64,000 nt of DNA from an uncultured Clostridia bacterium (GTDB lineage Bacteria > Bacillota > Clostridia > Oscillospirales > QAKW01): NCBI GenBank assembly GCA_937881855.1, contig CALGEL010000059.1, forward strand, positions 57,032 through 121,031. The letters are read 5' to 3'. Positions 1 to 64,000 of the stretch are shown here, piece after piece (positions within the stretch are counted from its first letter, which is position 1; every line of letters begins with the position of its first letter). Under the pieces are notes generated by a model. It did no database searches and was not told the origin of the DNA. It saw nothing but the letters and a program-made list of their open reading frames with translations. The position numbers and the translations under genes were made by a program.

Positions 1-815
1 GAGGCGAGATCAAAGAGAAAACTGATGCTTTGAAGAAAAATGGTGTCCACCCCGGTTTGGCGGTTATTATTGTCGGTACCGACGCGGCATCTCAGGTTTA
101 CGTTCGCAATAAAATTAAAGCCTGCGCCGAAGTGGGATTTTATTCTGAAAATTATGAATTGCCCGAAAATACGACCGAAGATGAATTGTTGGCTTTAATT
201 GAACGACTGAATCAAGAACCAAAAATCCATGGGATTTTGGTGCAGTTGCCTTTGCCCAAGCATTTAGATGAAAAAAAGGTGATTGCGGCAATTCATCCCC
301 ATAAAGATGTGGACGCATTCCACGTCTCTAATGTGGGCAATATTATGCTTGGTGAATACACGTTTTTACCTTGCACCCCTGCCGGTGTAATGAAACTGTT
401 GGAATATAGCGATATTGAAGTGGCGGGGAAGGATTGCGTTGTGATCGGGCGGAGCAACATTGTCGGTAAGCCACAAGCGATGCTGATGCTTCATTCCAAT
501 GCGACGGTGCAGATTTGCCATTCTAAGACCAAAGATTTGGCGAAAAAAACTGCGGCAGCGGATATCTTGATTGTCGCAATCGGAAAAGCAAAGTTTGTAA
601 CTGCGGATATGATCAAAGAGGGTGCGGTTGTTATTGACGTCGGTATGAATCGGGATGAAAACGGCAAGCTTTGCGGCGATGTGGATTTTGACTCTTGCTT
701 TGATAAAGCGTCGTATATCACTCCTGTTCCCGGCGGAGTGGGACCGATGACGATTACGATGCTGATGCAAAATACGCTTTCCGCTGCGGAAAAATTCGGC
801 AAAAATAAGGAATGA
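1..815 (+). CDS. folD: bifunctional methylenetetrahydrofolate dehydrogenase/cyclohydrolase FolD, 5'-truncated by the window edge
   Basis: The frame is open from nt 3 ([25 protein letters not shown]), so the TTG at 30 is not the true start. FolD strings: [47 protein letters not shown]. Confidence 0.95.
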
Positions 816-819
816 GATT

Positions 820-1530
820 ATGATAGTATTTTTAAAAAATTTGATTAGTGCATGGCCATCCATTCTTATGGGAGCACTTATCCCGTGTCTTACGCTGGGT
901 GTGTTGTTTTTTTCTAAAAAACGAAAAACAACAGCATTTAAAGCTGTTTTATATGGAGCGGCTTCCTTCTTTGCGTCCCTTGCAATTGTTGCAGTTTTGA
1001 TCCTGACATTGGCACAGTTTTTTATGCCGGTAATTAGCGCTTCACAGGCATCAAGTGCAAACTCCTATATTTTCACATTTGGAATGATTGTTTTACTACT
1101 CTTTTATGGGTCTTCGGAAGCGTTAAAACAGTTTAGTTTTCGAAGTATTATCAAAAGTGAACAAAAAGAGTTCGCAGGGCTGACCTTTGGTTGTGGGTTT
1201 ATTCTTGCTCAAAATCTTTTGATTGTCGGCTTGATTTATGCAGGTGAAGTTGATACATTGCAAATGCTGGTTTTTGGCTTGTTGATGGTTATTTGCGGTG
1301 TGATCTATCTGCTGAACTCCAATCTGTGTTATTCTTTGTCGTGTGAAGGAAATTGGCAGACCGGAAGCGCCACGGCGATTTCTTATTATTTGATTTTGGC
1401 GATGATGTTGCTTTTCGCAAATGTCTATGTTGCATATATCACGATTGCCTTGGTTTTGGCATTTAATTTGGTCATTACTTTTTATATCCGTTCTCAACGG
1501 ATAAATAAGGGGGAAGAGAAAAATGCGTGA
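820..1530 (+). CDS. multi-pass integral membrane protein, function unknown (tandem paralog 1)
   Basis: The 236-aa ORF is almost entirely hydrophobic helices. It has an FFSKKRK motif after TM1, and its 3' end overlaps the next ORF's start by 8 nt. Confidence 0.6.
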   Translation: MIVFLKNLISAWPSILMGALIPCLTLGVLFFSKKRKTTAFKAVLYGAASFFASLAIVAVLILTLAQFFMPVISASQASSANSYIFTFGMIVLLLFYGSSEALKQFSFRSIIKSEQKEFAGLTFGCGFILAQNLLIVGLIYAGEVDTLQMLVFGLLMVICGVIYLLNSNLCYSLSCEGNWQTGSATAISYYLILAMMLLFANVYVAYITIALVLAFNLVITFYIRSQRINKGEEKNA

Positions 1531-2314
1531 TGTGTTGGTGTTTTACCTTCTTTCGGTTGTTCTTTTTGCGATCGGTGGTGCAGCACTTTCTTTGTTTTTT
1601 AAAAAACGCAATATTAAACCCCGCTTGACCTTTGTCTTTTTGGGGATTCTTTTTGCGGTTGTATACTTTGTCGTTTTATTTGTTTTATTTTTTAGTACAT
1701 TTAATGTAAACAGCGACCAATATTTCTATACCAAGACATATTTGATCGGAATTGGACTCGCATATGTTTTTATTTTGTCGATTGTTCGCTGTCTGCTTAT
1801 GAAAGCGGTGTTTTTCAACAAAGAATATAATGAGCAGGGGTTGTCCTTTGCCTTTGGATTTGGGCTGGCACCCGCGCTGTTTATTGCGATCTATCTGTTG
1901 CTCTTTTTCTTTGTCATTGCATATAACGGGATGTTTAACGGACCTGCCACTTGGAATTCGGAAGGCTATTTAATTTTTGCAGATAATACCATTATCAATC
2001 TGCTTCTTCCCAAAGCATCGGGCGTCCTTTATGCAATGGTGGCATTGGTCTTTTACGGAGCATTTGCATTGATTGAAGCATGGTTTTATAAGAAGATCTG
2101 CGAAAAGAATTATAAATGGTTCTACATCTTCTTGTTTCCGATCGGATTTGCATTGCTTGAAACAGCAATGATTTTACCTATTCCGTATACGAATATGAAT
2201 TCTTATTGGCAACTTAGTATTATTGCCGCAGTAGTTGTCGGCTTGTCAATAGTACTTGTTAATCTTCTCCCGAAAGAGAAGGTTCTGCCGGAATATACGA
2301 AGCAATTCGAATAG
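1523..2314 (+). CDS. multi-pass integral membrane protein, function unknown (tandem paralog 2)
   Basis: The 263-aa hydrophobic ORF has an FFKKRN motif after TM1, mirroring the upstream ORF. Its ATG overlaps the upstream stop (translational coupling). Confidence 0.6.
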   Translation: MRDVLVFYLLSVVLFAIGGAALSLFFKKRNIKPRLTFVFLGILFAVVYFVVLFVLFFSTFNVNSDQYFYTKTYLIGIGLAYVFILSIVRCLLMKAVFFNKEYNEQGLSFAFGFGLAPALFIAIYLLLFFFVIAYNGMFNGPATWNSEGYLIFADNTIINLLLPKASGVLYAMVALVFYGAFALIEAWFYKKICEKNYKWFYIFLFPIGFALLETAMILPIPYTNMNSYWQLSIIAAVVVGLSIVLVNLLPKEKVLPEYTKQFE

Positions 2315-2891
2315 CCGCGGGAAGCTCGGCCTTAAATTTTATGCCGAGATGGGTCAATTCTATTTCATCCATTGGGACTTCCAACAGATCGTTTAATCCG
2401 GTATATTCCTCGATATATTCTGTGGCGATACCGGCGGGAATGGTGTAGCCGGAAAAACTAATCGTGTCGGATATGAACTTTCCGTATCCCGCCTCATTTT
2501 CACCCAGATGCCCATGAATGGATATTCTTTGGTTTTTGAGTGTGTTTAATATGGAGGAGAGCGGAGAGAGTTCGGGGCAGAGCGTGGCCAATCGCGTCGG
2601 CTCACATAATACTCCGCTGATTGTAAAACGTCCCTCATTTGACCCTTCAAATGTCATTTCGTTGATGAACCCTAATTCAGAAAGGTTGGCTTCCATTAGC
2701 TGTGCAAAGGCTTCGTTTGTATAGAAGCCGGATTGTACATTTAACGGTTCTTGTACATTCAATTCGGGTTCTTCGGGGTTGATATTTTTGGGTGATAAGA
2801 ATAACGCGGCTATGATACCGAGTCCCAATAAGACAAATGTTAATAAGAATGAACCCCATTTAATTTTAAAATAATTCGATGTGTTTTTCAT
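2259..2891 (-). CDS. hypothetical N-terminally membrane-anchored protein
   Basis: The 210-aa ORF has a single N-terminal TM (WGSFLLTFVLLGLGIIAALFL) followed by a non-repetitive soluble domain. GAAAGG lies 9 nt upstream of the ATG. The 3' end overlaps the convergent ORF by 56 nt. Confidence 0.5.
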   Translation of the reverse strand: MKNTSNYFKIKWGSFLLTFVLLGLGIIAALFLSPKNINPEEPELNVQEPLNVQSGFYTNEAFAQLMEANLSELGFINEMTFEGSNEGRFTISGVLCEPTRLATLCPELSPLSSILNTLKNQRISIHGHLGENEAGYGKFISDTISFSGYTIPAGIATEYIEEYTGLNDLLEVPMDEIELTHLGIKFKAELPAAIRIASYIPAEPSLSGED

Positions 2892-2926
2892 AGTTAAGCC
2901 TTTCGTAATTTATGGAGGATGTAAAA

Positions 2927-3883
2927 ATGAGAAGTAAAAGCATTATAGCAATCGTGATTGCGATTTTGTGTGTTGTTGTCCTTACATCCGGATTGGTTTG
3001 GAGTTTTTTGGATGATAAAACCACTCCGCAAGAGGATCATAGCACGCAAATAGATCAATCGAATGATTCAACGGATAATGAAGAACCTAAAACGGATCTT
3101 GAGCCGGAACCGGCTCCTGAACCCGATCCTGAACCGGAACCGGATCCCGAACCCGATCCTGAGCCGGAACCGGATCCTGAGCCTGAGCCTGAGCCGGATC
3201 CTGAACCGATTGAAATTGATGATGCAGAAGTCTATAATGGGAATGCCAATGTTGCAACCTTGACCAAGGATGAAGCAACAGCGATCTTAAATAATAAATT
3301 TATGGTGTTGGTCAATCGAGATCATAGACTGCCCGATGATTACAAAGGAATTGATTTGGTTTCGCAGGGTGATCATCGATTGAATGAAGTGACATTATCG
3401 GCATTGAATCGCATTATTGCGGACGGTAAAGATGCGGGCTACAATTATGTTTTGTACTCCGGATATCGAAGTTATTCACATCAGTATAATAATTATTACA
3501 ATAAGATTAATTACTATAAAAACAGTGGATATTCAGAGGAGGAAGCCGTTCGGTTGACTAATCAATACCACGCACCGCCGGGTGCCAGCGAGCATCATAC
3601 AGGATTGGCGGCGGATGTATGTATACCGTCTATTGTTAATAAGTATGCTTGCTTACACGAAAACTATGAGTATACCGAAGAATACAAATGGTTTTCAGCA
3701 AATGCACATAAATATGGATTTATTCTGAGATACAGAAAAGGTGATGAAGATATCACAGGATATAACTTTGAACCTTGGCATTATCGTTTTGTTGGTGTTG
3801 ATATTGCTACAGAAATTTACAAAAGGGACATCACTTTAGAAGAATATGTCGAGGAACTTGAAAATCGTTTGAAACAATTTTAA
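2927..3883 (+). CDS. D-alanyl-D-alanine carboxypeptidase, VanY/peptidase M15B family, with signal-anchor and (E/D)P spacer
   Basis: VanY motifs: YRSYSHQ, SEHHTGLAADV, EPWHYRF. I prefer the second ATG (2927) because GGAGGA at 2914-2919 sits 7 nt upstream; the ORF-track start is 2912. Confidence 0.85.
   Translation: MRSKSIIAIVIAILCVVVLTSGLVWSFLDDKTTPQEDHSTQIDQSNDSTDNEEPKTDLEPEPAPEPDPEPEPDPEPDPEPEPDPEPEPEPDPEPIEIDDAEVYNGNANVATLTKDEATAILNNKFMVLVNRDHRLPDDYKGIDLVSQGDHRLNEVTLSALNRIIADGKDAGYNYVLYSGYRSYSHQYNNYYNKINYYKNSGYSEEEAVRLTNQYHAPPGASEHHTGLAADVCIPSIVNKYACLHENYEYTEEYKWFSANAHKYGFILRYRKGDEDITGYNFEPWHYRFVGVDIATEIYKRDITLEEYVEELENRLKQF
3101..3208 (+). repeat. in-frame dipeptide repeat encoding (E/D/A)P x18 (EPEPAPEPDPEPEPDPEPDPEPEPDPEPEPEPDPEP)
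   Basis: Degenerate 6-nt periodicity (gagccg/gaaccg/gatcct) is read directly from the DNA. The out-of-frame ORFs 3063..3263(+) and 3087..3278(-) are by-products. Confidence 0.9.
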
Positions 3884-3890
3884 GAAAAAA

Positions 3891-3919
3891 GACCGTTGCG
3901 GAAACGCAACGGTCTTTTT
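3891..3919 (+). terminator. rho-independent terminator
   Basis: The stem gaccgttgcg pairs with cgcaacggtc across a gaaa loop and is followed by TTTTT. Confidence 0.85.
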
Positions 3920-3968
3920 GCATATTATTTAAGTTTTCATTTAAAATAATGTGTGAGGTGAAAAGGTT

Positions 3969-4652
3969 GTGTTAATTAGCGTTTTTCGGTGTGTGGTTTT
4001 ATATATCGCTGTTGTGGTATCGGTGCGGATTATGGGAAAACGACAGCTTGGCGAACTGCAACCATCCGAGCTTGTGGTCACCATTATGCTTTCGGAATTT
4101 GCTGCATTGCCGCTTCAAGATCTTAATATACCCTTAATTTGGGGCATTGTGCCGATGTTTTTGATGGTTGCATTAGAACTATTGATGTCCTTTTTTACAA
4201 TGAAATCTATGCGATTTCGTGCGCTGTGTTATGGAAGGCCGGTAATATTGATTTATCAGGGAAAATTGGATCAATATAATTTGCTTCGTACACGGGTGTC
4301 TGTCGAAGATATTATGGAGGCGATGCGTAATAATGGGATTTTGGCGATCGAAGACATTCAAATGGCTGTTTTAGAAACAAACGGAACACTTTCAATTATT
4401 CCTAAACCCGAAAAGGCGCCCCCAACAGCAAATGATTTAAAAGTCTCAGTTTCTAAATCGGGCGGGATTCCTGCGATCATTGTTATGGATGGAAAACCGA
4501 TGTGGGAAAATATGAAACTTAAAAATGTGGACAGAGAGACCTTCTTTTCAATTTTGAATGGGTATCAAATAAAAACGGAAGATGTCTTTGTTCTGACGAT
4601 CGATGACCAAGGTAAAACAAATTTAATAAAAAGAGAACTGAAAAAAGGTTAA
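3969..4652 (+). CDS. DUF421 (YetF-family) membrane protein
   Basis: The GTG start is followed by RIMGKRQLGELQPSELVVTIMLSE, a typical YetF/YdfS-type N-terminus, then TM helices and a soluble C-terminal domain. Confidence 0.75.
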   Translation: MLISVFRCVVLYIAVVVSVRIMGKRQLGELQPSELVVTIMLSEFAALPLQDLNIPLIWGIVPMFLMVALELLMSFFTMKSMRFRALCYGRPVILIYQGKLDQYNLLRTRVSVEDIMEAMRNNGILAIEDIQMAVLETNGTLSIIPKPEKAPPTANDLKVSVSKSGGIPAIIVMDGKPMWENMKLKNVDRETFFSILNGYQIKTEDVFVLTIDDQGKTNLIKRELKKG

Positions 4653-4654
4653 AA

Positions 4655-5044
4655 ATGAAAAGAACATTTATATCATTGGCGGTGATCCTTTCCTTTCTTT
4701 TGCTTATCATTGGTACCGATTTGGTTTTTATGACTACTTTTGCTGATGGGATGACCAATCGATTGGGATTGATAATTGAGACAGAAAACATAGACTTACA
4801 AAAACAACGGGCAAAAGAATTGGATAGTTTCTTTCGGAAAAAAGAATTTTTAGCACACCGTTTTATTCCAACGGACAAAATCGAAGAAATTGAAACGATG
4901 ATGCACAAATTGAATGCCTATATCAATGAAGAAGATAAAAACGAAATTGAGGCAACTGCGACCGAGATCCAGGCGCGGGTCAATTTGTTGTATTCAACGT
5001 ATATCTACCATTGGTACCAACCTTTTGAGTTTCGCATAGAATAG
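4655..5044 (+). CDS. small membrane-anchored helical protein, DUF4363-like
   Basis: The 129-aa ORF has an N-terminal TM and a helical acidic domain. It starts 2 nt after the DUF421 gene, and I recall this pairing being common in Clostridia. The family assignment is from memory of the architecture only. Confidence 0.5.
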   Translation: MKRTFISLAVILSFLLLIIGTDLVFMTTFADGMTNRLGLIIETENIDLQKQRAKELDSFFRKKEFLAHRFIPTDKIEEIETMMHKLNAYINEEDKNEIEATATEIQARVNLLYSTYIYHWYQPFEFRIE

Positions 5045-5068
5045 ATTGAAACAATCCGGCGGAGGTGA

Positions 5069-5227
5069 ATGATGAAGAAAAACCATTTTTGCAAAATGTT
5101 GTGTATTATTGCAGCTTCGATTGCTTTGGGGATTTTGATTCAAATCTTTTTGCCGGATATTTTAATCATTGCAATTTGCTGTATCTTGGTAATCATTATG
5201 GGGATAGCAGTTGCAAAATTTACATAA
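5069..5227 (+). CDS. 52-aa two-TM hydrophobic peptide (not in ORF track)
   Basis: Sequence: MMKKNHFCKMLCIIAASIALGILIQIFLPDILIIAICCILVIIMGIAVAKFT. GGAGGTGA at 5061-5068 lies directly upstream. It replaces the implausible 78-aa ORF 5065..5301 in another frame. Confidence 0.55.
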   Translation: MMKKNHFCKMLCIIAASIALGILIQIFLPDILIIAICCILVIIMGIAVAKFT

Positions 5228-5239
5228 GGAGTATTGTTT

Positions 5240-5314
5240 ATGAAAGTCATTGTTTTCAAGGCACCCAAGGGTCTGCGCGGAATATTGATGAAAGTATTTA
5301 AGGTTCATCGTTAA
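5240..5314 (+). CDS. spoVM: SpoVM-like 24-aa sporulation peptide (not in ORF track)
   Basis: MKVIVFKAPKGLRGILMKVFKVHR compares with B. subtilis SpoVM MKFYTIKLPKFLGGIVRAMLGSFRKD. Shared skeleton: MK-x4-K-x-PK-x-L-x-GI. AAGGAG at 5226-5231 sits 8 nt upstream of the ATG. Confidence 0.7.
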   Translation: MKVIVFKAPKGLRGILMKVFKVHR

Positions 5315-5376
5315 AATAAACATATCGGCTTGTTTTTTTGCATAGATAATATAAAAAAACAAAGGAGCCGTGGATT

Positions 5377-6894
5377 ATGGAATGTAAGCAAAGACCATCA
5401 ACCGTTGCAGTGACAAAGACATTGCACGAGGATTTTATCGAAGAAAAATGTGAATGTGATCTTTTGATACCGGATTATTTTTCGGCAGCGGAGAAAATTA
5501 TTCAATGCAGTGCAACTCCTGTGATTCTGAAGAAAGAACTTGAAGGGGATCATTTGCTGGTAGAGGGAATTTGCAAGTTCTTTGTCATTTATCAAGGTGA
5601 GGACGAAGCGGGAATCAAGGTTCTTTCTGAGTCGGTAAATTTTAGTGAAAGCATTGTTGTGAAGGATTCGACAAAGGATAGTTGGGTTCAAGCAATAACG
5701 CGTGTTTCCGGAGTTTCGTGCAGACTTTTAAATTCACGAAAGATCAATGCCCGCGCGTTTATCTCCATTGCGTTAAAGGTAAAAGATCAGAACTATACAG
5801 AAACCATTGAGGCAATGGATGATTGCCAAGTAGAGGCGTTGTTTTGCGAAAATAATGTTCATACAATATTAGAACATATTTCTGAAACAACGAAGGTTCA
5901 GGGCGAGATAGAGACACATACTGAAATTCAGGACATTTTGAGAACAGACGGCACCGTTTGTATCAAAGACATTAAAATGATGGGAAATAAAGCGATGATG
6001 AAGGGTGTTTTGAATATATATGTCCTTTTTACTCCCGAAGAGGATCCGTGCAGAGTCGAACAAACGTCCACAGCCATTCCGTATACGCAATTAATTGAAT
6101 TGAATGTATCGGACGATGAGGCGATGATGGAGGCGATTTGCTCCATTCAAAACATTCGAAACGATGTTGAGACCGATGCAGACGGAAAGAATAAGATCAT
6201 TTCCGTAGCAGCAACGTTGCTTACGGAAGGGGAGATATATGCCGAGAAAAAACATCGGTTTTTAACGGATGCATATTCGACCAAGTATCCGATGGAACCA
6301 AAGTATGGAGATATCACCTTTGAAACTATGGTTGAGCAGAGCGAATGTGTCGAAAGCGTTCGATTTGATACGAGCGTCGAGGAGAATGCTCAAATCATTC
6401 AAATGATTGGCTCGCCAATTATAAGAAAGGTAACAGCGCAAGGAAAAATGCTGACCTTAGAAGGGGTTTTGGATGTTTCTATGTTCCTGCGCGAAGGAGA
6501 TGCATACAGAAGCGTTGACAAGTCATTTCCCTTTACAGTCTCCAAGGAGCTGCATCGGATCGGAGAACATATGCGATGCGAGGTTTGCCCGTGTTTGCTT
6601 GGTTTAGATTTTACTACAAACGAAAAAAACACAGAAATTAAGGCGGATATTCAATGCCATTGTTCAATATTTATGAAAGAAAGCAATAATATAATCAAGG
6701 ATTTAGTTGTGGACTATGATCATCCGCTGGAAGTGAAGCCTTCTTCCAATGTTGTGGTTTATTTTGGGGAAAAGGGAGAGCGGATCTGGGATATTGCTCG
6801 CCATTATTCGACGTCGATGATGAATATTAAGGAAATCAACGGCCTGGATGAGGATGTACTTAATGAGAAAAAAACGTTATTGATTTCAAAATAA
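5377..6894 (+). CDS. DUF3794-type protein with C-terminal LysM domain (SipL/SpoVID-like spore coat morphogenetic protein)
   Basis: The 505-aa ORF has a C-terminal LysM-like segment (VVVYFGEKGERIWDIARHYSTSMMNIKEINGLDEDVLNEKKTLLI). Size and architecture match C. difficile SipL as I recall it. AAGGAG is upstream. Confidence 0.6.
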   Translation: MECKQRPSTVAVTKTLHEDFIEEKCECDLLIPDYFSAAEKIIQCSATPVILKKELEGDHLLVEGICKFFVIYQGEDEAGIKVLSESVNFSESIVVKDSTKDSWVQAITRVSGVSCRLLNSRKINARAFISIALKVKDQNYTETIEAMDDCQVEALFCENNVHTILEHISETTKVQGEIETHTEIQDILRTDGTVCIKDIKMMGNKAMMKGVLNIYVLFTPEEDPCRVEQTSTAIPYTQLIELNVSDDEAMMEAICSIQNIRNDVETDADGKNKIISVAATLLTEGEIYAEKKHRFLTDAYSTKYPMEPKYGDITFETMVEQSECVESVRFDTSVEENAQIIQMIGSPIIRKVTAQGKMLTLEGVLDVSMFLREGDAYRSVDKSFPFTVSKELHRIGEHMRCEVCPCLLGLDFTTNEKNTEIKADIQCHCSIFMKESNNIIKDLVVDYDHPLEVKPSSNVVVYFGEKGERIWDIARHYSTSMMNIKEINGLDEDVLNEKKTLLISK

Positions 6895-6906
6895 ATTTAA
6901 TCATAT

Positions 6907-6935
6907 AAAACGCGCTTTTTTAAGCGCGTTTTTTT
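6907..6935 (+). terminator. rho-independent terminator
   Basis: The stem aaaacgcgctt pairs with aagcgcgtttt across a tttt loop and is followed by a T-run. Confidence 0.85.
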
Positions 6936-6944
6936 ATATTATTA

Positions 6945-6973
6945 TTGCTATTTTTATAATATAGTGTTATAAT
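6945..6973 (+). promoter_or_regulatory. sigmaA-type promoter of the recJ operon
   Basis: TTGCTA, a 17-nt spacer, then TATAAT with an extended -10 TGt. Confidence 0.6.
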
Positions 6974-7001
6974 AAATAATTATTTATGAAAGGAGATCAG
7001 A

Positions 7002-9062
7002 ATGCGTCGTTGGAACATAAAAAAGCAAAATGAACATTTAGTGGAAGCGTTGTGCAAAGAATTGAAATGTACGCATTTTTTTGCTCGCATTCTGATCAAT
7101 CGCGGTTTTTCTACGGTTGAAGATGCCCGCGCTTTCTTAAATACCAATCGCTCTGATTTATTGGATCCGTTTCTTTTTAAAGAAATGGACCAAGCAGTTG
7201 ATCGTATTAAAAAAGCAATTCAAAATTCCGAACGAATTACGGTATACGGCGACTATGATGTCGACGGAATCACAGCGACGGCACTTTTATTTCTTGTTCT
7301 AAAAGAACTTGGCGGCATAGTGGATTTCTTTATTCCGAGTCGTTTTACCGACGGTTACGGGGTGAACTCATCGGCAATTCAATCGATTGCTGAAAGAGGG
7401 ACAAGGCTGATCATTACTGTCGACACCGGAATCACAGCAGTTGATGAAGTGGAAGAAGCAAAGCGTTTGGGAATGGATGTGATTATAACAGATCACCATG
7501 AATGCCAGGAAAACTTGCCTCAGGTATTGGTCATCAATCCTAAATATGTCGAAAGCGGCTATCCCTTCCAGCATTTGGCCGGTGTGGGCGTTGTATTTAA
7601 GCTTATTTCTGCGTTGATTTATTCCTATGGCGGTTGTGATGAAGATATTGATAAATTCACTCCGCTGGCGGCGATAGGGACCATTGCTGATATTATGCCG
7701 ATGCATGGAGAAAATCGCTACATCGTACAAAAGGGATTGGAATATCTTCAAAATACCGAAAATATCGGCTTGAAAAAATTAATGGATCGTTGCATGGGTG
7801 ATCGGTTGCTGGACGCATCTGCGGTGAGCTATGTGTTGGCGCCGCGCATCAATGCGGCCGGGCGAATGGGCAATGCATCCATCGGCGTAGAGCTATTAAC
7901 GACGGATGATGAGCAACACGCAGAACAGTTGGTGGAGGAGCTTTGTCGAGAGAATAACCGCAGGCAGGGGATTGAAAATCGCATTCTTGAAGATGCAATT
8001 TCTATGATCGAAAATGATGAATCGCAGCAAAAACGCAACGCCATCGTTCTGTGGAAAGAAGGGTGGCATAATGGCGTGGTCGGAATTGTGGCATCACGCT
8101 TGAAAGAGCGGTATAATCGTCCGTGTATTCTATTTTCATTAAGCGAGGATCATGCCAAAGGTTCCGGAAGGAGCGTCAAGCCGTTCAACTTATTTAATGC
8201 GCTTGAACGCATTAAAGATCACACCTTGAAATTCGGCGGACACGCTTATGCCTCGGGTGTTTTGGTCTCGATGGATCATTTGAATGAATTCCGCGATGCC
8301 CTTTGCGAACAAGTGGATATGTTTTTAGAAGAGAATGAGTTTGATAACAGTATTGAAATTGATTGTTCGTTGTTCCCCCAAGATCTTTCGATTGAGAATA
8401 TTGTTGCCTTGCAGAAGTTGGCTCCGTTTGGGCGAGAGAACGAATCCCCGATCTTTTGTATGAGAAATGTTCGTATTTTGGAGGCGGTCCCGACAGCAAA
8501 CGGAAACCATATGCGCATAACTTTTCTTTGCGATCATTTGAGAGTTACGGCTTTTTATTTCAATGTCTCTTTGTCCGATTTTTTATATGCGGCAGGAGAA
8601 TCGGTTGATGTGGTTTTTGAGGCGGACATTAATGTATTTAATGGGCGCAGAAGCGTTCAACTTATCATTAAAGACATTCGCAATAATCTAACGGACTCCA
8701 ATGTTATTTGGCGAGATATTGAACGATTAAAACAATTCAATGTTTCTGAGAAAGATATTCCGACGCGGGAACACACAGCAGCAGTTTATCGCTATCTTCA
8801 AAAAGCGGTAACTTCCGGAGTTTGCTCCTTTGATATAACGACGCTACCGGCGCGGATTTCTCAGATACAGAAAATCGAAATCTCCAACGGTGCTGTATAC
8901 TTATCGCTAACGGCCTTGGAGGAACTTGGTATTTTGAAATTTGAAAAAGAAGGCCGGAGCATCAAAAATTTACAGTTAAATTCCCAAATCAAAGTTGATC
9001 TTGAAGATTCTGTGATTTTAAATAAATACAGAGAAAAGGCGGGTGAGTTGATGTGTGTTTAG
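7002..9062 (+). CDS. recJ: single-stranded-DNA-specific exonuclease RecJ
   Basis: DHH-family motifs: VYGDYDVDGITA, ITVDTG, IITDHH, plus the DHHA1 region GGHAYASG. Confidence 0.93.
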   Translation: MRRWNIKKQNEHLVEALCKELKCTHFFARILINRGFSTVEDARAFLNTNRSDLLDPFLFKEMDQAVDRIKKAIQNSERITVYGDYDVDGITATALLFLVLKELGGIVDFFIPSRFTDGYGVNSSAIQSIAERGTRLIITVDTGITAVDEVEEAKRLGMDVIITDHHECQENLPQVLVINPKYVESGYPFQHLAGVGVVFKLISALIYSYGGCDEDIDKFTPLAAIGTIADIMPMHGENRYIVQKGLEYLQNTENIGLKKLMDRCMGDRLLDASAVSYVLAPRINAAGRMGNASIGVELLTTDDEQHAEQLVEELCRENNRRQGIENRILEDAISMIENDESQQKRNAIVLWKEGWHNGVVGIVASRLKERYNRPCILFSLSEDHAKGSGRSVKPFNLFNALERIKDHTLKFGGHAYASGVLVSMDHLNEFRDALCEQVDMFLEENEFDNSIEIDCSLFPQDLSIENIVALQKLAPFGRENESPIFCMRNVRILEAVPTANGNHMRITFLCDHLRVTAFYFNVSLSDFLYAAGESVDVVFEADINVFNGRRSVQLIIKDIRNNLTDSNVIWRDIERLKQFNVSEKDIPTREHTAAVYRYLQKAVTSGVCSFDITTLPARISQIQKIEISNGAVYLSLTALEELGILKFEKEGRSIKNLQLNSQIKVDLEDSVILNKYREKAGELMCV

Positions 9063-11221
9063 AAGACAAATTGTTTGAAGATTTTATGGTGTCACTAAGT
9101 GATGACAAAAAAATCGACACAGAAAAGATTCGAGCTGCATATCAACGAGCCAAGTCTTGCCATGAAGGCCAGCTCAGAACCTCCGGAGAGGCTTATGTTT
9201 GCCATCCGATCGAAGTGGCAAAATTGGTATATGAGTTTGGGTTGGATACGGATTCGATTTGCGCCGCATTTTTGCACGACACAATCGAAGATACCGAATT
9301 GACCTTTGACGATGTTAAAAAAGAGTTTGGCTTGGATTGCGCCAATATTGTCGATGGCGTGACAAAGTTGGGGCAAATTCAATACACAACAAAAGAAGAG
9401 GCGCAGATTGAATATCTCAGAAAAATGTTTTTGGCGATGGCAAAGGATATTCGAGTAATCCTGATCAAGCTTGCAGACCGCCTTCATAATGTGCGAACTT
9501 TGGGGGCAAGGCCTCGTGAAAAACAGTTGAAGACAGCGCACGAGACCTTGGAAATCTATGCGCCGCTTGCTCATCGATTGGGTATGCAACGTGTTAAGCA
9601 GGAAATGGAAGATATTTCGGTTTCCTATCTTGATCCTGACGGTTGTAAAGTAATTAATGATCGATTGAAAGAATTTGAATCTGTTGGTCATGACTTTGTT
9701 GAAAATACAAAAAGGAATATTTGCGAAAAGTTAAAGGCCCATGACATTCCTTTTGATCTAACCTATCGAGTTAAGCATACATTCAGTATTTATCGAAAGT
9801 TATTTACGCAAAATAAAACTTTCGAAGAATTATACGATATTTATGCCTTTCGATTGATTGTGAACACGGTGAATGATTGCTATTATTTGCTTGGCGTGAT
9901 TCATGATCTTTATAATCCTATACCGGGAAGATTTAAAGATTATATATCCACGCCGAAACCCAATATGTATCAATCTTTGCATACAACAGTTATCGGCAAA
10001 GAGGGTGTTCCTTTTGAGGTGCAGATTCGGACATGGGACATGCATAATACCGCAGAGTATGGTATTGCAGCGCATTGGAAATATAAAAATAACGTTCAAA
10101 ATTCAAAGGCATCTTTGGATGATAAGTTAAAATGGGTAAGAAATATTCTCGAAACGCAGGAAGATGTTTCGGACACCGAGGATTTTATCAAAGCGCTAAA
10201 AATTGACTTATTCGATGATGAAGTCTTTTTGTTTACTCCGCGCGGAGATGTGGTCAATCTGCCTGCCGGTGCAACCGTGATTGACTTTGCTTATGCGATC
10301 CATAGCGCCGTCGGCAACAAAATGGTTGGCGCCAAGGTCAACGGAAAAATTGTCGGGTTGGAATATCAGCCCCAAAATGGTGAGATTATTGAAATTCTGA
10401 CCACCTCATCGGAAAATCACGGGCCTTCAAGGGATTGGCTCAAAATTGTCAAAACCAGTGAGGCAAAGCAAAAAATTCGTCACTGGATTAAAAATGAGCG
10501 TCGAGAAGAAAATGTCGAGACCGGTTGCGATGAATTGGAAAAGGCATTGCGGCGCAGCGGTATTCGCTTGCCCAAAGAAGATCGCGACTCTATAATGCAA
10601 CATACTGCGACTCATCTGCATTTTAATTCTGCTGATGATATGTATGCGGCGATTGGCTATGGTGGTTTGACCGTTGCCAAGGTGGAACGCAGGATACGCG
10701 ATTATTGCGATCAACTCGAAAAAGAAAATAAACCGATCAAGATTGTCAATGTAACCAAACCCAAAGCTCATGCGGGCGGTGTGGAAGTTGAAGGCATTGA
10801 TAATTGCTTGATCAAATTTGCTAAATGTTGCAATCCCTTGCCCGGCGATTATATTTGTGGATTTATAACAAAAGGATATGGGGTTTCGATTCATAAAACA
10901 GATTGTCTGAATGCGCGCCGAGGAATGGAACAAGAGCCCGAACGCTGGTTAAAAGCTACCTGGGATGCCGCAGAAAGCGATAGTTTTTCGACTACTCTGA
11001 TGCTTCTTGTGAATAACGGTATCGGCGTCATGGCAAATCTGACGAGGATTTTGGCAGACCTTAAGGTGAATATTCGGAGTATCGCAACAAGAGAAGAGAG
11101 TAAAGATACAACTATTATAACCATTACAATTGATGTTAAGAGCTTGGATCATCTTAATTTCATTGTTTCGCGGATTCGCAAAGATTCCAATGTTTTGGAT
11201 ATTCAAAGAGCAAATTTATAA
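9053..11221 (+). CDS. relA: bifunctional (p)ppGpp synthetase/hydrolase Rel
   Basis: HD hydrolase motifs (HPIEVA, LHDTIEDT), synthetase motifs (YRSLHTTV-like QSLHTTVIG, AHWKYK), and TGS and ACT regions. The GTG start at 9053 overlaps the recJ stop by 10 nt; ATG at 9086 is an alternative. Confidence 0.93.
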   Translation: MCLEDKLFEDFMVSLSDDKKIDTEKIRAAYQRAKSCHEGQLRTSGEAYVCHPIEVAKLVYEFGLDTDSICAAFLHDTIEDTELTFDDVKKEFGLDCANIVDGVTKLGQIQYTTKEEAQIEYLRKMFLAMAKDIRVILIKLADRLHNVRTLGARPREKQLKTAHETLEIYAPLAHRLGMQRVKQEMEDISVSYLDPDGCKVINDRLKEFESVGHDFVENTKRNICEKLKAHDIPFDLTYRVKHTFSIYRKLFTQNKTFEELYDIYAFRLIVNTVNDCYYLLGVIHDLYNPIPGRFKDYISTPKPNMYQSLHTTVIGKEGVPFEVQIRTWDMHNTAEYGIAAHWKYKNNVQNSKASLDDKLKWVRNILETQEDVSDTEDFIKALKIDLFDDEVFLFTPRGDVVNLPAGATVIDFAYAIHSAVGNKMVGAKVNGKIVGLEYQPQNGEIIEILTTSSENHGPSRDWLKIVKTSEAKQKIRHWIKNERREENVETGCDELEKALRRSGIRLPKEDRDSIMQHTATHLHFNSADDMYAAIGYGGLTVAKVERRIRDYCDQLEKENKPIKIVNVTKPKAHAGGVEVEGIDNCLIKFAKCCNPLPGDYICGFITKGYGVSIHKTDCLNARRGMEQEPERWLKATWDAAESDSFSTTLMLLVNNGIGVMANLTRILADLKVNIRSIATREESKDTTIITITIDVKSLDHLNFIVSRIRKDSNVLDIQRANL

Positions 11222-11233
11222 ACGAGGTAATCC

Positions 11234-11680
11234 ATGAGAGCTATTTGTTCAGTAGTTAAAAATGCCACCTTGAAGGTGGATGGAGAATTGATTTCGGAAA
11301 TCGGACACGGAATGGTGGTATTTTGTGGATTTTCTGCCGATGATACTATTGAAAGCATTGAAAAGGCTTTGAAAAAGGTTGCGGGGTTGCGCGTTATGAG
11401 CGATCCGGACGGTAAGTTAAATTGTTCTCTTGCCGATGTGGGCGGAGAGATGCTTTTTATTTCAAATTTCACTCTCTATGGTGATGTCCATAAAGGGTTT
11501 CGTCCATCTTTTGAGAAGAGTATGAAATTTGATCCTGCTCAAAACCTATATGACTATGCTTTGAATCGGTTGAAAGAGTTTGGTGTTCGGGTTCAAGGCG
11601 GTGTCTTTGGCGGTGATATGAAAATTGAGGCTCTACATGATGGGCCGATTAATATCATTATCGATAGCGAGGTGCTTTGA
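11234..11680 (+). CDS. dtd: D-aminoacyl-tRNA deacylase
   Basis: The 148-aa ORF carries SNFTLYGD, KGFRPSF and DGPINIIIDS. Confidence 0.9.
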   Translation: MRAICSVVKNATLKVDGELISEIGHGMVVFCGFSADDTIESIEKALKKVAGLRVMSDPDGKLNCSLADVGGEMLFISNFTLYGDVHKGFRPSFEKSMKFDPAQNLYDYALNRLKEFGVRVQGGVFGGDMKIEALHDGPINIIIDSEVL

Positions 11681-12300
11681 TGCAGGTTCATCGAATTCAA
11701 TGCGGTCGATTGCAGTCCAACTGTTATCTGATTGAAGAGAATGACACCGCTGTCTTAATTGATTGTGGTGGCGATGGTTCAGAGATACTTGATTTTGCAG
11801 AATCTAATGGGCTGAAAATCGAAGCAGTGTTGTTGACCCATGGGCATATTGACCATATTGAAGGTGTGGATCGGGTCGTTGCGGAGCATCAATGCCCGCT
11901 CTATATTCATGAAAACGATTTGGAATATCTCTATAATGCAAGCCTTAATTTATCACCGCAGATTTACAGAGTTCCTGTCGTTTTACAATCAACGGCAAGC
12001 GTGTTCAAGGATAATGAACGCTTGAAATTTGGTTCTTTGAAATTCGATGTTATTCACACTCCTGGGCATACCTTGGGTTCGGTGTGCTTTCAAATCAATG
12101 AGTATCTTTTTACGGGAGATACCTTGTTTTTCAATTCGGTCGGTAATGAGTTTCCGCCCTTTGGAAACTTTGCTCTTGAAATTGAATCGATTCGCAATCG
12201 TCTGTTTTCTTTGGAAAACAATTTTCTATGTTATCCGGGCCATGGTGAGTCGACAACGCTTGCATATGAAAAAATAAATAATCCGTATTGTAGGGTCTAA
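11680..12300 (+). CDS. MBL-fold metallo-hydrolase
   Basis: LLTHGHIDHIEG (HxHxDH) and HTPGHTLGS. The ATG overlaps the dtd TGA (TGATG); the ORF-track TTG start is at 11677. Confidence 0.85.
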   Translation: MQVHRIQCGRLQSNCYLIEENDTAVLIDCGGDGSEILDFAESNGLKIEAVLLTHGHIDHIEGVDRVVAEHQCPLYIHENDLEYLYNASLNLSPQIYRVPVVLQSTASVFKDNERLKFGSLKFDVIHTPGHTLGSVCFQINEYLFTGDTLFFNSVGNEFPPFGNFALEIESIRNRLFSLENNFLCYPGHGESTTLAYEKINNPYCRV

Positions 12301-17173
<4,873 letters not shown>

Positions 17174-17180
17174 CGAAAAC

Positions 17181-17221
17181 AGAGCGGATAAAACAAATGA
17201 ATTTTATCCGCTCTCTTTTTT
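17181..17221 (+). terminator. rho-independent terminator
   Basis: The stem agagcggataaaa pairs with ttttatccgctct and is followed by a T-run. Confidence 0.85.
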
Positions 17222-17231
17222 AAAAAAATGC

Positions 17232-17260
17232 TTGACTATGGCGATTTGGTATGCTATAAT
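17232..17260 (+). promoter_or_regulatory. sigmaA promoter of rpmG-secE-nusG-rplKA
   Basis: TTGACT, a 17-nt spacer, then TATAAT with an extended TGc. Confidence 0.8.
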
Positions 17261-17354
17261 CTTTTATACCTGCCGTAGGGCTTATTTTTTTGTGCAAAAA
17301 AATAGGCTCCAATATTTAACGCAGGGAGGCCAAAAAAACAGGAGGTGCCGCAAA

Positions 17355-17504
17355 ATGAGAGTCAAGATTACGCTGGCTTGCACAGAGTGCAAACAAAGAA
17401 ATTACGACACAATGAAAAACAAGAAGAATGACCCCGACAGACTGGAAATGAACAAGTATTGCAAGTTCTGCAAAAAGCACACTTTGCATAGAGAAACCAA
17501 GTAA
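17355..17504 (+). CDS. rpmG: 50S ribosomal protein L33
   Basis: [56 protein letters not shown] lies 7 nt upstream. The ORF-track start 17232 sits on the promoter and is rejected. Confidence 0.95.
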
Positions 17505-17534
17505 GTTTCCAAAATTTACAAGGAGGACAAAAAC

Positions 17535-17771
17535 ATGGCTGAAAAAGCAAAGAAAAAGTCCATCTTTTCCAGAATCGTTGGCTGGTTCCGCGAAGTTCGC
17601 ATCGAAATGACCAAGAGAATTATTTGGCCCACATTTAAGCAAGTAGCCAATAATACAATCGTGGTTGTCGTCTGTGTTCTTGTCGTGGGCGCATTGATCT
17701 GGTTGTTCGATTGGCTTTTCTTCACAGGGCTTCAAGCGCTGATCAGTTGGTTGGGTGGCTTGCTTGCCTAA
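17535..17771 (+). CDS. secE: preprotein translocase subunit SecE
   Basis: FFREVRIEMTKRIIWPT plus a single TM. Confidence 0.9.
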   Translation: MAEKAKKKSIFSRIVGWFREVRIEMTKRIIWPTFKQVANNTIVVVVCVLVVGALIWLFDWLFFTGLQALISWLGGLLA

Positions 17772-17802
17772 TTTAGTTTATTAAGAAAGGAACAGGTGTA
17801 TT

Positions 17803-18324
17803 ATGGCTGAAACTGCAAAATGGTATGCAATTCATACTTATTCGGCTTATGAGAATAAAGTTGCGACCAACTTGCGCAGAATTATTGAAAATCGCAAGCT
17901 GGAAGAAGTTATTCAAGATATCTCTGTTCCCACAGAAACCGTTGTAGAAACGACCGAAAAGGGTCAGAAGGAATACGAACGTAAAGTTTTCCCGGGTTAT
18001 GTTTTGGTCAAGATGGTTATGACCGATGAGACATGGTATATCGTCCGCAACATTCAGGGCGTGACCGGTTTTGTCGGATCCACATCCGAACCGCTTCCCC
18101 TTACTCAGGCTGAGATTGAAAAACTCGGTGTTGAGAAGCGGGTTGTTCATACCGATTATAAGAAGGGCGATTCGGTACGTTTTGTTGCTTCGAATATGAG
18201 CGGTTTTGTTGGCGTGGTAGACGAGGTATATCCCGAGTCTTCCAAGTTGAAAGTGGTTGTTTCCATGTTCGGAAGAGATACTTCTGTTGAAGTTTCCTTT
18301 GAGCAGGTTGCACCCGTAGAGTAA
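17803..18324 (+). CDS. nusG: transcription termination/antitermination factor NusG
   Basis: KWYAIHTYSAYENKV, FPGYVLVKM and a C-terminal KOW domain. Confidence 0.95.
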   Translation: MAETAKWYAIHTYSAYENKVATNLRRIIENRKLEEVIQDISVPTETVVETTEKGQKEYERKVFPGYVLVKMVMTDETWYIVRNIQGVTGFVGSTSEPLPLTQAEIEKLGVEKRVVHTDYKKGDSVRFVASNMSGFVGVVDEVYPESSKLKVVVSMFGRDTSVEVSFEQVAPVE

Positions 18325-18426
18325 GGCTGATTCGCATCGTTTGATGCGTTATCACGAGTGGGAGGAGAGTACTTTTTAATCTTTCCGCTATATTACCACA
18401 TTGAAACACGAGGGAGGTGTTTGAAA

Positions 18427-18852
18427 ATGGCTCAAAAAGTAACAGGGTTCATTAAACTTCAGATTCCGGCAGGTAAGGCAACACCGGCGCCCCCGGTTGG
18501 TCCTGCGCTGGGTCAGCATGGCGTCAACATTATGGCGTTTGCAAAGGAATTCAACGAGAGAACAAAGAATGATATCGGATACATTATTCCGGTTGTTATC
18601 ACCGTTTATGCGGATCATTCTTTCACTTTTGTTACCAAGACTCCGCCTGCAGCAGTTCTTATTAAGAAAGCTGCCGGTATTGAGAGCGGCTCCGGCGTCC
18701 CCAATAAGACCAAGGTTGCATCTCTTACCAAGGAGCAGGTCAAAAAGATCGCTGAGCAGAAGATGCCCGATCTGAATGCAGTCGATATTGAAGCTGCTAT
18801 GAGCATGATCGCAGGTACTGCGAGAAGCATGGGCGTTACTGTCGAAGAGTAA
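18427..18852 (+). CDS. rplK: 50S ribosomal protein L11
   Basis: [46 protein letters not shown] is upstream. The ORF-track N-terminal extension from 18358 is rejected. Confidence 0.95.
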
Positions 18853-18907
18853 GCTCTAAATACTGTGGGAGGAATATTCCGTAATACCACAAAGGAGGAT
18901 TATTTAG

Positions 18908-19600
18908 GTGAAAAGAGGAAAGTCTTATATTGAAAGCTCCAAGCTGATCGACGCTACCAAGTTGTATGACGTTGAAGAGGCTATGGAAGTTGTTACCAAG
19001 GCTGCACGCGCAAAGTTTGATGAGACTGTTGAAGTGCATGTTAAATTGGGTGTTGATTCCCGTCATGCTGATCAGCAGGTTCGTGGTGCAGTTGTATTGC
19101 CCCATGGTACCGGTAAAACCACTCGCGTTCTTGTCTTTGCTAAGGATGCGAAAGCCGATGAGGCTCAGGCTGCCGGTGCTGATTTCGTTGGTGGCGAGGA
19201 ACTTATTCCTAAGATTCAAAATGAGAACTGGTTTGAATATGATGTTGTTGTCGCAACTCCCGATATGATGGGCGTTGTCGGTCGTTTGGGTCGCGTGCTT
19301 GGTCCTAAGGGCTTGATGCCGAACCCCAAAGCCGGTACCGTTACCATGGATGTTGCTAAGGCAATCGCAGAAATCAAAGCCGGTAAGATTGAATATCGTT
19401 TGGATAAAACCAACATTATTCACTGCCCTGTCGGCAAAGTTTCCTTTGGTAAAGAAAAGCTTGCCGAGAACTTCAACACTTTGATGGGTGCAATCATCAA
19501 AGCGAAGCCTGCCGCCGCGAAAGGCCAATATGTAAGAAGCTGCACTGTTGCTTCTACCATGGGCCCCGGCGTTAAGATCAATCAGGCTAAATTTATGTAA
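18908..19600 (+). CDS. rplA: 50S ribosomal protein L1
   Basis: GTG start after AAGGAGGA; [14 protein letters not shown] and LPHGTGK. Confidence 0.95.
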
Positions 19601-19606
19601 AAATGC

Positions 19607-19635
19607 TTGACAATGGTATCGCGATGTGATATTAT
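19607..19635 (+). promoter_or_regulatory. sigmaA promoter of rplJL
   Basis: TTGACA, a 17-nt spacer, then TATTAT with an extended TGa. Confidence 0.75.
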
Positions 19636-19639
19636 TGTT

Positions 19640-19792
19640 TAGCAAAATAAATGCTTCGCAGACAGCTGGTGTCAATTTATTGACTTAATATCCCGCCGAG
19701 GAGTGCTTTTTATCTTAGGATATCTATGCTCCCAAGCCGGTTTGCGTGTTTGGGAGCATTTTTTTGAAATTCTTACGGAGGTAATTCGATTC
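19640..19792 (+). promoter_or_regulatory. ribosomal protein L10 leader with intrinsic attenuator hairpin
   Basis: A 150-nt structured 5'UTR lies between the promoter and rplJ. The hairpin atgctcccaa/ttgggagcat (19726-19759) is followed by TTTTTTT, consistent with the Firmicute L10(L12)4-responsive leader. Confidence 0.65.
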
Positions 19793-20302
19793 ATGGCAAA
19801 TGAGAAAATCATTGCGCAGAAACAGGCTGTCGTTGCTGAACTGAAAGAAAAGCTTCAAAACGCTGTTACCGGTGTACTTGTTGATTACAGCGGCATCAAC
19901 GTTGCAGATGATACTGAACTTCGCGGCAAGCTAAGAGAAGCCGGTGTTGATTACAGCGTTGTTAAAAACACCCTTACTCGTTTTGCTGCTAAGGAAGTCG
20001 GCTTGGAAGAGCTTTCTGATGTTTTGAACGGCAATACCGCGCTGGCCATCTCTAATGATGATGTTGTCGCTCCTGCTAAAGTTTTGTATGACTTCGGCAA
20101 GACCCACGATTATTTCACCATTAAGGGCGGCTTTGTTGAAGGTAAAGTTGTTTCTGTTGCAGAAATTGAAAAATTGGCAACCATGCCCAGCAAAGAAGGT
20201 TTGCTTTGCATGTTGCTCTATGCCCTCAACGGAAATGTTTCCGGTTTGGCACGTGCTTTGCAGGCAGTTGTTGATCAAAAAAATGAAGCAACCCCTGCGT
20301 AA
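19793..20302 (+). CDS. rplJ: 50S ribosomal protein L10
   Basis: MANEKIIAQKQAVVAELKEKL. ACGGAGGT is upstream. The ORF-track start 19703 lies inside the leader. Confidence 0.95.
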   Translation: MANEKIIAQKQAVVAELKEKLQNAVTGVLVDYSGINVADDTELRGKLREAGVDYSVVKNTLTRFAAKEVGLEELSDVLNGNTALAISNDDVVAPAKVLYDFGKTHDYFTIKGGFVEGKVVSVAEIEKLATMPSKEGLLCMLLYALNGNVSGLARALQAVVDQKNEATPA

Positions 20303-20338
20303 TTATTAAAATTTAATTTTATTTGGAGGATTAAAGAA

Positions 20339-20710
20339 ATGGCTGATATTAAGAATATCGTTGAAGAAATCAAAACCCTGAGTGTTATGGAACTGGCTGA
20401 TCTGGTTCACGCTATCGAAGAAGAATTTGGTGTTTCCGCTGCTGCTCCTGTTGCAGTTGCTGCTGCTCCCGGCGCCGGCGCTGCCGCTGCTGAAGAGAAG
20501 ACCGAGTTTGATGTTGTTCTGACCGATGCAGGCGCATCCAAGATCAATGTTATCAAGGTTGTTAAGGAAATCACCGGTTTGGGCCTGAAGGAAGCTAAGG
20601 AATTGGTTGACAACGCTCCCAAGGCTATCAAAGAAGGCGCTTCCAAGGATGAAGCTGAAGAGATTAAGAATAAGCTGACCGAAGCCGGCGCTTCTGTTGA
20701 GCTGAAGTAA
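20339..20710 (+). CDS. rplL: 50S ribosomal protein L7/L12
   Basis: An Ala-rich hinge followed by [24 protein letters not shown]. Confidence 0.95.
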
Positions 20711-20722
20711 TTTCGTTTTATT

Positions 20723-20757
20723 AAATCCCGGTCGGCAATGCCGATCGGGATTTTTTT
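20723..20757 (+). terminator. rho-independent terminator
   Basis: The stem aaatcccggtcgg pairs with ccgatcgggattt and is followed by TTTTTTT. Confidence 0.85.
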
Positions 20758-20768
20758 AGGAGTTTGTT

Positions 20769-21725
20769 ATGAGTTTTTCTCCGATAAACAAAATGGGACT
20801 TGCTCCAATGGCAGGACCGGGGGATAGTGCATTTCGGCGTATTTGCAAAGAATTTGGTGCGGATTATACCGTTTCTGAAATGATCAGCGCAAAGGCACTG
20901 CGTTTTGGCGCGGAAAAGACAGAGGCATTGGCAAGATACACCGAAGAGGAAGCCCCGATTCTGATTCAATTATTCGGACACGATCCCGACGCAATGGAAT
21001 TAGCGGCGGCTTTTATTTTTGAACAGTATCATCCCGCGGGTATTGATCTTAATATGGGGTGTCCTGCACCTAAAATATTCAATAACGGAGACGGAAGCGC
21101 ACTTCTTGCTGAACCTGTATTGGCTGCCGAACTTGTACGTGCCGCAATTCGCGGTTGCAAGTGTCCTGTAAGCGTAAAAATGCGGATTGGTATTGATGCT
21201 CCCGATCCCAATATCGGTGATTTTGCCAAACGTCTGCAAGATGCCGGCGCATCGTTTATTACCGTTCACGGAAGAACAAGAGAGCAGTTTTATTCCGGAA
21301 AAGCAGATTATTCAATGATTTGTAAGGTTAAAGAATCCGTTTCGATTCCTGTGATTGCCAATGGAGATGTGGTTGATGCTGTATCTGCCAAGCGTATTAT
21401 TGAAGAAACCGGTGCGGATGGAATTGCATTGGCGCGTGGCGCTTTGGGTGCACCCTATATATTTTCTCAAATCAAAGACGGTCTTAATGGAAAAGAAGTG
21501 TATCCTTTATCATTGGAAGAGCGATTTGAGATATGCTTGAAGCATTTAAATTATGCAATTGAAGATAAAGGGGAAGAGCGAGCGTGTGTTGAATTTCGAA
21601 AGCATATGCTTTGGTATCTGAAAGGTATTGTCGGTGCCGCTCAATATAAATTGGAAGCCGGAAAAATCAGCACGCTTTCTGACTGCATTACTTTGATTGA
21701 TCGCATTTTAAACAAAAAAAAATAA
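20769..21725 (+). CDS. dusB: tRNA-dihydrouridine synthase
   Basis: LAPMAGPGDSAFRRI, IDLNMGCPAPK, TVHGRTREQ. Confidence 0.9.
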   Translation: MSFSPINKMGLAPMAGPGDSAFRRICKEFGADYTVSEMISAKALRFGAEKTEALARYTEEEAPILIQLFGHDPDAMELAAAFIFEQYHPAGIDLNMGCPAPKIFNNGDGSALLAEPVLAAELVRAAIRGCKCPVSVKMRIGIDAPDPNIGDFAKRLQDAGASFITVHGRTREQFYSGKADYSMICKVKESVSIPVIANGDVVDAVSAKRIIEETGADGIALARGALGAPYIFSQIKDGLNGKEVYPLSLEERFEICLKHLNYAIEDKGEERACVEFRKHMLWYLKGIVGAAQYKLEAGKISTLSDCITLIDRILNKKK

Positions 21726-21757
21726 ACCGCTTTTGCGAATGCAAAAGCGGTTTATTT
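21724..21757. terminator. bidirectional terminator shared by dusB and serA
   Basis: The stem aaaccgcttttgc pairs with gcaaaagcggttt and is flanked by an A-run upstream and a T-run downstream. Confidence 0.8.
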
Positions 21758-21765
21758 ATATTAAA

Positions 21766-22923
21766 TTACTTTTTAATGCAACGAACACGAAGCACACCAT
21801 CGACAGAAGAAAGCGTATCAATAACGCGATCGGCGATATCGGTATCACAATCAATCATAGTGTATGCATATTCGCCCTTAGATTTATTGATCAGGTTTTC
21901 GATGTTTACGCCAACAGCGGAAACAATGGTCGAAAGAGCGGAAAGCATATTGGGGATGTTGCGATGGCAGATGCAGATGCGCAATGCAGAAGCAAAAGGC
22001 GTGGAAACTGCAGGATAGTTTACAGAGTTTGTAATATTACCGTTTTCCAAATAGTCGCGCAATTCCTTGACAGCCATAACTGCACAGTTATCTTCGCTTT
22101 CGGGAGTGGAAGCGCCAAGATGGGGGATAGGAATAGCATTTTTCATCTTCAATGTATTGGCATTGGGGAAATCGGTGACATATTTTGCAACTTTTCCGCT
22201 TTCCAACGCTTCTGCCATATCTTCGTCGCAAACCAGATCGGCACGAGAAAGATTCAAAATGCGAACGCCATCCTTCATAGTCGCAATCGTTTCTTTGTTG
22301 ATGCTATGTTTGGTTTCGGGGGTTAAAGGTGCATGCAAGCAAATGTAATCACATTCGGAATAGATCTCATTGATATCTGCAGCCTTTTGCACATGATGGT
22401 TTAGATTCCATGCGGATTGAAGAGAAATATAGGGGTCATATCCATATACTTTCATACCGAGATGTTGGGCTGCGTTCGCAACCAAAACACCGATGGCACC
22501 CAAACCGATGATTCCAAGCTTTTTGCCCATAATTTCGGGACCGACAAATTGAGATTTACCTTTTTCAACCTGCTTTGCCACATCGTCGCCGGTTATGGTT
22601 TTTGCCCATTCAATTCCACCGACAACATCTCTCGAAGCGAGAAGCAGAGCGGTGATAGCAAGTTCCTTAACAGCATTTGCATTTGCACCGGGAGTATTGA
22701 AGACAACGATACCCTTTTCTGCGCAAGCGTCCAAGGGAATGTTGTTTACACCGGCACCTGCGCGGGCAATGCCCAGCAGGGAAGCGGGGAAATCCATTTC
22801 ATGCAGAGAAGCGCTGCGCACCAAGATACCGTCGGGGGTATCGCAAGTGTCGCAGATTTCATACTTGCCGTCAAATCCGTCTAAACCGATTTTTGCAATT
22901 TTGTTTAAAGTTTGGATAATCAT
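21766..22923 (-). CDS. serA: D-3-phosphoglycerate dehydrogenase with C-terminal ACT domain
   Basis: LGIIGLGAIG (NAD site), the 2-hydroxyacid dehydrogenase signature HLGASTPES, and an ACT-like tail. Confidence 0.88.
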   Translation of the reverse strand: MIIQTLNKIAKIGLDGFDGKYEICDTCDTPDGILVRSASLHEMDFPASLLGIARAGAGVNNIPLDACAEKGIVVFNTPGANANAVKELAITALLLASRDVVGGIEWAKTITGDDVAKQVEKGKSQFVGPEIMGKKLGIIGLGAIGVLVANAAQHLGMKVYGYDPYISLQSAWNLNHHVQKAADINEIYSECDYICLHAPLTPETKHSINKETIATMKDGVRILNLSRADLVCDEDMAEALESGKVAKYVTDFPNANTLKMKNAIPIPHLGASTPESEDNCAVMAVKELRDYLENGNITNSVNYPAVSTPFASALRICICHRNIPNMLSALSTIVSAVGVNIENLINKSKGEYAYTMIDCDTDIADRVIDTLSSVDGVLRVRCIKK

Positions 22924-22925
22924 AA

Positions 22926-24005
22926 TTACTTGTTTTCCTCTTCGAATTTCTTCATAAAGTTGACCAATGCTTCAACACCTTCATAGGGCATCGCATTATA
23001 GATGCTGGCGCGCATGCCACCAACTGAACGGTGACCTTTGATATTAACAAAGCCGTTGTTGGTACATTCAGCGATAAACTTTTTATCGAGCTCATCGTTG
23101 CCGGTAACAAAGGGAACGTTCATCAAAGAACGAGATTCGCCCATAACGGTGGGGTGGAACATTGCGGATTGATCCAAGAAGTCATAAAGGAGTTTTGCCT
23201 TACGCTTGTTTTGTTCCTCGAGAACTTTGATGCCGCCAAGGCTTTCAATCCATTCCAACACCAACTTTAAAATATAGATGGCATATGTGGGCGGAGTGTT
23301 GAACATAGAGCCATTTTCAGAATGGGTTGAGTATTTAAACATGGTCGGAGTGATTTCTTGAGCCTCTCCAATCAGATCTTTGCGAATGATAACAACGGTC
23401 AATCCTGCAGGGCCCATATTTTTTTGCGCGCCGGCATAAATCATACCGAATTTAGATACATCGATCTCTTCGCTTAAAATGGAAGAAGACATATCGGCAA
23501 CCAAGGGTACATTGCCGGTTTCGGGCAGTTTATAGTATTTAGTTCCGTAAATGGTATTATTATAGCAGATATGGAAGTAATCTGCATCCTTATCAAAATC
23601 GTCGCTGTTTAATTCGGGAATATAGGAGAAGGTTTTATCTTCGCTGGAAGCAACTGCTCTGCATTCGCCGTAACGGCAACCTTCTTTATAGGCTTTTTTC
23701 GCCCATTGACCGGTAATAACATAGTCTGCCTTACCATTCTTTGTCATTAAGTTTAAAGGGATCATCGCAAATTGGCTGGAAGCACCGCCTTGCAAGAAAA
23801 GAACCTCATAATTTTCGGGAATGGAAAGAACTTTGCGAAGAAGACTTTCCGCAGATTCAATGATGGCACCATACTCTTTGGAACGATGGCTCATTTCCAT
23901 AACAGACTGACCGGAAGTACCATATTCTGTCATCTCTTTTGCGGCCTTTTCAAGCACTTCCAGCGGAAGCATGGAGGGACCGGCGGAAAAATTATAAACT
24001 CTCAT
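22926..24005 (-). CDS. serC: phosphoserine aminotransferase
   Basis: MRVYNFSAGPSMLP, FLQGGAS, YAGAQKNMGPAG (PLP Lys), HRSVGGMRASIYNA. Confidence 0.93.
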   Translation of the reverse strand: MRVYNFSAGPSMLPLEVLEKAAKEMTEYGTSGQSVMEMSHRSKEYGAIIESAESLLRKVLSIPENYEVLFLQGGASSQFAMIPLNLMTKNGKADYVITGQWAKKAYKEGCRYGECRAVASSEDKTFSYIPELNSDDFDKDADYFHICYNNTIYGTKYYKLPETGNVPLVADMSSSILSEEIDVSKFGMIYAGAQKNMGPAGLTVVIIRKDLIGEAQEITPTMFKYSTHSENGSMFNTPPTYAIYILKLVLEWIESLGGIKVLEEQNKRKAKLLYDFLDQSAMFHPTVMGESRSLMNVPFVTGNDELDKKFIAECTNNGFVNIKGHRSVGGMRASIYNAMPYEGVEALVNFMKKFEEENK

Positions 24006-24042
24006 TTAAATCTCACCTTTCTTGAGTTGTTATATAAATACT

Positions 24043-24071
24043 ATTATAGTTCTTAAATATATGATTGTCAA
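24043..24071 (-). promoter_or_regulatory. sigmaA promoter of serC-serA
   Basis: The minus strand reads TTGACA, a 17-nt spacer, then TATAAT. The short leader leaves no room for a T-box. Confidence 0.75.
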
Positions 24072-24125
24072 CTTAAAAAACATTGAAAATATGTGTTTTT
24101 ATGATTGATTTTGTTTCCAAATTTA

Positions 24126-24154
24126 TTGTCAATTTATCTTTTATGTGTTATAAT
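24126..24154 (+). promoter_or_regulatory. sigmaA promoter of the DRTGG/kinase/HydS-like operon
   Basis: TTGTCA, a 17-nt spacer, then TATAAT with an extended TGt. Confidence 0.7.
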
Positions 24155-24215
24155 TTTTTATAAGAGCAAAATTTTTAAAGGAAGAGTATATTTTTTACAT
24201 AAGGAGTTAGAAAAA

Positions 24216-24572
24216 ATGAAGTTGTCGAAGGTAAAGGAATTGCTGGATGCGGAGGTTCTCTGTTGCGAAGAAGGGTTGGAGGAAGAAGCAAAGAATGCTT
24301 GTGGGTCCGATATGATGAGTGATGTTCTGGCGTTTGTTAAGGATCAGAGCATTTTGCTGACCGGCCTTGTGAATCCGCAGACTGTGCGAACTGCGCAGAT
24401 GATGGATATTAAGTACATTGTTTTCGTTCGTGGAAAGCGTCCGGATGAATCGGTGATCTCCTTGGCGAAGGAGAATGGAATTATGGTTATGGCGACCAAC
24501 TATCGCTTATATACTGCCTGTGGTTTGCTCTATGCAAACGGATTATATAGTGAAGGAATTGATAAAGTATAA
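24216..24572 (+). CDS. DRTGG domain protein
   Basis: The 118-aa ORF carries GSDMMSDVLAF..SILLTGL. AAGGAG is 9 nt upstream of the ATG at 24216. The ORF-track start 24105 overlaps the promoter. Confidence 0.75.
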   Translation: MKLSKVKELLDAEVLCCEEGLEEEAKNACGSDMMSDVLAFVKDQSILLTGLVNPQTVRTAQMMDIKYIVFVRGKRPDESVISLAKENGIMVMATNYRLYTACGLLYANGLYSEGIDKV

Positions 24573-24991
24573 TGGGACCGATTATTTTAACATATCATGT
24601 GGACGGAGAGGATTTTGCCAACGCCGGCGAAGCTTCGTCTGCTACTAAAAAAACTTTAAAACAGCTTGGTTTTTCTCCTGATGTCATTCGGAAAGTTTCT
24701 ATTGCTATGTATGAAGCCGAAATCAATATGGTGATCCACGCGGAGGGCGGGGAGGCTACTGTTGAGATTTCGCAGGATTTAATTCGTATCGTTTTGGCAG
24801 ACCGCGGTCCGGGTATAAAAGACATCGACCTGGCTATGCGAGAAGGATATTCGACCGCGCCGGAGGAGGTTCGCAATCTCGGATTTGGTGCCGGTATGGG
24901 TTTACCTAATATTAAGAAATATTCCGATGATTTGAAGATTGACTCCATCCCCGGCGTGGGAACAACATTGACCATTCTTATCAATATTTAA
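24572..24991 (+). CDS. RsbW/SpoIIAB-like GHKL ATPase (anti-sigma-type Ser/Thr kinase fold)
   Basis: N-box EAEINMVIHA, G1 DRGPGI, G2 GFGAGMGL. TAATG junction with the upstream gene. Confidence 0.8.
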   Translation: MGPIILTYHVDGEDFANAGEASSATKKTLKQLGFSPDVIRKVSIAMYEAEINMVIHAEGGEATVEISQDLIRIVLADRGPGIKDIDLAMREGYSTAPEEVRNLGFGAGMGLPNIKKYSDDLKIDSIPGVGTTLTILINI

Positions 24992-25003
24992 CGAGGTGAA
25001 AAA

Positions 25004-26260
25004 ATGGATTATTTCCATTCAGTTACATTGGATGCTGATCGTTGTAAGGGATGCATAACTTGCGTTAAGCGTTGCCCGACGGAAGCGATACGCGTTAAAA
25101 ACGGCAAAGCTACAATTATCAAGGAACGTTGCATTGATTGCGGTGAGTGTATACGTGTTTGCCCTCACCATGCGAAAAAAGCGGTTTTTGATCGATTAGA
25201 GCAATTGGACCAATATGAATATAAAGTTGCTTTGCCTGCGCCTGCTTTGTTTGGACAGTTTAATAATCTTGAAAATGTAGATTTTGTATTAAATGGTTTA
25301 TTGGACATTGGTTTTGATGATATTTTTGAAGTGGCGCGTGCCGCAGAATTAGTTTCTGAATGTACGCGAAAACGATTAGAAGAGCCGAATTGTCCGAAAC
25401 CCTTGATTTCTTCTGCATGTCCTGCGATTGTTCGTCTGATTCGTGTTCGCTTTCCGGAATTAATTTCCCAACTTTTGATGGTTCGCGCTCCGGTCGAGAT
25501 TGCTGCGGGAATTGCCCGTCGAGAGGCAATGAAAAAAACAGGTCTTCCTTCCGAAAAAATCGGTGTTTTCTTTATCTCGCCCTGCCCCGCAAAGGTGACA
25601 GCGGTGCGCCAACCGTTAGGTACGAATATCTCCGGGATTGATGGCGTTTTAGCGATTTCCGATGTGTATAAACCGTTACTGAATGCTATGAACAAAATTG
25701 AGCAACCCAAATCACTTTCTGAGTGTGGATTGACCGGAATTTCTTGGGCTTATACCGGCGGTGAAGCGACCTCTTTGCTTCGTAACCGCTATCTTGCGGC
25801 CGACGGAATGGAGAATGTGATTAAGATCCTTGAAGAAATTGAAGACAATAAACTAATGGACCTTGATTTCATCGAATTAGGTGCTTGCAACGCAGGATGT
25901 GTCGGCGGCTGCTTGAATATTGAAAACCCTTATATTGCGCTGACAAGGATTCGTCAAGTGCGAAAATATATGCCTGTTTCAAATAATCGGATAAAAGATT
26001 TTTCCCTTCCGGATGATGCTTATCTTTGCAACAAACAAATTGAATATGATCCCGTGTTGCAATTAGATACAGATTTGGGGCGTGCATTTCAAAAAATGCA
26101 AGAGATTCAAAAACTTGAAAAGCAACTTCCCGGCATCGATTGCGCCGCTTGCGGTGCACCGTCTTGCCATACTTTCGCCGTAGACGTTATCAACGGAAGT
26201 GCGCAAAAATCGGATTGTTTGATTCTTTTGAAAAATCAGATGAAGGATAATGAAGAATAA
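25004..26260 (+). CDS. [FeFe]-hydrogenase-like protein with variant H-cluster motifs (putative sensory HydS-type, no PAS domain)
   Basis: It has 2x CxxCxxCxxxCP ferredoxin motifs. The H-domain motifs are ISSACPA (L1 variant), ISPCPAKV (L2 variant) and ELGACNAGCVGG (L3). A C-terminal CAACGAPSC-x16-C resembles the RnfB-type Fe-S motif. Confidence 0.8.
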   Translation: MDYFHSVTLDADRCKGCITCVKRCPTEAIRVKNGKATIIKERCIDCGECIRVCPHHAKKAVFDRLEQLDQYEYKVALPAPALFGQFNNLENVDFVLNGLLDIGFDDIFEVARAAELVSECTRKRLEEPNCPKPLISSACPAIVRLIRVRFPELISQLLMVRAPVEIAAGIARREAMKKTGLPSEKIGVFFISPCPAKVTAVRQPLGTNISGIDGVLAISDVYKPLLNAMNKIEQPKSLSECGLTGISWAYTGGEATSLLRNRYLAADGMENVIKILEEIEDNKLMDLDFIELGACNAGCVGGCLNIENPYIALTRIRQVRKYMPVSNNRIKDFSLPDDAYLCNKQIEYDPVLQLDTDLGRAFQKMQEIQKLEKQLPGIDCAACGAPSCHTFAVDVINGSAQKSDCLILLKNQMKDNEE

Positions 26261-26592
26261 TGAATGTTCATGAACTTGCTTTGGCATGTGGATTTACATA
26301 TTTTAACGGAGAAAATTTGCAAGCATCTAAGGTTGAAGGTGCATATTGCTGCGATCTGCTTTCTTGGGTAATCGGAAGAGCGGAGGAAACGGATGCATTG
26401 GTAACTGTGATGTCTAATCCCAATGTTGTTGCTGTTGCAGTTATGGCGGAGCTTCCTTGCGTCGTTTTTAGTGAAGGTGTCCGTCCGGATGAGAAGGCCC
26501 TTTTGAAAGCGCGGGAAAATGATGTTATCTTGCTTTCTTCGCAGAAGACAAGTTATGAAACCGCAGTTGCGATCTATAATGCCTTAAAATAA
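26260..26592 (+). CDS. DRTGG domain protein (second copy)
   Basis: The 110-aa ORF carries CCDLLSWVIG..ALVTVMSNPN. TAATG junction. Confidence 0.7.
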   Translation: MNVHELALACGFTYFNGENLQASKVEGAYCCDLLSWVIGRAEETDALVTVMSNPNVVAVAVMAELPCVVFSEGVRPDEKALLKARENDVILLSSQKTSYETAVAIYNALK

Positions 26593-27314
26593 TGAATATA
26601 AAGTATGATTTACATATTCATTCTGCGTTATCTCCTTGCGGTGATGCAGATATGACCCCGAATAATATCGTGAATATGGCGTTGATTTGCGGCTTGGATA
26701 TGATCGCTGTTGCTGATCACAATACTGCGGGAAATGTTGATGCAGTTATAAAGGTTGGCGAAGAAGTCGGCATCGTTGTTGTTCCGGCAATGGAGTTGGA
26801 AACGGCGGAAGAAATTCACGTTTTGTGTTTGTTTTCAAACTTAAACGATGTTTTGCGCTTTGAGAATGAGGTGGTGCGACCGGCACTACCTCCGATTTCC
26901 AACAAAAAAGAGATTTTCGGCGAACAGTTATTGATGGATGAAAAGGATCAAATTGTTGGAGAAGATCCCAGATATTTGCTCAATGCCACGTCCATCTCAT
27001 TAGATGGTTTGCCGGACTTGTTGGAGCAATATAATGGCGTCGCTGTCCCTGCTCATATTGACAAAGAAACCAAAAGTTTGGTTGGTAACTTTGGTATGGT
27101 AGGAGAATATATGGGTTTTAAGGCTTTTGAACTGTCTCGCAGAGTGCAGGAAGGATTTATTGAAGGCACACCGGGGCTTGGATCCAGACCTTATATCTTC
27201 ATTCATGACTCGGATGCCCATTATTTGCAGGATATTGGAGAACACTCCAATGAAAATGTACTAAATCTTCCGGAGAAAACAGCGTCTTCTTTGGTTAATT
27301 ATTTAAAATCTTAA
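26592..27314 (+). CDS. PHP-domain phosphoesterase
   Basis: YDLHIHSALSPCGD, AVADHNT, PAHIDK, HDSDAH. TAATG junction. Confidence 0.8.
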   Translation: MNIKYDLHIHSALSPCGDADMTPNNIVNMALICGLDMIAVADHNTAGNVDAVIKVGEEVGIVVVPAMELETAEEIHVLCLFSNLNDVLRFENEVVRPALPPISNKKEIFGEQLLMDEKDQIVGEDPRYLLNATSISLDGLPDLLEQYNGVAVPAHIDKETKSLVGNFGMVGEYMGFKAFELSRRVQEGFIEGTPGLGSRPYIFIHDSDAHYLQDIGEHSNENVLNLPEKTASSLVNYLKS

Positions 27315-27342
27315 AAAATAGGCAGTTATTTTAAAATTAATG

Positions 27343-27376
27343 TAGAAATTTGATTAATAATGTGATATAATTCATA
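27343..27376 (+). promoter_or_regulatory. promoter of the hydrogenase structural operon with overlapping Rex-like half-palindrome
   Basis: TAGAAA, a 17-nt spacer, then TATAAT (27366-27371) with an extended TGa. TGTGA-N6-TCATA (27361-27376) resembles the Rex operator TGTGA-N6-TCACA with one core mismatch. Confidence 0.45.
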
Positions 27377-27432
27377 TGTTTGCGAAATAGTAAATTACTG
27401 CTACGCAGTCACATACATAAGGAGGATAAAAA

Positions 27433-27927
27433 ATGAGCAACAAGTGTCCCGTTCCCTTTAAGGGAACAAAAGAGCAAGAGCAGATGTTGCAAGCGGTTAT
27501 CGCAAAGCATAAGGATCAAGACGGTCCTTTGATGCCCGTTTTGCAAGAGGCTCAGGAAATCTATGGCTATCTGCCCATCGAAGTGCAAAAAATGATTTCA
27601 GAAGGGTTGGATATTCCTTTGGAGCATATCTATGGTGTTGTGACCTTTTACGCCCAGTTCTCTTTGGCACCCAAGGGAAAATATAAGATCGGTGTCTGCA
27701 TGGGTACCGCTTGCTATGTTAAGGGTTCCGGTGATATTCTGAACAAGATTAAGGAAATCATCGGCATTGAGGTTGGCGAGTGTACTGCTGACGGTAAGTT
27801 CTCTCTTGAAGCTACCCGCTGCATCGGTGCATGCGGTCTGGCCCCGGTTTTGACCATCAATGAAGAAGTTTATGGTCGTTTGGTTGTTGGTGATATTCCT
27901 GAAATTTTGAAAAAATATATGGACTAA
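27433..27927 (+). CDS. hydC: NuoE-like [2Fe-2S] subunit of bifurcating [FeFe] hydrogenase
   Basis: VCMGTACYVKG and RCIGACGLAPV. AAGGAGGA is upstream. Confidence 0.9.
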   Translation: MSNKCPVPFKGTKEQEQMLQAVIAKHKDQDGPLMPVLQEAQEIYGYLPIEVQKMISEGLDIPLEHIYGVVTFYAQFSLAPKGKYKIGVCMGTACYVKGSGDILNKIKEIIGIEVGECTADGKFSLEATRCIGACGLAPVLTINEEVYGRLVVGDIPEILKKYMD

Positions 27928-27933
27928 GCATCC

Positions 27934-28485
27934 ATGAAGGAATTATCACTTAATATTCTTGATATTACGCATAATTCGATCAAAGCCAAGGCGGAACAAA
28001 TTGAAATCTCGATTTTTGAACGGCAATCTGCGAATCTGATCGAAATAATGATTCGGGATGACGGTTGCGGGATGGATGAAGAATTTCTTCGCGGTGTAAC
28101 CGATCCGTTTGTTACAACGAGAACAACGCGAAAAGTCGGATTGGGAATCCCATTATTTAAGCAAAGCGCAGAAGATGCAGGCGGATCCTTTTCCATTTCG
28201 TCTAAAATAGGCGAGGGGACAGAGATTTACGCATCCTTTCGGATCGATCACCTGGACCGTATGCCGATTGGTGATATGAGCAGTACAATGGTTAGTTTGA
28301 TCCAAGCCAATGACCATATTCGTTTTATATATACTCACAAAACGGATGTTGGTGAATTTGTTTTGAATACGGATGACCTTCACGCTCAACTGGGTGATGT
28401 TCCGCTTTCCGAACCGATGGTTTTAAATTGGATTGAAGAATATATCAATGAGAATTTGGAAGACATTCAAGGAGGAAAAATATAA
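27934..28485 (+). CDS. stand-alone GHKL (histidine-kinase-like) ATPase embedded in the hydrogenase operon
   Basis: N-box LDITHNSIKA, G1 DDGCGM, G2 KVGLGIPL. No HisKA, sensor or TM segment. Confidence 0.8.
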   Translation: MKELSLNILDITHNSIKAKAEQIEISIFERQSANLIEIMIRDDGCGMDEEFLRGVTDPFVTTRTTRKVGLGIPLFKQSAEDAGGSFSISSKIGEGTEIYASFRIDHLDRMPIGDMSSTMVSLIQANDHIRFIYTHKTDVGEFVLNTDDLHAQLGDVPLSEPMVLNWIEEYINENLEDIQGGKI

Positions 28486-28860
28486 ATGAAATCTTTAGCT
28501 GAATTGCAAGCGATTAAAGAAAGAATGCAGAACAATGTTATGTTGCGTTCCAACGATGGGGAAGAAACCATTCGCGTCGTTGTCGGTATGGCAACCTGCG
28601 GCATTGCTGCCGGCGCTCGACCGGTATTAAATGCCTTTTTGAAAGAGATCGAAGATCGTCGTCTGAGCAATGTGGTATGCACGCAGACCGGCTGTATCGG
28701 CATTTGCCGCTACGAGCCTGTTGTTGAGATCACTACTCCCGACGGTGTGAAGACCACCTATGTTAAGATGGATGAAGACAAGGTGGCTAAGGTGGTAACC
28801 GAGCATATCGTCAACAATAAGATTGTTCAGGAATTTACCATCGCTGCATACGAAGAATAA
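28486..28860 (+). CDS. thioredoxin-like [2Fe-2S] ferredoxin subunit (HndB-like)
   Basis: VVGMATCGIAAGA and TGCIGICRYEP. It starts immediately after the upstream stop. Confidence 0.85.
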   Translation: MKSLAELQAIKERMQNNVMLRSNDGEETIRVVVGMATCGIAAGARPVLNAFLKEIEDRRLSNVVCTQTGCIGICRYEPVVEITTPDGVKTTYVKMDEDKVAKVVTEHIVNNKIVQEFTIAAYEE

Positions 28861-28874
28861 GGGGGATTTTGAAA

Positions 28875-30668
28875 ATGATTAGAAACCATATTTTGATCTG
28901 CGGCGGTACCGGATGTACTTCTTCCGGCGCTTTGAACGTGATGGATGCCCTGAATACAGAGTTGGAAAAGTACAACCTGCAAGATGAAGTCAAAGTCGTT
29001 ATGACCGGTTGCTTCGGTCTTTGCGCTTTGGGTCCCATTATGATTGTCTATCCCGAAGGCTCCTTTTATAGCCGCGTTGATGCAGAAGCAATTCCTGAAA
29101 TCGTTTCTGAACATATCGTTAAAGGTCGTATTGTAAAGAAATATCTTTACAGTGAAGTTGCAGAAATGGAAGAAAAGGGTGTTCACGCTTCTTTGAACGA
29201 TACCAAGTTCTATAAGAAACAAAAGCGTGTTGCTCTGCGCAACTGCGGTGTCATCAACCCTGAGATGATCGATGAATATATTGCTTATGACGGTTATCAA
29301 GCGTTGGGTAAGGTTCTTACCGAAATGACTCCTGCTGAGGTTATTCAAACCATCAAAGATTCCGGTCTGCGCGGTCGTGGCGGCGGCGGATTCCCCACCG
29401 GCTTGAAATGGGATCTTGCTTCCCGCACTGTTGCAGATGTGAAGTATGTTTGTTGTAATGCAGACGAAGGTGACCCGGGTGCATTTATGGATCGCTCCAT
29501 TTTGGAAGGTGATCCCCACGCGGTCATTGAAGCGATGGCAATTGCTGCTTATGCAGTGGGTGCTTGCAAGGGCTTTGTCTACATCCGTGCGGAGTATCCT
29601 ATCGCGGTTAATCGTTTGCAGATTGCAATCAATCAGGCTCGCGAGTATGGTTTGCTTGGTAACAACATCTTTGGCACCGACTTTAATTTCGATATGGAAA
29701 TTCGTTTGGGCGCCGGTGCGTTCGTTTGCGGTGAAGAAACCGCTTTGATGACCTCTATCGAAGGTAATCGCGGTGAGCCTCGTCCTCGTCCGCCGTTCCC
29801 CTCTGAAAAGGGTATTTTCCAGATCCCCACAATGAACTGCAACGTTGAAACCTATGCCAACATCGCTCAGATCATTCTGAACGGTGCTGAGTGGTTTGCT
29901 TCGATGGGTACCGAAAAATCCAAGGGCACCAAAGTTTTCGCTTTGGGCGGTAAGATCACAAACACCGGCTTGGTTGAGATCCCCATGGGTACTACTCTGC
30001 GTGAAGTTATTGAGGATATCGGTGGTGGTATTCCCAACGGTAAGAAGTTTAAGGCGGCTCAGACCGGCGGTCCTTCCGGCGGTTGTATTCCCGCTTCCTT
30101 GATCGATACACCGATTGACTATGATAACTTGGTTGCTATCGGTTCTATGATGGGTTCCGGTGGTTTGATTGTTATGGATGAAGACAACTGTATGGTTGAT
30201 ATTGCCAAGTTCTTCTTGGAGTTTACTGTTGATGAATCCTGTGGTAAATGTACTCCTTGCCGTATCGGTACCAAGAGAATGCTCGAATATCTCGAGAAGA
30301 TCACCTCCGGCAAGGCAACCATGAAGGATATTGATGATTTGGAACAGCTTTGCTATTACATTAAAGCAAACGCTCTTTGCGGCTTGGGTCAAACCGCTCC
30401 CAACCCTGTTCTTTCCACCTTGCGTTATTTCCGCGATGAATATGAGGCACACGTTATTGAGAAGCGTTGCCCCGCCGGTGTATGTAAGGATTTGATGCGT
30501 TATGAGATTACCGATGCATGTAAGGGTTGTACTCTTTGCGCACGTCAATGCCCTGTCAATGCGATTGAAGGTGCTGTAAAGAACCTGCATGTCATTGATC
30601 AAGATAAGTGCATTAAGTGCGGCGTTTGCATCAGCAAGTGTAAGTTTGGCGCTATCATCAAGAAGTAA
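28875..30668 (+). CDS. hydB: NuoF-like NAD(P)H/FMN subunit of bifurcating [FeFe] hydrogenase
   Basis: GRGGGGFPTGLKW (FMN), CNADEGDPGAF, ESCGKCTPCR, and a C-terminal 2x[4Fe-4S]. The ATG at 28875 is 8 nt after GGGGGA; the ORF-track TTG is at 28869. Confidence 0.93.
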   Translation: MIRNHILICGGTGCTSSGALNVMDALNTELEKYNLQDEVKVVMTGCFGLCALGPIMIVYPEGSFYSRVDAEAIPEIVSEHIVKGRIVKKYLYSEVAEMEEKGVHASLNDTKFYKKQKRVALRNCGVINPEMIDEYIAYDGYQALGKVLTEMTPAEVIQTIKDSGLRGRGGGGFPTGLKWDLASRTVADVKYVCCNADEGDPGAFMDRSILEGDPHAVIEAMAIAAYAVGACKGFVYIRAEYPIAVNRLQIAINQAREYGLLGNNIFGTDFNFDMEIRLGAGAFVCGEETALMTSIEGNRGEPRPRPPFPSEKGIFQIPTMNCNVETYANIAQIILNGAEWFASMGTEKSKGTKVFALGGKITNTGLVEIPMGTTLREVIEDIGGGIPNGKKFKAAQTGGPSGGCIPASLIDTPIDYDNLVAIGSMMGSGGLIVMDEDNCMVDIAKFFLEFTVDESCGKCTPCRIGTKRMLEYLEKITSGKATMKDIDDLEQLCYYIKANALCGLGQTAPNPVLSTLRYFRDEYEAHVIEKRCPAGVCKDLMRYEITDACKGCTLCARQCPVNAIEGAVKNLHVIDQDKCIKCGVCISKCKFGAIIKK

Positions 30669-30686
30669 AGGGAGGTAGAAAATTAA

Positions 30687-32438
30687 ATGATTAACTTAAA
30701 AATCAATGGAACTCCAATCAGCGTACCTGCCGGTACAACGATTTTGGAAGCTGCCAGAATGAATAATATTGATATTCCCACTCTGTGCTTTTTGAAAGAA
30801 ATCAATGCGATCGGTGCTTGCCGTATCTGCGTTGTTGAGAACAGAGTAAACGGTATGGGTCGCTTGGTGGCGGCTTGCGTATTCCCTGTGGCTGAGGGAA
30901 TGGATGTGTACACCCATAGCCCCATGGTTCACAAAGCAAGAAAACAAACTTTGGAATTGATTCTTTCCGACCACGATAAGAAGTGTCTTTCCTGTGTCCG
31001 CTCCGGTACCTGCGAATTGCAACGCCTTTGCAACGAATATGGCGTGGATAAAGAGGATGCATTCAACGGCGATGTCAACACCTTCGCCATTGATGATTCT
31101 GCTATTCATATGGTTCGCGATAATAATAAATGTATCCTTTGTCGTCGTTGCGTTGCTGTCTGCGAAAAGTGGCAGGGTGTTTCGGTGATCGGTGCAAATG
31201 AGCGCGGCTTTGCCACTCACATCGGTTCCGCTTTCGACGATGGCTTGGGTCTGACCTCTTGCGTATCCTGCGGTCAGTGTATCGTTGCATGTCCCACAGG
31301 CGCTTTGGCCGAAAAGGATGATACCGATAAGATTTGGGAAGCCCTGGCAGATCCTACCAAGCATGTTGTTGTTCAGGTTGCTCCTTCCATTCGTGTAACC
31401 TTGGGTGAAGCATTTGATATGCCTGTCGGCACCAATGTGGAAGGCAAGATGGTAACTGCTCTGAAGAAACTGGGCTTTGACAAGGTATTTGATACCGATG
31501 TTACCGCTGACCTTACCATTATGGAAGAGTCCAACGAATTGATCGAGCGTGTTCAGAACGGCGGAGTTCTGCCGATGATCACTTCTTGTTCTCCCGGTTG
31601 GATTAAGTATTGCGAACATTATTTCCCTGAAATGATTCCCAATCTTTCTTCCTGCAAATCTCCTCAGCAGATGTTTGGCGCTGTCATTAAGACCTACTAT
31701 GCTGAAAAGAATAATATCGACCCTAAGGATATCGTTAGCGTATCTGTTATGCCCTGTACTGCCAAGAAATTTGAAGTCGGTCGTGACGATCAAAGCGCCG
31801 CAGGTATTCCCGATGTTGATATTTCCATCACAACCCGTGAATTGGCCAGAATGATCAAGAGAGCAGGTATCTTCTTTACTAAATTGGAAGACAGCGAATT
31901 TGATCATCCTCTGGGTGTTGGTTCCGGCGCCGGTTTGATCTTCGGTGCTACCGGCGGTGTTATGGAAGCCGCATTGCGTACCGCAGTTGAGAAGTTGACC
32001 GGTGAAGAACTCGGCAAATTGGAGTTTGCTGATGTCCGCGGTACCGCAGGTATTAAGGAAGCCGCTTATAAGGTTGGCGATCTTGAAATTAAGGTTGCGG
32101 TCTGCTCCGGTTTGGCAAATGCTAAGGAACTGCTCAAGAAGGTTCAGTCCGGCGAAGCGGATTATACCTTTATTGAGATTATGGGTTGTCCCGGTGGCTG
32201 TGTCAACGGTGGTGGTCAGCCTTATCAACCCGCCTCGGTTCGCAATTATGAGGATCTTCGCGCTCTGCGTGCAAAAGCTCTTTATGATACCGATGCTGCT
32301 ATGACTCTTAGAAAGTCTCACGAGAACCCTGTTGTTAAGGAGCTGTATGATTCTTACTTTGGTCAGCCCGGCAGTCATAAGGCGCACGAGGTTCTGCATA
32401 CTTCCTATGTGAAGAGAAATCGTTTTGGTGATCAATAA
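30687..32438 (+). CDS. hydA: [FeFe] hydrogenase catalytic subunit, M3 architecture (group A3-type)
   Basis: An N-terminal 2Fe-2S and 4Fe-4S modules. H-domain motifs: TSCSPGW (L1, see findings), VMPCTAKKFE (L2), EIMGCPGGCVNGGGQP (L3). It aligns gaplessly to the CpI C-terminal half as I recall it. Confidence 0.93.
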   Translation: MINLKINGTPISVPAGTTILEAARMNNIDIPTLCFLKEINAIGACRICVVENRVNGMGRLVAACVFPVAEGMDVYTHSPMVHKARKQTLELILSDHDKKCLSCVRSGTCELQRLCNEYGVDKEDAFNGDVNTFAIDDSAIHMVRDNNKCILCRRCVAVCEKWQGVSVIGANERGFATHIGSAFDDGLGLTSCVSCGQCIVACPTGALAEKDDTDKIWEALADPTKHVVVQVAPSIRVTLGEAFDMPVGTNVEGKMVTALKKLGFDKVFDTDVTADLTIMEESNELIERVQNGGVLPMITSCSPGWIKYCEHYFPEMIPNLSSCKSPQQMFGAVIKTYYAEKNNIDPKDIVSVSVMPCTAKKFEVGRDDQSAAGIPDVDISITTRELARMIKRAGIFFTKLEDSEFDHPLGVGSGAGLIFGATGGVMEAALRTAVEKLTGEELGKLEFADVRGTAGIKEAAYKVGDLEIKVAVCSGLANAKELLKKVQSGEADYTFIEIMGCPGGCVNGGGQPYQPASVRNYEDLRALRAKALYDTDAAMTLRKSHENPVVKELYDSYFGQPGSHKAHEVLHTSYVKRNRFGDQ

Positions 32439-32446
32439 TTTTTTAA

Positions 32447-32478
32447 AATAAGGAGTCCATTCGGACTCCTTATTTTTT
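32447..32478 (+). terminator. rho-independent terminator
   Basis: The stem aataaggagtcc pairs with ggactccttatt and is followed by TTTTT. Confidence 0.85.
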
Positions 32479-32501
32479 ACATTTTTTTAACTATTTTTAT
32501 A

Positions 32502-32530
32502 TTCACAAATGGATAATTATAGTGTATAAT
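32502..32530 (+). promoter_or_regulatory. sigmaA promoter
   Basis: TTCACA, a 17-nt spacer, then TATAAT. Confidence 0.6.
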
Positions 32531-32562
32531 TAAATTATCGTATTTTTAATGGAGGTTTTACC

Positions 32563-34107
32563 ATGGGTAAAGGAAAAAGAGTGCGCGAAAGCCGCGCGGC
32601 GGAAAAAGAAGCTTTGAAGCTGGCTGCTATTCAAAAAGCAAAAAAAGATAAGGTTAAGAAAATTGCAATTATTGTTTGCTCTCTTGCCATTGTTGTCGCA
32701 TTGCTTGCAGGTACATTGACACATTCAATTACCTCTGCGGTTAAAAGCAGCGGAAATGCCATGAGAACAACATCGGTTCTTGAAACTGATAATTTCAAAA
32801 TTGATGCGGCGATGATGTCGTATTATTTCAATTATAATTATAATTCCACTGTTGGAAACAATCAAGAGACATATAAATCGTTAGGACTCGATATATCCAA
32901 GTCTTTGAAAAAACAGGCATGTTCTTTCTTGGAAGATGGCGGTACATGGTTTGATTATTTCCTTGATTCCGCTTTATCTACTGCGAAAAGTGATATTTAT
33001 TTAGCTGAGAAAGCCAAGAAAGATGGCATTGAATTGTTAGAGACCGATAAGGATAGCATTCAGTCTGTGATCGATGAATATTATGATTATGCCGAAGAGA
33101 ATAACATTAAAAAAGACAATGTATTTTCTTTGATTTTTGGGCAGGGTGTTAAGGAAGGAGATGTTCGTAATTGTCTCGAATTATCAACGCTCGCTTCGAA
33201 TTTTATTCGAAAATGGCAAGATTCCTTGGAATACTCGGACGATGACTATGATAAATTCTATGAGGAAAACATCGACGATTATAAAATGGTAGATTATCTT
33301 AGCTATACCATTACCGCCAGCGACACAGAGGATGAAGACACTTTTGCCGCTGCCAAAGAAAAAGCGGAAGATTTAGCGGGCGTTGCCGGAGAACAAGCCT
33401 TTAAGGATTTTGTTGAGGCGGAATATCGCAAAAATAACGGAATTACCGATAAGTTTTCTAAAGAAGACCAAGACAAGGGTGCAAAAGAAGCACTGGATAA
33501 ATTGCCCACAACGGGAGCAACCAAAGCAATTATTGGTGACACCGATATTTCAAAGTGGTTCTTTGAGAATGCCGAAAAAGGCGATACCTATATTGACGAT
33601 GATGAGAGCGGTTCATATACCGTTTATTATTGCACCGCCGAGCCATATCGTAATGAGGATATTTCCAGAACAATTCGTCAGATCATTCTTGCGGAATCCA
33701 GCTATGGCGCAGATGAAGTCGAAAAGCAGGCAATTGCATTGCAGGCTGAAATGAAAGAAAAGGGTCTTACCGAAGAAACCTTCGAAACTTATGCCGCCAA
33801 ATATAGCGATGATACCAATACTTCCCAAATTGGCGGTCTTTGCGAGAATTACAGCGAAAACCATTTTGTAACCGATGTCTCCGATTGGGCATTTAATGAG
33901 TCGCGGAAAGTCGGCGATTTCGATGCTGTGAAATATGATGGCGGATATGCATTGTGTTATTATGTCGGCGAAGGACTTCCCGGCTGGAAGGCAGACTGCA
34001 AAGCAGATATGATTAATGAAGATTATGAAAAAGCCTACGAAGAATGGGAAAAAGATATAAAGCTTACCATTAACGAGGTGGGATACAACAAGATTTCTCT
34101 TCTGTAA
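32563..34107 (+). CDS. membrane-anchored parvulin-type peptidyl-prolyl isomerase (PrsA/SurA-like)
   Basis: A basic cytoplasmic tail plus a TM (IAIIVCSLAIVVALLAG). The C-terminal segment RQIIL...SDDTNTSQIGGL...DFDAVKYDGGYALCYYV follows the PpiC pattern. Confidence 0.5.
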   Translation: MGKGKRVRESRAAEKEALKLAAIQKAKKDKVKKIAIIVCSLAIVVALLAGTLTHSITSAVKSSGNAMRTTSVLETDNFKIDAAMMSYYFNYNYNSTVGNNQETYKSLGLDISKSLKKQACSFLEDGGTWFDYFLDSALSTAKSDIYLAEKAKKDGIELLETDKDSIQSVIDEYYDYAEENNIKKDNVFSLIFGQGVKEGDVRNCLELSTLASNFIRKWQDSLEYSDDDYDKFYEENIDDYKMVDYLSYTITASDTEDEDTFAAAKEKAEDLAGVAGEQAFKDFVEAEYRKNNGITDKFSKEDQDKGAKEALDKLPTTGATKAIIGDTDISKWFFENAEKGDTYIDDDESGSYTVYYCTAEPYRNEDISRTIRQIILAESSYGADEVEKQAIALQAEMKEKGLTEETFETYAAKYSDDTNTSQIGGLCENYSENHFVTDVSDWAFNESRKVGDFDAVKYDGGYALCYYVGEGLPGWKADCKADMINEDYEKAYEEWEKDIKLTINEVGYNKISLL

Positions 34108-34121
34108 TTAATTATTAAATA

Positions 34122-34155
34122 AAAATGGAGCAATTCTTTTGAATTGCTCCATTTT
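34122..34155. terminator. bidirectional terminator
   Basis: The stem aaaatggagcaattc pairs with gaattgctccatttt between convergent genes. Confidence 0.8.
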
Positions 34156-34156
34156 A

Positions 34157-34804
34157 TTATTTCTTAAAGATCTTTTTCCAAGGAATGATATAACTGATAA
34201 AATATAGGGGGATCGCCAAAACGACGGCACCAAAAACGTCTAAAATCGAATGTTGCTTTACAAAAACAGTGGATAAACAAATCGAGATGGTTAGCAATGT
34301 GACTCCGAAAAGAAGCCAGGGATGTTTCTTGCACCAATCGTTTTTTGCCAACGCAATATTCATCGCGATAGAGTTTAAACAGTGGATGCTTGGAAAGACA
34401 TTAAAATATGTGTCGGCACTTTGCAAAAGCTTCAACGAATCAATCAAAATGTTTGTTCTGCCAAGCGTTTCGTAGTCGGCGCGCAGTAATTGATAGTTGG
34501 GGAAGATCATATAAATGATTAAACAAGTTGTCATTCCAACATATAAGAATGTACACAGGCGGAGAAAATCAGAACGATTATTGAAAAATAAAAAAACATA
34601 GCCCACTGCGATATATGCAAACCAAAGAAAATAGGGAATGACAAACCATTCGCAAAAAGGAATGAGAGCATCTAAAGTGCTGTTCATTTCAAATGTAACC
34701 GTTCTTGTTGGACTATATACATTCAGCCAACCAAACCAGGGCATATAGATAAGAAAGTAGATCAGCATGACGGCATGCCAGTATTTTTTAAAAAACTTGT
34801 TCAT
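34157..34804 (-). CDS. PAP2-superfamily membrane phosphatase/phosphotransferase
   Basis: Six TM helices. PSIHCLNS and KQHSILDV resemble PAP2 C2/C3 motifs (SxH, HxxxD). Confidence 0.55.
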   Translation of the reverse strand: MNKFFKKYWHAVMLIYFLIYMPWFGWLNVYSPTRTVTFEMNSTLDALIPFCEWFVIPYFLWFAYIAVGYVFLFFNNRSDFLRLCTFLYVGMTTCLIIYMIFPNYQLLRADYETLGRTNILIDSLKLLQSADTYFNVFPSIHCLNSIAMNIALAKNDWCKKHPWLLFGVTLLTISICLSTVFVKQHSILDVFGAVVLAIPLYFISYIIPWKKIFKK

Positions 34805-34816
34805 TGTTTATTATAC

Positions 34817-35839
34817 CTAATTAAATTTATAAAATTTTCTGACGACTCGGTATCCAAAGACAGAAATTTTGCGAATAAATTTATTTTTATATGCGAAGAA
34901 ACCGGCCAAAGAACGATAACGCAAATGATTGTATACAAAGGGGAATTGTTCTTTTAAATCCTTCCAGTAGTTCATCAGTTTTTCGATTGCTTCATCGGAA
35001 CCGTCTAATGTAAGTAAAAGGGTTGCAATAGTCACCATTACGCTGGAATAACTTTGCATAAACTCAAAGAGCTTTTTGCTCTTCTTTTTAATTTCTGCCA
35101 GATCGTGCGTCTGCAACAAAAGTTTGCTGATTAAAATTTGTTGATCAACCCGCTTGATCATAACAGCTTCGTTGACCGATTGATCGGAGCGTCCGATATA
35201 ATAACGATAAAAGTCCTCATCGGTATAGTACATTGACCTTACATAAGGTAAGGGGGTATACAGAAACACATTATCGACATAAAATGTGTGGAGCGGAATT
35301 TGCAGATTGCTTTTGCGAACCAGATCTGTGCGATAAAAAACAGAATGCATAATCATATAGCGGGTAATATCAAAGGGTCCGCATTCGTCCCATGTGAATT
35401 GCTTATGGATGGGGAAGATGCGATGATAATGTATTGTATGCGTACTGTTGTCGCGCTCGTGCTCGTAAACATAATTACAGATGATTAAATCAATTAGGTT
35501 TTGATTATTATAGCACGATTCAATCAAGTCGAGAATATTCAGTAAAGAATTTTTATCGGCCCAATCGTCGGAATCAACCACCTTATAATAAAGTCCGCTT
35601 GCGGCGTTTAATCCGGCCATAATTCCGGACCCATGGCCTCCGTTTTCTTTATGAATTACTTGAACAATGCTTGGATATTTTTCGGCATACTCATTGGCAA
35701 TTTCGGCGGTTTTATCAGAGGATCCGTCGTTTACTATGATGATTTCAACCCGTTCACCGCCCACCAATAGTGAGTCAATACAGCGATGCATATAACTCTC
35801 GCTGTTGTAGCAAGGAACTGCAAATGAAATAAGCTTCAT
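34817..35839 (-). CDS. glycosyltransferase family 2
   Basis: SFAVPCYNSESYM, IIVNDGSSD, VDSDD (DxD). The ATG at 35839 is preceded by AAGGAG; the ORF-track start 35881 is rejected. Confidence 0.8.
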   Translation of the reverse strand: MKLISFAVPCYNSESYMHRCIDSLLVGGERVEIIIVNDGSSDKTAEIANEYAEKYPSIVQVIHKENGGHGSGIMAGLNAASGLYYKVVDSDDWADKNSLLNILDLIESCYNNQNLIDLIICNYVYEHERDNSTHTIHYHRIFPIHKQFTWDECGPFDITRYMIMHSVFYRTDLVRKSNLQIPLHTFYVDNVFLYTPLPYVRSMYYTDEDFYRYYIGRSDQSVNEAVMIKRVDQQILISKLLLQTHDLAEIKKKSKKLFEFMQSYSSVMVTIATLLLTLDGSDEAIEKLMNYWKDLKEQFPFVYNHLRYRSLAGFFAYKNKFIRKISVFGYRVVRKFYKFN

Positions 35840-35871
35840 ATTTGGACTCCTTTTGTTTTGATATCCTATGT

Positions 35872-35900
35872 ATTTTATCATATTTTTATATATAAATCAA
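35872..35900 (-). promoter_or_regulatory. sigmaA promoter of GT2-PAP2, overlapping the ATPase stop codon
   Basis: The minus strand reads TTGATT, a 17-nt spacer, then TAAAAT with an extended TGa. Confidence 0.55.
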
Positions 35901-36961
35901 GTTCTTGAAAAGAGTTTGGTCATCAAGTTGTCTTTTAAATGTTCGGTCGCTTTGAAATCAGTCCCAATCGCATATTCCTGCTCAATTTGCATATGGATAG
36001 TTCTGGCTTTTTTGAGTTTATCCGTTGCAAGATTTAAAATTTCTTTTTGAAGTCTTTTAATAAAAGTGAATTTATTTTTGTTTGAGTTTAGGATGGATCT
36101 ATCAAGCATATTTTGAAGATTAATTTTTTTGATTACTTGTTCTTCGTCTATGGGAAAATCAAAATATCCGTCTTTTGATATAATTGAAAGGTCGGCTTGC
36201 GGGATGATGATATGGTGCAATGTTTCTTTGCCGAGCAGCGGGTGATAGGAATTGATATGGTCAATCCCGCGTTTTGAAAGTTGCCGCTCAATATAGTTTA
36301 AAAATGGAGCCGCGATCATCCAGCGGTCTTCAAGGAGAATGATGTTTTTTCCAAGCATATGAATAGTTTCTGATAATGTATGCATCCCATCGGGTGAGAT
36401 CGCAGATAAAAATCGTTTTAAAATTTTGGCGCGACGGTTTTGGTTTTCCCATAACGCATTTTGCATCATTATTTTGTTTCCGATTTTTTGCATTTTTTCA
36501 AAATCAAGCTGTTTATATAGCGGAGCAAAGCATCCGGCGTGAATGTCTGCTGCACTTTTGAGAAGATGATAGCACGCTTGATATAAATTACTTTTTTGAT
36601 CGCAAAGTTCGATAATTTTTTTATCATTTAACTTATTGGGATCCCAACCTTCGCCCAAATCAATGATGTTCCCGCCGACTCCCGGGTATTTAGGCTCAAA
36701 ACTATGGGGGTTCGTGGCATCAATAATGACGGAATTTTGCTTGGGTAATATAACGCCATCCAAACTATTCGGATCTCCGGAACAGTAGATAAGTTCGGCG
36801 TCGGATACTTGATTGGCGATTGTAGTCATAAGTGTACTTTTGCCGCATCCGGGGCCACCCTTTATGTAGTAGATATGGCTTCTTTTTTCGTTTAAAATTG
36901 TATCAAAAAAGGAGATAAAACCTTCGCCGCTATTGGCGGCGCAATATGTCTTGAATTTCAT
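35897..36961 (-). CDS. P-loop ATPase of unknown function (resembles the PRK06851-type family I recall from spore formers)
   Basis: Walker A KGGPGCGKST, CSGDPNSLDGVILP, IDATNPHSFEPKYPG, LGEGWD. GGAGGTGA is upstream. Confidence 0.65.
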   Translation of the reverse strand: MKFKTYCAANSGEGFISFFDTILNEKRSHIYYIKGGPGCGKSTLMTTIANQVSDAELIYCSGDPNSLDGVILPKQNSVIIDATNPHSFEPKYPGVGGNIIDLGEGWDPNKLNDKKIIELCDQKSNLYQACYHLLKSAADIHAGCFAPLYKQLDFEKMQKIGNKIMMQNALWENQNRRAKILKRFLSAISPDGMHTLSETIHMLGKNIILLEDRWMIAAPFLNYIERQLSKRGIDHINSYHPLLGKETLHHIIIPQADLSIISKDGYFDFPIDEEQVIKKINLQNMLDRSILNSNKNKFTFIKRLQKEILNLATDKLKKARTIHMQIEQEYAIGTDFKATEHLKDNLMTKLFSRT

Positions 36962-37005
36962 ATAATCACCTCCGTTTATTTTATGTCACATTCGATTCTT
37001 GGTTC

Positions 37006-37035
37006 GCATAAGAATTCGCGAAGATGGAAATAATG
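37006..37035 (+). promoter_or_regulatory. forespore (sigmaF-type) promoter of sigG
   Basis: GCATA, a 15-nt spacer, then GGAAATAATG. This matches the B. subtilis sigmaF consensus GYATA-N15-GGnnAnAHTR at every specified position. Confidence 0.6.
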
Positions 37036-37064
37036 TTGATGAATGAAAAACAGCGGAGGTTCAA

Positions 37065-37832
37065 ATGGTCAATAAAGTTGTAATTAGCGGTGTAGACACA
37101 TCGAAATTGCCGATCTTGTCAAACAATGAAAAAAACGAACTTTTAAAAAGAATTAAAGAAGGCGACCGAAAAGCAAAGGATCAGTTTGTGGAAGGAAATC
37201 TTCGTTTGGTTCTTTCCATTGTTCAGCGTTTTGCGGGTCGTGGAGAATGTATGGATGATTTATTTCAGGTCGGTTGTATTGGATTAATAAAAAGCATTGA
37301 TAATTTTGACCTTAGTCTGGGATTACGATTCAGTACCTATGGCGTTCCAATGATCTTAGGGGAGATCCGAAGATATTTGCGTGATAATAATATGGTTCGT
37401 GTGTCCCGTGCAACACGCGACCTTGCCTATCGGGCGTTGACAGCGAAGGAACAATTATCAAATGAAAAGAACCGCGAACCAACGATTGCGGAGATTGCCG
37501 AACGATTGGAGACAAGAAAAGAAGACGTTGTTATGGCATTAGAGGCTATTGTCGACCCAATTTCTCTTTTTGAACCGGTCTATTCGGATGGAAACGATGC
37601 GTTATATGTAATGGATCAAGTGAGCGACGGACGCGGCGGTGAAGATTGGCTGGATGAATTGCTGATAAAAGATGCGATTAACAATCTACCGGCGAGAGAG
37701 CGAAATATCATCGAACTTCGTTTTCTGGAGGGAAAGACCCAAATGGAGGTGGCAGAAGAAGTGGGGATTTCGCAAGCTCAGGTATCTCGGTTGGAAAAAG
37801 GAGCGATGGAACGGATAAAGGGGCAGCTGTAA
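37065..37832 (+). CDS. sigG: sporulation sigma factor SigG
   Basis: VVISGVDTSKLPILSN, GNLRLVLSIVQRF, DDLFQVGCIGLIKSIDNFD, FSTYGVPMILGEIRRYLRDNN. These are near-identical to B. subtilis SigG blocks. Confidence 0.88.
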   Translation: MVNKVVISGVDTSKLPILSNNEKNELLKRIKEGDRKAKDQFVEGNLRLVLSIVQRFAGRGECMDDLFQVGCIGLIKSIDNFDLSLGLRFSTYGVPMILGEIRRYLRDNNMVRVSRATRDLAYRALTAKEQLSNEKNREPTIAEIAERLETRKEDVVMALEAIVDPISLFEPVYSDGNDALYVMDQVSDGRGGEDWLDELLIKDAINNLPARERNIIELRFLEGKTQMEVAEEVGISQAQVSRLEKGAMERIKGQL

Positions 37833-37849
37833 CGGCTATCCCTTTTTTT
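37820..37849 (+). terminator. rho-independent terminator overlapping the sigG stop
   Basis: The imperfect stem ggggcagc/ggctatccc has one mismatch and is followed by TTTTTTT. Confidence 0.6.
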
Positions 37850-37882
37850 CATAGTCTATAACATAGAGTAGGGGGCGAAGGT

Positions 37883-38470
37883 ATGCTATTGAAGGTTTTG
37901 GATGAAAATAAAGTGAAAATTCTAATCGAAGATCAAGACATTGAATTCTATGACCTTCCGTTTGAAAAAATTAATTATGATGATCGCTATTCGCGCGCAT
38001 TTATTATGGAGTTGCTGCAAAGAACATATGAAGAGACAGGGGTTAATTTTTTTGAATGTAAAGTCATGGTCGAGGTCATCCCCGGAGTGTCTAATTCTTA
38101 TTATATTCTATTGTCTAAAATTGATGGGTCAGGTGATAAGCAAATTGAGTTTGATAAAGCGGAACCATCTGAAAGTGATGTCTATATTTTTTGCTTATCG
38201 TCGGCAGAAAAACTAATTCGCTTTTTAAAGCAAATTGATTTGTTTTATCCCACAAAAAATGAAGTTTATTATTATAATGGTTCATATTATATTCTTTTGA
38301 ATTTTACACCGCAAATAACATCAAAAAAAGAGTTTGGTTTGTTTTTGTGCAAGATGGAGGAATATGGAGAACGGTGTAAATTTAAAATCATTAATGAAGC
38401 GGTTTTGAAGGAATGGGGAGAGTTGGTGGCAGGACCCAATGCGTTGGAGTTGTTGATTTATGCTAAATAG
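37883..38470 (+). CDS. MecA-family adaptor protein (short clostridial type)
   Basis: The N-terminus MLLKVLDENKVKILIEDQDIEFYDLPFEKINYDD..SRAFIMELL and the C-terminus YYYNGSYYILLNF...MEEYGE parallel MecA NTD/CTD landmarks. Confidence 0.6.
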   Translation: MLLKVLDENKVKILIEDQDIEFYDLPFEKINYDDRYSRAFIMELLQRTYEETGVNFFECKVMVEVIPGVSNSYYILLSKIDGSGDKQIEFDKAEPSESDVYIFCLSSAEKLIRFLKQIDLFYPTKNEVYYYNGSYYILLNFTPQITSKKEFGLFLCKMEEYGERCKFKIINEAVLKEWGELVAGPNALELLIYAK

Positions 38471-38501
38471 GTGGAAAGTATTTTTACTTTCCACCTATTT
38501 T
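38467..38501 (+). terminator. rho-independent terminator
   Basis: The stem ataggtggaaagta pairs with actttccacctat and is followed by a T-run. Confidence 0.85.
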
Positions 38502-38564
38502 GTCTCTGTGAACCTTTTTTAATTCATTTCATAAGATAATTTGTGTTGATATATTTAAAGGGAG

Positions 38565-38759
38565 ATGATTTTTATCGAAATTCCTGTGAAAAGTGCGACC
38601 TACGCAATGAAAGGAAAACAACTTCTCCATCGCCATTCGATTCGCGCCTATGTCGGTAAACGAAGTGGTGAAGAAGGATGCTATTATTATTTGAATATAA
38701 ATGAAAAAAACAAGGAAACTGCCATTCAGATATTGCAGGAAAATCAAATATTAAATTAA
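38565..38759 (+). CDS. small protein, possibly DUF3343 (putative S/Se-carrier-like)
   Basis: The 64-aa ORF has the pattern SATYAMKGKQLL..SIRAYV....GC.YYLNI....ETAIQIL. It sits directly upstream of a class-V aminotransferase. The start codon is uncertain because the SD abuts the ATG. Confidence 0.4.
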   Translation: MIFIEIPVKSATYAMKGKQLLHRHSIRAYVGKRSGEEGCYYYLNINEKNKETAIQILQENQILN

Positions 38760-38776
38760 TTTAGAGGAGGGTGAGT

Positions 38777-39904
38777 ATGATATATTTTGATAATGCCGCC
38801 TCCACTCATCCAAAACCACAATCTGTCATTCGGGCGATGAGCGGATGGCTGCATAAAAATGCAGCAAATGCAGGGCGTAGTGGTCACAAAATGTCGATGG
38901 AAGCGGCTGAAATGGTTTATAATACGCGTGTTGCTGTCGGGGATTTTTTTGGTGTAAAAAAAGCGGAACATGTTATCCTTGTCCCGGGGGCGACATATGC
39001 TCTGAATACTGTCATTTTAGGATTACTGAAAAAAGGAGATCATGTTATTACTACGGATTTGGAACACAATAGTGTATTACGCCCACTTTGGCATTTAAAT
39101 AAAAAAAGTGTCGATGTGACGGTGGTTTCGGTGAGCTTTGATGACGATGAAAAAACAATAGAAAAGATTATGCGAAATATTAATAGTAGGACGAAGGCGA
39201 TTGTCTGCACTCAATCCTCCAATGTGTGTGGAAAAATATTACCGATAAAGCAAATTGCCGTTCGTAAACCAAGGAATGTTAGTTTGATTGTCGATGGTTC
39301 TCAAGGTGCCGGTACGCTTCCAATCAATATTGTTGAAGATAGAATTGATTATTATTGCGCCCCTTCGCATAAAGGGTTGATGGGTCCTCAAGGCGGCGGA
39401 ATTCTTTTACTAAACAATGTTGCTCCAAAACCACTTGTTTTGGGAGGTACGGGGACAGAAAGTACAAATCCAGAACAACCGCATGAATTGCCGGAATATT
39501 TAGAAAGCGGTACTTTATCGACGCCAATATGTGTCGGAATGAAGGCGGGGATTGAGTTTATTAATAGATTGGGGATCGAACAATCTTTGAAACATAAAAG
39601 GGCGCTGACGGAGTATGCCTATGATGAATTAAGGAAACTGGACAATTTAGAGCTTTATATGTATCCATATAAGGAGTCTTGTATCGGTGTTATTCCGTTC
39701 AACGTTCGCGGAATGGATTCGAACAAAGTTGTGGAATATTTAGACCGAAACAATATATGTGTACGCGGAGGAATTCATTGTTCGCCATTGTTCCATAAAA
39801 GGTTTGGGACAATCGAACGGGGGATGGTTCGAGTTAGTTTCGGTTGCTTTAATAACGACCGCGAAGTCAATGAGTTAGTAAGAGTGCTTAAAAAAATCAA
39901 TTAA
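38777..39904 (+). CDS. class-V aminotransferase-fold PLP enzyme (cysteine desulfurase family)
   Basis: IYFDNAASTHP, DGSQGAG, SHKGLMGPQGGG (PLP Lys), RGGIHCSP. The ATG at 38777 is 6 nt after GGAGG. Confidence 0.8.
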   Translation: MIYFDNAASTHPKPQSVIRAMSGWLHKNAANAGRSGHKMSMEAAEMVYNTRVAVGDFFGVKKAEHVILVPGATYALNTVILGLLKKGDHVITTDLEHNSVLRPLWHLNKKSVDVTVVSVSFDDDEKTIEKIMRNINSRTKAIVCTQSSNVCGKILPIKQIAVRKPRNVSLIVDGSQGAGTLPINIVEDRIDYYCAPSHKGLMGPQGGGILLLNNVAPKPLVLGGTGTESTNPEQPHELPEYLESGTLSTPICVGMKAGIEFINRLGIEQSLKHKRALTEYAYDELRKLDNLELYMYPYKESCIGVIPFNVRGMDSNKVVEYLDRNNICVRGGIHCSPLFHKRFGTIERGMVRVSFGCFNNDREVNELVRVLKKIN

Positions 39905-39978
39905 ATTAATAAAAAAGTATTTATTTTATTATTGAAATATGATATAATTTATAAAAATAAAGGATCTGGGGGTTTAAA

Positions 39979-40818
39979 ATGTTCGCAGACTTTTGGACTC
40001 ACATTCAAAATGTGTTTATTACCATTCAATTTAAAGATTGCATAGATATCCTGGTTGTTGCTTATTTGATTTACAGCGTTCTGCGCTTTATCAAACAAAC
40101 AAGGGCCGGGCATTTATTGCGTGGTCTGGCGTTTTTGCTGGTGCTGATTTTGTTGGCACGGGTTTTGAAGCTTAGCGCTGTGGGCTATTTGATGAACAAT
40201 GTTCTTCAGTTGAGCTTTATCACCATCATCATTGTATTTCAACCGGAGCTTCGTTCGTTGCTTGAAAAATTGGGAAGAATCAATTTCTCCAATGTATTGC
40301 CGTTCTCCAAGACCGGCAATACCGAACGTGACCGAATTGAACGCGGCATTGAACATGTCTGTGAATGTTGCGAAGATCTTTCCAACCGCCGCATCGGTGC
40401 TCTGATGGTTTTTGAAAATACGACGAAATTAGGCGATATTGCTGCGACGGGAACCTATCTTAATTGCAATCTTTCAGCGCAAATGCTGGTTACAATCTTT
40501 TTCCCCAAAACGCCGTTGCACGATGGCGCTGTTATGATCGAAGATTTTCGCATTGTCTCTGCCGGATGTTTGCTACCTTTGAGTCAACGATTAGAGATCA
40601 GTAAAGCATTGGGAACGCGGCATCGGGCGGCAGTTGGTTTGAGCGAGATTTCAGATGCTGTTATCGTTGTTGTTTCTGAAGAGACCGGTAAGATTTCATA
40701 CGCTCAAAATGGCGAAATTCACTTGGGTATCTCTGTCGATGAGCTGAGAAATGTGTTGGTGAATAATTTCCTCTCCGAGAAGAAGGGGCGTGCGAAAACG
40801 GAGGTGGATAAAAAATGA
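39979..40818 (+). CDS. cdaA: diadenylate cyclase
   Basis: Three N-terminal TM helices. DAC domain strings: TPLHDGAVMI, LGTRHRAAVGLSE, VVVVSEETGKIS. Confidence 0.93.
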   Translation: MFADFWTHIQNVFITIQFKDCIDILVVAYLIYSVLRFIKQTRAGHLLRGLAFLLVLILLARVLKLSAVGYLMNNVLQLSFITIIIVFQPELRSLLEKLGRINFSNVLPFSKTGNTERDRIERGIEHVCECCEDLSNRRIGALMVFENTTKLGDIAATGTYLNCNLSAQMLVTIFFPKTPLHDGAVMIEDFRIVSAGCLLPLSQRLEISKALGTRHRAAVGLSEISDAVIVVVSEETGKISYAQNGEIHLGISVDELRNVLVNNFLSEKKGRAKTEVDKK

Positions 40819-42080
40819 TGATGAAAATCAAGGGATTTTTAAAAGAATTCAGTTTGATTAATTTGTTCAAAAATAATTGGCAGATCAAATTGATTTCTAT
40901 TTTGCTCGCATTTGTTTTGTGGTTCGTTATTTGCGAATATGTAGATCCGGAGACAACGACATGGGCGTCGGATATTAATATTAGCGTCAACTATGAAGGT
41001 TCCGTTCCCCAAAAAGAAAATCTTGGTATTATGACCTTAGTTGATCAAAAAGTTGACGTTTGTGTCAGCGGGTCGCGGGATACCATTGCTTTGATGAATC
41101 GCCAGAAAATAACCGCCACATTGGATCTGAGTAACGTTACCAAAAGCGGAGAATATGACCTTCCGGTACTAATCGATCTTGGTAATCAGAACATTACCAA
41201 AGTAGAACAATCTATTGAAACGGTAAAGGTTCAATTTGATACGCTCAAAGTATCAAATATTAAGGTCAATGTTAAGGTTGAAGGTGATGTTCCCGAAGGA
41301 TTAATCAGAGAAGAACCTACAATTGACTCGGGCGATTATCTTGTCGTGACCGGTCCGACCGCTATCATTGATACAATCGTATCGGCTGAAGCTGAGATCA
41401 AACAAGAGAGTTTTAAACAAACCGGCACCTTTGAATGTGACTATGTTTTTGTCGATAAAGACGGTGCGGTTGTTGAAAAAACGTTCTTAATGATTGATAA
41501 CAATGTAAAAACATTGAAAGTTAAAGTGCCGATTATCAAGGAAAAGACCGTTCCGTTGACTGTTGAAATCATCAACACCAGCGGTGGATCGGATAATTCG
41601 TTCTGTACAGCAGTTGTTTCTCCGAAAGAAATAAAGATTTCCGGCAGTGCGGAAACATTGGATTCTTATAATGCAATATCGTTGGGCACCATTGATGTTG
41701 CCGAAAAAACAGAAGACTTTGAAACATCGATGACAGTTGTTTTGCCAAATGGAGTTAAGAATGTCGATGCTGTCGAAACAGCTCAGGTGGCGATTAAATT
41801 TAACGATATTCAGACGCGTTCTTTCGATGTGGATAAAATTGAACTCCGTAATGTTCCCAATGGTATAAAGGCCAAAGTATCGGAAAAGAAACTTTCGATT
41901 AAAGTGCGTGGCATTGCAGAGGACATTAATAAACTGAGCGCAAAGGATATAACGCTTGTTGTCGATTACGCGCAAGCAGATGCCGAAAAGGGAACGAAGC
42001 GGATGAATGCGATGGTTGTATTCCCCAAAGACCTTAAAGTTGGTGCGGTTGGAAAGTATCAACTGACGGTTGTTTCTTAA
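40815..42080 (+). CDS. cdaR: CdaA regulatory protein CdaR (YbbR repeats)
   Basis: ATGA overlap with cdaA, an N-terminal TM, and repeated beta-rich YbbR-like modules. Confidence 0.8.
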   Translation: MMMKIKGFLKEFSLINLFKNNWQIKLISILLAFVLWFVICEYVDPETTTWASDINISVNYEGSVPQKENLGIMTLVDQKVDVCVSGSRDTIALMNRQKITATLDLSNVTKSGEYDLPVLIDLGNQNITKVEQSIETVKVQFDTLKVSNIKVNVKVEGDVPEGLIREEPTIDSGDYLVVTGPTAIIDTIVSAEAEIKQESFKQTGTFECDYVFVDKDGAVVEKTFLMIDNNVKTLKVKVPIIKEKTVPLTVEIINTSGGSDNSFCTAVVSPKEIKISGSAETLDSYNAISLGTIDVAEKTEDFETSMTVVLPNGVKNVDAVETAQVAIKFNDIQTRSFDVDKIELRNVPNGIKAKVSEKKLSIKVRGIAEDINKLSAKDITLVVDYAQADAEKGTKRMNAMVVFPKDLKVGAVGKYQLTVVS

Positions 42081-42169
42081 AATAGATTCCGGCCTTTGCG
42101 ATTGGAGTGAAGGTCGGATTCCTTTATGGTAATGGAGAATATGCTATTTTTAGAAAGTGAGAACAAATA

Positions 42170-43468
42170 ATGAATTATATTAATGCTACAAACGAAGAAT
42201 TGCTGGCGGAGCTTGAAGGGCTTCGCAAGCAATATGCACGTTATATGGCGGATATTATCCGTTTGGATATGACGAGAGGAAAACCCAGCGCCGATCAACT
42301 CGAACTGAGCGAAAAGATGCTCGGCATTATTTCTTCCAATGAAGATTGCTTTGATGCGATGGGTCTGGATTGTAGAAACTATGGTTTGCTTGATGGTATT
42401 CCGGAAGCAAAGGCTTTATTTGCATCGATGATCGGCGTGCAGCCGGAGCAGGTGATTTTAGGCGGAAATTCAAGTCTTAATTTGATGTTTGACACATTTT
42501 GCAGAGCTTTTTGCTTTGGCAATGTTGATAGCGAGCGTCCTTGGAGTCAGGAACCCAAAGTGAAGTTTATTTGCCCTGCGCCCGGTTATGACCGCCACTT
42601 TTCGATTTGTCAGCAATTCAATATTCAGATGATTCCTGTCGCAATGAAAAATGACGGTCCGGATATGGATGCAATTGAAGCCTTGGTTGCAGAAGATGAG
42701 GCAATCAAAGGAATTTGGTGTGTGCCCAAATATTCTAATCCGACCGGTGTGGTTTTTTCTGATGAAGTTGTTCGTCGATTTGCCAATTTGAAACCCAAGG
42801 CAAAGGATTTTAGAATTTTTTGGGATAACGCTTACGCTATCCACGACTTATATGATGAAAGTCCGGAACTTTTGAACATTTTGGATGAATGTGAAAAAGC
42901 GGGTAGACCTAATATGGTGTATATTTTTAGTTCGACCTCTAAAATCACTTATCCGGGCAGCGGTGTTGCGATGATCGCATCCAGCAAAGTAAATATTGAG
43001 TACATGAAAAAGCAGATTAGTGTCCAAACGATCGGTCCGGATAAATTAAATCAATTGCGGCATGTACGAATGTTTCCGAATAAGGCTGCGCTTTTGAACC
43101 AAATGCGAAAGCATGCGGATGTAATGCGCCCCAAATTTGATGCCGTCTTGGAAATTTTGGAACGTGATCTTGCAGGAAAGGGCATTGCCGAATGGAGTAA
43201 GCCTCGCGGCGGTTATTTTGTAAACTTTGATTCAATGCCCGGGTGTGCAAATCGCATTTATCATCTTTGCGATGAAGCCGGCGTTTCGCTGACAAAGGTC
43301 GGCGCTACTTTTCCATATGGTAATGATCCTGAGGATACGAATATTCGTTTGGCGCCGTCTTATCCTCCCATTGACGAGTTGATTGTTGCGATGGAACGAT
43401 TTACTGTATGTGTGCGAATTGCAAGTATCGAAAAGATTTTGGCGGATCGTGGGGCTTCTGTCTGCTAA
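42170..43468 (+). CDS. class I/II aminotransferase-fold PLP enzyme
   Basis: The 432-aa ORF has LDMTRGKPS near the N-terminus, SSTSKITYPGSG (PLP Lys region) and IRLAPSYP. Confidence 0.6.
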   Translation: MNYINATNEELLAELEGLRKQYARYMADIIRLDMTRGKPSADQLELSEKMLGIISSNEDCFDAMGLDCRNYGLLDGIPEAKALFASMIGVQPEQVILGGNSSLNLMFDTFCRAFCFGNVDSERPWSQEPKVKFICPAPGYDRHFSICQQFNIQMIPVAMKNDGPDMDAIEALVAEDEAIKGIWCVPKYSNPTGVVFSDEVVRRFANLKPKAKDFRIFWDNAYAIHDLYDESPELLNILDECEKAGRPNMVYIFSSTSKITYPGSGVAMIASSKVNIEYMKKQISVQTIGPDKLNQLRHVRMFPNKAALLNQMRKHADVMRPKFDAVLEILERDLAGKGIAEWSKPRGGYFVNFDSMPGCANRIYHLCDEAGVSLTKVGATFPYGNDPEDTNIRLAPSYPPIDELIVAMERFTVCVRIASIEKILADRGASVC

Positions 43469-43484
43469 TTAAAGGAGAATAATT

Positions 43485-44270
43485 ATGGATGTTGGAATGT
43501 CGTTGGCTTGCTACTATCCATTAGAACCCGAAAAAGCCGCATTAGAAGCTGCAAAGTTAAATGTTCGGGTTTGTGAAGTTTTTTTAAATACAATTAGTGA
43601 GCTGGAGGTTCCATATCTCTATTCATTGCGTGAAATATGCGATCGCCATAATATCAAAGTTCATTCCATTCATCCGTTTACAAGCTTTTTGGAAAACTAT
43701 ATGTTTTTTGCCCCATATCCGCGTAGAATTGCAGACGCAGAACAACTTTATGAAAGATATGCAGATGCCGCAAAGATTCTTGGGGCAACGGTTGTGAACA
43801 TCCACGGCGATCGGGGTGTTGGTTTAAATGACATCGATCACTATGTGAAATGCGTTGAACCTTTAATGCGCTTGCAACAAAAAACAGGTGTAACTTATGC
43901 GCTGGAAAATGTATACTTTAATAGCGTCAACAATCCTGAATTTATTGCAAGATTGAGGCAAAGGGTTCCCGATGCAAGGTTTACCTTGGACATCAAGCAA
44001 GCATTCAAAGGCGGGGAAGACGCTTATTTAGTCGCGGAGGCGATGGGGGATGCTATCGTCAATTTTCATGTCAATGATCGTGATGATGACCATATTTGCC
44101 TATTGCCCGGAGATGGAACGGTGGATTATGACCGAATTTTGAAGATATTAAGTTCCAACCATTATAATGGGCCGGCGTTATTGGAGGTGTATCGGTATAA
44201 CTTCCAAAATAATGCCGATATTCGGCGATCTCTGGATCATTTGCAAACAAAATTTTCTCTTGCAAAATAA
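43485..44270 (+). CDS. sugar phosphate isomerase/epimerase (xylose-isomerase-like TIM barrel)
   Basis: The 261-aa ORF has VVNIHGD, ALENV, FHVNDRD and LLPGDGTVDY. Confidence 0.6.
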   Translation: MDVGMSLACYYPLEPEKAALEAAKLNVRVCEVFLNTISELEVPYLYSLREICDRHNIKVHSIHPFTSFLENYMFFAPYPRRIADAEQLYERYADAAKILGATVVNIHGDRGVGLNDIDHYVKCVEPLMRLQQKTGVTYALENVYFNSVNNPEFIARLRQRVPDARFTLDIKQAFKGGEDAYLVAEAMGDAIVNFHVNDRDDDHICLLPGDGTVDYDRILKILSSNHYNGPALLEVYRYNFQNNADIRRSLDHLQTKFSLAK

Positions 44271-44325
44271 TAGATTATAGTTTATAATCTAATTTAATAT
44301 GTTTAATGAAAGGTGGTTTTCCTCG

Positions 44326-44781
44326 ATGAAATGTCCTTTTTGCGGCAAACCTGATAGTAAGGTCATCGACTCTCGTCCCACCGACGATGAAGAAAAGATC
44401 CGCCGTCGTCGTGAATGTATCAGTTGCTCCAAACGGTTCACAACCTTTGAAGCGATTGAAACAATCCCTTTGGTTGTAATCAAGAAAGATAAAACCCGCG
44501 AACCTTTTTCAAAAGATAAGATTATGAAGGGTCTGCTTCGTGCTTGTGAGAAGCGGCCGGTCAGCGTTGCTGAGATGGAAAAAATTGTTTCGGATGTTGA
44601 ATCGGTTCTTTATAATTCGATGGAAAAGGAAATTACAACCCAATATATTGGTGAATTGGTGATGGAATCGCTGAGAGCATTGGATGAAGTTTCCTATGTT
44701 CGATATGCATCTGTTCACCGTCAGTTTAAAGATATTAATTCCTTCTACGAAGAAGTTATGAAGTTGTTAAAGAAAGGATAA
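44326..44781 (+). CDS. nrdR: transcriptional repressor NrdR
   Basis: MKCPFCG...VIDSR...[17 protein letters not shown] (Zn ribbon) plus an ATP-cone. The ORF-track start 44299 is rejected. Confidence 0.93.
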
Positions 44782-44788
44782 TTCATTT

Positions 44789-45325
44789 ATGAAGCAGTGT
44801 ACCCCGATTGTTTTGGAAGAATATGATGGTGAATTATTCTTTTCAATAATAAACCATGAGCTTCTTGGTGATGCTTGCGTTATGACGCTTGGCGCAAAGG
44901 ATGGGGAAGAGCTTGTTGGCTTTAAGATCTCTGTACCTTTGGTAACCAGACGCTTTATGTTTAAGGCGATGCAGTTCATTGTTCCTTCGGGAACTGTTCA
45001 GATTTCGTCGATCGGTGAAAAAAGCGATCGACTGATCAAAACCTTGACGAAATACTTCAATCCGTCTTATGAACCTTCTGACGGGTTTACAGACGAAGTT
45101 GTTGAAGTGGACTACAAACTTCGCAATCAAGGCGGATACGATCTGAATCAAGATAAAATCTATTTAAAATTTTATTATGATGAAGAGCAAGATGCAGATC
45201 TTCCTAAAAACGAGCGTGTTCATCTGAATATGAATTTTACATTTAATCTTTCTCGTGAGTCTGCAAGTTTGATCGAAACAGAAGAAGGATATTCTGCCGA
45301 TTTGATTGCTTTCTTAATGAAATAA
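44789..45325 (+). CDS. hypothetical cytoplasmic protein, no recognisable motif
   Basis: The 178-aa ORF starts 7 nt after the nrdR stop. Composition is non-repetitive with no TM or signal peptide. Confidence 0.5.
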   Translation: MKQCTPIVLEEYDGELFFSIINHELLGDACVMTLGAKDGEELVGFKISVPLVTRRFMFKAMQFIVPSGTVQISSIGEKSDRLIKTLTKYFNPSYEPSDGFTDEVVEVDYKLRNQGGYDLNQDKIYLKFYYDEEQDADLPKNERVHLNMNFTFNLSRESASLIETEEGYSADLIAFLMK

Positions 45326-45356
45326 TCATCACCGCTGCATTGGCAGCGGTTGATAT

Positions 45357-45432
<76 letters not shown>

Positions 45433-45435
45433 AAC

Positions 45436-45469
45436 AAAAAATCCGTTCTCGAAAGAGAACGGATTTTTT
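45436..45469. terminator. bidirectional terminator (tRNA-Thr / LicD operon)
   Basis: The stem aaaaaatccgttctc pairs with gagaacggatttttt across a gaaa loop. Confidence 0.85.
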
Positions 45470-45472
45470 GTG

Positions 45473-46408
45473 TTAATCGATGATGTTATTTTCTTGATTT
45501 TCGTCTAATGCAATTTGATTTTGTTCTTCAATATCCTTTTTTTGAATGTAATACAGGAGTTCTTCTTTGAGCGCCCCATCGTATTTTGTAATATCGATTT
45601 TAATGTTTAATTTATGCGCTGTTCTTTGTTTTTCGGGTGGGAGCTCTAAGTAATCATTAAACTGTCCGGTCAAATAATGATTATAATCGGGCATGGCAGG
45701 GAACATTTTTCCTCTGAGTTCCACTTCGACTGATTGAGCAAAGGTTTCTTTGCTCATTGTTCCTTTTATTATAGCCTGCGCAACAATTTCACCCACTTCA
45801 TGGGCATTTTCTGCGCCGCGATATTTCTGCGCGGTTTTAGTGATTTTTTTACAGACTTTATTATTTAAGCCCAACCAACGAGCAATAATGCCAATCGGTG
45901 TTTTTTTGAGTTTTATTAAAAGGGTCTTTCCGCTCCAAGGGGGGAGATTAAAAAGAAGTCGCCACTTTCTTAACCTAAACATTTCTTTTTGGAAGTGTTC
46001 TCTCTTGACTAAATCGTCCGGAACTTCGTCGACAGGCAGAATATCAATCCATAGATTGCGCATCGTTAAGGATTGTTTGCTTGTAGTGTATGTGCGGGTA
46101 TCAATCATACGAGAGAAGGCTTGACCATCAAGGCCGTGATCAATACTAATGATTTTATAATAGGGATTGCAGAAGGATTTTCCTGCATATTTTTCTAAGA
46201 AAGATTCATAATCATCGCGCAGCATAAATAAATCGATGTCATCATCCCAAGGAATTAAATCCTTATGACGAATAGCGCCCAATAGGGTACCACCGGCCAA
46301 TGAATAGGCATAACCTTCCTTTTTGCAAAGTTTATCGAATTCACACAGCATATCAAAGGTAATAGCCTGGGAACATTGAATTCGATTAAGTTCTATAAAT
46401 GCGTGCAT
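45473..46408 (-). CDS. LicD-family phosphotransferase (copy 1)
   Basis: YSLAGGTLLGAIRHKDLIPWDDDIDLFM. Confidence 0.85.
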   Translation of the reverse strand: MHAFIELNRIQCSQAITFDMLCEFDKLCKKEGYAYSLAGGTLLGAIRHKDLIPWDDDIDLFMLRDDYESFLEKYAGKSFCNPYYKIISIDHGLDGQAFSRMIDTRTYTTSKQSLTMRNLWIDILPVDEVPDDLVKREHFQKEMFRLRKWRLLFNLPPWSGKTLLIKLKKTPIGIIARWLGLNNKVCKKITKTAQKYRGAENAHEVGEIVAQAIIKGTMSKETFAQSVEVELRGKMFPAMPDYNHYLTGQFNDYLELPPEKQRTAHKLNIKIDITKYDGALKEELLYYIQKKDIEEQNQIALDENQENNIID

Positions 46409-46433
46409 TTTTTACTTTTCCCCTTTAATTAAA

Positions 46434-47723
46434 TTATTTAAAAAGTTGGTTATATAGCTTGTTAAAATTGATAAAATCATCGCTTGTGAAACGCATATTC
46501 TGATCTTTGTGATCACGCAACATGATGAGTAAACGCTGAAGAATATAGCGCATACCGGTACCCTCAAAATTATAGCAATAGCGTTTTTTGTATTCGTTAT
46601 CGAGATGCTTAATTTCGAAATATCCGGTATTCCACCATTCATCCGGTAAGGTAATAACACCTTTATCGCCATATATAACAAGCTTGTTTGGAAGGTCGAT
46701 GCTGTTGCTGATTTCCATGGTGGCGGCTGCATTGTCCATCCTTGCTTGAAGTTGCATATAAAAGCCGTTTTCTCCAATGGGATTGGTGAATAGATGGAAA
46801 TCGGCGGGACGATTTTTAAAGAGCTTATAGAAAGCATATAGTCCGTAGGATTGCAGTTCGGAAAGATTTCGACCATCCGAATCTTTGCAAAACATAGAAC
46901 AATGCAGGTTTAAAACTTTTCCGATCGAACCGCTTTCAATCATCCAAAACATCTGATTAAGTGCTTGTATATATGACATTTTTACACAAGGAAGCAAAAT
47001 CACATTTTTTTCTTTGGAGAGAGTCATAAGGGACCTAAACTCATCCTCCGCAAGCAAGGCGGGGAAAGAAAGTAATACATGCTTGCCCGCTTCCAATGCA
47101 GGACGAATGTAAGGAAGTTGAGACTTGCCATCCCCTTGAATATAGACGGTATTGATGCCGTCTAAAAATTCTTCAAGATTGGAGTATGCCCCTCTCAACT
47201 CATAGTTCTGGCAAGCTTGATTGGCAGTATCGGCATCCGAATTGAAAACACGATCTACGTGAATACCACTGACATATTTACTTTCCAAAACAAAGCCTTT
47301 ATCATCGGTACTATCGAGTATCATACCGATTTGCAGGTGCTGTTGCTGTTGGCGAAGCATGGTGCTGGAAATATCTTTGGTACGCTCCAAATATACCACT
47401 TCGCAATATTCTTTCAAATAATCAAATTTTCCGCGCCAGTCGGAACCAACCACTAAAACATCAACATTATAGTTTTGGACATCTTGAATTTTTTGGCCTT
47501 GAAATTCTTCCACAATGATCTCGTCTGCAAGGCCGGTCTTTCTGACGTTCTCAATTCTCTGGGGCAGGCTGTCTTGAACGCCGATCTTTCCGCGCTCGAC
47601 ATCGTAGTTTTCTCCGGTCACGCCTACAATCAAATAGTCGCCTAAATCTTTGGCACGCTTGATAATATTGTAATGGCCTTGATGAAATAAATCAAAGGTA
47701 CCGTATGTGATAACTTTTTTCAA
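46434..47723 (-). CDS. fusion: TagD/ECT-type cytidylyltransferase (N) + Gfo/Idh/MocA-like domain with degenerate cofactor motifs (C)
   Basis: The N-terminus has YGTFDLFHQGH (HxGH) and ERTKDISSTML (RTxGISTT-like). The C-terminal ~300 aa has PALEAGKHVLLSFP where oxidoreductases carry GKHVxxEKP, and it lacks GxGxxG. The TTG start is 6 nt after GGAGGTG. Confidence 0.75.
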   Translation of the reverse strand: MKKVITYGTFDLFHQGHYNIIKRAKDLGDYLIVGVTGENYDVERGKIGVQDSLPQRIENVRKTGLADEIIVEEFQGQKIQDVQNYNVDVLVVGSDWRGKFDYLKEYCEVVYLERTKDISSTMLRQQQQHLQIGMILDSTDDKGFVLESKYVSGIHVDRVFNSDADTANQACQNYELRGAYSNLEEFLDGINTVYIQGDGKSQLPYIRPALEAGKHVLLSFPALLAEDEFRSLMTLSKEKNVILLPCVKMSYIQALNQMFWMIESGSIGKVLNLHCSMFCKDSDGRNLSELQSYGLYAFYKLFKNRPADFHLFTNPIGENGFYMQLQARMDNAAATMEISNSIDLPNKLVIYGDKGVITLPDEWWNTGYFEIKHLDNEYKKRYCYNFEGTGMRYILQRLLIMLRDHKDQNMRFTSDDFINFNKLYNQLFK

Positions 47724-47725
47724 AG

Positions 47726-49465
47726 TTACACCTCCTCGTTCATAAATCGGTCCAGAATATCTTGCGGTATTGCCGGTTCCTGATTATAGATGGGATTTCC
47801 GAAATTTGTTTTGGGATATGCCTTGGTGGGTTCATTGAAAACAAACTCTACCAACAAGGGATGCCCTTTTTTGCGTTGCTGCAATACAGAATCAATCTGC
47901 TCAATTTGGTCTATTCGGACCGCATCAATCCCATAAGCTTTCGCCACTTCGGTAAAGTTTGGAGATGAAAAATCGGGGGATGCGGCACCATGGTAATTTC
48001 CATCAAACAGAGAATCTTGTTGCTGGGTGATCAGCCCCAAGGAATTGTTATTGAATACAAAGACTACAACATTCAAGTCTTCATTTTTAAGCCATTGTAA
48101 TTCTTGTATATTCATCTGAAAGGCGCCGTCACCGCAAAAACAATAAACCGTTTTATTCGGGTGGGCAACTCCTGCGCCAATCGCCGCAGGAAGCGCGTAA
48201 CCCATAGCACCGTGGGCACCGGAGAACATAATGGTCAACTCTTTTTTTGATTGGAGTGATTGTCCGATCCACATCATATGTTGACCGACATCACATGCAA
48301 CAATATCGTTCTCATCGATATGTGGATTGATTGCTTCAATTACATGGTTGGGCAAACTATAAGTGACAGAATCATCAAAAGATTCGCAAAAGTTTTTATA
48401 TCTACTGCAAAAGTCCAACCATTGATTGGAAACTTTGGGCCAATCTTTCCATCGATTTTGATTGTCATCTAATGTTTGAGCAAGATCGGAAGAATCGATT
48501 AAAATACCGATCTCATCGGGCTTGATTTTTCTCTTTAATTCGTTTGGATCAATGTCGAAACGCAAAACCTTTGCATTGGGGGCAAACTCTTGCACTTTGG
48601 TCCCTGTTTGACGAGTGCAAAGCGAACACCCGATAGCAATGATTTGGTCGGCTTTAGCGGCAACAATTAAATTGGCATAACGATTACCATAGGCGCCGCC
48701 GATGTAACCAAAATTGAGAGAATGGTCATGGGGCAAAATATCTTTGCCCATAAGGCTGGTAACAATAGGTAAGTTGAGTCCTTCTGCAAAACGGACAAAG
48801 CTTGCTCTGTGTTTACGGTCGATGCCGTTGCCTAACATCAAAACAGGACGCGCAGAAGACGCCAAGGCTTGTTCCAAAACATCGATGGCGTTAATGGATT
48901 GTGAATTTGTCTGTTGTTCTTTTTGAGTGAGGGCGGGAACTTCGATTTCTGCACGCTGAATATTCATAGGCAGATCCAGCAGAACAGGGCCTTTCCGTCC
49001 TGTGGTTGCCAGTTCGTATGCCTTTTCTAATGCGGCGGGGATTTGGTTGGGATCTCTAATTTCAACGGCATACTTGGTAATAGGGCGGCAAATATCGACT
49101 GTTTTGGTCTCCTGAAAAGCATCTTGACGCAAATCTTCGTTATCTTCGTAGCGCTCGTAGGTGTTAATCTGCCCGGTGATAAATACTACGGGGATAGAAT
49201 CATAGTAGGCGTTTGCAATACCGGAAACTAAATTGAGCGCGCCCGGACCGCTGGTAGCATATGCCACAGCACATTTTCCTGTGGAACTCGAATAGCCGCA
49301 AGCGGCAAAAGATGCGCCTTGCTCATTATAGCAAACATGGTTTTTAGCCTTATCGTTTTTGCCGATGGAATCGACAAAATGGGCGATCATCGTTCCCTGA
49401 TAGCCAAAAAAGTCACAAATATTCTTTTCTACAAAATAATTGACGATATAGTCTGAAACTTTCAC
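47726..49465 (-). CDS. thiamine-diphosphate-dependent enzyme, acetolactate-synthase-like
   Basis: YATSGPGALN, and GDGAFQMNIQELQ...VVFVFNNNSLG (the GDG-x24-NN ThDP motif). GTG start after AGAGGAA. Confidence 0.85.
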   Translation of the reverse strand: MKVSDYIVNYFVEKNICDFFGYQGTMIAHFVDSIGKNDKAKNHVCYNEQGASFAACGYSSSTGKCAVAYATSGPGALNLVSGIANAYYDSIPVVFITGQINTYERYEDNEDLRQDAFQETKTVDICRPITKYAVEIRDPNQIPAALEKAYELATTGRKGPVLLDLPMNIQRAEIEVPALTQKEQQTNSQSINAIDVLEQALASSARPVLMLGNGIDRKHRASFVRFAEGLNLPIVTSLMGKDILPHDHSLNFGYIGGAYGNRYANLIVAAKADQIIAIGCSLCTRQTGTKVQEFAPNAKVLRFDIDPNELKRKIKPDEIGILIDSSDLAQTLDDNQNRWKDWPKVSNQWLDFCSRYKNFCESFDDSVTYSLPNHVIEAINPHIDENDIVACDVGQHMMWIGQSLQSKKELTIMFSGAHGAMGYALPAAIGAGVAHPNKTVYCFCGDGAFQMNIQELQWLKNEDLNVVVFVFNNNSLGLITQQQDSLFDGNYHGAASPDFSSPNFTEVAKAYGIDAVRIDQIEQIDSVLQQRKKGHPLLVEFVFNEPTKAYPKTNFGNPIYNQEPAIPQDILDRFMNEEV

Positions 49466-49476
49466 AAATGATTCCT

Positions 49477-50217
49477 CTATTCAAAATTATATCCGCCATC
49501 GACCGACAGAACAGCACCGTTAATATATGGGTTGGTCAGTAATGACATAGTAGCTCGGGCAACCTCTTCCGGTTGACCAAAGCGATGAACGGCCACCTTG
49601 CGGCGGATGTTGTTTAAATGTTCTTCTGTACGATTGCCCGGGAACATATCGGTTTCAATAAAAGCGGGGGCAACGGTATTTACGGTGATCTTTCGCTCCG
49701 CCAATTCTTTAACCAACATTTTGGCAAGAAAAACCTCGCTGGATTTGGTTAATCCATAGGGGATATAGGTGGAATGGGGATAGATGCCAACATTGGAACT
49801 GATAAAGGCAATAGAACCTCCGTCTACCATGTGTTCTACCATATCTTGCACCAAAAAGAACGGAGTAAATAGATTCATTTGAAACATTTCTTCCATTTCT
49901 TGCGGGGTTACTTTACCAAATGGGTTGCGGGTCTTTCCGTTGGAAGATGAATTTAGCACCAAACCGTGAAGAGGATGCTTATCGAGATCCATCTGCTCTA
50001 AAATAGCAGGGATCGAATCGGTGCGGGATACATCAGCTTTAATAATCTTGAAACTGTTGGAGTATCCTAAACTGATCAGATAATCGGCACAAGCTTGGGC
50101 GCCTTTATCATCGTGAACATAGTTGAGATATACATAATAGTCGGCTTTCAGCGCTTCAATAGCGATGGCTTTACCAATCCCTTTTGTGGAGCCGGTAATA
50201 AAAATAGATTTCTTCAT
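49477..50217 (-). CDS. short-chain dehydrogenase/reductase
   Basis: ITGSTKGIGKAIA (TGxxxGxG), the NSSS region and YGLTKSS (YxxxK). Confidence 0.85.
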   Translation of the reverse strand: MKKSIFITGSTKGIGKAIAIEALKADYYVYLNYVHDDKGAQACADYLISLGYSNSFKIIKADVSRTDSIPAILEQMDLDKHPLHGLVLNSSSNGKTRNPFGKVTPQEMEEMFQMNLFTPFFLVQDMVEHMVDGGSIAFISSNVGIYPHSTYIPYGLTKSSEVFLAKMLVKELAERKITVNTVAPAFIETDMFPGNRTEEHLNNIRRKVAVHRFGQPEEVARATMSLLTNPYINGAVLSVDGGYNFE

Positions 50218-50231
50218 TGGTTATTCCTCGA

Positions 50232-50996
50232 TTATATTCTATTTGACAGGTTGTCCCTGAAACGTTTATGCCTACGGCGTGTCAAAAGGTCTTCTTTTGG
50301 AGTCATATAATCCTCTCCGTAAGAGATTTTGAGAACGGCATCGTAATTTTTAAATATAAAAAAATTATGTTCTTCAAATGGTTGCTCAATCAAATTATCG
50401 AGATACTCTGCGGGTATGATTCTATGCAAATATCGGGCGGAATCATTCGACATATGGATATATGCCTTTTTTCCGTCAAAGGCATTTTTACTGAACCATT
50501 TATAAAACCGCATCTTTGCTTTTTGGGGAATCGGTCGCCCTAAAAAACTAACGAAGCGATAAATATTATATTTTAATGCGCTGTGTTCTTCTATGCTGGT
50601 GAGTTTGATGGTTTCTTTGGTTTTTAGCAGTGCTTGAAGGATGATTAGTCCATAGATACGAATCTTTTGCAAAAACTTATTTTCGGTTATATAGTCATAC
50701 ACAAATATATCTGCGGAAATATACGGATTTTCTTTACTAATTATTTGCAAAGCACCGCCGACATATCCTTCCAGCAGACTATATTCCCGGCTTTGTTTCG
50801 GGAAAATTTCTTTAAAGCGTTCGTAATTTTTTCGGGACATAGCAAGATCTATGTCATCATCCCAAGAAATAAAACCGTTTTCGCGAACAGCACCCAATAA
50901 CGTGCCGCCTTGAAGCGTATATTTGATGTCGAATTGCCGACAAATTGCATCGACATCGCAAAGTAAGGATAATAGTTGTTGTTGGTTTTCGTTCAT
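50232..50996 (-). CDS. LicD-family phosphotransferase (copy 2)
   Basis: YTLQGGTLLGAVRENGFISWDDDIDLAM. Confidence 0.85.
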   Translation of the reverse strand: MNENQQQLLSLLCDVDAICRQFDIKYTLQGGTLLGAVRENGFISWDDDIDLAMSRKNYERFKEIFPKQSREYSLLEGYVGGALQIISKENPYISADIFVYDYITENKFLQKIRIYGLIILQALLKTKETIKLTSIEEHSALKYNIYRFVSFLGRPIPQKAKMRFYKWFSKNAFDGKKAYIHMSNDSARYLHRIIPAEYLDNLIEQPFEEHNFFIFKNYDAVLKISYGEDYMTPKEDLLTRRRHKRFRDNLSNRI

Positions 50997-51039
50997 CTAA
51001 TCACCTTTAACATATAACATAAAACTATATTCATAATAT

Positions 51040-51068
51040 ATACTATCATATAATTATTATTTTTTCAA
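51040..51068 (-). promoter_or_regulatory. candidate sigmaA promoter of the LicD operon
   Basis: The minus strand reads TTGAAA, a 17-nt spacer, then TAGTAT with an extended TGa. Confidence 0.4.
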
Positions 51069-51149
51069 GCGTTTTACTATTGCTATGTTCTTTTTATCAT
51101 AGTCTGTTATGGCGTGAATAAACTATATAAAAGAAAGCGTGGTGAACGA

Positions 51150-51962
51150 ATGATTTCGACTTTTATAAAAGGGTTATGGATCGGGAGCACATTATCAGTT
51201 CCCGGAATCAGCGGCGGAACAATGGCAATGTTGGTTGGAATTTATGAACCGTTGGTTCGTTCTATCAATAAAACAATTTCAAAAGATAAAAGAAAAAAAG
51301 ATGCGATTTTATTTCTTTTGGTATTCTCGGCCGGCGGAATTCTTGGCTTTTTAGCAATTTCTTCGGTGATTTTAAATTTAATTCAAATTGCACCTATGCC
51401 AATGACATTTCTATTTTGCGGTGTCATTCTCGGCGGTGTTCCAAAGATTTTTGAAGAGATCAAAAAAGATCGGTTTAATTGGGTTGATCTGCTGTATATT
51501 TTTATAGGTGTATTGATCGTTCTCTTTATATCGTATCTGCCAAAAGATTTGTTTCAAATTGGAAATTCCTTTGGTTTTTGGAGTGTGATAAAACAAATTG
51601 TTGGCGGATTAATTGTGGCTTTTGCTTTGGTTTTACCCGGGATCAGCGTTTCTCAAATGCTATATGTTTTAGGAATATATGAGAGCGTTATAAGGGCGGC
51701 TTCATCGTTAAATATATTGGCGTTATTACCAATGGTATGCGGGATTTCTCTTGGAATTCTATTGTTTGCAAGGTTGATGGATGTTTGCTTTGTTAGATAT
51801 AGAAAACCGGTTTATGCCATTATATTCGGATTTGTTTTGGGCTCTGTATTTGAGCTGTTTTCTCGCGGAATAAGCGGTGAATTTTCGCTTTTATGTATAC
51901 CATTATTCATCATTGGATATTGTTTAATGCACTTAATTTCAAAAAAGCAAGCCGATGCATAA
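51150..51962 (+). CDS. DUF368 membrane protein (PopT-type polyprenyl-phosphate transporter family)
   Basis: GLWIGSTLSVPGISGGTMAMLVGIYE and a second LVLPGISVSQML half-repeat; about 8 TM. I prefer the ATG at 51150 over the ORF-track GTG at 51114. Confidence 0.8.
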   Translation: MISTFIKGLWIGSTLSVPGISGGTMAMLVGIYEPLVRSINKTISKDKRKKDAILFLLVFSAGGILGFLAISSVILNLIQIAPMPMTFLFCGVILGGVPKIFEEIKKDRFNWVDLLYIFIGVLIVLFISYLPKDLFQIGNSFGFWSVIKQIVGGLIVAFALVLPGISVSQMLYVLGIYESVIRAASSLNILALLPMVCGISLGILLFARLMDVCFVRYRKPVYAIIFGFVLGSVFELFSRGISGEFSLLCIPLFIIGYCLMHLISKKQADA

Positions 51963-52184
51963 GAGTCGCACTATAGTGGAAAATATGCAAAAAAGAAAAT
52001 CTCTCAATTCAGCTGATAAGCTTGATTGAGAGATTTTTTATGTTTCAGGCGACATGTATAAAGCTCGATATAATTTTGCAAGCAAAATTTCGATATGATA
52101 TAAATCCCTTCTCGTTGCGAAGGAATTTGTATCGTTGGAAAGTGTCCTTAAGGACGCTTTGCATAGGCATCGGCTTGCTTTTTT
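51941..52184. repeat. 18-bp perfect inverted repeat pair bracketing the convergent intergenic region
   Basis: aaaaaagcaagccgatgc at 51941-51958 is the exact reverse complement of gcatcggcttgctttttt at 52167-52184. Confidence 0.9.
51996..52039. terminator. bidirectional terminator (DUF368 / GH20)
   Basis: The stem aaaatctctcaat pairs with attgagagatttt, with an A-run before it and a T-run after it. Confidence 0.75.
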
Positions 52185-54012
52185 AATTATTTACGCATCC
52201 ACTCGAAATCTTTGACCAGGTTTCACGGGTTGATGCTGAAAGGAGGGGCTCTTCAAGTTGTTCTATTTTGTCGATGTCCCCGTTTGTGTAGGATTCCAGA
52301 CGCAGTTTGGTGGAATTTAAGCGTTCTTTAAGCCCGCCCAAACGAAGTTCGATAACATCAAAACCGAAGGTTTTATTATCGATATACCATTCTTCTCTTG
52401 CTGCTTTAATATACTGGTCAACCGCCGCAATAGTCGCGGGGATACGCTTGGTTGCAATTTCATTCAACGATGTTTTATCTCCGCTGTGATATGCATTGCG
52501 TATATCAAAGGAGAGCGTGGCTTTTAGAGCCAAAGCGCGGCAAAGCATTTCTGATGCTTTAAAGAGATAACTAAATTCGTTGGCGGGCACCTTGGAAAGA
52601 GCTTCTGCCTTCTGTGCAAATTCGTCGCTATACTGTTCTTTAATATTATAATCTAACCAACCGCCGAGAGAATCGTTATACAAAAAGTGCTTTGCATAGC
52701 GATTGTTTTGTACAGTCAGGTCTGTGTCGGATAGAAGATTTGGGGTATCCAGCAACATAAAGTCTTCAAAAGAAATACCATAAGTTTCTTTAAAGCGTTT
52801 CGATAGCCACGCGTGATCTTCGCCCTTTGCATAGCAATATTCTGCATATTGCTGCAAGGTGGGCATAATAGAAAAATGAGAAGCTTCGCCGCCATTATCG
52901 CCCCATGCTGTTGCAATAACAAGGGGGATTTTTTCTTCTTTTGAAACCGCCAAATGGAGATCGTTGCGGAGGATGGAATGATAGTTTGAAGGGGACATGG
53001 ACCGCCATTTCCAAGCGCCGCCCGCAAAGGCAAGGGAATTATTAAATTGTTTGTGGCATTTTATCATATGACGGAACAGTTTCTCGTCGAGTGTATAATA
53101 ATCCCAATAGACCAGAGTGACTTCCTTGGGAACCAGATCAATGACTTCTTTTGAGATTTCACCTTCATCCACATAGTATTTCCCAAACTTGATGCGGAAA
53201 AACATATCACTCCACATCATCGGCTTGAAATCATATTTTTTGCAGATTTCCACAACACGTTCAAGATGCTCTAAAACGATTTGGGAACGGTCACGATAGC
53301 CATTTTTCTCTAAGTATTTACCCGAACCTATCAAATGTGCCTCATCCATACCGATGTGAATACGATTGGTGTGGAAGCATTTGCGGCAGCTGCGGATCAT
53401 TGCCTCAATAAATTCATAGGTTTTTTCTTCACCAACCAAAAGGATGTTACCTGTATCTACAATTTCTTTGAAAGCGGTCCAACGCAATGTCGCTTCTAAA
53501 TGGGCGAGAACCTGCATACACGGAATCATTTCGATGCCAAATTGCAAAGCATATGCATCAATTTCTTGCAATTCTTCTTGGCTAAAACGGCCACGGATAT
53601 AACCAAAAAACGGATATTCCGGTACTTCATATGTATCTTCGGTGTATAGCATAAAAGAAGTAAAGCCCATCAATGCCAAAAAGCGGATCATTTTCTTTGC
53701 GCCATCAATATTGAATACTGCGTTTCTTGAACAATCTGCCATAAGGCAAAGATCTTCGTGGGCAGGAAATTCTTCATAAATTCCGTCGGTTTCTGAACGG
53801 TTTGGAAGCATCGTCAGCATTCGAAAAAATTCAGGGATTTTATGGTACTCAATCACGATTTGATTGTTCTCAACAATCATTTTGGGACCGACATTATTTT
53901 TTTGAACGGTTACAGCCATACCGGATTGGCATACATCAAATTGCAGGTGCGGTTTGATTTCAGCAAACGGTCTGCTTAATTCGTCCGGTAAATTTACAAA
54001 ATTGAATTTCAT
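52183..54012 (-). CDS. GH20 beta-N-acetylhexosaminidase, no signal peptide
   Basis: The HIGMDE catalytic (D-E) region, MWSDMF and ATAWGDNGGE. The ATG at 54012 is 8 nt after AAGGAAGGA; the ORF-track GTG is at 54018. Confidence 0.75.
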   Translation of the reverse strand: MKFNFVNLPDELSRPFAEIKPHLQFDVCQSGMAVTVQKNNVGPKMIVENNQIVIEYHKIPEFFRMLTMLPNRSETDGIYEEFPAHEDLCLMADCSRNAVFNIDGAKKMIRFLALMGFTSFMLYTEDTYEVPEYPFFGYIRGRFSQEELQEIDAYALQFGIEMIPCMQVLAHLEATLRWTAFKEIVDTGNILLVGEEKTYEFIEAMIRSCRKCFHTNRIHIGMDEAHLIGSGKYLEKNGYRDRSQIVLEHLERVVEICKKYDFKPMMWSDMFFRIKFGKYYVDEGEISKEVIDLVPKEVTLVYWDYYTLDEKLFRHMIKCHKQFNNSLAFAGGAWKWRSMSPSNYHSILRNDLHLAVSKEEKIPLVIATAWGDNGGEASHFSIMPTLQQYAEYCYAKGEDHAWLSKRFKETYGISFEDFMLLDTPNLLSDTDLTVQNNRYAKHFLYNDSLGGWLDYNIKEQYSDEFAQKAEALSKVPANEFSYLFKASEMLCRALALKATLSFDIRNAYHSGDKTSLNEIATKRIPATIAAVDQYIKAAREEWYIDNKTFGFDVIELRLGGLKERLNSTKLRLESYTNGDIDKIEQLEEPLLSASTRETWSKISSGCVNN

Positions 54013-54076
54013 AATCACAATCCTTCCTTAATTTTTATCTATAATACCATTATTTTTGATTGAATTCAATATATGC

Positions 54077-54105
54077 TTGCATTTTAGTTACAAAAATATT
54101 AAAAT
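54077..54105 (+). promoter_or_regulatory. sigmaA promoter
   Basis: TTGCAT, a 17-nt spacer, then TAAAAT. Confidence 0.55.
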
Positions 54106-54132
54106 AATATAAAAAACAAGAATGGAAAAAAT

Positions 54133-55344
54133 GTGTTGAAAAAAATAGCTGTTGTTGGCGGGGGACCTGCGGGGATGATGGCGGCAATTACTGCTGCAAA
54201 AACCGCGAAGGTTCTTTTGTTTGAACAAAATAATATTTTGGGGCGCAAACTTTTGATTACAGGAAAAGGGCGCTGTAATGTGACGAATTTTTGCTCGGAA
54301 GAGGAATTGATCTCTCAGGTAATTCATAATCCGAAATTTTTATATTCGGCGTTTTCTGCATTTAACGCCTATGATGCTTACGCTTCATTTGAAGAGTGGG
54401 GTGTTCCGCTCAAAATCGAACGTGGAAATCGTGTTTTTCCTATCTCGGATCGATCCTCCGATGTTCGAGATGCCTTGAAACGCAAAGCACAGGAAATGAA
54501 TGTAAATTTTATTCATGAAAAGGTAGTTGAGATACAGCAAGGAAAAATTATTTGTGCAAACAACGAGTATTCCGTTGATGCGATAATTTTAGCGACCGGC
54601 GGGTGTTCTTATCCGCTTACAGGCTCTACCGGTGACGGATACCGCATGGCAAAAAGTTTTGGACATACCATTGTTTCACCGGAACCTGCGTTGGTTTCTT
54701 TGATTGAGTCGGGAAGTGATTGCGCCCAATTGATGGGGCTTTCATTAAAGAATGTTCGATTATCTATTTTTGATCTCAATTCAAGATTACTGTATAGTGA
54801 ATTTGGCGAGATGTTGTTTACACATAAGGGAATTTCAGGTCCAATCGTTCTCTCGGCATCTTCGAATTTAAAGTGGTCTGATTTTCCTTGTGTTGCGTCC
54901 ATTGATTTAAAACCCGCTCTTGATGTGGATAAGCTGGATAAACGATTGTTGCGCGATTTTGAAGAAAACATCAACAAAGATTTTTCAAACGCACTGGATA
55001 AAATATTACCTAAAAAAATCATTCCGCAGATCATCAAGCGTAGTGGGATCGAGCCTCATTCAAAGGTTCATCAGATTACTAAAAATCAACGGTTGAATCT
55101 AATACAAACGATTAAAAACTTTAAAATTCAAATAAAAGAAAAAGCGGATTTTTCCGAAGCAATTATTACATCCGGTGGAATTGATGTCTCGCAAATTAAT
55201 CCTAGGACAATGGAGTCCAAATTGGTACCGAATGTTTATTTTGCCGGTGAAATCATCGATGTCGATGCGTTGACCGGCGGTTATAATTTGCAAATTGCAT
55301 ATTCAACCGGTTATCTGGCCGGAATTTCTGCTTCAAAGGAGTAA
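54133..55344 (+). CDS. HI0933/BaiN-family FAD-dependent oxidoreductase
   Basis: IAVVGGGPAGMMAA, ITGKGRCNVTN, FAGEIIDVDALTGGYNLQ. Confidence 0.85.
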   Translation: MLKKIAVVGGGPAGMMAAITAAKTAKVLLFEQNNILGRKLLITGKGRCNVTNFCSEEELISQVIHNPKFLYSAFSAFNAYDAYASFEEWGVPLKIERGNRVFPISDRSSDVRDALKRKAQEMNVNFIHEKVVEIQQGKIICANNEYSVDAIILATGGCSYPLTGSTGDGYRMAKSFGHTIVSPEPALVSLIESGSDCAQLMGLSLKNVRLSIFDLNSRLLYSEFGEMLFTHKGISGPIVLSASSNLKWSDFPCVASIDLKPALDVDKLDKRLLRDFEENINKDFSNALDKILPKKIIPQIIKRSGIEPHSKVHQITKNQRLNLIQTIKNFKIQIKEKADFSEAIITSGGIDVSQINPRTMESKLVPNVYFAGEIIDVDALTGGYNLQIAYSTGYLAGISASKE

Positions 55345-55347
55345 AAA

Positions 55348-56016
55348 ATGGGAATAAATATCGCTATTGATGGGCCGAGTGGTGCGGGCAAAAGCACATT
55401 AGCAAGAAAATTGGCTGCAAAATTAGATTTTATCTATGTTGATACCGGTGCAATGTATCGCACCATCGGATTATACATTTACAGAAAAGGAATTGACCCC
55501 CAAGATGTGGATCAAGTGGCGGCGGTGCTGCCCGAAATCAAGGTTGAACTCTCTTTTGTCGACGGGGAGCAGCGGGTATATCTGAATGGGGAAGATGTTT
55601 CTACGGAAATTCGCTTGCATGAAGTGAGTCAATATGCTTCGCTCACAAGCGCGATCCCTGCCGTTCGTTCGTATCTCTTTGATATGCAACAAACACTTGC
55701 GGCTGAAAATAATGTCATTATGGACGGACGCGATATCGGAACGGTTGTTTTGCCGAATGCGGATGTTAAAATCTTTTTGACAGCGCGTCCGGAAGTGCGG
55801 GCGCAACGGAGATATGATGAACTTTTAGAACGCGGGCAAGAAGTGGAATTCGATCAAATCCTTGCCGATGTAATTCGCAGAGACGAGCAAGATATGAACC
55901 GCCCTGTTGCACCGTTGAAGCCGGCGGAGGATTCGATTATTCTTGATACATCCGGAAATACATTTGAACAATCTTTGGACTTGCTTTATAACACCGTGAA
56001 GGAGCGAATTTCTTGA
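55348..56016 (+). CDS. cmk: cytidylate kinase
   Basis: IAIDGPSGAGKST, YVDTGAMYR, DGRDIGT. Confidence 0.93.
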   Translation: MGINIAIDGPSGAGKSTLARKLAAKLDFIYVDTGAMYRTIGLYIYRKGIDPQDVDQVAAVLPEIKVELSFVDGEQRVYLNGEDVSTEIRLHEVSQYASLTSAIPAVRSYLFDMQQTLAAENNVIMDGRDIGTVVLPNADVKIFLTARPEVRAQRRYDELLERGQEVEFDQILADVIRRDEQDMNRPVAPLKPAEDSIILDTSGNTFEQSLDLLYNTVKERIS

Positions 56017-58010
56017 TGAAACAGGTTCGGACGATAGAGCACGCCGGTTTTTGCTTTGGCGTTTCGCGTGCAGTTGAAATGCTTGAAAAGGAAATTGAGT
56101 TGGGAAGTGCGCCTTTGTATACAGTGGGCCCGATTATTCATAACCCTCAAATTATCGATGATATGCGCCAAAAAGGGGTTCAAATCGCAGAAAGTGTATC
56201 GCAACTACCTTCTGATTGCACCGCAGTTATTCGTGCGCATGGGATAACCAAAGAGGATCGGGCATATCTGGAAGAAAACAAAATTCGGTATGTGGATGCC
56301 ACGTGTCCCTTTGTTGAGAAGATTCATCGCATTGTCGAAAGTGAAAAAGAAAATGTTGTCTTAATTGGCGGAAATCCCGATCATCCCGAGGTGATGGGTA
56401 TTCGCAGTTGCGGCGGAAATGAAACATTTGTGTTTAAAAATGTCGACGAATTAGATGAATTGTCTAAAAAACATCTTGATTTTTCGTCAAAATACATAGT
56501 TGTTGTATGGCAAACGACATTTAATTTAAACGAATATGAAAAATGTTTATCTTTTCTTAAAAAAACCTTTGAATATTTAAAAGTTTATGATACAATATGT
56601 AAAGCGACTCAAATCAGGCAGCAAGAAACCGCTGCTTTGGCTTCCGAAAGCGATGCTATGATCATCGTCGGCGGAAAGCAGAGTTCAAACACGGCAAAGT
56701 TGTTTTCCATTGCGAAAGCAGCATGCCCCTGCACGATTTTAATCGAGCAAGCAAACGAGGTACCAATAAATTTATTATATAAAGAGAGGATTGGTATTGC
56801 AGGTGGGGCTTCCACCCCCGTCTGTATCATCGAGGAGGTAAAACGTATTATGTCGGAACAAAATGTGAACTTGGTTGAGGAAGAAATGACCTTTGAGCAG
56901 ATGCTTGAGAATTCCTTAAAAGTAATTAGTAATGGAGATAGGGTGAAAGGCATCGTTGTCGGAGTGAATCCGTCCGAAGTGAAGGTTGACCTTGGAACTA
57001 AGTATTCCGGCTTCATCACCAGAGATAATTTCTCTGCAGATTCCAATGTGGATCTTATGAACGATGTTGCTATTGGCGATGAAATTGAATGCATCGCTTT
57101 GAGAGTAAACGATATCGAAGGTACTGTTGCTCTTTCTAAGAAAAAGGTTGATGCTATGGCCGGTTTTGAAAAACTGGAAAAAGCATGCGAAGAAAAAGCG
57201 ACTTTGGAAGGCAAGGTTGTTGAAGTTACCAACGGTGGCCTGACTGTTTTGATTGATGGTTCTCGCGTATTTGTACCTAAGTCTTTGTCCGGTAAACCCC
57301 GCAACTTTGATTTTGACACTATGTTAAATGAAGTTGTTGCTTTGCAGATTGCAGAGATTTCTGTGGTTCGCGGTCGCAAGAAGGTGATCGGCTCCATGCG
57401 TGCGATCGAGGCTGAAAAGCGTAAGGCTGCTCGCCAAGAATTTTGGGATAACGCAGCAGTTGGCAATCGCTACAATGGTGTTGTCAAGTCCCTGACCACC
57501 TTTGGTGCGTTCATCGATTTGGGTGGTGTTGATGGCTTGCTTCACATCACCGAGATGTCTTGGGGCAAAATTAAGCATCCCAGCGATGTTATGAATGTCG
57601 GCGATGAAGTGGATGTATACATCAAAGCAATCGACGATGAGAAAAAGAAGATTTCTTTGGGCTATAAAAAGGCTGAGGACAATCCCTTTGTTCTGTTCAC
57701 CAATCAGTATTCTGTCGGCGATGTTGCAACCGTTAAGATTATGAACCTGATGCCCTTTGGCGCATTTGCTCGCATTATCGACGGTGTTGACGGTTTGATT
57801 CATATTTCTCAGATCAGCACCAAGCACATTGCAAAGCCTGCCGATGTTTTAAAGGTTGGCGATGAAGTTGAGGTTAAGATCGTTGACATCAACGAAGAAA
57901 CTCAGAAGGTTGGCCTTTCCATTCGCGCTTTGATGGATGAGGCTGCAGAGGCAGAAGAGGCACTTCCTGTTGAAGAAGTGACCGAAGTTGAAGAAGCAAC
58001 CGAAGAATAA
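56013..58010 (+). CDS. ispH: fusion of 4-hydroxy-3-methylbut-2-enyl diphosphate reductase (IspH) and ribosomal protein S1 repeats
   Basis: The N-terminus has AGFCFGVSRAV, ATCPFV and GGASTP. The C-terminus has four S1 motifs (for example GVVKSLTTFGAFIDLGGVDGLLHITEMS). The TTG at 56013 or the ATG at 56016 overlaps the cmk stop. Confidence 0.9.
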   Translation: MMKQVRTIEHAGFCFGVSRAVEMLEKEIELGSAPLYTVGPIIHNPQIIDDMRQKGVQIAESVSQLPSDCTAVIRAHGITKEDRAYLEENKIRYVDATCPFVEKIHRIVESEKENVVLIGGNPDHPEVMGIRSCGGNETFVFKNVDELDELSKKHLDFSSKYIVVVWQTTFNLNEYEKCLSFLKKTFEYLKVYDTICKATQIRQQETAALASESDAMIIVGGKQSSNTAKLFSIAKAACPCTILIEQANEVPINLLYKERIGIAGGASTPVCIIEEVKRIMSEQNVNLVEEEMTFEQMLENSLKVISNGDRVKGIVVGVNPSEVKVDLGTKYSGFITRDNFSADSNVDLMNDVAIGDEIECIALRVNDIEGTVALSKKKVDAMAGFEKLEKACEEKATLEGKVVEVTNGGLTVLIDGSRVFVPKSLSGKPRNFDFDTMLNEVVALQIAEISVVRGRKKVIGSMRAIEAEKRKAARQEFWDNAAVGNRYNGVVKSLTTFGAFIDLGGVDGLLHITEMSWGKIKHPSDVMNVGDEVDVYIKAIDDEKKKISLGYKKAEDNPFVLFTNQYSVGDVATVKIMNLMPFGAFARIIDGVDGLIHISQISTKHIAKPADVLKVGDEVEVKIVDINEETQKVGLSIRALMDEAAEAEEALPVEEVTEVEEATEE

Positions 58011-58029
58011 TTGCTATTTTAGTTTATTT

Positions 58030-58059
58030 AAAAGCACCATGATTTTCATGGTGCTTTTT
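58030..58059 (+). terminator. rho-independent terminator
   Basis: The stem aaaagcaccatg pairs with catggtgctttt and is followed by TTTTT. Confidence 0.85.
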
Positions 58060-58070
58060 ATATTTTATTA

Positions 58071-58100
58071 TAGACAAAAGTTATATATTTATGATATAAT
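58071..58100 (+). promoter_or_regulatory. sigmaA promoter of miaB operon
   Basis: TAGACA, an 18-nt spacer, then TATAAT with an extended TGa. Confidence 0.55.
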
Positions 58101-58132
58101 TAAATGAAATTAAATTGGAGAATTATTTTTTA

Positions 58133-59539
58133 ATGTTATATCAAGATAAAGAGAAAAATACAACCCAAAAGCGATTACTTGCAATGCAACATATAAAATC
58201 GATTTTAAGCCAAAAAGGGCAACCCCTTTTAGCTTGTGTTCGCACTTACGGATGCCAACAAAATGTTGCAGACAGCGAGCGAATTAAAGGGATGCTCTCC
58301 GAGATGGGATATGAATTTACCGAGAATACAGATGAAGCAGACCTTGTTTTATTCAATACTTGTGCTGTTCGCGAGCATGCTGAACTTAAAGTTTACGGAA
58401 ATGTCGGTGCATTAAAAGGTTTAAAGAAAAAGAACCCTAATATGCTGATCATTTTGTGTGGATGTATGATGCAGCAGGAAACAGTACAAAATCAACTTAA
58501 AGCTAAATACAAACACGTTGATATTGTTTTTGGACCGTCAATGATTGCGGATCTTCCTTTGATGATGGAAACGGCATTGGTGGAAAATCAAAAAATATTT
58601 ACTCGCGAAGAATGCATGGAGATCTCCGAAGACCTTCCTGTTGTTCGTGATGATGCCCATAAGGCTTGGGTCTCTGTGATGTACGGATGCAATAATTTTT
58701 GCACATACTGTATTGTTCCGTATGTACGCGGAAGAGAGCGCAGTCGCGCAAGCAAAGAGATTTTAAAAGAAGTGGAATCGCTGGTCGCCGATGGATATCG
58801 GGACATTACCTTGCTTGGTCAAAATGTCAATTCCTATGGCAAAGATTTAGAAAACGAACTGGATTTTGCGGATCTTCTTTTTGAAATCAACAAGATCAAA
58901 GGGGATTTTTGGATTCGATTTACCACCAGCCACCCCAAAGATTGTAGCATTAAATTATTGGATACGATGGCCGCTTGCGATAAAGTTTGCCATCAGTTGC
59001 AACTGCCGTTTCAATCCGGCAGCAATGTGGTTTTAAAGGAAATGAACCGCAACTATACCGCAGAATCTTATTATGAGTTAATTCAATATGCCCGAAAGGT
59101 TATGCCGGACATTGTCATCACCAGTGATGTTATTGTCGGATTTCCGGGCGAAACCGAAAAGGATTTTCAGGACACACTCAATTTGGTTGATAAGGTTCAA
59201 TTTGATAATTTATATACCTTTATCTATTCAAAACGAACAGGGACAAAGGCGGCTCTTTATGAAAATCAGATCGACGAGGCCACTCAAAAAGAGCGATTCA
59301 ATCGTCTGCTTAAATTGCAACACGGGGTATGCTACGCAAAAAATTTAGAGATGGTTGGAAAAGATTATAGAGTATATGTTGAATCATTGAGCAAAAATAA
59401 CCCTGACAATTTAACCGGCAAGACCGCCGGAGGAAAAACAGTTGATTTCCCCGGTCATCCTGATTTGATCGGAACATTTTGTGATATTACCGTAACCAAA
59501 GCAAAAACTTGGTCTTTGGACGGAAAAATAAAGGAGTAA
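58133..59539 (+). CDS. miaB: tRNA-i6A37 methylthiotransferase
   Basis: RTYGCQQNVADSE, GCNNFCTYCIVP (radical SAM CxxxCxxC) and a TRAM C-terminus. I prefer the ATG at 58133 over the ORF-track TTG at 58115. Confidence 0.9.
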   Translation: MLYQDKEKNTTQKRLLAMQHIKSILSQKGQPLLACVRTYGCQQNVADSERIKGMLSEMGYEFTENTDEADLVLFNTCAVREHAELKVYGNVGALKGLKKKNPNMLIILCGCMMQQETVQNQLKAKYKHVDIVFGPSMIADLPLMMETALVENQKIFTREECMEISEDLPVVRDDAHKAWVSVMYGCNNFCTYCIVPYVRGRERSRASKEILKEVESLVADGYRDITLLGQNVNSYGKDLENELDFADLLFEINKIKGDFWIRFTTSHPKDCSIKLLDTMAACDKVCHQLQLPFQSGSNVVLKEMNRNYTAESYYELIQYARKVMPDIVITSDVIVGFPGETEKDFQDTLNLVDKVQFDNLYTFIYSKRTGTKAALYENQIDEATQKERFNRLLKLQHGVCYAKNLEMVGKDYRVYVESLSKNNPDNLTGKTAGGKTVDFPGHPDLIGTFCDITVTKAKTWSLDGKIKE

Positions 59540-59543
59540 GACA

Positions 59544-59933
59544 ATGAAAGAAATTATTGAAAAAGCTAAAGAATTGGGCGCGCTTTTGCAAAGCAGCGAG
59601 CAAGTTCAAAAGTATAACGCAGCCAAAGCTGCTTATGAGCAAGACGACGAGGTTCAAAAATTAATTAAAGAATTTAATCTTCATCGTATGACGATGATGA
59701 CTTTAAGCAGCGGAGAAAACGCGGATGAGGCTCGTATTGCCGAAGTGGAAGAAAGAATTAAGGCTGTATATGGCAAGATTATGGAATGCGAAAGCATGAA
59801 AACTATGCAGGATGCAGGCAAAGCGGTTGAAGAAATGATGGGTCAAGTCAATGGTGTTCTCTCATTCTATATCACCGGTGAAGAGCCGCAAAGCTGCACC
59901 CACGATTGCTCCACCTGCGGTGGTTGCCACTAA
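59544..59933 (+). CDS. YlbF/YmcA-family regulator with C-terminal Cys cluster
   Basis: A helical N-terminus (AKELGALLQSSEQVQKYNAAKAAYEQDDEVQKLIKEFN). The C-terminus is CTHDCSTCGGCH. Confidence 0.7.
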   Translation: MKEIIEKAKELGALLQSSEQVQKYNAAKAAYEQDDEVQKLIKEFNLHRMTMMTLSSGENADEARIAEVEERIKAVYGKIMECESMKTMQDAGKAVEEMMGQVNGVLSFYITGEEPQSCTHDCSTCGGCH

Positions 59934-59958
59934 TTGAGTTTATTTGGAGGATTAGGAG

Positions 59959-62559
59959 ATGGCCAAACTTTCTCCGATGATGGAACAATTCTTTGAAATC
60001 AAAAACCGATATAAAGATTATATTCTTTTTTATCGTGTCGGCGATTTTTATGAAATGTTTTTTGAAGATGCGGTGACTGCTTCGCGTGAGTTGCAACTTA
60101 CTCTGACCGGTAAAGACTGCGGAATGGAAGAACGCGCACCGATGTGTGGCGTTCCTTTCCACAGCTATGAAGGGTATGCGGCAAAATTAGTTGCGCGCGG
60201 CTATAAAGTCGGAATATGCGAGCAGGTAGAAGACCCTAAGAATGCGAAGGGTCTGGTTCGGCGCGATGTAATTAAGGTGATTACCCCCGGAACAGTCACG
60301 CAATCCAGTATGCTGGACGAAACACGCAATAATTATTTGGCGTGTATTTTTGGCGGGGAAGAGCGCATCGCACTTTCTTTTGCCGATATTTCAACCGGCG
60401 ACATTGAGTTGACTGTATTAGAACGACCGGATAACAAAGAAATATTAAATGAAATTGCTCGCTTTTCGCCCAGCGAAATTTTGCTGAATGCGGCCACCTT
60501 TGCGTGTTCAGAAATTTCCGATTTTGCCAAGGAACGATTGGGCTCCCTTGTGACCCATTTGGAAACCACCGATCCTATTGATTGTATTTCGGCGTTGGTA
60601 AAGCATTTTAATGTTAAAGGTATCGAAGATCTGAATTTACCTTCGGGTGATGAGGCGGTTCAATGCTTATTCTATCTTCTGGCATACATTTCGGAAACGC
60701 AAAAATGCGATATTACTTATCTGGACAAGCTTCATATTTTCCACCCCAAACAATATATGGAGTTGGATGTATCCACCAGACGAAATCTTGAACTTACTGA
60801 GACCATTCGCCGCGGTGATAAAAAAGGTACGCTCTTTTCTGTGCTGAATAAGACCAAAACATCGGCAGGCTCTCGATTGCTTCACGCTTATTTGGAGCGT
60901 CCTTTGGTCCAAATTAACGAAATCAATCGCCGTCTTTCGGCGGTAGAAGAGTTAAAGGATAATGTCATTATTCGCGATGACCTGCGTATTTTATTGAGCA
61001 AGACCTATGATATGGAGCGCCTGATGACGCGCGTAATGCTCAATACATGCAATGCGCGGGATTTGAATGCTTTGGGAATTACATTTGAAATGTTTCCAAA
61101 GATCAAAGAATTGTTGAAATCATTCAAGTCTTCTTTGCTTTGCGAAGTGGATCGCAACCTTTCAAATATGGATGATCTTCAACAATTGATTTCTGCAGCG
61201 ATCAAAGAAGATCCACCGTTGACAATTCGTGAAGGAAATATCATCCGCGATGGTTATGATTCGGAAGTGGATGAATGCCGCGCAATGACCAAAGATTCCG
61301 AAAAAATTATGATCGAGTGGGAAGCGCAAGAACGCGAGCGTACAGGAATCAAATCTTTGAAGATCAGCTACAACAAAGTATTCGGTTATTACATTGAAGT
61401 TACAAAACTTTACTATGATTTGGTGCCTGAAACCTATATTCGCAAGCAGACATTGGTCAACTGTGAACGGTATATTACCGAGGATTTAAAAAATCTTGAA
61501 ACCAAAATCTTGTATGCGAACCAACGGTGCCAAAGCAGGGAATATGAACTGTTTTGTCAGGTGCGCAATAAAGTTGGCGAGCGGTTAAAAGAGATTCAAA
61601 GAGCGGCATCGGCGCTTGCGATGTTGGATGTGCTGGCGTCTTTCGCTCAGGCAGCGCAGGACAATAATTATGTCCGACCGATCGTCGATGAAAGCGATGA
61701 AATTCGAATTGTGGATGGTCGTCATCCGGTGGTGGAAAGTGTTATGAAATCGACACTTTTTGTTCCCAACGACACGCTACTGAACCAAGATGATCAGCGA
61801 CTGGCGTTGATTACAGGACCGAATATGGCGGGTAAGTCTACCTATATGCGTCAGGTTGCTGTTATAACTCTTATGGCGCAAATCGGAAGTTTTGTCCCCG
61901 CAAAAAGCGCCCATATCGGCGTTGTGGACAAGATCTTTACCCGCGTTGGCGCGTCGGATGATTTGTCCTCCGGTCAATCAACGTTTATGGTTGAAATGAC
62001 CGAAGTGGCGCATATTTTGGACCGTGCGACGGAGCAATCCCTTTTGATCTTTGATGAAATCGGCAGAGGGACATCTACCTATGATGGTATGAGTATTGCT
62101 CGTGCTGTTATGGAATACGTTTCCAATAAAAAGAAATTGGGCGCCAAGACGCTATTTGCAACCCACTATCATGAATTGTGTGCGCTGGCAAACCAAGACA
62201 ATGGGATTGTCAACTATAATATTGCGGTCAAAAAGCGCGGAGACGACATTATCTTTTTGAGAAAAATTGTGTCGGGTGGCGCGGATCGCAGCTATGGTAT
62301 CGAAGTTGCGGCATTGGCCGGAGTTCGTCCGGATGTTGTCAAACGAGCAAAACAAATTCTTCAAGAAATCGACGAAGGTGGTATCGAGCGATATACCGCT
62401 CCGCAAACGGTTGTCCCGCAAGAGGATCAAATCAGTTTGGGATATATGGAGCAGTGCGCGATCATTGATCGATTGAAGGAAATGGATGTCAGTACGCTGA
62501 CACCCATTGAAACTATGACAATTTTGTATGAGTTATCGCAGAAAGCAAAGGAGCTTTAA
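59959..62559 (+). CDS. mutS: DNA mismatch repair protein MutS
   Basis: SPMMEQFFEIK, FYRVGDFYEMF, Walker A GPNMAGKST, DEIGRGTSTYDG. Confidence 0.95.
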   Translation: MAKLSPMMEQFFEIKNRYKDYILFYRVGDFYEMFFEDAVTASRELQLTLTGKDCGMEERAPMCGVPFHSYEGYAAKLVARGYKVGICEQVEDPKNAKGLVRRDVIKVITPGTVTQSSMLDETRNNYLACIFGGEERIALSFADISTGDIELTVLERPDNKEILNEIARFSPSEILLNAATFACSEISDFAKERLGSLVTHLETTDPIDCISALVKHFNVKGIEDLNLPSGDEAVQCLFYLLAYISETQKCDITYLDKLHIFHPKQYMELDVSTRRNLELTETIRRGDKKGTLFSVLNKTKTSAGSRLLHAYLERPLVQINEINRRLSAVEELKDNVIIRDDLRILLSKTYDMERLMTRVMLNTCNARDLNALGITFEMFPKIKELLKSFKSSLLCEVDRNLSNMDDLQQLISAAIKEDPPLTIREGNIIRDGYDSEVDECRAMTKDSEKIMIEWEAQERERTGIKSLKISYNKVFGYYIEVTKLYYDLVPETYIRKQTLVNCERYITEDLKNLETKILYANQRCQSREYELFCQVRNKVGERLKEIQRAASALAMLDVLASFAQAAQDNNYVRPIVDESDEIRIVDGRHPVVESVMKSTLFVPNDTLLNQDDQRLALITGPNMAGKSTYMRQVAVITLMAQIGSFVPAKSAHIGVVDKIFTRVGASDDLSSGQSTFMVEMTEVAHILDRATEQSLLIFDEIGRGTSTYDGMSIARAVMEYVSNKKKLGAKTLFATHYHELCALANQDNGIVNYNIAVKKRGDDIIFLRKIVSGGADRSYGIEVAALAGVRPDVVKRAKQILQEIDEGGIERYTAPQTVVPQEDQISLGYMEQCAIIDRLKEMDVSTLTPIETMTILYELSQKAKEL

Positions 62560-62561
62560 AT

Positions 62562-64000
62562 ATGCCTAAAATTCAAGTTTTGGATCAAGACATAGCGAAT
62601 AAAATCGCCGCCGGTGAGGTGGTGGAGCGGCCAGGGAGTGTCATCAAGGAATTGGTGGAAAATGCGCTGGACGCTGACGCGAAACATATAACGATTGAGA
62701 TCCAAAACGGCGGAATTACCATGATGCGTGTTTCCGACGATGGATGCGGTATGAATCGCGATGATGCAAGAAACTGTTTTTTGCGCCATGCGACAAGTAA
62801 GATTAAAAACATTGCCGATCTGTATGCCATCGAAACACTTGGGTTTCGCGGTGAAGCACTTGCGGCAATCTCTGCTGTTTCCAAAGTGGAACTGATCACC
62901 TCAGACGGCGAAAGCGGAACCCGACTTGAATTAGAAGGTGGTAAAGAGATTTCCTGCGATGAGACAGGCGCTCCGCAGGGGACTACCATCATTGTTCGGG
63001 AATTGTTTTTTAACACACCCGCGCGTATGAAATTTTTAAAATCGGATCGTTCGGAAGCGGCATACATTGCCGCTTTGATCGATCGTCTTGCACTATCCAA
63101 TCCGCATGTTTCCTTTAAATTGATTCAAGATGGCAAACAGTTGCTTTCAACCGATGGTAACGGCAAATTATTGGATGTGATCTATGCGGTTTTGGGCAGA
63201 GATGTGACCAAAGGAATGCTTGCAGTGGATTCCACATTGGATCGCATTCGTGTCTATGGTTATGTTGGTGAGCCGACGGTTACCAAGAACAATCGAAACG
63301 CGCAGCTATGCTATATTAACGGCCGTTTGGTGCGCAGCCAAACTGTCTTTGCGGCAATAGATCAAGCATATCGTAACGATCTATTCCACGGCCGCCATGC
63401 TGTCTGTGTTCTTAAAATCACATTGCCTTATGGTTTGGTTGATGTCAATGTTCATCCGAGTAAAATGGAAGTGAAATTTTCCAATGAAAAGATGATTTTT
63501 GAAGCGGTTTATTATGCGATTAAAAACGCATTGAACAAGCAGACCTTGAAGAAAATCGACCAACCCATAGAAAAAAAGACTCCGGAGAACCCATTCAAGG
63601 CTGTTAATACCATTCATCAAGCGCCGAAAACTGTTTCTCCTGCGGTTTCTGTTTTTGAGAAACCGATAAACATTCAACCCGAAATTAATAAAGCCAAAGA
63701 AACGGTTTTTGATCAGGATCCGATCGTTACTTTACCCCCGAAATCATTGTTTGATTTGCAGGATCGGTCGGTTTTGCATGAAAATCCGATTTTAACAGAA
63801 GAGAAACCTGTCGAAACTGTTGCTCAACAGGAATCGGTTAAAAGAGAACCCGAAAAACCGAACGTTCGTTTTGTGGGCGAACTATTTCGCTCTTATATCG
63901 TTGTCGAGTATGGCGAACAGATTTTGTTAATTGATAAACACGCCGCGCATGAACGAATGATTTTTGAACGATTGCTAAAAGAAAGTTCCGCCGGAACTAA
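62562..64000 (+). CDS. mutL: DNA mismatch repair protein MutL, 3'-truncated by the window edge (absent from ORF track because no stop is in the window)
   Basis: MPKIQVLDQDIANKIAAGEVVERPGSVIKELVENALDA, DDGCGM, LGFRGEAL, VDVNVHPSKMEVKF, DKHAAHERMIFE. AAGGAG is 8 nt upstream. Confidence 0.93.
   Translation, partial: MPKIQVLDQDIANKIAAGEVVERPGSVIKELVENALDADAKHITIEIQNGGITMMRVSDDGCGMNRDDARNCFLRHATSKIKNIADLYAIETLGFRGEALAAISAVSKVELITSDGESGTRLELEGGKEISCDETGAPQGTTIIVRELFFNTPARMKFLKSDRSEAAYIAALIDRLALSNPHVSFKLIQDGKQLLSTDGNGKLLDVIYAVLGRDVTKGMLAVDSTLDRIRVYGYVGEPTVTKNNRNAQLCYINGRLVRSQTVFAAIDQAYRNDLFHGRHAVCVLKITLPYGLVDVNVHPSKMEVKFSNEKMIFEAVYYAIKNALNKQTLKKIDQPIEKKTPENPFKAVNTIHQAPKTVSPAVSVFEKPINIQPEINKAKETVFDQDPIVTLPPKSLFDLQDRSVLHENPILTEEKPVETVAQQESVKREPEKPNVRFVGELFRSYIVVEYGEQILLIDKHAAHERMIFERLLKESSAGT

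Follow-up and report, generated by a model that had tools for sequence, protein, structure and literature searches.

The locus described here raises the question of what a hydrogenase-like protein, an anti-sigma type kinase, two DRTGG proteins and a PHP phosphoesterase do together upstream of a hydrogenase operon when none of them has a visible output domain. It lies in the window, by which we mean the whole stretch of 64,000 nucleotides that was analysed, and the host is an uncultured, spore-forming gut Clostridia bacterium with its closest relatives in the Oscillospirales. Judging from sequence, the five genes almost certainly form the conserved operon of accessory genes that goes with a putative sensory [FeFe] hydrogenase of group D (M2e). 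The best overall explanation, to which we give a probability of about 0.5, is that their products form an H2 or redox sensor complex acting post-translationally on HydABC.

The five ORFs lie on the forward strand from 24216 to 27314, where the preliminary description had placed them. The first encodes DRTGG1, a stand-alone DRTGG protein of 118 aa (24216..24572; Pfam DRTGG, 1.8e-8). It is followed by a GHKL kinase of the SpoIIAB/RsbW (anti-sigma) type with 139 aa (24572..24991; HATPase_c_2, 6.5e-11), the 418-aa putative sensory hydrogenase, here called HydS-D and identified by Pfam and motifs (25004..26260), the DRTGG1 paralogue DRTGG2 with 110 aa (26260..26592; DRTGG 8e-6, Hpr_kinase_N 6e-5) and a PHP-family metal-dependent phosphoesterase of 240 aa (26592..27314; PHP 1.6e-6). 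AAGGAG at 24201-24206 stands ahead of the DRTGG1 start codon at 24216, which gives the length of 118 aa that is common to nearly all homologues. The domain set and the three TAATG stop/start overlaps at 24572, 26260 and 26592 are as previously described. Among the loci compared, the DRTGG1 stop overlaps the kinase start in 49 of 79 and the DRTGG2 stop overlaps the PHP start in 40 of 76, and the predicted picture is of two translationally coupled pairs, DRTGG1 with the kinase and DRTGG2 with the PHP enzyme. Pfam (E<=0.01) finds no HTH, sigma, STAS, receiver or PAS domain in the ten proteins of the module and the adjacent hyd operon, as had been claimed.

HydS-D matches Fer4 twice, Fe_hyd_lg_C (2e-28) and a C-terminal FeS family (PF04060, 5e-11), and contains two CxxCxxCxxxC motifs, an H-domain and a C-terminal C380x2C383x4C388x16C405; neither Pfam nor motif inspection found a PAS domain in it. 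The H-cluster surroundings are indeed altered, with Ala in place of the relay Cys in SSAC139PA, where the ligand Cys is kept, Ser in place of M353 in S192PC194PAK, and ELGAC295NAGC299 as the third motif. R30, K35, K58, D379, D394 and D404 of HydS-D match the group D signature residues reported for TamHydS of Thermoanaerobacter mathranii, the characterised member of the group. In one related locus (L082) that encodes both types, HydS-D is 49% identical to the PAS-less, group D protein but only 27% to the PAS-bearing, group C protein. We assign HydS-D to group D because of its architecture and motifs, the agreement with TamHydS, this difference in identity and its position, since M2e genes are described as lying exactly five genes 5' of A1 TR(M3) hydrogenases. 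The module is the same cluster as that of Cthe_0335, TTE0887, Athe_1292 and TamHydS. It had been proposed as a PAS-less variant; PAS is absent, but the variant is not new, because a PAS-less class that adjoins protein kinases 5' of an A1-type bifurcating HydABC is already named group D or M2e (PMC3561251, Table 6 and its footnote; PMC8163306). Clusters of this kind are already known from hydrogen-producing gut and thermophilic bacteria.

When the group D clusters of TamHydS, Cthe_0335, TTE0887, Athe_1292, Csac_1857 and Cphy_3798 are compared with the window, nothing essential differs. They share the architecture (two [4Fe-4S] clusters, H-domain and Cx2Cx4Cx16C without PAS), the active-site changes (relay Cys lost, M353 to Ser), the conserved charged residues and the place next to a small kinase, five genes 5' of the last three A1-type hyd genes. 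The window copy comes from a mesophilic gut Clostridia lineage and not from a thermophile. M497 is Leu in TamHydS and Gly in HydS-D, at a position reported to be poorly conserved, and the adjacent 'AraC family regulator' of the TamHydS paper has no counterpart in the window or in 160 related loci. The group C (M2f) proteins TmHydS, R. albus HydS and T. saccharolyticum HfsB share with HydS-D the N-terminal clusters, the modified H-domain and the C-terminal four-Cys motif. They are also linked to bifurcating hydrogenases and to kinase and phosphatase genes, and for HfsB there is genetic evidence of a regulatory role. However, group C proteins carry a PAS domain and have a PP2C/SpoIIE phosphatase encoded after them, whereas HydS-D has DRTGG proteins and a PHP enzyme as partners. 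In three loci (L082, L089 and L107) one hydABC operon is flanked by both types, and therefore they are not simple substitutes for each other.

The comparison covered 160 related loci; 80 genome loci were found through the hydrogenase-like protein, and a second set of metagenome loci, 32 of them determinable, through the 183-aa ATPase of the hyd operon. The five-gene order is kept in about 76 of the 80 genome loci and in 22 of the 32 ATPase-anchored ones, a recurrence that chance does not explain. The module is also co-conserved with hydrogenase operons, since 51 of the 68 determinable loci (about 75%) have hydABC next to it. Around the other 17 modules no hydABC lies within 4-10 kb, so that any target would have to be reached in trans. 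In the neighbourhoods of the 160 loci no DNA-binding gene is conserved together with the module, the only conserved neighbours beyond it being lineage-specific serA/serC, and the lack of a visible output domain holds across this whole set. Loci with only DRTGG2 or only PHP exist, and therefore some of the components work where HydS is absent.

The NADH-dependent/bifurcating hyd operon downstream, also on the forward strand, begins with HydC, a NuoE-like [2Fe-2S] subunit (27433..27927; 2Fe-2S_thioredx 7e-51, NuoE/HoxE models). Further along are a 124-aa HydD-like, thioredoxin-like [2Fe-2S] ferredoxin (28486..28860; NCBIfam 2Fe-2S ferredoxin 9e-12, weak Pfam 2Fe-2S_thioredx), the flavin/NADH subunit HydB (28869..30668; Complex1_51K 2e-44, NADH_4Fe-4S 3e-36, NuoF models) and the catalytic [FeFe] subunit HydA of M3 architecture (30687..32438; Fe_hyd_lg_C 3e-101), which matches the NCBIfam model 'NADH-dependent [FeFe] hydrogenase, group A6' with 897 bits against a cut-off of 765. 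Between HydC and the ferredoxin is the 183-aa ATPase (27934..28485; HATPase_c 3e-14), a histidine-kinase-type CA domain whose best PDB matches are histidine kinase catalytic domains and whose C-terminal 80 aa match no Pfam family or known domain. Its gene always has this position in the loci compared, with two exceptions. L004 and L103 carry the five-gene module as an insertion between hydC and the ATPase gene, and in L088 and L150 the ATPase gene directly follows the PHP gene, the hydC-fd-hydB-hydA set of L088 being without it. The ATPase is probably a sixth component of the regulatory system. Mirror-tree correlations between it and the module proteins are 0.39-0.55, within what shared phylogeny could give.

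A sensory or regulatory role of the module seems to us quite probable. TamHydS turns over H2 slowly and reversibly with high affinity and changes its secondary structure in response to H2, and the signalling route of group D is an acknowledged open question (Biochemistry 2026). In the mechanism that we infer for the module as a whole, HydS-D would bind H2 at its H-cluster without the normal proton relay and undergo a conformational change. This state would be read out by proteins that are produced with it in stoichiometric amounts, DRTGG1 and the SpoIIAB-like kinase on the 5' side and DRTGG2 and the PHP enzyme on the 3' side, with the 183-aa ATPase inside the hyd operon taking part. The most likely output would be post-translational control of the HydABC enzyme, because a DNA-binding or sigma component is never linked to the module and because the module lies beside, and sometimes inside, hydABC; this part of the explanation is tentative. 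The NADH-dependent hydrogenase activity of C. tengcongensis responds to pH2, as reported in a paper citing that work. The same logic is found in HoxBC-HoxJ-HoxA of Ralstonia eutropha, where a slow, high-affinity [NiFe] hydrogenase reports H2 to a kinase, but the proteins are unrelated, and the window has neither a PAS histidine kinase like HoxJ nor a DNA-binding response regulator like HoxA. The PHP fold, the HydS-less loci, the need for a target in trans for 17 of 68 modules and the mirror-tree correlations all count against the sensor complex as we describe it. The post-translational view in particular is countered by the group C hfsB deletion, which alters adhE transcript levels and is thus a transcriptional effect, and by the anti-sigma type of the kinase, which leaves room for an unlinked sigma factor.

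In the preliminary description the kinase would phosphorylate Ser/Thr of the DRTGG proteins according to the state of HydS-D, the PHP enzyme would oppose it, and the phosphorylated DRTGG proteins would carry the signal. We consider this unlikely. The ATP-binding motifs of the kinase are intact and invariant in the homologue alignment (N box E48..N52, G1 D77xGxG81, G2 G104FGAGMG110), translational coupling joins each DRTGG gene to one enzyme gene, and HydS-PAS is paired with a PP2C phosphatase in group C systems (PMC5707799). Both DRTGG paralogues also have a D-[ML]-[ML]-S35 motif with an invariant Ser35, which in DRTGG1 falls in the only low-confidence segment of the AF2 model (residues 31-40, mean pLDDT 66, against 88 for the model) and is probably mobile. 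Such a serine is compatible with a phospho-acceptor but proves nothing. DRTGG phosphorylation has no known precedent, and nothing relevant came from searching the literature for DRTGG together with hydrogenase. The fold of DRTGG1 is that of DRTGG and HPrK-N domains and not STAS, with AF1212 (DRTGG, TM 0.79) as best match. A28-CGSDMMSDVLA-39, LLTGL, RTA and FVRGK are near-invariant among 81 DRTGG1 sequences, and DRTGG2 aligns to the DRTGG1 profile with 98.8% probability (hhalign, E 4.7e-17).

The phosphatase half of this model is not supported in the form proposed. All metal ligands of the PHP protein (H8, H10, D42/H43, E68, H76, H155, D208, H210) are invariant in the homologue alignment, and its AF2 model has a pLDDT of 94.3. 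By sequence and fold the nearest relatives are EndoQ (Foldseek 5e-9, TM 0.68), RNase AM (TrpH/YciV; 2e-8), BAD_1165 and the pAp phosphatase Cv1693, whereas the PHP protein phosphatase YwqE comes only at rank 35 (E 0.044, TM 0.39). This resemblance weakens the idea of a kinase opposed by a PHP phosphatase, and the predicted fold suggests nucleotides or nucleic acids as substrates rather than phosphoproteins. We know of no PHP enzyme that is a Ser/Thr phosphatase, and in 9 loci the PHP gene stands directly 5' of hydC-ATPase-hydB-hydA without kinase, HydS or either DRTGG gene. EndoQ, RNase AM and Cv1693 are the best profile and fold matches and share the full metal-ligand set, but identity is just 15-18%, the Zn-ribbon and C-terminal domains of EndoQ are absent, and their genomic contexts are unlike a hydrogenase operon.

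Another doubtful possibility is partner-switching, in which the 139-aa protein would be an anti-sigma or other anti-regulator, freed from an unlinked target, a sigma or transcription factor encoded elsewhere, by DRTGG antagonists under the control of HydS-D, with a transcriptional output. The SpoIIAB-SpoIIAA-SpoIIE and RsbW-RsbV-RsbU modules likewise combine, in overlapping genes, a small GHKL-type Ser-kinase from the same Pfam family (HATPase_c_2) with small alpha/beta proteins (~110 aa) and a phosphoesterase. SpoIIAB/RsbW is the best family match of the kinase, adhE transcripts rise on hfsB deletion in group C, and in the window sigG, a SigF/G-family sigma gene, lies 4.6 kb downstream of hydA. 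However, the best NCBIfam match, SpoIIAB, reaches 55 bits against a cut-off of 135, and the kinase is far below the equivalog cut-offs of both SpoIIAB and RsbW. The module has no STAS antagonist, PP2C phosphatase, sigma factor or co-conserved transcription factor, and its small proteins have the DRTGG fold. The proximity of sigG is not conserved, since a sigma gene occurs within 10 kb in only 1 of the 160 other loci.

The module might also be no sensor but serve HydABC as an auxiliary system for catalysis, assembly or repair, for example for H2-dependent reductive reactivation or GHKL chaperoning. Chaperones do occur among GHKL ATPases, H2 turnover by TamHydS is reversible, though slow, the PHP enzyme and the 183-aa ATPase are found with hydABC without HydS, and the literature still lists group D as 'functionally undefined'. 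We regard this as improbable, because the proton relay is gone and rates are low, TamHydS shows high H2 affinity and an H2-induced structural change, a SpoIIAB-type kinase is a signalling protein, and 17 modules lie away from hydABC. Hydrolysis of a nucleotide or oligonucleotide signal by the PHP enzyme, with the DRTGG proteins as nucleotide-binding regulatory subunits, would suit the PHP relatives, whose substrates are pAp, NMP-bound sites and 5'-P RNA or DNA, the presence of DRTGG domains in the nucleotide-regulated part of CBS-pyrophosphatases and the invariant Arg/Lys/Ser/Thr/Gly-rich loops of DRTGG1 (R58, T59, R72, K74, T49-G50), which would fit a phosphate ligand, but it is very unlikely given that the module has no cyclase or synthetase gene and that in CBS-PPases the CBS pair is known to bind the nucleotides and the DRTGG domain is not.

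Under the sensor-complex explanation, hydABC transcription would be run separately, by Rex in many relatives. The strong promoter previously claimed for the module is a real sigma-70-type match on the forward strand (24126..24154; TTGTCA-17 nt-TATAAT with extended-10 TG, 11/12), 62 nt 5' of the ATG at 24216. That it is strong is plausible at most, because sites of this kind taken together show no enrichment in the AT-rich window (18 against 20.1 expected). No terminator was found in the sequence between the PHP gene and hydC. Ahead of hydC is a weaker promoter-like site on the forward strand (27343..27371; TAGAAA, 17 nt, TATAAT, TG). The Rex-like box that overlaps it is poor and matches at only 10/14 positions, against 12-14/14 for the boxes ahead of hydC in relatives. 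Rex boxes of at least 12/14 precede hydC in 14 of 51 loci (~0.1 expected) but the five-gene module in only 5 of 81. The hyd operon ends after hydA in a strong intrinsic terminator-like hairpin with a 14-bp stem and a T run (32445..32476, forward strand).

All five genes of the module lie on the plus strand of the window as the preliminary description had them, and each product is matched by the Pfam domain claimed for it. The first, DRTGG1 (118 aa, 24216-24572), is a DRTGG protein with an AAGGAG box before its ATG at 24216, and the length counted from this start is that of nearly all its homologues. It is followed by a SpoIIAB/RsbW-like kinase (139 aa, 24572-24991; HATPase_c_2), the hydrogenase-like protein HydS-D (418 aa, 25004-26260; two Fer4, Fe_hyd_lg_C and the small FeS domain PF04060), a second DRTGG protein, DRTGG2 (110 aa, 26260-26592), and a PHP protein (240 aa, 26592-27314). 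The overlapping TAATG stop/start sites at 24572, 26260 and 26592 were all found in the sequence. The site at 24126-24154 (TTGTCA-17-TATAAT with an extended -10 TG) had been called a strong promoter. It is a good consensus match, but the AT-rich stretch shows no excess of promoter-like sites, and we therefore keep this one as a candidate promoter and do not carry over the word strong. A weaker promoter-like site is located at 27343-27371. We found no terminator between the PHP gene and hydC and no Rfam families in or near the module, and a strong terminator follows hydA (32445-32476). No HTH, sigma, STAS, receiver or PAS domain is matched by Pfam in the five module proteins or in the five proteins of the hyd operon downstream (hydC, a 183-aa ATPase, fd/hydD, hydB and hydA). 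The earlier observation is confirmed and its interpretation, discussed below, is partly supported.

From its sequence we assign the 418-aa protein to the group D (M2e) [FeFe] hydrogenases. Members of this group are defined by the lack of a PAS domain, a Cx2Cx4Cx16C motif, the loss of C299, the change of M353 to a hydroxyl residue (Ser or Thr, well conserved in M2e) and a poorly conserved M497 (papers on TamHydS, the characterised group D enzyme of Thermoanaerobacter mathranii; PMC8163306). In our alignment of HydS-D the cysteines of two N-terminal CxxCxxCxxxC motifs (C14/17/20/24 and C43/46/49/53) and C380/383/388/405 are invariant. The latter form the C-terminal motif C380-x2-C383-x4-C388-x16-C405, and as the protein ends 13 residues past C405 it has no PAS domain. 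This differs from the sensory group C (M2f), where a PAS domain follows the four-cysteine motif; HydS-D has no Pfam match to PAS, whereas the true group C neighbours in two of the related loci, L082 and L107, do. Aligned with solved group A HydA, the motifs SSA138C139PA, C194, and C295 with C299 correspond to TSCCP, MPC and CxxxC, and the H-cluster ligands C139, C194, C295 and C299 are retained. The H-cluster motifs are nevertheless altered, as had been noted before: Ala138 takes the place of the proton-relay cysteine (CpI C299), Ser192 that of the MPC-motif methionine (M353) and Gly293 that of the third-motif methionine. Ser192 is invariant in 13 sequences in the context S192-P-C194-P-A-K.

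Further residues are known from TamHydS, whose authors report a conservation above 75% across 70 group D sequences for R30, K35, K58, D378, D393 and D403 and describe S249, E252, D265 and E289 as an alternative proton path. Matched by position, not by aligning the TamHydS sequence, their counterparts in HydS-D are R30, K35, K58, D379, D394, D404, T251, E254, D267 and E291, which are invariant or nearly so in our alignment except for position 251 (Thr or Ser). HydS-D is 49% identical to the PAS-less protein of L082, 27% to the PAS-bearing protein of the same locus and 22% to the HydA encoded in the same operon as itself. The PDB has no structures of group C or D. H-cluster binding and reaction with H2 are documented in the literature for TamHydS alone, which has a low turnover and a high H2 affinity and shifts its secondary structure with H2. 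Its C-terminal cluster does not respond to H2 (2026 TamHydS paper).

The gene arrangement is also a known one. In Carere et al. 2012 (PMC3561251, Table 6) the monomeric sensory hydrogenases classed as 'D M2e' include Cthe_0335, TTE0887, Athe_1292, Csac_1857, Cphy_3798 and Teth39_1463. According to the table footnote they lack PAS/PAC and have protein kinases and bifurcating hydrogenases in their vicinity, and each is numbered five below the first hyd gene of the listed trio. The same spacing is seen in Cthe_0335/0340-42, TTE0887/0892-94, Athe_1292/1297-99 and the window, where HydS, DRTGG2, PHP, HydC and the ATPase come before HydD-HydB-HydA. In the window, too, the HydS-D gene adjoins a small kinase gene and is located upstream of trimeric bifurcating (A1 TR(M3)) hydrogenase genes. 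Since the M2e class has already been described, the supposed 'PAS-less variant' is indeed without PAS but is no new variant; it is group D, and its missing output is a recognised problem. Group D was functionally undefined in a 2024 survey, and the latest paper that we found, on TamHydS (Biochemistry, April 2026), states that interaction partners of the group must be identified. We found no paper discussing DRTGG or PHP neighbours of group D. Literature searches combining DRTGG with hydrogenase (and PHP), or 'histidine kinase-like ATPase' with bifurcating hydrogenase, gave nothing beyond the TamHydS paper, those on the Thermoanaerobacter phosphoproteome gave nothing usable, and the TamHydS supplement holds no operon or 'AraC' information. 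Three DRTGG1 homologues (P0288, P0329 and P0352) are labelled 'predicted transcriptional regulator' by JGI, with DRTGG as their sole domain. Such labels may be the source of reports of regulators, for example of an 'AraC family regulator' beside TamHydS.

Database clusters matching the module proteins are many, with more than 8000 for HydS-D (E<1e-20) and 7152 and 5566 for DRTGG1 and PHP (both E<=1e-5). We took the 80 genome loci of the closest relatives of HydS-D, mostly from Oscillospirales MAGs together with Harryflintia, Acutalibacter and Enterocloster, and used the ten proteins of the window's module and hyd operon as queries against their ORFs. DRTGG1, kinase and HydS-D are found in this order in all 80 loci, DRTGG2 in 79 (the contig of L054 ends before it) and PHP next in 76, the exceptions being L042, L054 (contig ends), L051 and L067. 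The window's own copy is not unusual, and is one more copy of a known cluster. DRTGG1 and kinase genes overlap in 49/79 loci and are at most 20 nt apart in 72/79, and the DRTGG2/PHP junction is similar (overlap in 40/76, at most 20 nt in 65/76). Overlap is not typical of the kinase/HydS junction, with a median gap of 36 nt, and is found at the HydS/DRTGG2 junction in 17/79 loci. By these counts the module consists of two pairs in tight translational coupling, DRTGG1/kinase and DRTGG2/PHP, around the sensor. Judged by median identity to the window, the two pairs differ in evolutionary rate (58% for DRTGG1 and 61% for the kinase; 38% for DRTGG2 and 43% for PHP), with HydS-D at 54%. The two DRTGG proteins are paralogues (hhalign 98.8%, E 5e-17).

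The module is co-conserved with hydABC. The set hydC-ATPase-fd-hydB-hydA is directly downstream of it in 29/80 genome loci and upstream in divergent orientation in 22/80; in 17/80 neither side has it within at least 4 kb, and 12/80 are undeterminable. Clustering of all other ORFs of the 80 loci gave no co-conserved neighbours except serC/serA in 18 related genomes, and a DNA-binding output gene linked to the module was found in none of the 160 loci (the 80 genome loci and 80 metagenome loci fetched via the 183-aa ATPase). The window does contain a sigma gene, sigG (37065-37832), 4.6 kb past hydA (NCBIfam NF006071, 402 bits vs a 372-bit cut-off). We rejected it as the missing output: among the other loci a sigma gene is found within 10 kb of the module in 1/160, and its proximity in the window is therefore a coincidence. 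This sporulation sigma factor gene adjoins a gene for a MecA-like adaptor.

Rex was considered as well, counting TTGTTAA-N4-TTAACAA boxes with at least 12/14 matches. Such boxes are found upstream of hydC in 14/51 loci vs about 0.1 expected, and upstream of DRTGG1 in 5/81 vs 0.5 expected, which is marginal. In the window the matches are weak (9-11/14), and one of 10/14 at 27358-27375 shares bases with the -10 element of the promoter-like site before hydC. We rejected Rex control of the module on these grounds; since the boxes are enriched upstream of hydC and only marginally so upstream of the module, hydABC transcription seems to be run by Rex in many relatives, apart from the module. Palindromes with 13-14/14 matches are found upstream of hydC in L025, L014, L027, L057 and L059. 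In three loci, L082 (6072-17603), L089 and L107, hydABC is flanked by a complete group D module and, on the opposite side, by a group C HydS of 611 aa with PAS, followed by a SpoIIE/PP2C phosphatase. As both putative sensor types flank one hydABC, group C and group D can serve the same hydrogenase operon.

The 183-aa ATPase encoded within the hyd operon is a probable sixth component of the system. A histidine-kinase CA domain makes up the N-terminal 100 residues of the protein, and its last 80 residues match nothing. Among the 80 metagenome loci fetched with it, 32 have enough flank: the full module is adjacent in 22/32, the PHP gene alone is directly upstream of hydC in 4/32 and in five short-flank loci, a DRTGG2-like gene alone is found in 2/32 (L145/L151, 8839-9171, minus strand), and neither the module nor a PHP or DRTGG2 gene in 3/32. 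Loci with PHP alone are L119, L120, L124, L128 (8618-9352), L142, L147, L149, L156 and L157. In the PHP-alone and DRTGG2-alone loci, the fetched flank contains no gene for HydS, the kinase or DRTGG1. The position of the ATPase gene varies too. L004 and L103 have the five-gene module inserted between hydC and the ATPase gene, and in L088 the ATPase gene is missing from a hydC-fd-hydB-hydA set and comes after PHP, at the module end; L150 has the same six-gene string. From these arrangements and counts, the ATPase accompanies the module and PHP no less than the hydrogenase. Mirror-tree analysis gave modest partial correlations (0.2-0.55) and no clear partner pairing, which is compatible with a sixth component but not decisive.

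The preferred reading is that the output of the module is post-translational and acts on HydABC, to which we give a probability of roughly 0.4. HydS-D would be the input, its state would be read or reset by the DRTGG1/kinase and DRTGG2/PHP pairs, and the target would most likely be HydABC itself, via or together with the 183-aa ATPase. The preliminary description had proposed a relay in which an H2 or redox signal passes through a kinase and an opposing PHP phosphatase acting on the DRTGG proteins, which we consider unlikely. The kinase does have the HATPase_c_2 domain and the N, G1 and G2 boxes of SpoIIAB and RsbW, all invariant. Its best NCBIfam matches are SpoIIAB (55 bits vs a 135-bit cut-off) and then RsbW (31 bits vs 145), both far below the equivalog cut-offs. 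The PHP protein has a complete metal-ligand set and a PHP barrel, but CpsB/YwqE protein phosphatases are not its closest relatives by profile or by fold. A profile search of the PDB gave EndoQ, BAD_1165, RNase AM, Cv1693 and PolC PHP domains, and no CpsB/YwqE at E<=1. Foldseek with the model (pLDDT 94.3) gave EndoQ (5e-9, TM 0.68) and RNase AM (2e-8), with YwqE at rank 35 (E 0.044, TM 0.39) and histidinol phosphatases weaker still. A homologue at 78% carries the JGI name 'PHP family Zn ribbon phosphoesterase'. By profile and model comparison the PHP protein has nucleotidase- or nuclease-like affinities, a caution against calling it a protein phosphatase. These affinities, and the existence of PHP-only and DRTGG2-only hyd loci without the kinase, are the two weightiest points against the proposed relay, and they leave the claim that PHP opposes the kinase without support.

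Another possibility, also doubtful, is that the module acts on an unlinked sigma or transcription factor. SpoIIAB/RsbW systems have an adjoining STAS antagonist and a cognate sigma factor, and neither is found in the module or operon. The DRTGG proteins were considered as STAS analogues by fold, and this was rejected. They score 34.6 and 26.1 bits vs the 25.2-bit Pfam cut-off (PF07085), and the DRTGG1 model (pLDDT 88) has a plain DRTGG / HPrK-N fold, with AF1212 as best match (TM 0.79); next in rank are the DRTGG domain of a CBS-pyrophosphatase (TM 0.73) and the N-domain of HPr kinase. The invariant GSDMMS35DVLA is the one low-confidence stretch of this model. A more speculative extension of post-translational control, which we think improbable, is that DRTGG1, DRTGG2, the kinase, PHP and the 183-aa ATPase might form an undescribed partner-switching machine, without STAS or sigma, which turns the H2-bound state of a group D hydrogenase into direct on/off control of HydABC; in that case DRTGG would represent a novel type of phospho-acceptor or antagonist domain, and the PHP substrate would be something other than a conventional phosphoprotein. 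There is a slight chance that the role of the module is accessory and not sensory, and nucleotide signalling seems just as remote. An anti-phage defence reading of GHKL plus PHP was rejected, as PADLOC models match none of the five module proteins; the 183-aa ATPase has a marginal MzaB match (E 1e-4, 50 residues).

Group D [FeFe] hydrogenases are under intensive study as possible H2 sensors, and the interest of the comparative data for group D signalling is that they narrow the candidate partners to two coupled pairs and an ATPase embedded in hydABC. Post-translational control of the bifurcating hydrogenase by the module, if it exists, would offer a lever on the flux between H2 and ethanol or acetate. 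This would matter for gut fermenters and for biofuel strains with the same cluster, such as C. thermocellum, Thermoanaerobacter and Caldicellulosiruptor.

The HydA of the window is itself a variant. Its first H-cluster motif (residues 299-305, window 31581-31601) is TSCSPGW and not TSCCPxW, and the same is seen in 75/76 HydA orthologues of related loci. These proteins have an extra cysteine six residues past the tryptophan (GWiKyCE), at least 90% conserved. The serine stands at what we take to be the position of the cluster ligand C300 in CpI numbering. TSCSPGW has been mentioned for Melainabacteria hydrogenases (PMC3787301).

Past the hyd operon, two further genes (32563-34107 and 35897-36961, minus strand) encode, in this order, an acidic protein of 514 aa that has an N-terminal membrane anchor and gave no match in Pfam or NCBIfam, and a P-loop protein of 354 aa whose only matches are 'hypothetical protein' PRK06851 models. 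The stretches 1-24005 and 38771-63100 are housekeeping parts of a spore-forming bacterium's chromosome, with folD, a gene for a SipL-domain coat protein, recJ, relA/spoT, ligA, gatB, dus, serA/serC and nrdR, as well as nusG-rplK-rplA-rplJ with an L10 leader (19638-19772), cdaA-cdaR (39979-42080), a tRNA-Thr (45357-45432), LicD/CTP-transferase wall-polymer genes and ispH-rpsA.

Follow-up and report, generated by a model that had tools for sequence, protein, structure and literature searches.

A LicD operon with a YerE-like thiamine enzyme: a candidate pathway for a CDP-activated phospho-alcohol surface decoration in gut Firmicutes

Five genes in the 64,000-nucleotide stretch of uncultured Clostridia DNA analysed here (the window) form an operon that most likely builds and attaches a hitherto undescribed phospho-alcohol decoration of the cell surface with the participation of a carbon–carbon bond-forming thiamine enzyme. 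The original prediction had not recognized this gene combination as a described pathway, and a literature search likewise found no publication describing it. That prediction's interpretation is partly supported overall, and its outline survives all tests run. The genes are co-directional on the minus strand from 50996 to 45473, preceded by a promoter-like site and followed by a strong terminator. In order, they encode a LicD protein, a classical SDR, a 579-amino acid ThDP enzyme, a fusion of a TagD-like cytidylyltransferase with a domain of Gfo/Idh/MocA fold, and, last, another LicD protein.

51114..51962, plus strand: divergent PopT-like polyprenyl-phosphate transporter (DUF368/VCA0040-like; Pfam VCA0040-like 3.5e-40), context only
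51040..51068, minus strand: promoter-like site TTGAAA-17-TAGTAT with upstream TG (extended); consensus scan, 9/12 matches, ~45 nt upstream of LicD-A
50232..50996, minus strand: LicD-A, LicD-family phosphotransferase, 254 aa (Pfam LicD 3.5e-31, full profile; GGTLLGAVR and WDDDIDL)
49477..50217, minus strand: classical SDR ketoreductase, FabG-like, 246 aa (Pfam adh_short 2.5e-34, adh_short_C2 3.8e-38)
47726..49465, minus strand: putative YerE-like ThDP-dependent carboligase, AHAS/YerE superfamily, 579 aa, GTG start (Pfam TPP_enzyme_N/M/C 3e-30, 8e-29, 1.5e-43)
46434..47723, minus strand: cytidylyltransferase–Gfo fusion, 429 aa, TTG start (Pfam CTP_transf_like 4.5e-18 and GFO_IDH_MocA 6.7e-07)
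47346..47723, minus strand: N-terminal TagD-like cytidylyltransferase domain of the fusion, ~aa 1–126 (CTP_transf_like 4.5e-18; TagD structures 1coz, 2b7l)
46434..47342, minus strand: C-terminal Gfo/Idh/MocA-fold domain of the fusion, ~aa 128–429, degenerate motifs (AF2 model, Foldseek, family alignment)
45473..46408, minus strand: LicD-B, second LicD-family phosphotransferase, 311 aa, with C-terminal extension (Pfam LicD 2.1e-35; GGTLLGAIR and WDDDIDL)
~45434..45471, minus strand: intrinsic terminator hairpin with A-run, 17-bp stem, and U-run (sequence read and RNAfold, -23.9 kcal/mol)

All five open reading frames lie where they were first reported, Pfam confirms every domain, and the motifs quoted earlier (GGTLLGAVR, GGTLLGAIR, WDDDIDL twice, and FHQGH) occur in the translations. 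On other contigs, gene callers predict these five genes as well, each at an unchanged length. The gaps between the genes are 14, 11, 2, and 25 nt, and a GAGG-type Shine-Dalgarno sequence lies upstream of each gene. The placement of the Shine-Dalgarno sequences inside the preceding gene is true for the fusion gene only. For the ThDP gene, the sequence overlaps the stop codon of the gene before it, and the remaining ones are in the gaps. The terminator suggested earlier is a real 17-bp hairpin (-23.9 kcal/mol) followed by a U-run, and closes the operon. It is absent from the list of the consensus scan, is potentially bidirectional, and abuts a plus-strand tRNA-Thr(CGT) at 45357–45432. The proposed promoter was recovered by scanning but carries little weight: in this AT-rich region the scan yielded 21 such sites against 16.5 expected by chance. 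It sits in a 117-bp divergent intergenic region common to LicD-A and the PopT-like gene. The latter scores 115 bits with the NCBIfam PopT model, below the cutoff of 400. It is the same cassette neighbor in loci L001 and L092 and does not adjoin the cassette in L003, L004, L006, and L008; its synteny with the cassette is limited to this lineage.

Catalytic motifs are intact in the LicD, SDR, ThDP, and cytidylyltransferase parts. LicD-A, which matches FKRP weakly among PDB entries, is kept at its position in L001, L003–L005, and L009–L015, and LicD-B is the conserved final gene of window-type cassettes. The SDR contains TGxxxGIG and YxxxK, scores under all NCBIfam equivalog cutoffs, and has FabG and carbonyl reductases as its best PDB matches.

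The ThDP enzyme, whose family has an invariant catalytic Glu47 and GDG...NN, is paralogous to IlvB, and sequence comparison indicates that it is not a biosynthetic AHAS. Its relatives have been named ‘acetolactate synthase large subunit’ by sources, and its best NCBIfam model is TIGR00118, as would be expected if it were an acetolactate synthase that serves the cell in making branched-chain amino acids or acetoin and lies among wall genes by coincidence. We consider this explanation hardly credible, as it is contradicted by the evidence. The window enzyme scores 412 bits with TIGR00118, below the curated cutoff of 538, and cassette ThDP enzymes range from 412 to 426 bits versus 681 for a true IlvB on one shared contig. 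The cassette gene has no ilvN or ilvC partner, and its product has RQTG where AHAS has RFDDR. In a tree built without an outgroup, the cassette and AHAS clades are separate, each with 100% bootstrap support. On the contig of locus L089, a true ilvBNC operon and a cassette-type ThDP gene are separated by 5 kb. The enzyme is therefore no IlvB/AlsS orthologue, an identity that would have undermined the original prediction.

More than AHAS, the ThDP enzyme appears to resemble the YerE-like subclass typified by PpYerE. A profile of the cassette family scores 463 bits against PDB entry 5ahk and 401 against the best AHAS; we take 5ahk to be PpYerE, an assignment for which the fit of the V479 numbering is the sole support. 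Two indels are common to the ThDP enzyme and 5ahk and are absent from AHAS, and the PpYerE alignment reaches furthest C-terminally. In pairwise identity to the ThDP enzyme, PpYerE (33%) does not exceed AHAS (32–34%), so that the label YerE-like reflects the two indels and the 62-bit profile margin against a single reference, with equal identity and an outgroup-less tree. YerE, a ThDP enzyme, and the reductase YerF branch a CDP-linked keto sugar (PMC9306805, PMC12247030), a route overlooked by the original prediction when it stated that none of the CDP-donor routes it listed uses a ThDP enzyme.

The cytidylyltransferase domain of the fusion is closest to TagD (1coz, 1.9e-33; 2b7l, 4.6e-31) and is also somewhat similar to ethanolamine-phosphate cytidylyltransferase (3elb, 1.5e-9). 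It retains K46, and its HxGH and RTxxISST motifs do not vary. The closeness to TagD and these conserved residues would suit a simpler scheme, in which the fusion makes ordinary CDP-glycerol and the LicD proteins add glycerol phosphate. The ThDP enzyme and SDR would then produce something separate and non-phosphorylated, a substituent or metabolite of acetoin, butanediol, or hydroxy-acyl type used elsewhere in the same polymer. The window cassette has no separate TagD nearby, and in L061 the fusion stands by itself next to an LCP gene and a pair of ABC-2 (TagGH-like) exporter genes, an arrangement that fits a plain CDP-glycerol role. However, the domain scores 110 bits with TIGR01518, below the TagD equivalog cutoff of 165, and a true TagD (172 bits) adjoins the fusion gene in L062, which indicates that the domain is not a plain TagD. 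Two further observations are hard to explain if the branches are unrelated, namely the tight linkage of ThDP and fusion genes across species and the fact that an IspD/TarI-type enzyme can stand in for the fusion beside the same ThDP family (both below). We judge the CDP-glycerol scheme unlikely.

The Gfo/Idh/MocA-like domain named in the original prediction has the expected fold but lacks the expected cofactor and catalytic motifs. Its AF2 model has pLDDT values mostly of 85–96 and matches 4had, 3e9m, 3evn, KijD10, and GnnA in Foldseek (TM-score ~0.8, 15–19% identity). All 35 of the 35 members examined are without GxGxxG, the EKP lysine, and any conserved Asp/His/Tyr, and since the first two are missing throughout, the domain is probably not a dehydrogenase and would carry out no redox step. 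Its own invariant motifs, ESKYVSGxH, (D/E)WWNTGYFE, and KRYxxNxEGxGxRY, suggest a specific function that the favored model does not explain.

Co-occurrence of the genes as a unit, proposed as a check of the original prediction, was borne out. The count covered 44 species loci flanked by at least 8 kb on each side. The ThDP gene is present in 39 of them, an SDR in the vicinity of the fusion in 38, and two or more LicDs likewise in 38; all of these components occur together in 36. The linkage of ThDP and fusion genes (39/44) also speaks against an acetolactate synthase placed here by coincidence. The cassette is intact in loci with 85%, 71%, and 56% ThDP identity. At 47–49% identity the same components are kept in a changed order, giving two architectures overall, and this retention despite reordering argues for functional coupling. 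An ‘unknown’ extra gene of 388–396 amino acids in the reordered loci is a divergent LicD. The neighborhood speaks for a glycopolymer: an Acyl_transf_3 homologue is found in 49 of 80 loci, and Bac_transf, Glf, DUF4422, an ABC-2 exporter, Wzy_C, and an LCP enzyme appear in some loci.

Variant loci bear on the substrate. In loci without the ThDP enzyme and SDR, the fusion adjoins HisC/CobD-like or PhnW/SerC-like PLP enzymes, families that act on small phosphate or phosphonate compounds. In L090, the single occurrence of its type, the ThDP enzyme goes together with a cytidylyltransferase of the IspD/TarI family, an extended SDR of NDP-sugar type, and a LicD. The substrates activated by this family are C5 polyol or ketose phosphates, so the L090 enzyme points to a C5 product. 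Because of these substitutions, we favor as product a C5 deoxy or branched polyol phosphate, which would be derived from pyruvate and triose phosphate. As the original prediction had noted for PEP mutase and licA/licB, the window's annotated ORFs (all of at least 200 amino acids and those flanking the cassette) include no PEP mutase, licA/licB, or kinase. With neither kinase nor PEP mutase there or in the cassette, a central metabolite has to be the source of the phosphate.

We infer donor, acceptor, step order, product, and target polymer as follows. The YerE-like enzyme would decarboxylate pyruvate and join the C2 unit to an already phosphorylated carbonyl acceptor, most likely a triose phosphate, either DHAP (ketone) or D-glyceraldehyde-3-phosphate (aldehyde), yielding a C5 hydroxy-ketone phosphate. 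The SDR would reduce the keto group so formed, in the way that YerF follows YerE, to give a deoxy or C-branched pentitol phosphate. The TagD-like domain would convert this with CTP to a CDP-alcohol, the Gfo/Idh/MocA-fold domain being non-redox and probably a scaffold or ligand-binding module. The two LicD paralogues would then move the phospho-polyol from the CDP donor onto a glycan; they may serve different sites, or divide the work into priming and extension. The organism has the MEP pathway, IspH being encoded in the window, so that DXP would already be available, which counts against this reading.

Also counting against the favored order are the CDP-linked ketone on which YerE acts and the NDP-sugar type of the L090 reductase, since the cytidylyltransferase could then act first. 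The fusion would make a CDP-linked ketone, for instance a CDP-ketopentose or, with DHAP as substrate, CDP-dihydroxyacetone. The YerE-like enzyme would add a C2 branch, the SDR would reduce the acetyl branch like YerF, and the LicDs would transfer the branched phospho-polyol. Such an order has precedents, as a ketose phosphate is cytidylylated before reduction in the routes to CDP-xylulose (AbpA/AbpB) and CDP-6-fructose (C. jejuni HS:5). YerE and YerF themselves use a CDP-linked acceptor (PMC9306805, PMC12247030), which for YerE is CDP-4-keto-3,6-dideoxyglucose, and the Gfo-like domain, with a fold like that of the NDP-sugar oxidoreductases KijD10 and GnnA, could bind a CDP intermediate. Set against this, the PLP enzymes that replace the ThDP enzyme and SDR belong to families for free rather than nucleotide-linked phospho or phosphono compounds, the window SDR is a FabG-like classical SDR, and the Gfo-like domain, without GxGxxG and the EKP lysine, cannot generate the ketone. 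We regard tailoring at the CDP level as possible but rather improbable.

The PLP enzymes also have a bearing on a C2 product. Were the ThDP enzyme a 2-keto-acid decarboxylase, converting for example 3-phosphohydroxypyruvate to phosphoglycolaldehyde, the SDR could produce 2-hydroxyethyl phosphate and the cytidylyltransferase a CDP-C2 alcohol, a phosphate-ester analogue of the Ppd step and aldehyde reduction of phosphonate pathways (PMC6697681). The PhnW/AepZ-like and CobD/HisC-like enzymes of variant loci could then make the amino analogue phosphoethanolamine, in keeping with the similarity to 3elb. This is very unlikely: the ThDP enzyme falls in the carboligating AHAS/YerE branch rather than the Ppd/sulfopyruvate decarboxylase branch, the latter family is absent from its NCBIfam matches, and the L090 replacement points to a C5, not a C2, substrate.

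Among the closest known systems is the YerE/YerF branching module of yersiniose A biosynthesis, with the YerE-like lyases PpYerE, ErwE, JanthE, and MMAR_2332. Both it and the cassette pair an ALS-fold ThDP carboligase with an NAD(P)H reductase in a pathway to a CDP-activated surface precursor (PMC9306805, PMC12247030). The cassette, however, is found in Gram-positive gut anaerobes, its ThDP enzyme is only 33% identical to PpYerE, and it lacks ddhABCD-type genes for CDP-4-keto-3,6-dideoxyhexose. It has LicD phosphotransferases instead of glycosyltransferases, and a TagD-like cytidylyltransferase, which together make a small phospho-alcohol or ketone a more probable acceptor than a hexose. As in the pneumococcal Lic pathway (LicA/B/C with LicD1/LicD2) and the tandem ribitol-phosphate transferases fukutin/FKRP, two LicD paralogues with GGTLLGAxR and DDDID are encoded beside the enzyme making their CDP donor. 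Unlike the Lic pathway, the cassette has no choline kinase, transporter, or LicC-type transferase, and its donor would come from the TagD-like enzyme and a ThDP/SDR front end. Phosphonate tailoring (Ppm, Ppd, PhnW, PntC) similarly combines a ThDP enzyme, nucleotidyl activation, and LicD-family transfer to surface glycans (PMC6697681), but the cassette and the window's annotated ORFs hold no PEP mutase, the ThDP enzyme is AHAS/YerE-type rather than Ppd-type, and the cytidylyltransferase is TagD-like rather than LicC/PntC-like.

In CDP-alditol routes (TagD for CDP-glycerol, TarI/TarJ and Bcs1 for CDP-ribitol, AbpA/AbpB for CDP-arabinitol, Gtp1-3 for CDP-2-glycerol, and that to CDP-6-glucitol in C. 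jejuni), as in the cassette, a cytidylyltransferase and one reductase supply a phospho-polyol donor for wall or capsule, and the L090 enzyme is IspD/TarI-like. Unlike the cassette, these routes start from a ready-made sugar or triose phosphate, and we know of none that builds its carbon skeleton with a ThDP enzyme. The cassette also differs in its cytidylyltransferase, which scores under the TagD equivalog cutoff and is fused to a degenerate Gfo/Idh/MocA domain. The start of the MEP pathway (DXS, DXR, IspD) also joins the C2 unit of pyruvate to a triose phosphate with ThDP, followed by a reductase and formation of a CDP-C5-polyol. There is no homology between the two (ALS fold versus transketolase-like DXS, SDR versus DXR, and TagD-like versus IspD, except in L090), and the cassette product would go to LicD transferases and not to isoprenoids. 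By analogy only, the proposed pathway may be viewed as a non-homologous parallel of DXS-DXR-IspD, followed by LicD transfer.

About 230 loci occur in a one-genome-per-species collection, and the five-gene set is conserved across roughly 200 species of gut Firmicutes; Blautia wexlerae, B. luti, and B. schinkii DSM 10518 are carriers that can be cultivated. In these organisms, with a likelihood we put at about even, a single operon would provide a self-contained precursor and transfer pathway by which a cell-wall glycopolymer acquires a non-standard phospho-polyol, either as a decoration or as its repeat unit.

The cassette comprises five minus-strand open reading frames, which lie exactly at the coordinates of the original prediction. 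The same five genes were called independently by gene callers on other contigs from the same and related species.

Genes of the cassette, in window coordinates, with best Pfam matches (E-values)
50996–50232, minus strand: LicD-A, 254 amino acids (LicD, 3.5e-31)
50217–49477, minus strand: short-chain dehydrogenase/reductase (SDR), 246 amino acids (adh_short, 2.5e-34)
49465–47726, minus strand: ThDP enzyme, 579 amino acids, GTG start (TPP_enzyme_N/M/C, 3e-30, 8e-29, and 1.5e-43)
47723–46434, minus strand: CTase-GFO fusion, 429 amino acids, TTG start (CTP_transf_like, 4.5e-18; GFO_IDH_MocA, 6.7e-07)
46408–45473, minus strand: LicD-B, 311 amino acids (LicD, 2.1e-35)

The genes are separated by 14, 11, 2, and 25 nt, and a GAGG-type ribosome-binding site occurs at all five. 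The predicted terminator was found as a 17-bp hairpin (−23.9 kcal/mol) followed by a U-run at ~45434–45471. As an A-run and a U-run flank this hairpin on its two sides, it could terminate transcription from both directions; a plus-strand tRNA-Thr(CGT) ends 2 nt from it (window 45357–45471). The promoter-like site at 51068–51040 is present, but is not statistically distinctive within its AT-rich spacer. Both LicD proteins match the full-length family profile (PF04991; 109.5 bits for LicD-A and 123.3 bits for LicD-B, cutoff 22.6), and the WDDDIDL and GGTLLGAxR motifs can be read in both translations, as originally described. The SDR (adh_short, 118.9 bits) carries ITGSTKGIG, corresponding to the cofactor motif TGxxxGxG, and YGLTK, corresponding to the catalytic YxxxK.

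We annotated all window ORFs of at least 200 amino acids along with those flanking the cassette. Apart from the cassette, the 64-kb window is housekeeping in character (FolD, RecJ, RelA, LigA, GatB, Dus, SerA/SerC-like genes, a HydABC-type hydrogenase, a sigma factor, CdaA/CdaR, NrdR, Cmk, an IspH-S1 fusion, MiaB, and MutS). These annotated ORFs include no ilvB or kinase, nor any PEP mutase or polysaccharide locus; the cassette genes likewise have no PEP_mutase match, in agreement with the absence of this enzyme noted previously. The IspH-S1 fusion, a 665-amino acid protein in which an IspH (LytB) domain is joined to S1 RNA-binding repeats (56013–58010, plus strand), indicates that the host uses the MEP pathway and thus that DXP is already available in the cell. 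A small minus-strand cluster at 34157–36961, composed of a PAP2 phosphatase (215 amino acids), a GT2 glycosyltransferase (354 amino acids), and a 354-amino acid protein without clear family, may be a polyprenyl-phosphate-linked glycosylation module, whose link to the cassette is not established. Between nrdR and tRNA-Thr is a plus-strand, 178-amino acid ORF without Pfam family (44789–45325); its position is kept in related contigs, and the assembly collection contains no gene with exactly this product. Two adjoining plus-strand ORFs at 820–2314 (236 and 263 amino acids) also have no Pfam family at E≤1e-4.

The cassette is conserved as a unit. The identical LicD-SDR-ThDP-fusion-LicD order surrounds relatives of the ThDP enzyme at 85%, 71%, and 56% identity. 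The chromosomal flanks of the first correspond to those of the window, and the cassettes of the other two lie within glycopolymer loci (Bac_transf, Glf, DUF4422, ABC-2 exporter, Wzy_C, and Acyl_transf_3). At 47–49% identity, the order becomes fusion, LicD-TPR, a gene of 388–396 codons, ThDP enzyme, and SDR. The additional gene encodes a divergent LicD, and so the same five components survive the rearrangement. In P0038, a 956-amino acid metagenomic relative, an N-terminal region of ~380 amino acids without Pfam match is fused to the ThDP enzyme. Its position makes it likely that this region corresponds to the divergent LicD of Blautia-type loci; the fusion itself may be genuine or may have arisen as an artifact of assembly or of a frameshift.

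Loci encoding the fusion protein number ~230 in a one-genome-per-species collection, and their hosts are mainly Blautia, Ruminococcus, Lachnospiraceae, and Oscillospirales, with B. wexlerae, B. luti, B. schinkii, and B. faecis among the cultivable carriers. The nearest relatives of the window are Acutalibacteraceae/Eubacteriales metagenome-assembled genomes (MAGs; 93–96% identity). Four MAG bins labeled as belonging to unrelated phyla, namely Prevotella (L016 and L045), Phascolarctobacterium (L015), and Eggerthellaceae (L039), contain Blautia-type or window-type cassettes; these labels probably reflect metagenome binning error rather than horizontal transfer, and the loci were left out of the taxonomic breadth.

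Co-occurrence was scored in the 44 loci in which the fusion gene is flanked on each side by 8 kb or more. A ThDP enzyme is near the fusion in 39 of these, an SDR in 38, and at least two LicDs in 38, with all of these together in 36 of 44. A lack of co-conservation in relatives had been named beforehand as grounds for refuting the predicted operon, and the unit is instead kept. Across 80 species loci, Acyl_transf_3 proteins are common neighbors (49/80), while ABC-2 exporters (12/80) and Bac_transf proteins (5/80) are found in a minority. Dlt-like genes in two loci (L003 and L008) raised the idea of a D-alanylated teichoic acid; a Dlt association was seen in 0 of the 80 and is not general.

The ThDP enzyme is distinct from biosynthetic acetohydroxyacid synthase (AHAS). 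It scores 412 bits against the IlvB equivalog profile TIGR00118, below the cutoff of 538. A control is provided by L089, a related locus in which a cassette-type pair of ThDP enzyme and fusion shares a contig with a complete ilvB-ilvN-ilvC operon 5 kb away: the true IlvB, which has IlvN beside it, scores 681 bits and the cassette ThDP enzyme 426. Neither the cassette nor the annotated window ORFs include an IlvN/IlvH small subunit or ilv operon context. A bootstrapped neighbor-joining tree, constructed without an outgroup, places the cassette ThDP enzymes and the AHASs (the L089 IlvB, E. coli IlvB, and Arabidopsis AHAS) in separate clades with 100% support each. In addition, the RFDDR acceptor-site motif of AHAS is replaced in the cassette enzymes by (C/M)x(R)QTG, which has one extra residue. 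The ORF is thus no orthologue of IlvB/AlsS, and the possibility that it is simply an AHAS is effectively excluded by its sub-cutoff score, its separate clade, the lack of IlvN, and the L089 control.

The best solved relative of the ThDP enzyme is 5ahk, which we take to be the YerE-like carboligase PpYerE; the literature yielded no informative paper on this entry. A residue named V479 in the literature (PMC12247030) corresponds to V499 of the 5ahk chain when the 20-residue offset of the chain from the query start is allowed for, which fits this identity. A profile of the 35-member ThDP family scores 5ahk at 463 bits, as compared with 401 for E. coli AHAS I and 375 for plant AHAS. Two features set both the cassette family and 5ahk apart from all three AHASs: an insertion of 6–7 residues after GQ(I/L/V)N and the RQTG motif with its extra residue. 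The alignment also reaches further toward the C-terminus in 5ahk (query residue 564) than in E. coli AHAS I (553) or plant AHAS (530). Pairwise identity to PpYerE, the one YerE-like reference aligned, is ~33%, the same as to AHAS; because a tree without an outgroup cannot place PpYerE with the cassette clade, its tentative placement was taken from the indels and profile score. A plain decarboxylase is a less likely reading of the enzyme.

YerE-like lyases add acyl branches to CDP-4-keto-3,6-dideoxyglucose, using pyruvate or longer 2-keto acids, after which the reductase YerF acts (PMC9306805, PMC12247030). The SDR, which adjoins the ThDP enzyme in the window and recurs in the co-occurrence set (38/44), would by analogy fit a YerF-like role. 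YerE clusters differ from the cassette in supplying the CDP-4-keto-3,6-dideoxyhexose acceptor through ddh genes; no ddh gene, NDP-hexose synthase, or NDP-hexose dehydratase was found in the annotated cassette loci.

The N-terminal domain of the fusion has the appearance of a competent TagD-type cytidylyltransferase. It matches TagD structures at 1e-31 to 1e-33, and H13, G15, and H16 of the HxGH motif, K46, and R113, T114, I117, S118, S119, and T120 are invariant, those of the HxGH and RT–SST stretches across 35 members. The TagD motif RTEGISTT reads RTKDISST in the window protein, and the domain scores 110.2 bits against the TagD equivalog profile (TIGR01518), not reaching the cutoff of 165.4. 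That the fusion makes ordinary CDP-glycerol is a less likely reading. In Longibaculum muris (L062), a true TagD (172.2 bits) is encoded directly beside the fusion, which makes redundancy between the two unlikely.

The C-terminal ~300 residues of the fusion form a complete two-domain Gfo/Idh/MocA fold in the predicted model (pLDDT 85–96), with Foldseek matches (E 4e-20, TM-score to target ~0.8) to 4had, 3e9m, 3evn, and KijD10. The Pfam match begins only at profile position 27, and in 35 of 35 members the GxGxxG loop after strand 1 is missing and reads G-x-x-(L/T/V)-(D/E/N)-x-x-x-D. Also missing in all 35 are the EKP lysine (the position reads SFP, SCP, DSP, DAP, or DTP) and the conserved catalytic Asp/His/Tyr, while new invariant motifs occur (ESKYVSGxH, (D/E)WWNTGYFE, and KRYxxNxEGxGxRY). 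Because of these losses and new motifs, we treat the domain as a putatively degenerate dehydrogenase fold with a non-canonical role. The losses also led us to drop, as the default source of the ketone, oxidation of CDP-glycerol by this domain to a CDP-ketone for the ThDP enzyme.

Five full-flank loci (L058, L082, L066, L062, and L061) have the fusion without a ThDP enzyme or SDR. In the first three, a HisC/CobD-like PLP enzyme takes the place of these enzymes. In L062, a PhnW/AepZ/SerC-like class-V aminotransferase and a GNAT protein occur with LicDs and an ABC-2 (TagGH-like) exporter pair, and in L061 such an exporter pair and an LCP ligase accompany the fusion. Because all these PLP families have small phosphate- or phosphonate-containing molecules as substrates, the variable enzymes may supply a small phospho-alcohol for the fusion to activate.

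Three of these loci differ in further respects. In L058 (7486–14394) and L082 (7037–14025), both from Lachnospiraceae MAGs, a radical-SAM protein and a 405-amino acid protein of no assigned family precede the fusion, which is followed by the PLP enzyme and a 666-amino acid MetRS-like paralogue (235 bits, cutoff 587). No LicD lies within 8 kb of the fusion in either, and the arrangement is a different use of it. The row in L062 (8265–16716, L. muris DSM 29487) consists of the exporter pair, TagD, fusion, GNAT, class-V aminotransferase, and two LicDs, one of 556 amino acids and the other a 381-amino acid LicD-like ORF detected only by an iterated LicD profile. L. muris is cultivable, and its row resembles a pathway for decoration with an N-acylated amino-alcohol phosphate.

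The reverse substitution is seen at a single locus, L090 (8001–15633), where a ThDP enzyme of the cassette family occurs together with a cytidylyltransferase of the IspD/TarI family, an extended SDR of the NDP-sugar type, a 669-amino acid LicD, and an Acyl_transf_3 protein. With scores of 162 and 154 bits, the cytidylyltransferase falls just short of the cutoffs for IspD and ribitol-5-phosphate cytidylyltransferase. L090 is a non-orthologous version of the cassette pathway, and this exchange of the activating enzyme strongly supports the assignment of the ThDP enzyme, reductase, cytidylyltransferase, and LicD to one pathway. As the substrates of IspD/TarI enzymes are C5 phosphates of polyols or ketoses, L090 by analogy points to a C5 product for the cassette.

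Since the annotated ORFs include no kinase, the phosphate would have to be brought in by a central metabolite. In the most economical mechanism, the ThDP enzyme would add a pyruvate-derived C2 unit to a triose phosphate, the SDR would reduce the keto group, the TagD-like domain would carry out CMP activation, and the two LicDs would transfer the phospho-polyol. The acceptor might be the ketone DHAP, a choice consistent with a YerE-type enzyme and with HisC-like transaminases, whose ketone substrates are of the DHAP type; D-GAP is equally possible, and would yield a DXP-like 1-deoxypentulose phosphate. The proposed route would be a non-homologous parallel to DXS-DXR-IspD. A serious alternative is that activation comes first and the ThDP enzyme branches a CDP-ketone in the style of YerE, an order for which there are the precedent of YerE itself and the NDP-sugar-type SDR of L090.

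We tentatively propose that dominant human-gut Firmicutes (Blautia, Ruminococcus, Lachnospiraceae, and Oscillospirales) may build or decorate a wall glycopolymer with an undescribed polyol phosphate, a 1-deoxy- or C-branched pentitol phosphate whose skeleton would be made de novo from pyruvate and a triose phosphate by a YerE-like ThDP carboligase. A TagD-like cytidylyltransferase would then activate it, and the Gfo/Idh/MocA domain fused to this enzyme would have taken on a non-redox function (scaffolding, substrate binding, or catalysis at a new site). On this proposal, which we consider possible though short of probable, the fusion would be a modular "CDP-activation hub" that operates elsewhere with PLP enzymes for amino-alcohol phosphate decorations.

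CDP-alcohol donor pathways and LicD transferases that decorate wall polymers are known already. The features that appear to be new are a ThDP-dependent C-C bond-forming step feeding a pathway of this kind, the use of a YerE-like enzyme beyond deoxyhexose chemistry and beyond the LPS of Gram-negative bacteria or mycobacteria, and a cytidylyltransferase fused to a degenerate Gfo/Idh/MocA domain; the chemistry of the cassette is still hypothetical. The gene combination had not been recognized as a described pathway, and full-text literature searches likewise gave no description of it, with nothing relevant for LicD together with thiamine, acetolactate synthase, Blautia, or cytidylyltransferase. 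Work on YerE-like enzymes, Krug 2024 and Lanza 2024, reportedly includes a survey of more than 200 YerE-like clusters, which lay outside this search.

Wall teichoic acids and their phospho-alcohol decorations control phage adsorption, immune recognition, autolysin targeting, and cation balance, and to our knowledge the envelope chemistry of abundant gut Clostridia is almost unknown. The cassette is widespread in important gut commensals, and its presence in ~230 species-level genomes, including those of cultivable Blautia, makes the identity of the CDP-activated alcohol and of its carrier polymer a testable question. If the product is a new polyol, it would add a building block to teichoic-acid chemistry, take ThDP branching of the YerE type beyond deoxysugars and the LPS of Gram-negative bacteria, provide new carboligases for biocatalysis, and offer an example of a dehydrogenase fold kept after loss of its cofactor site.
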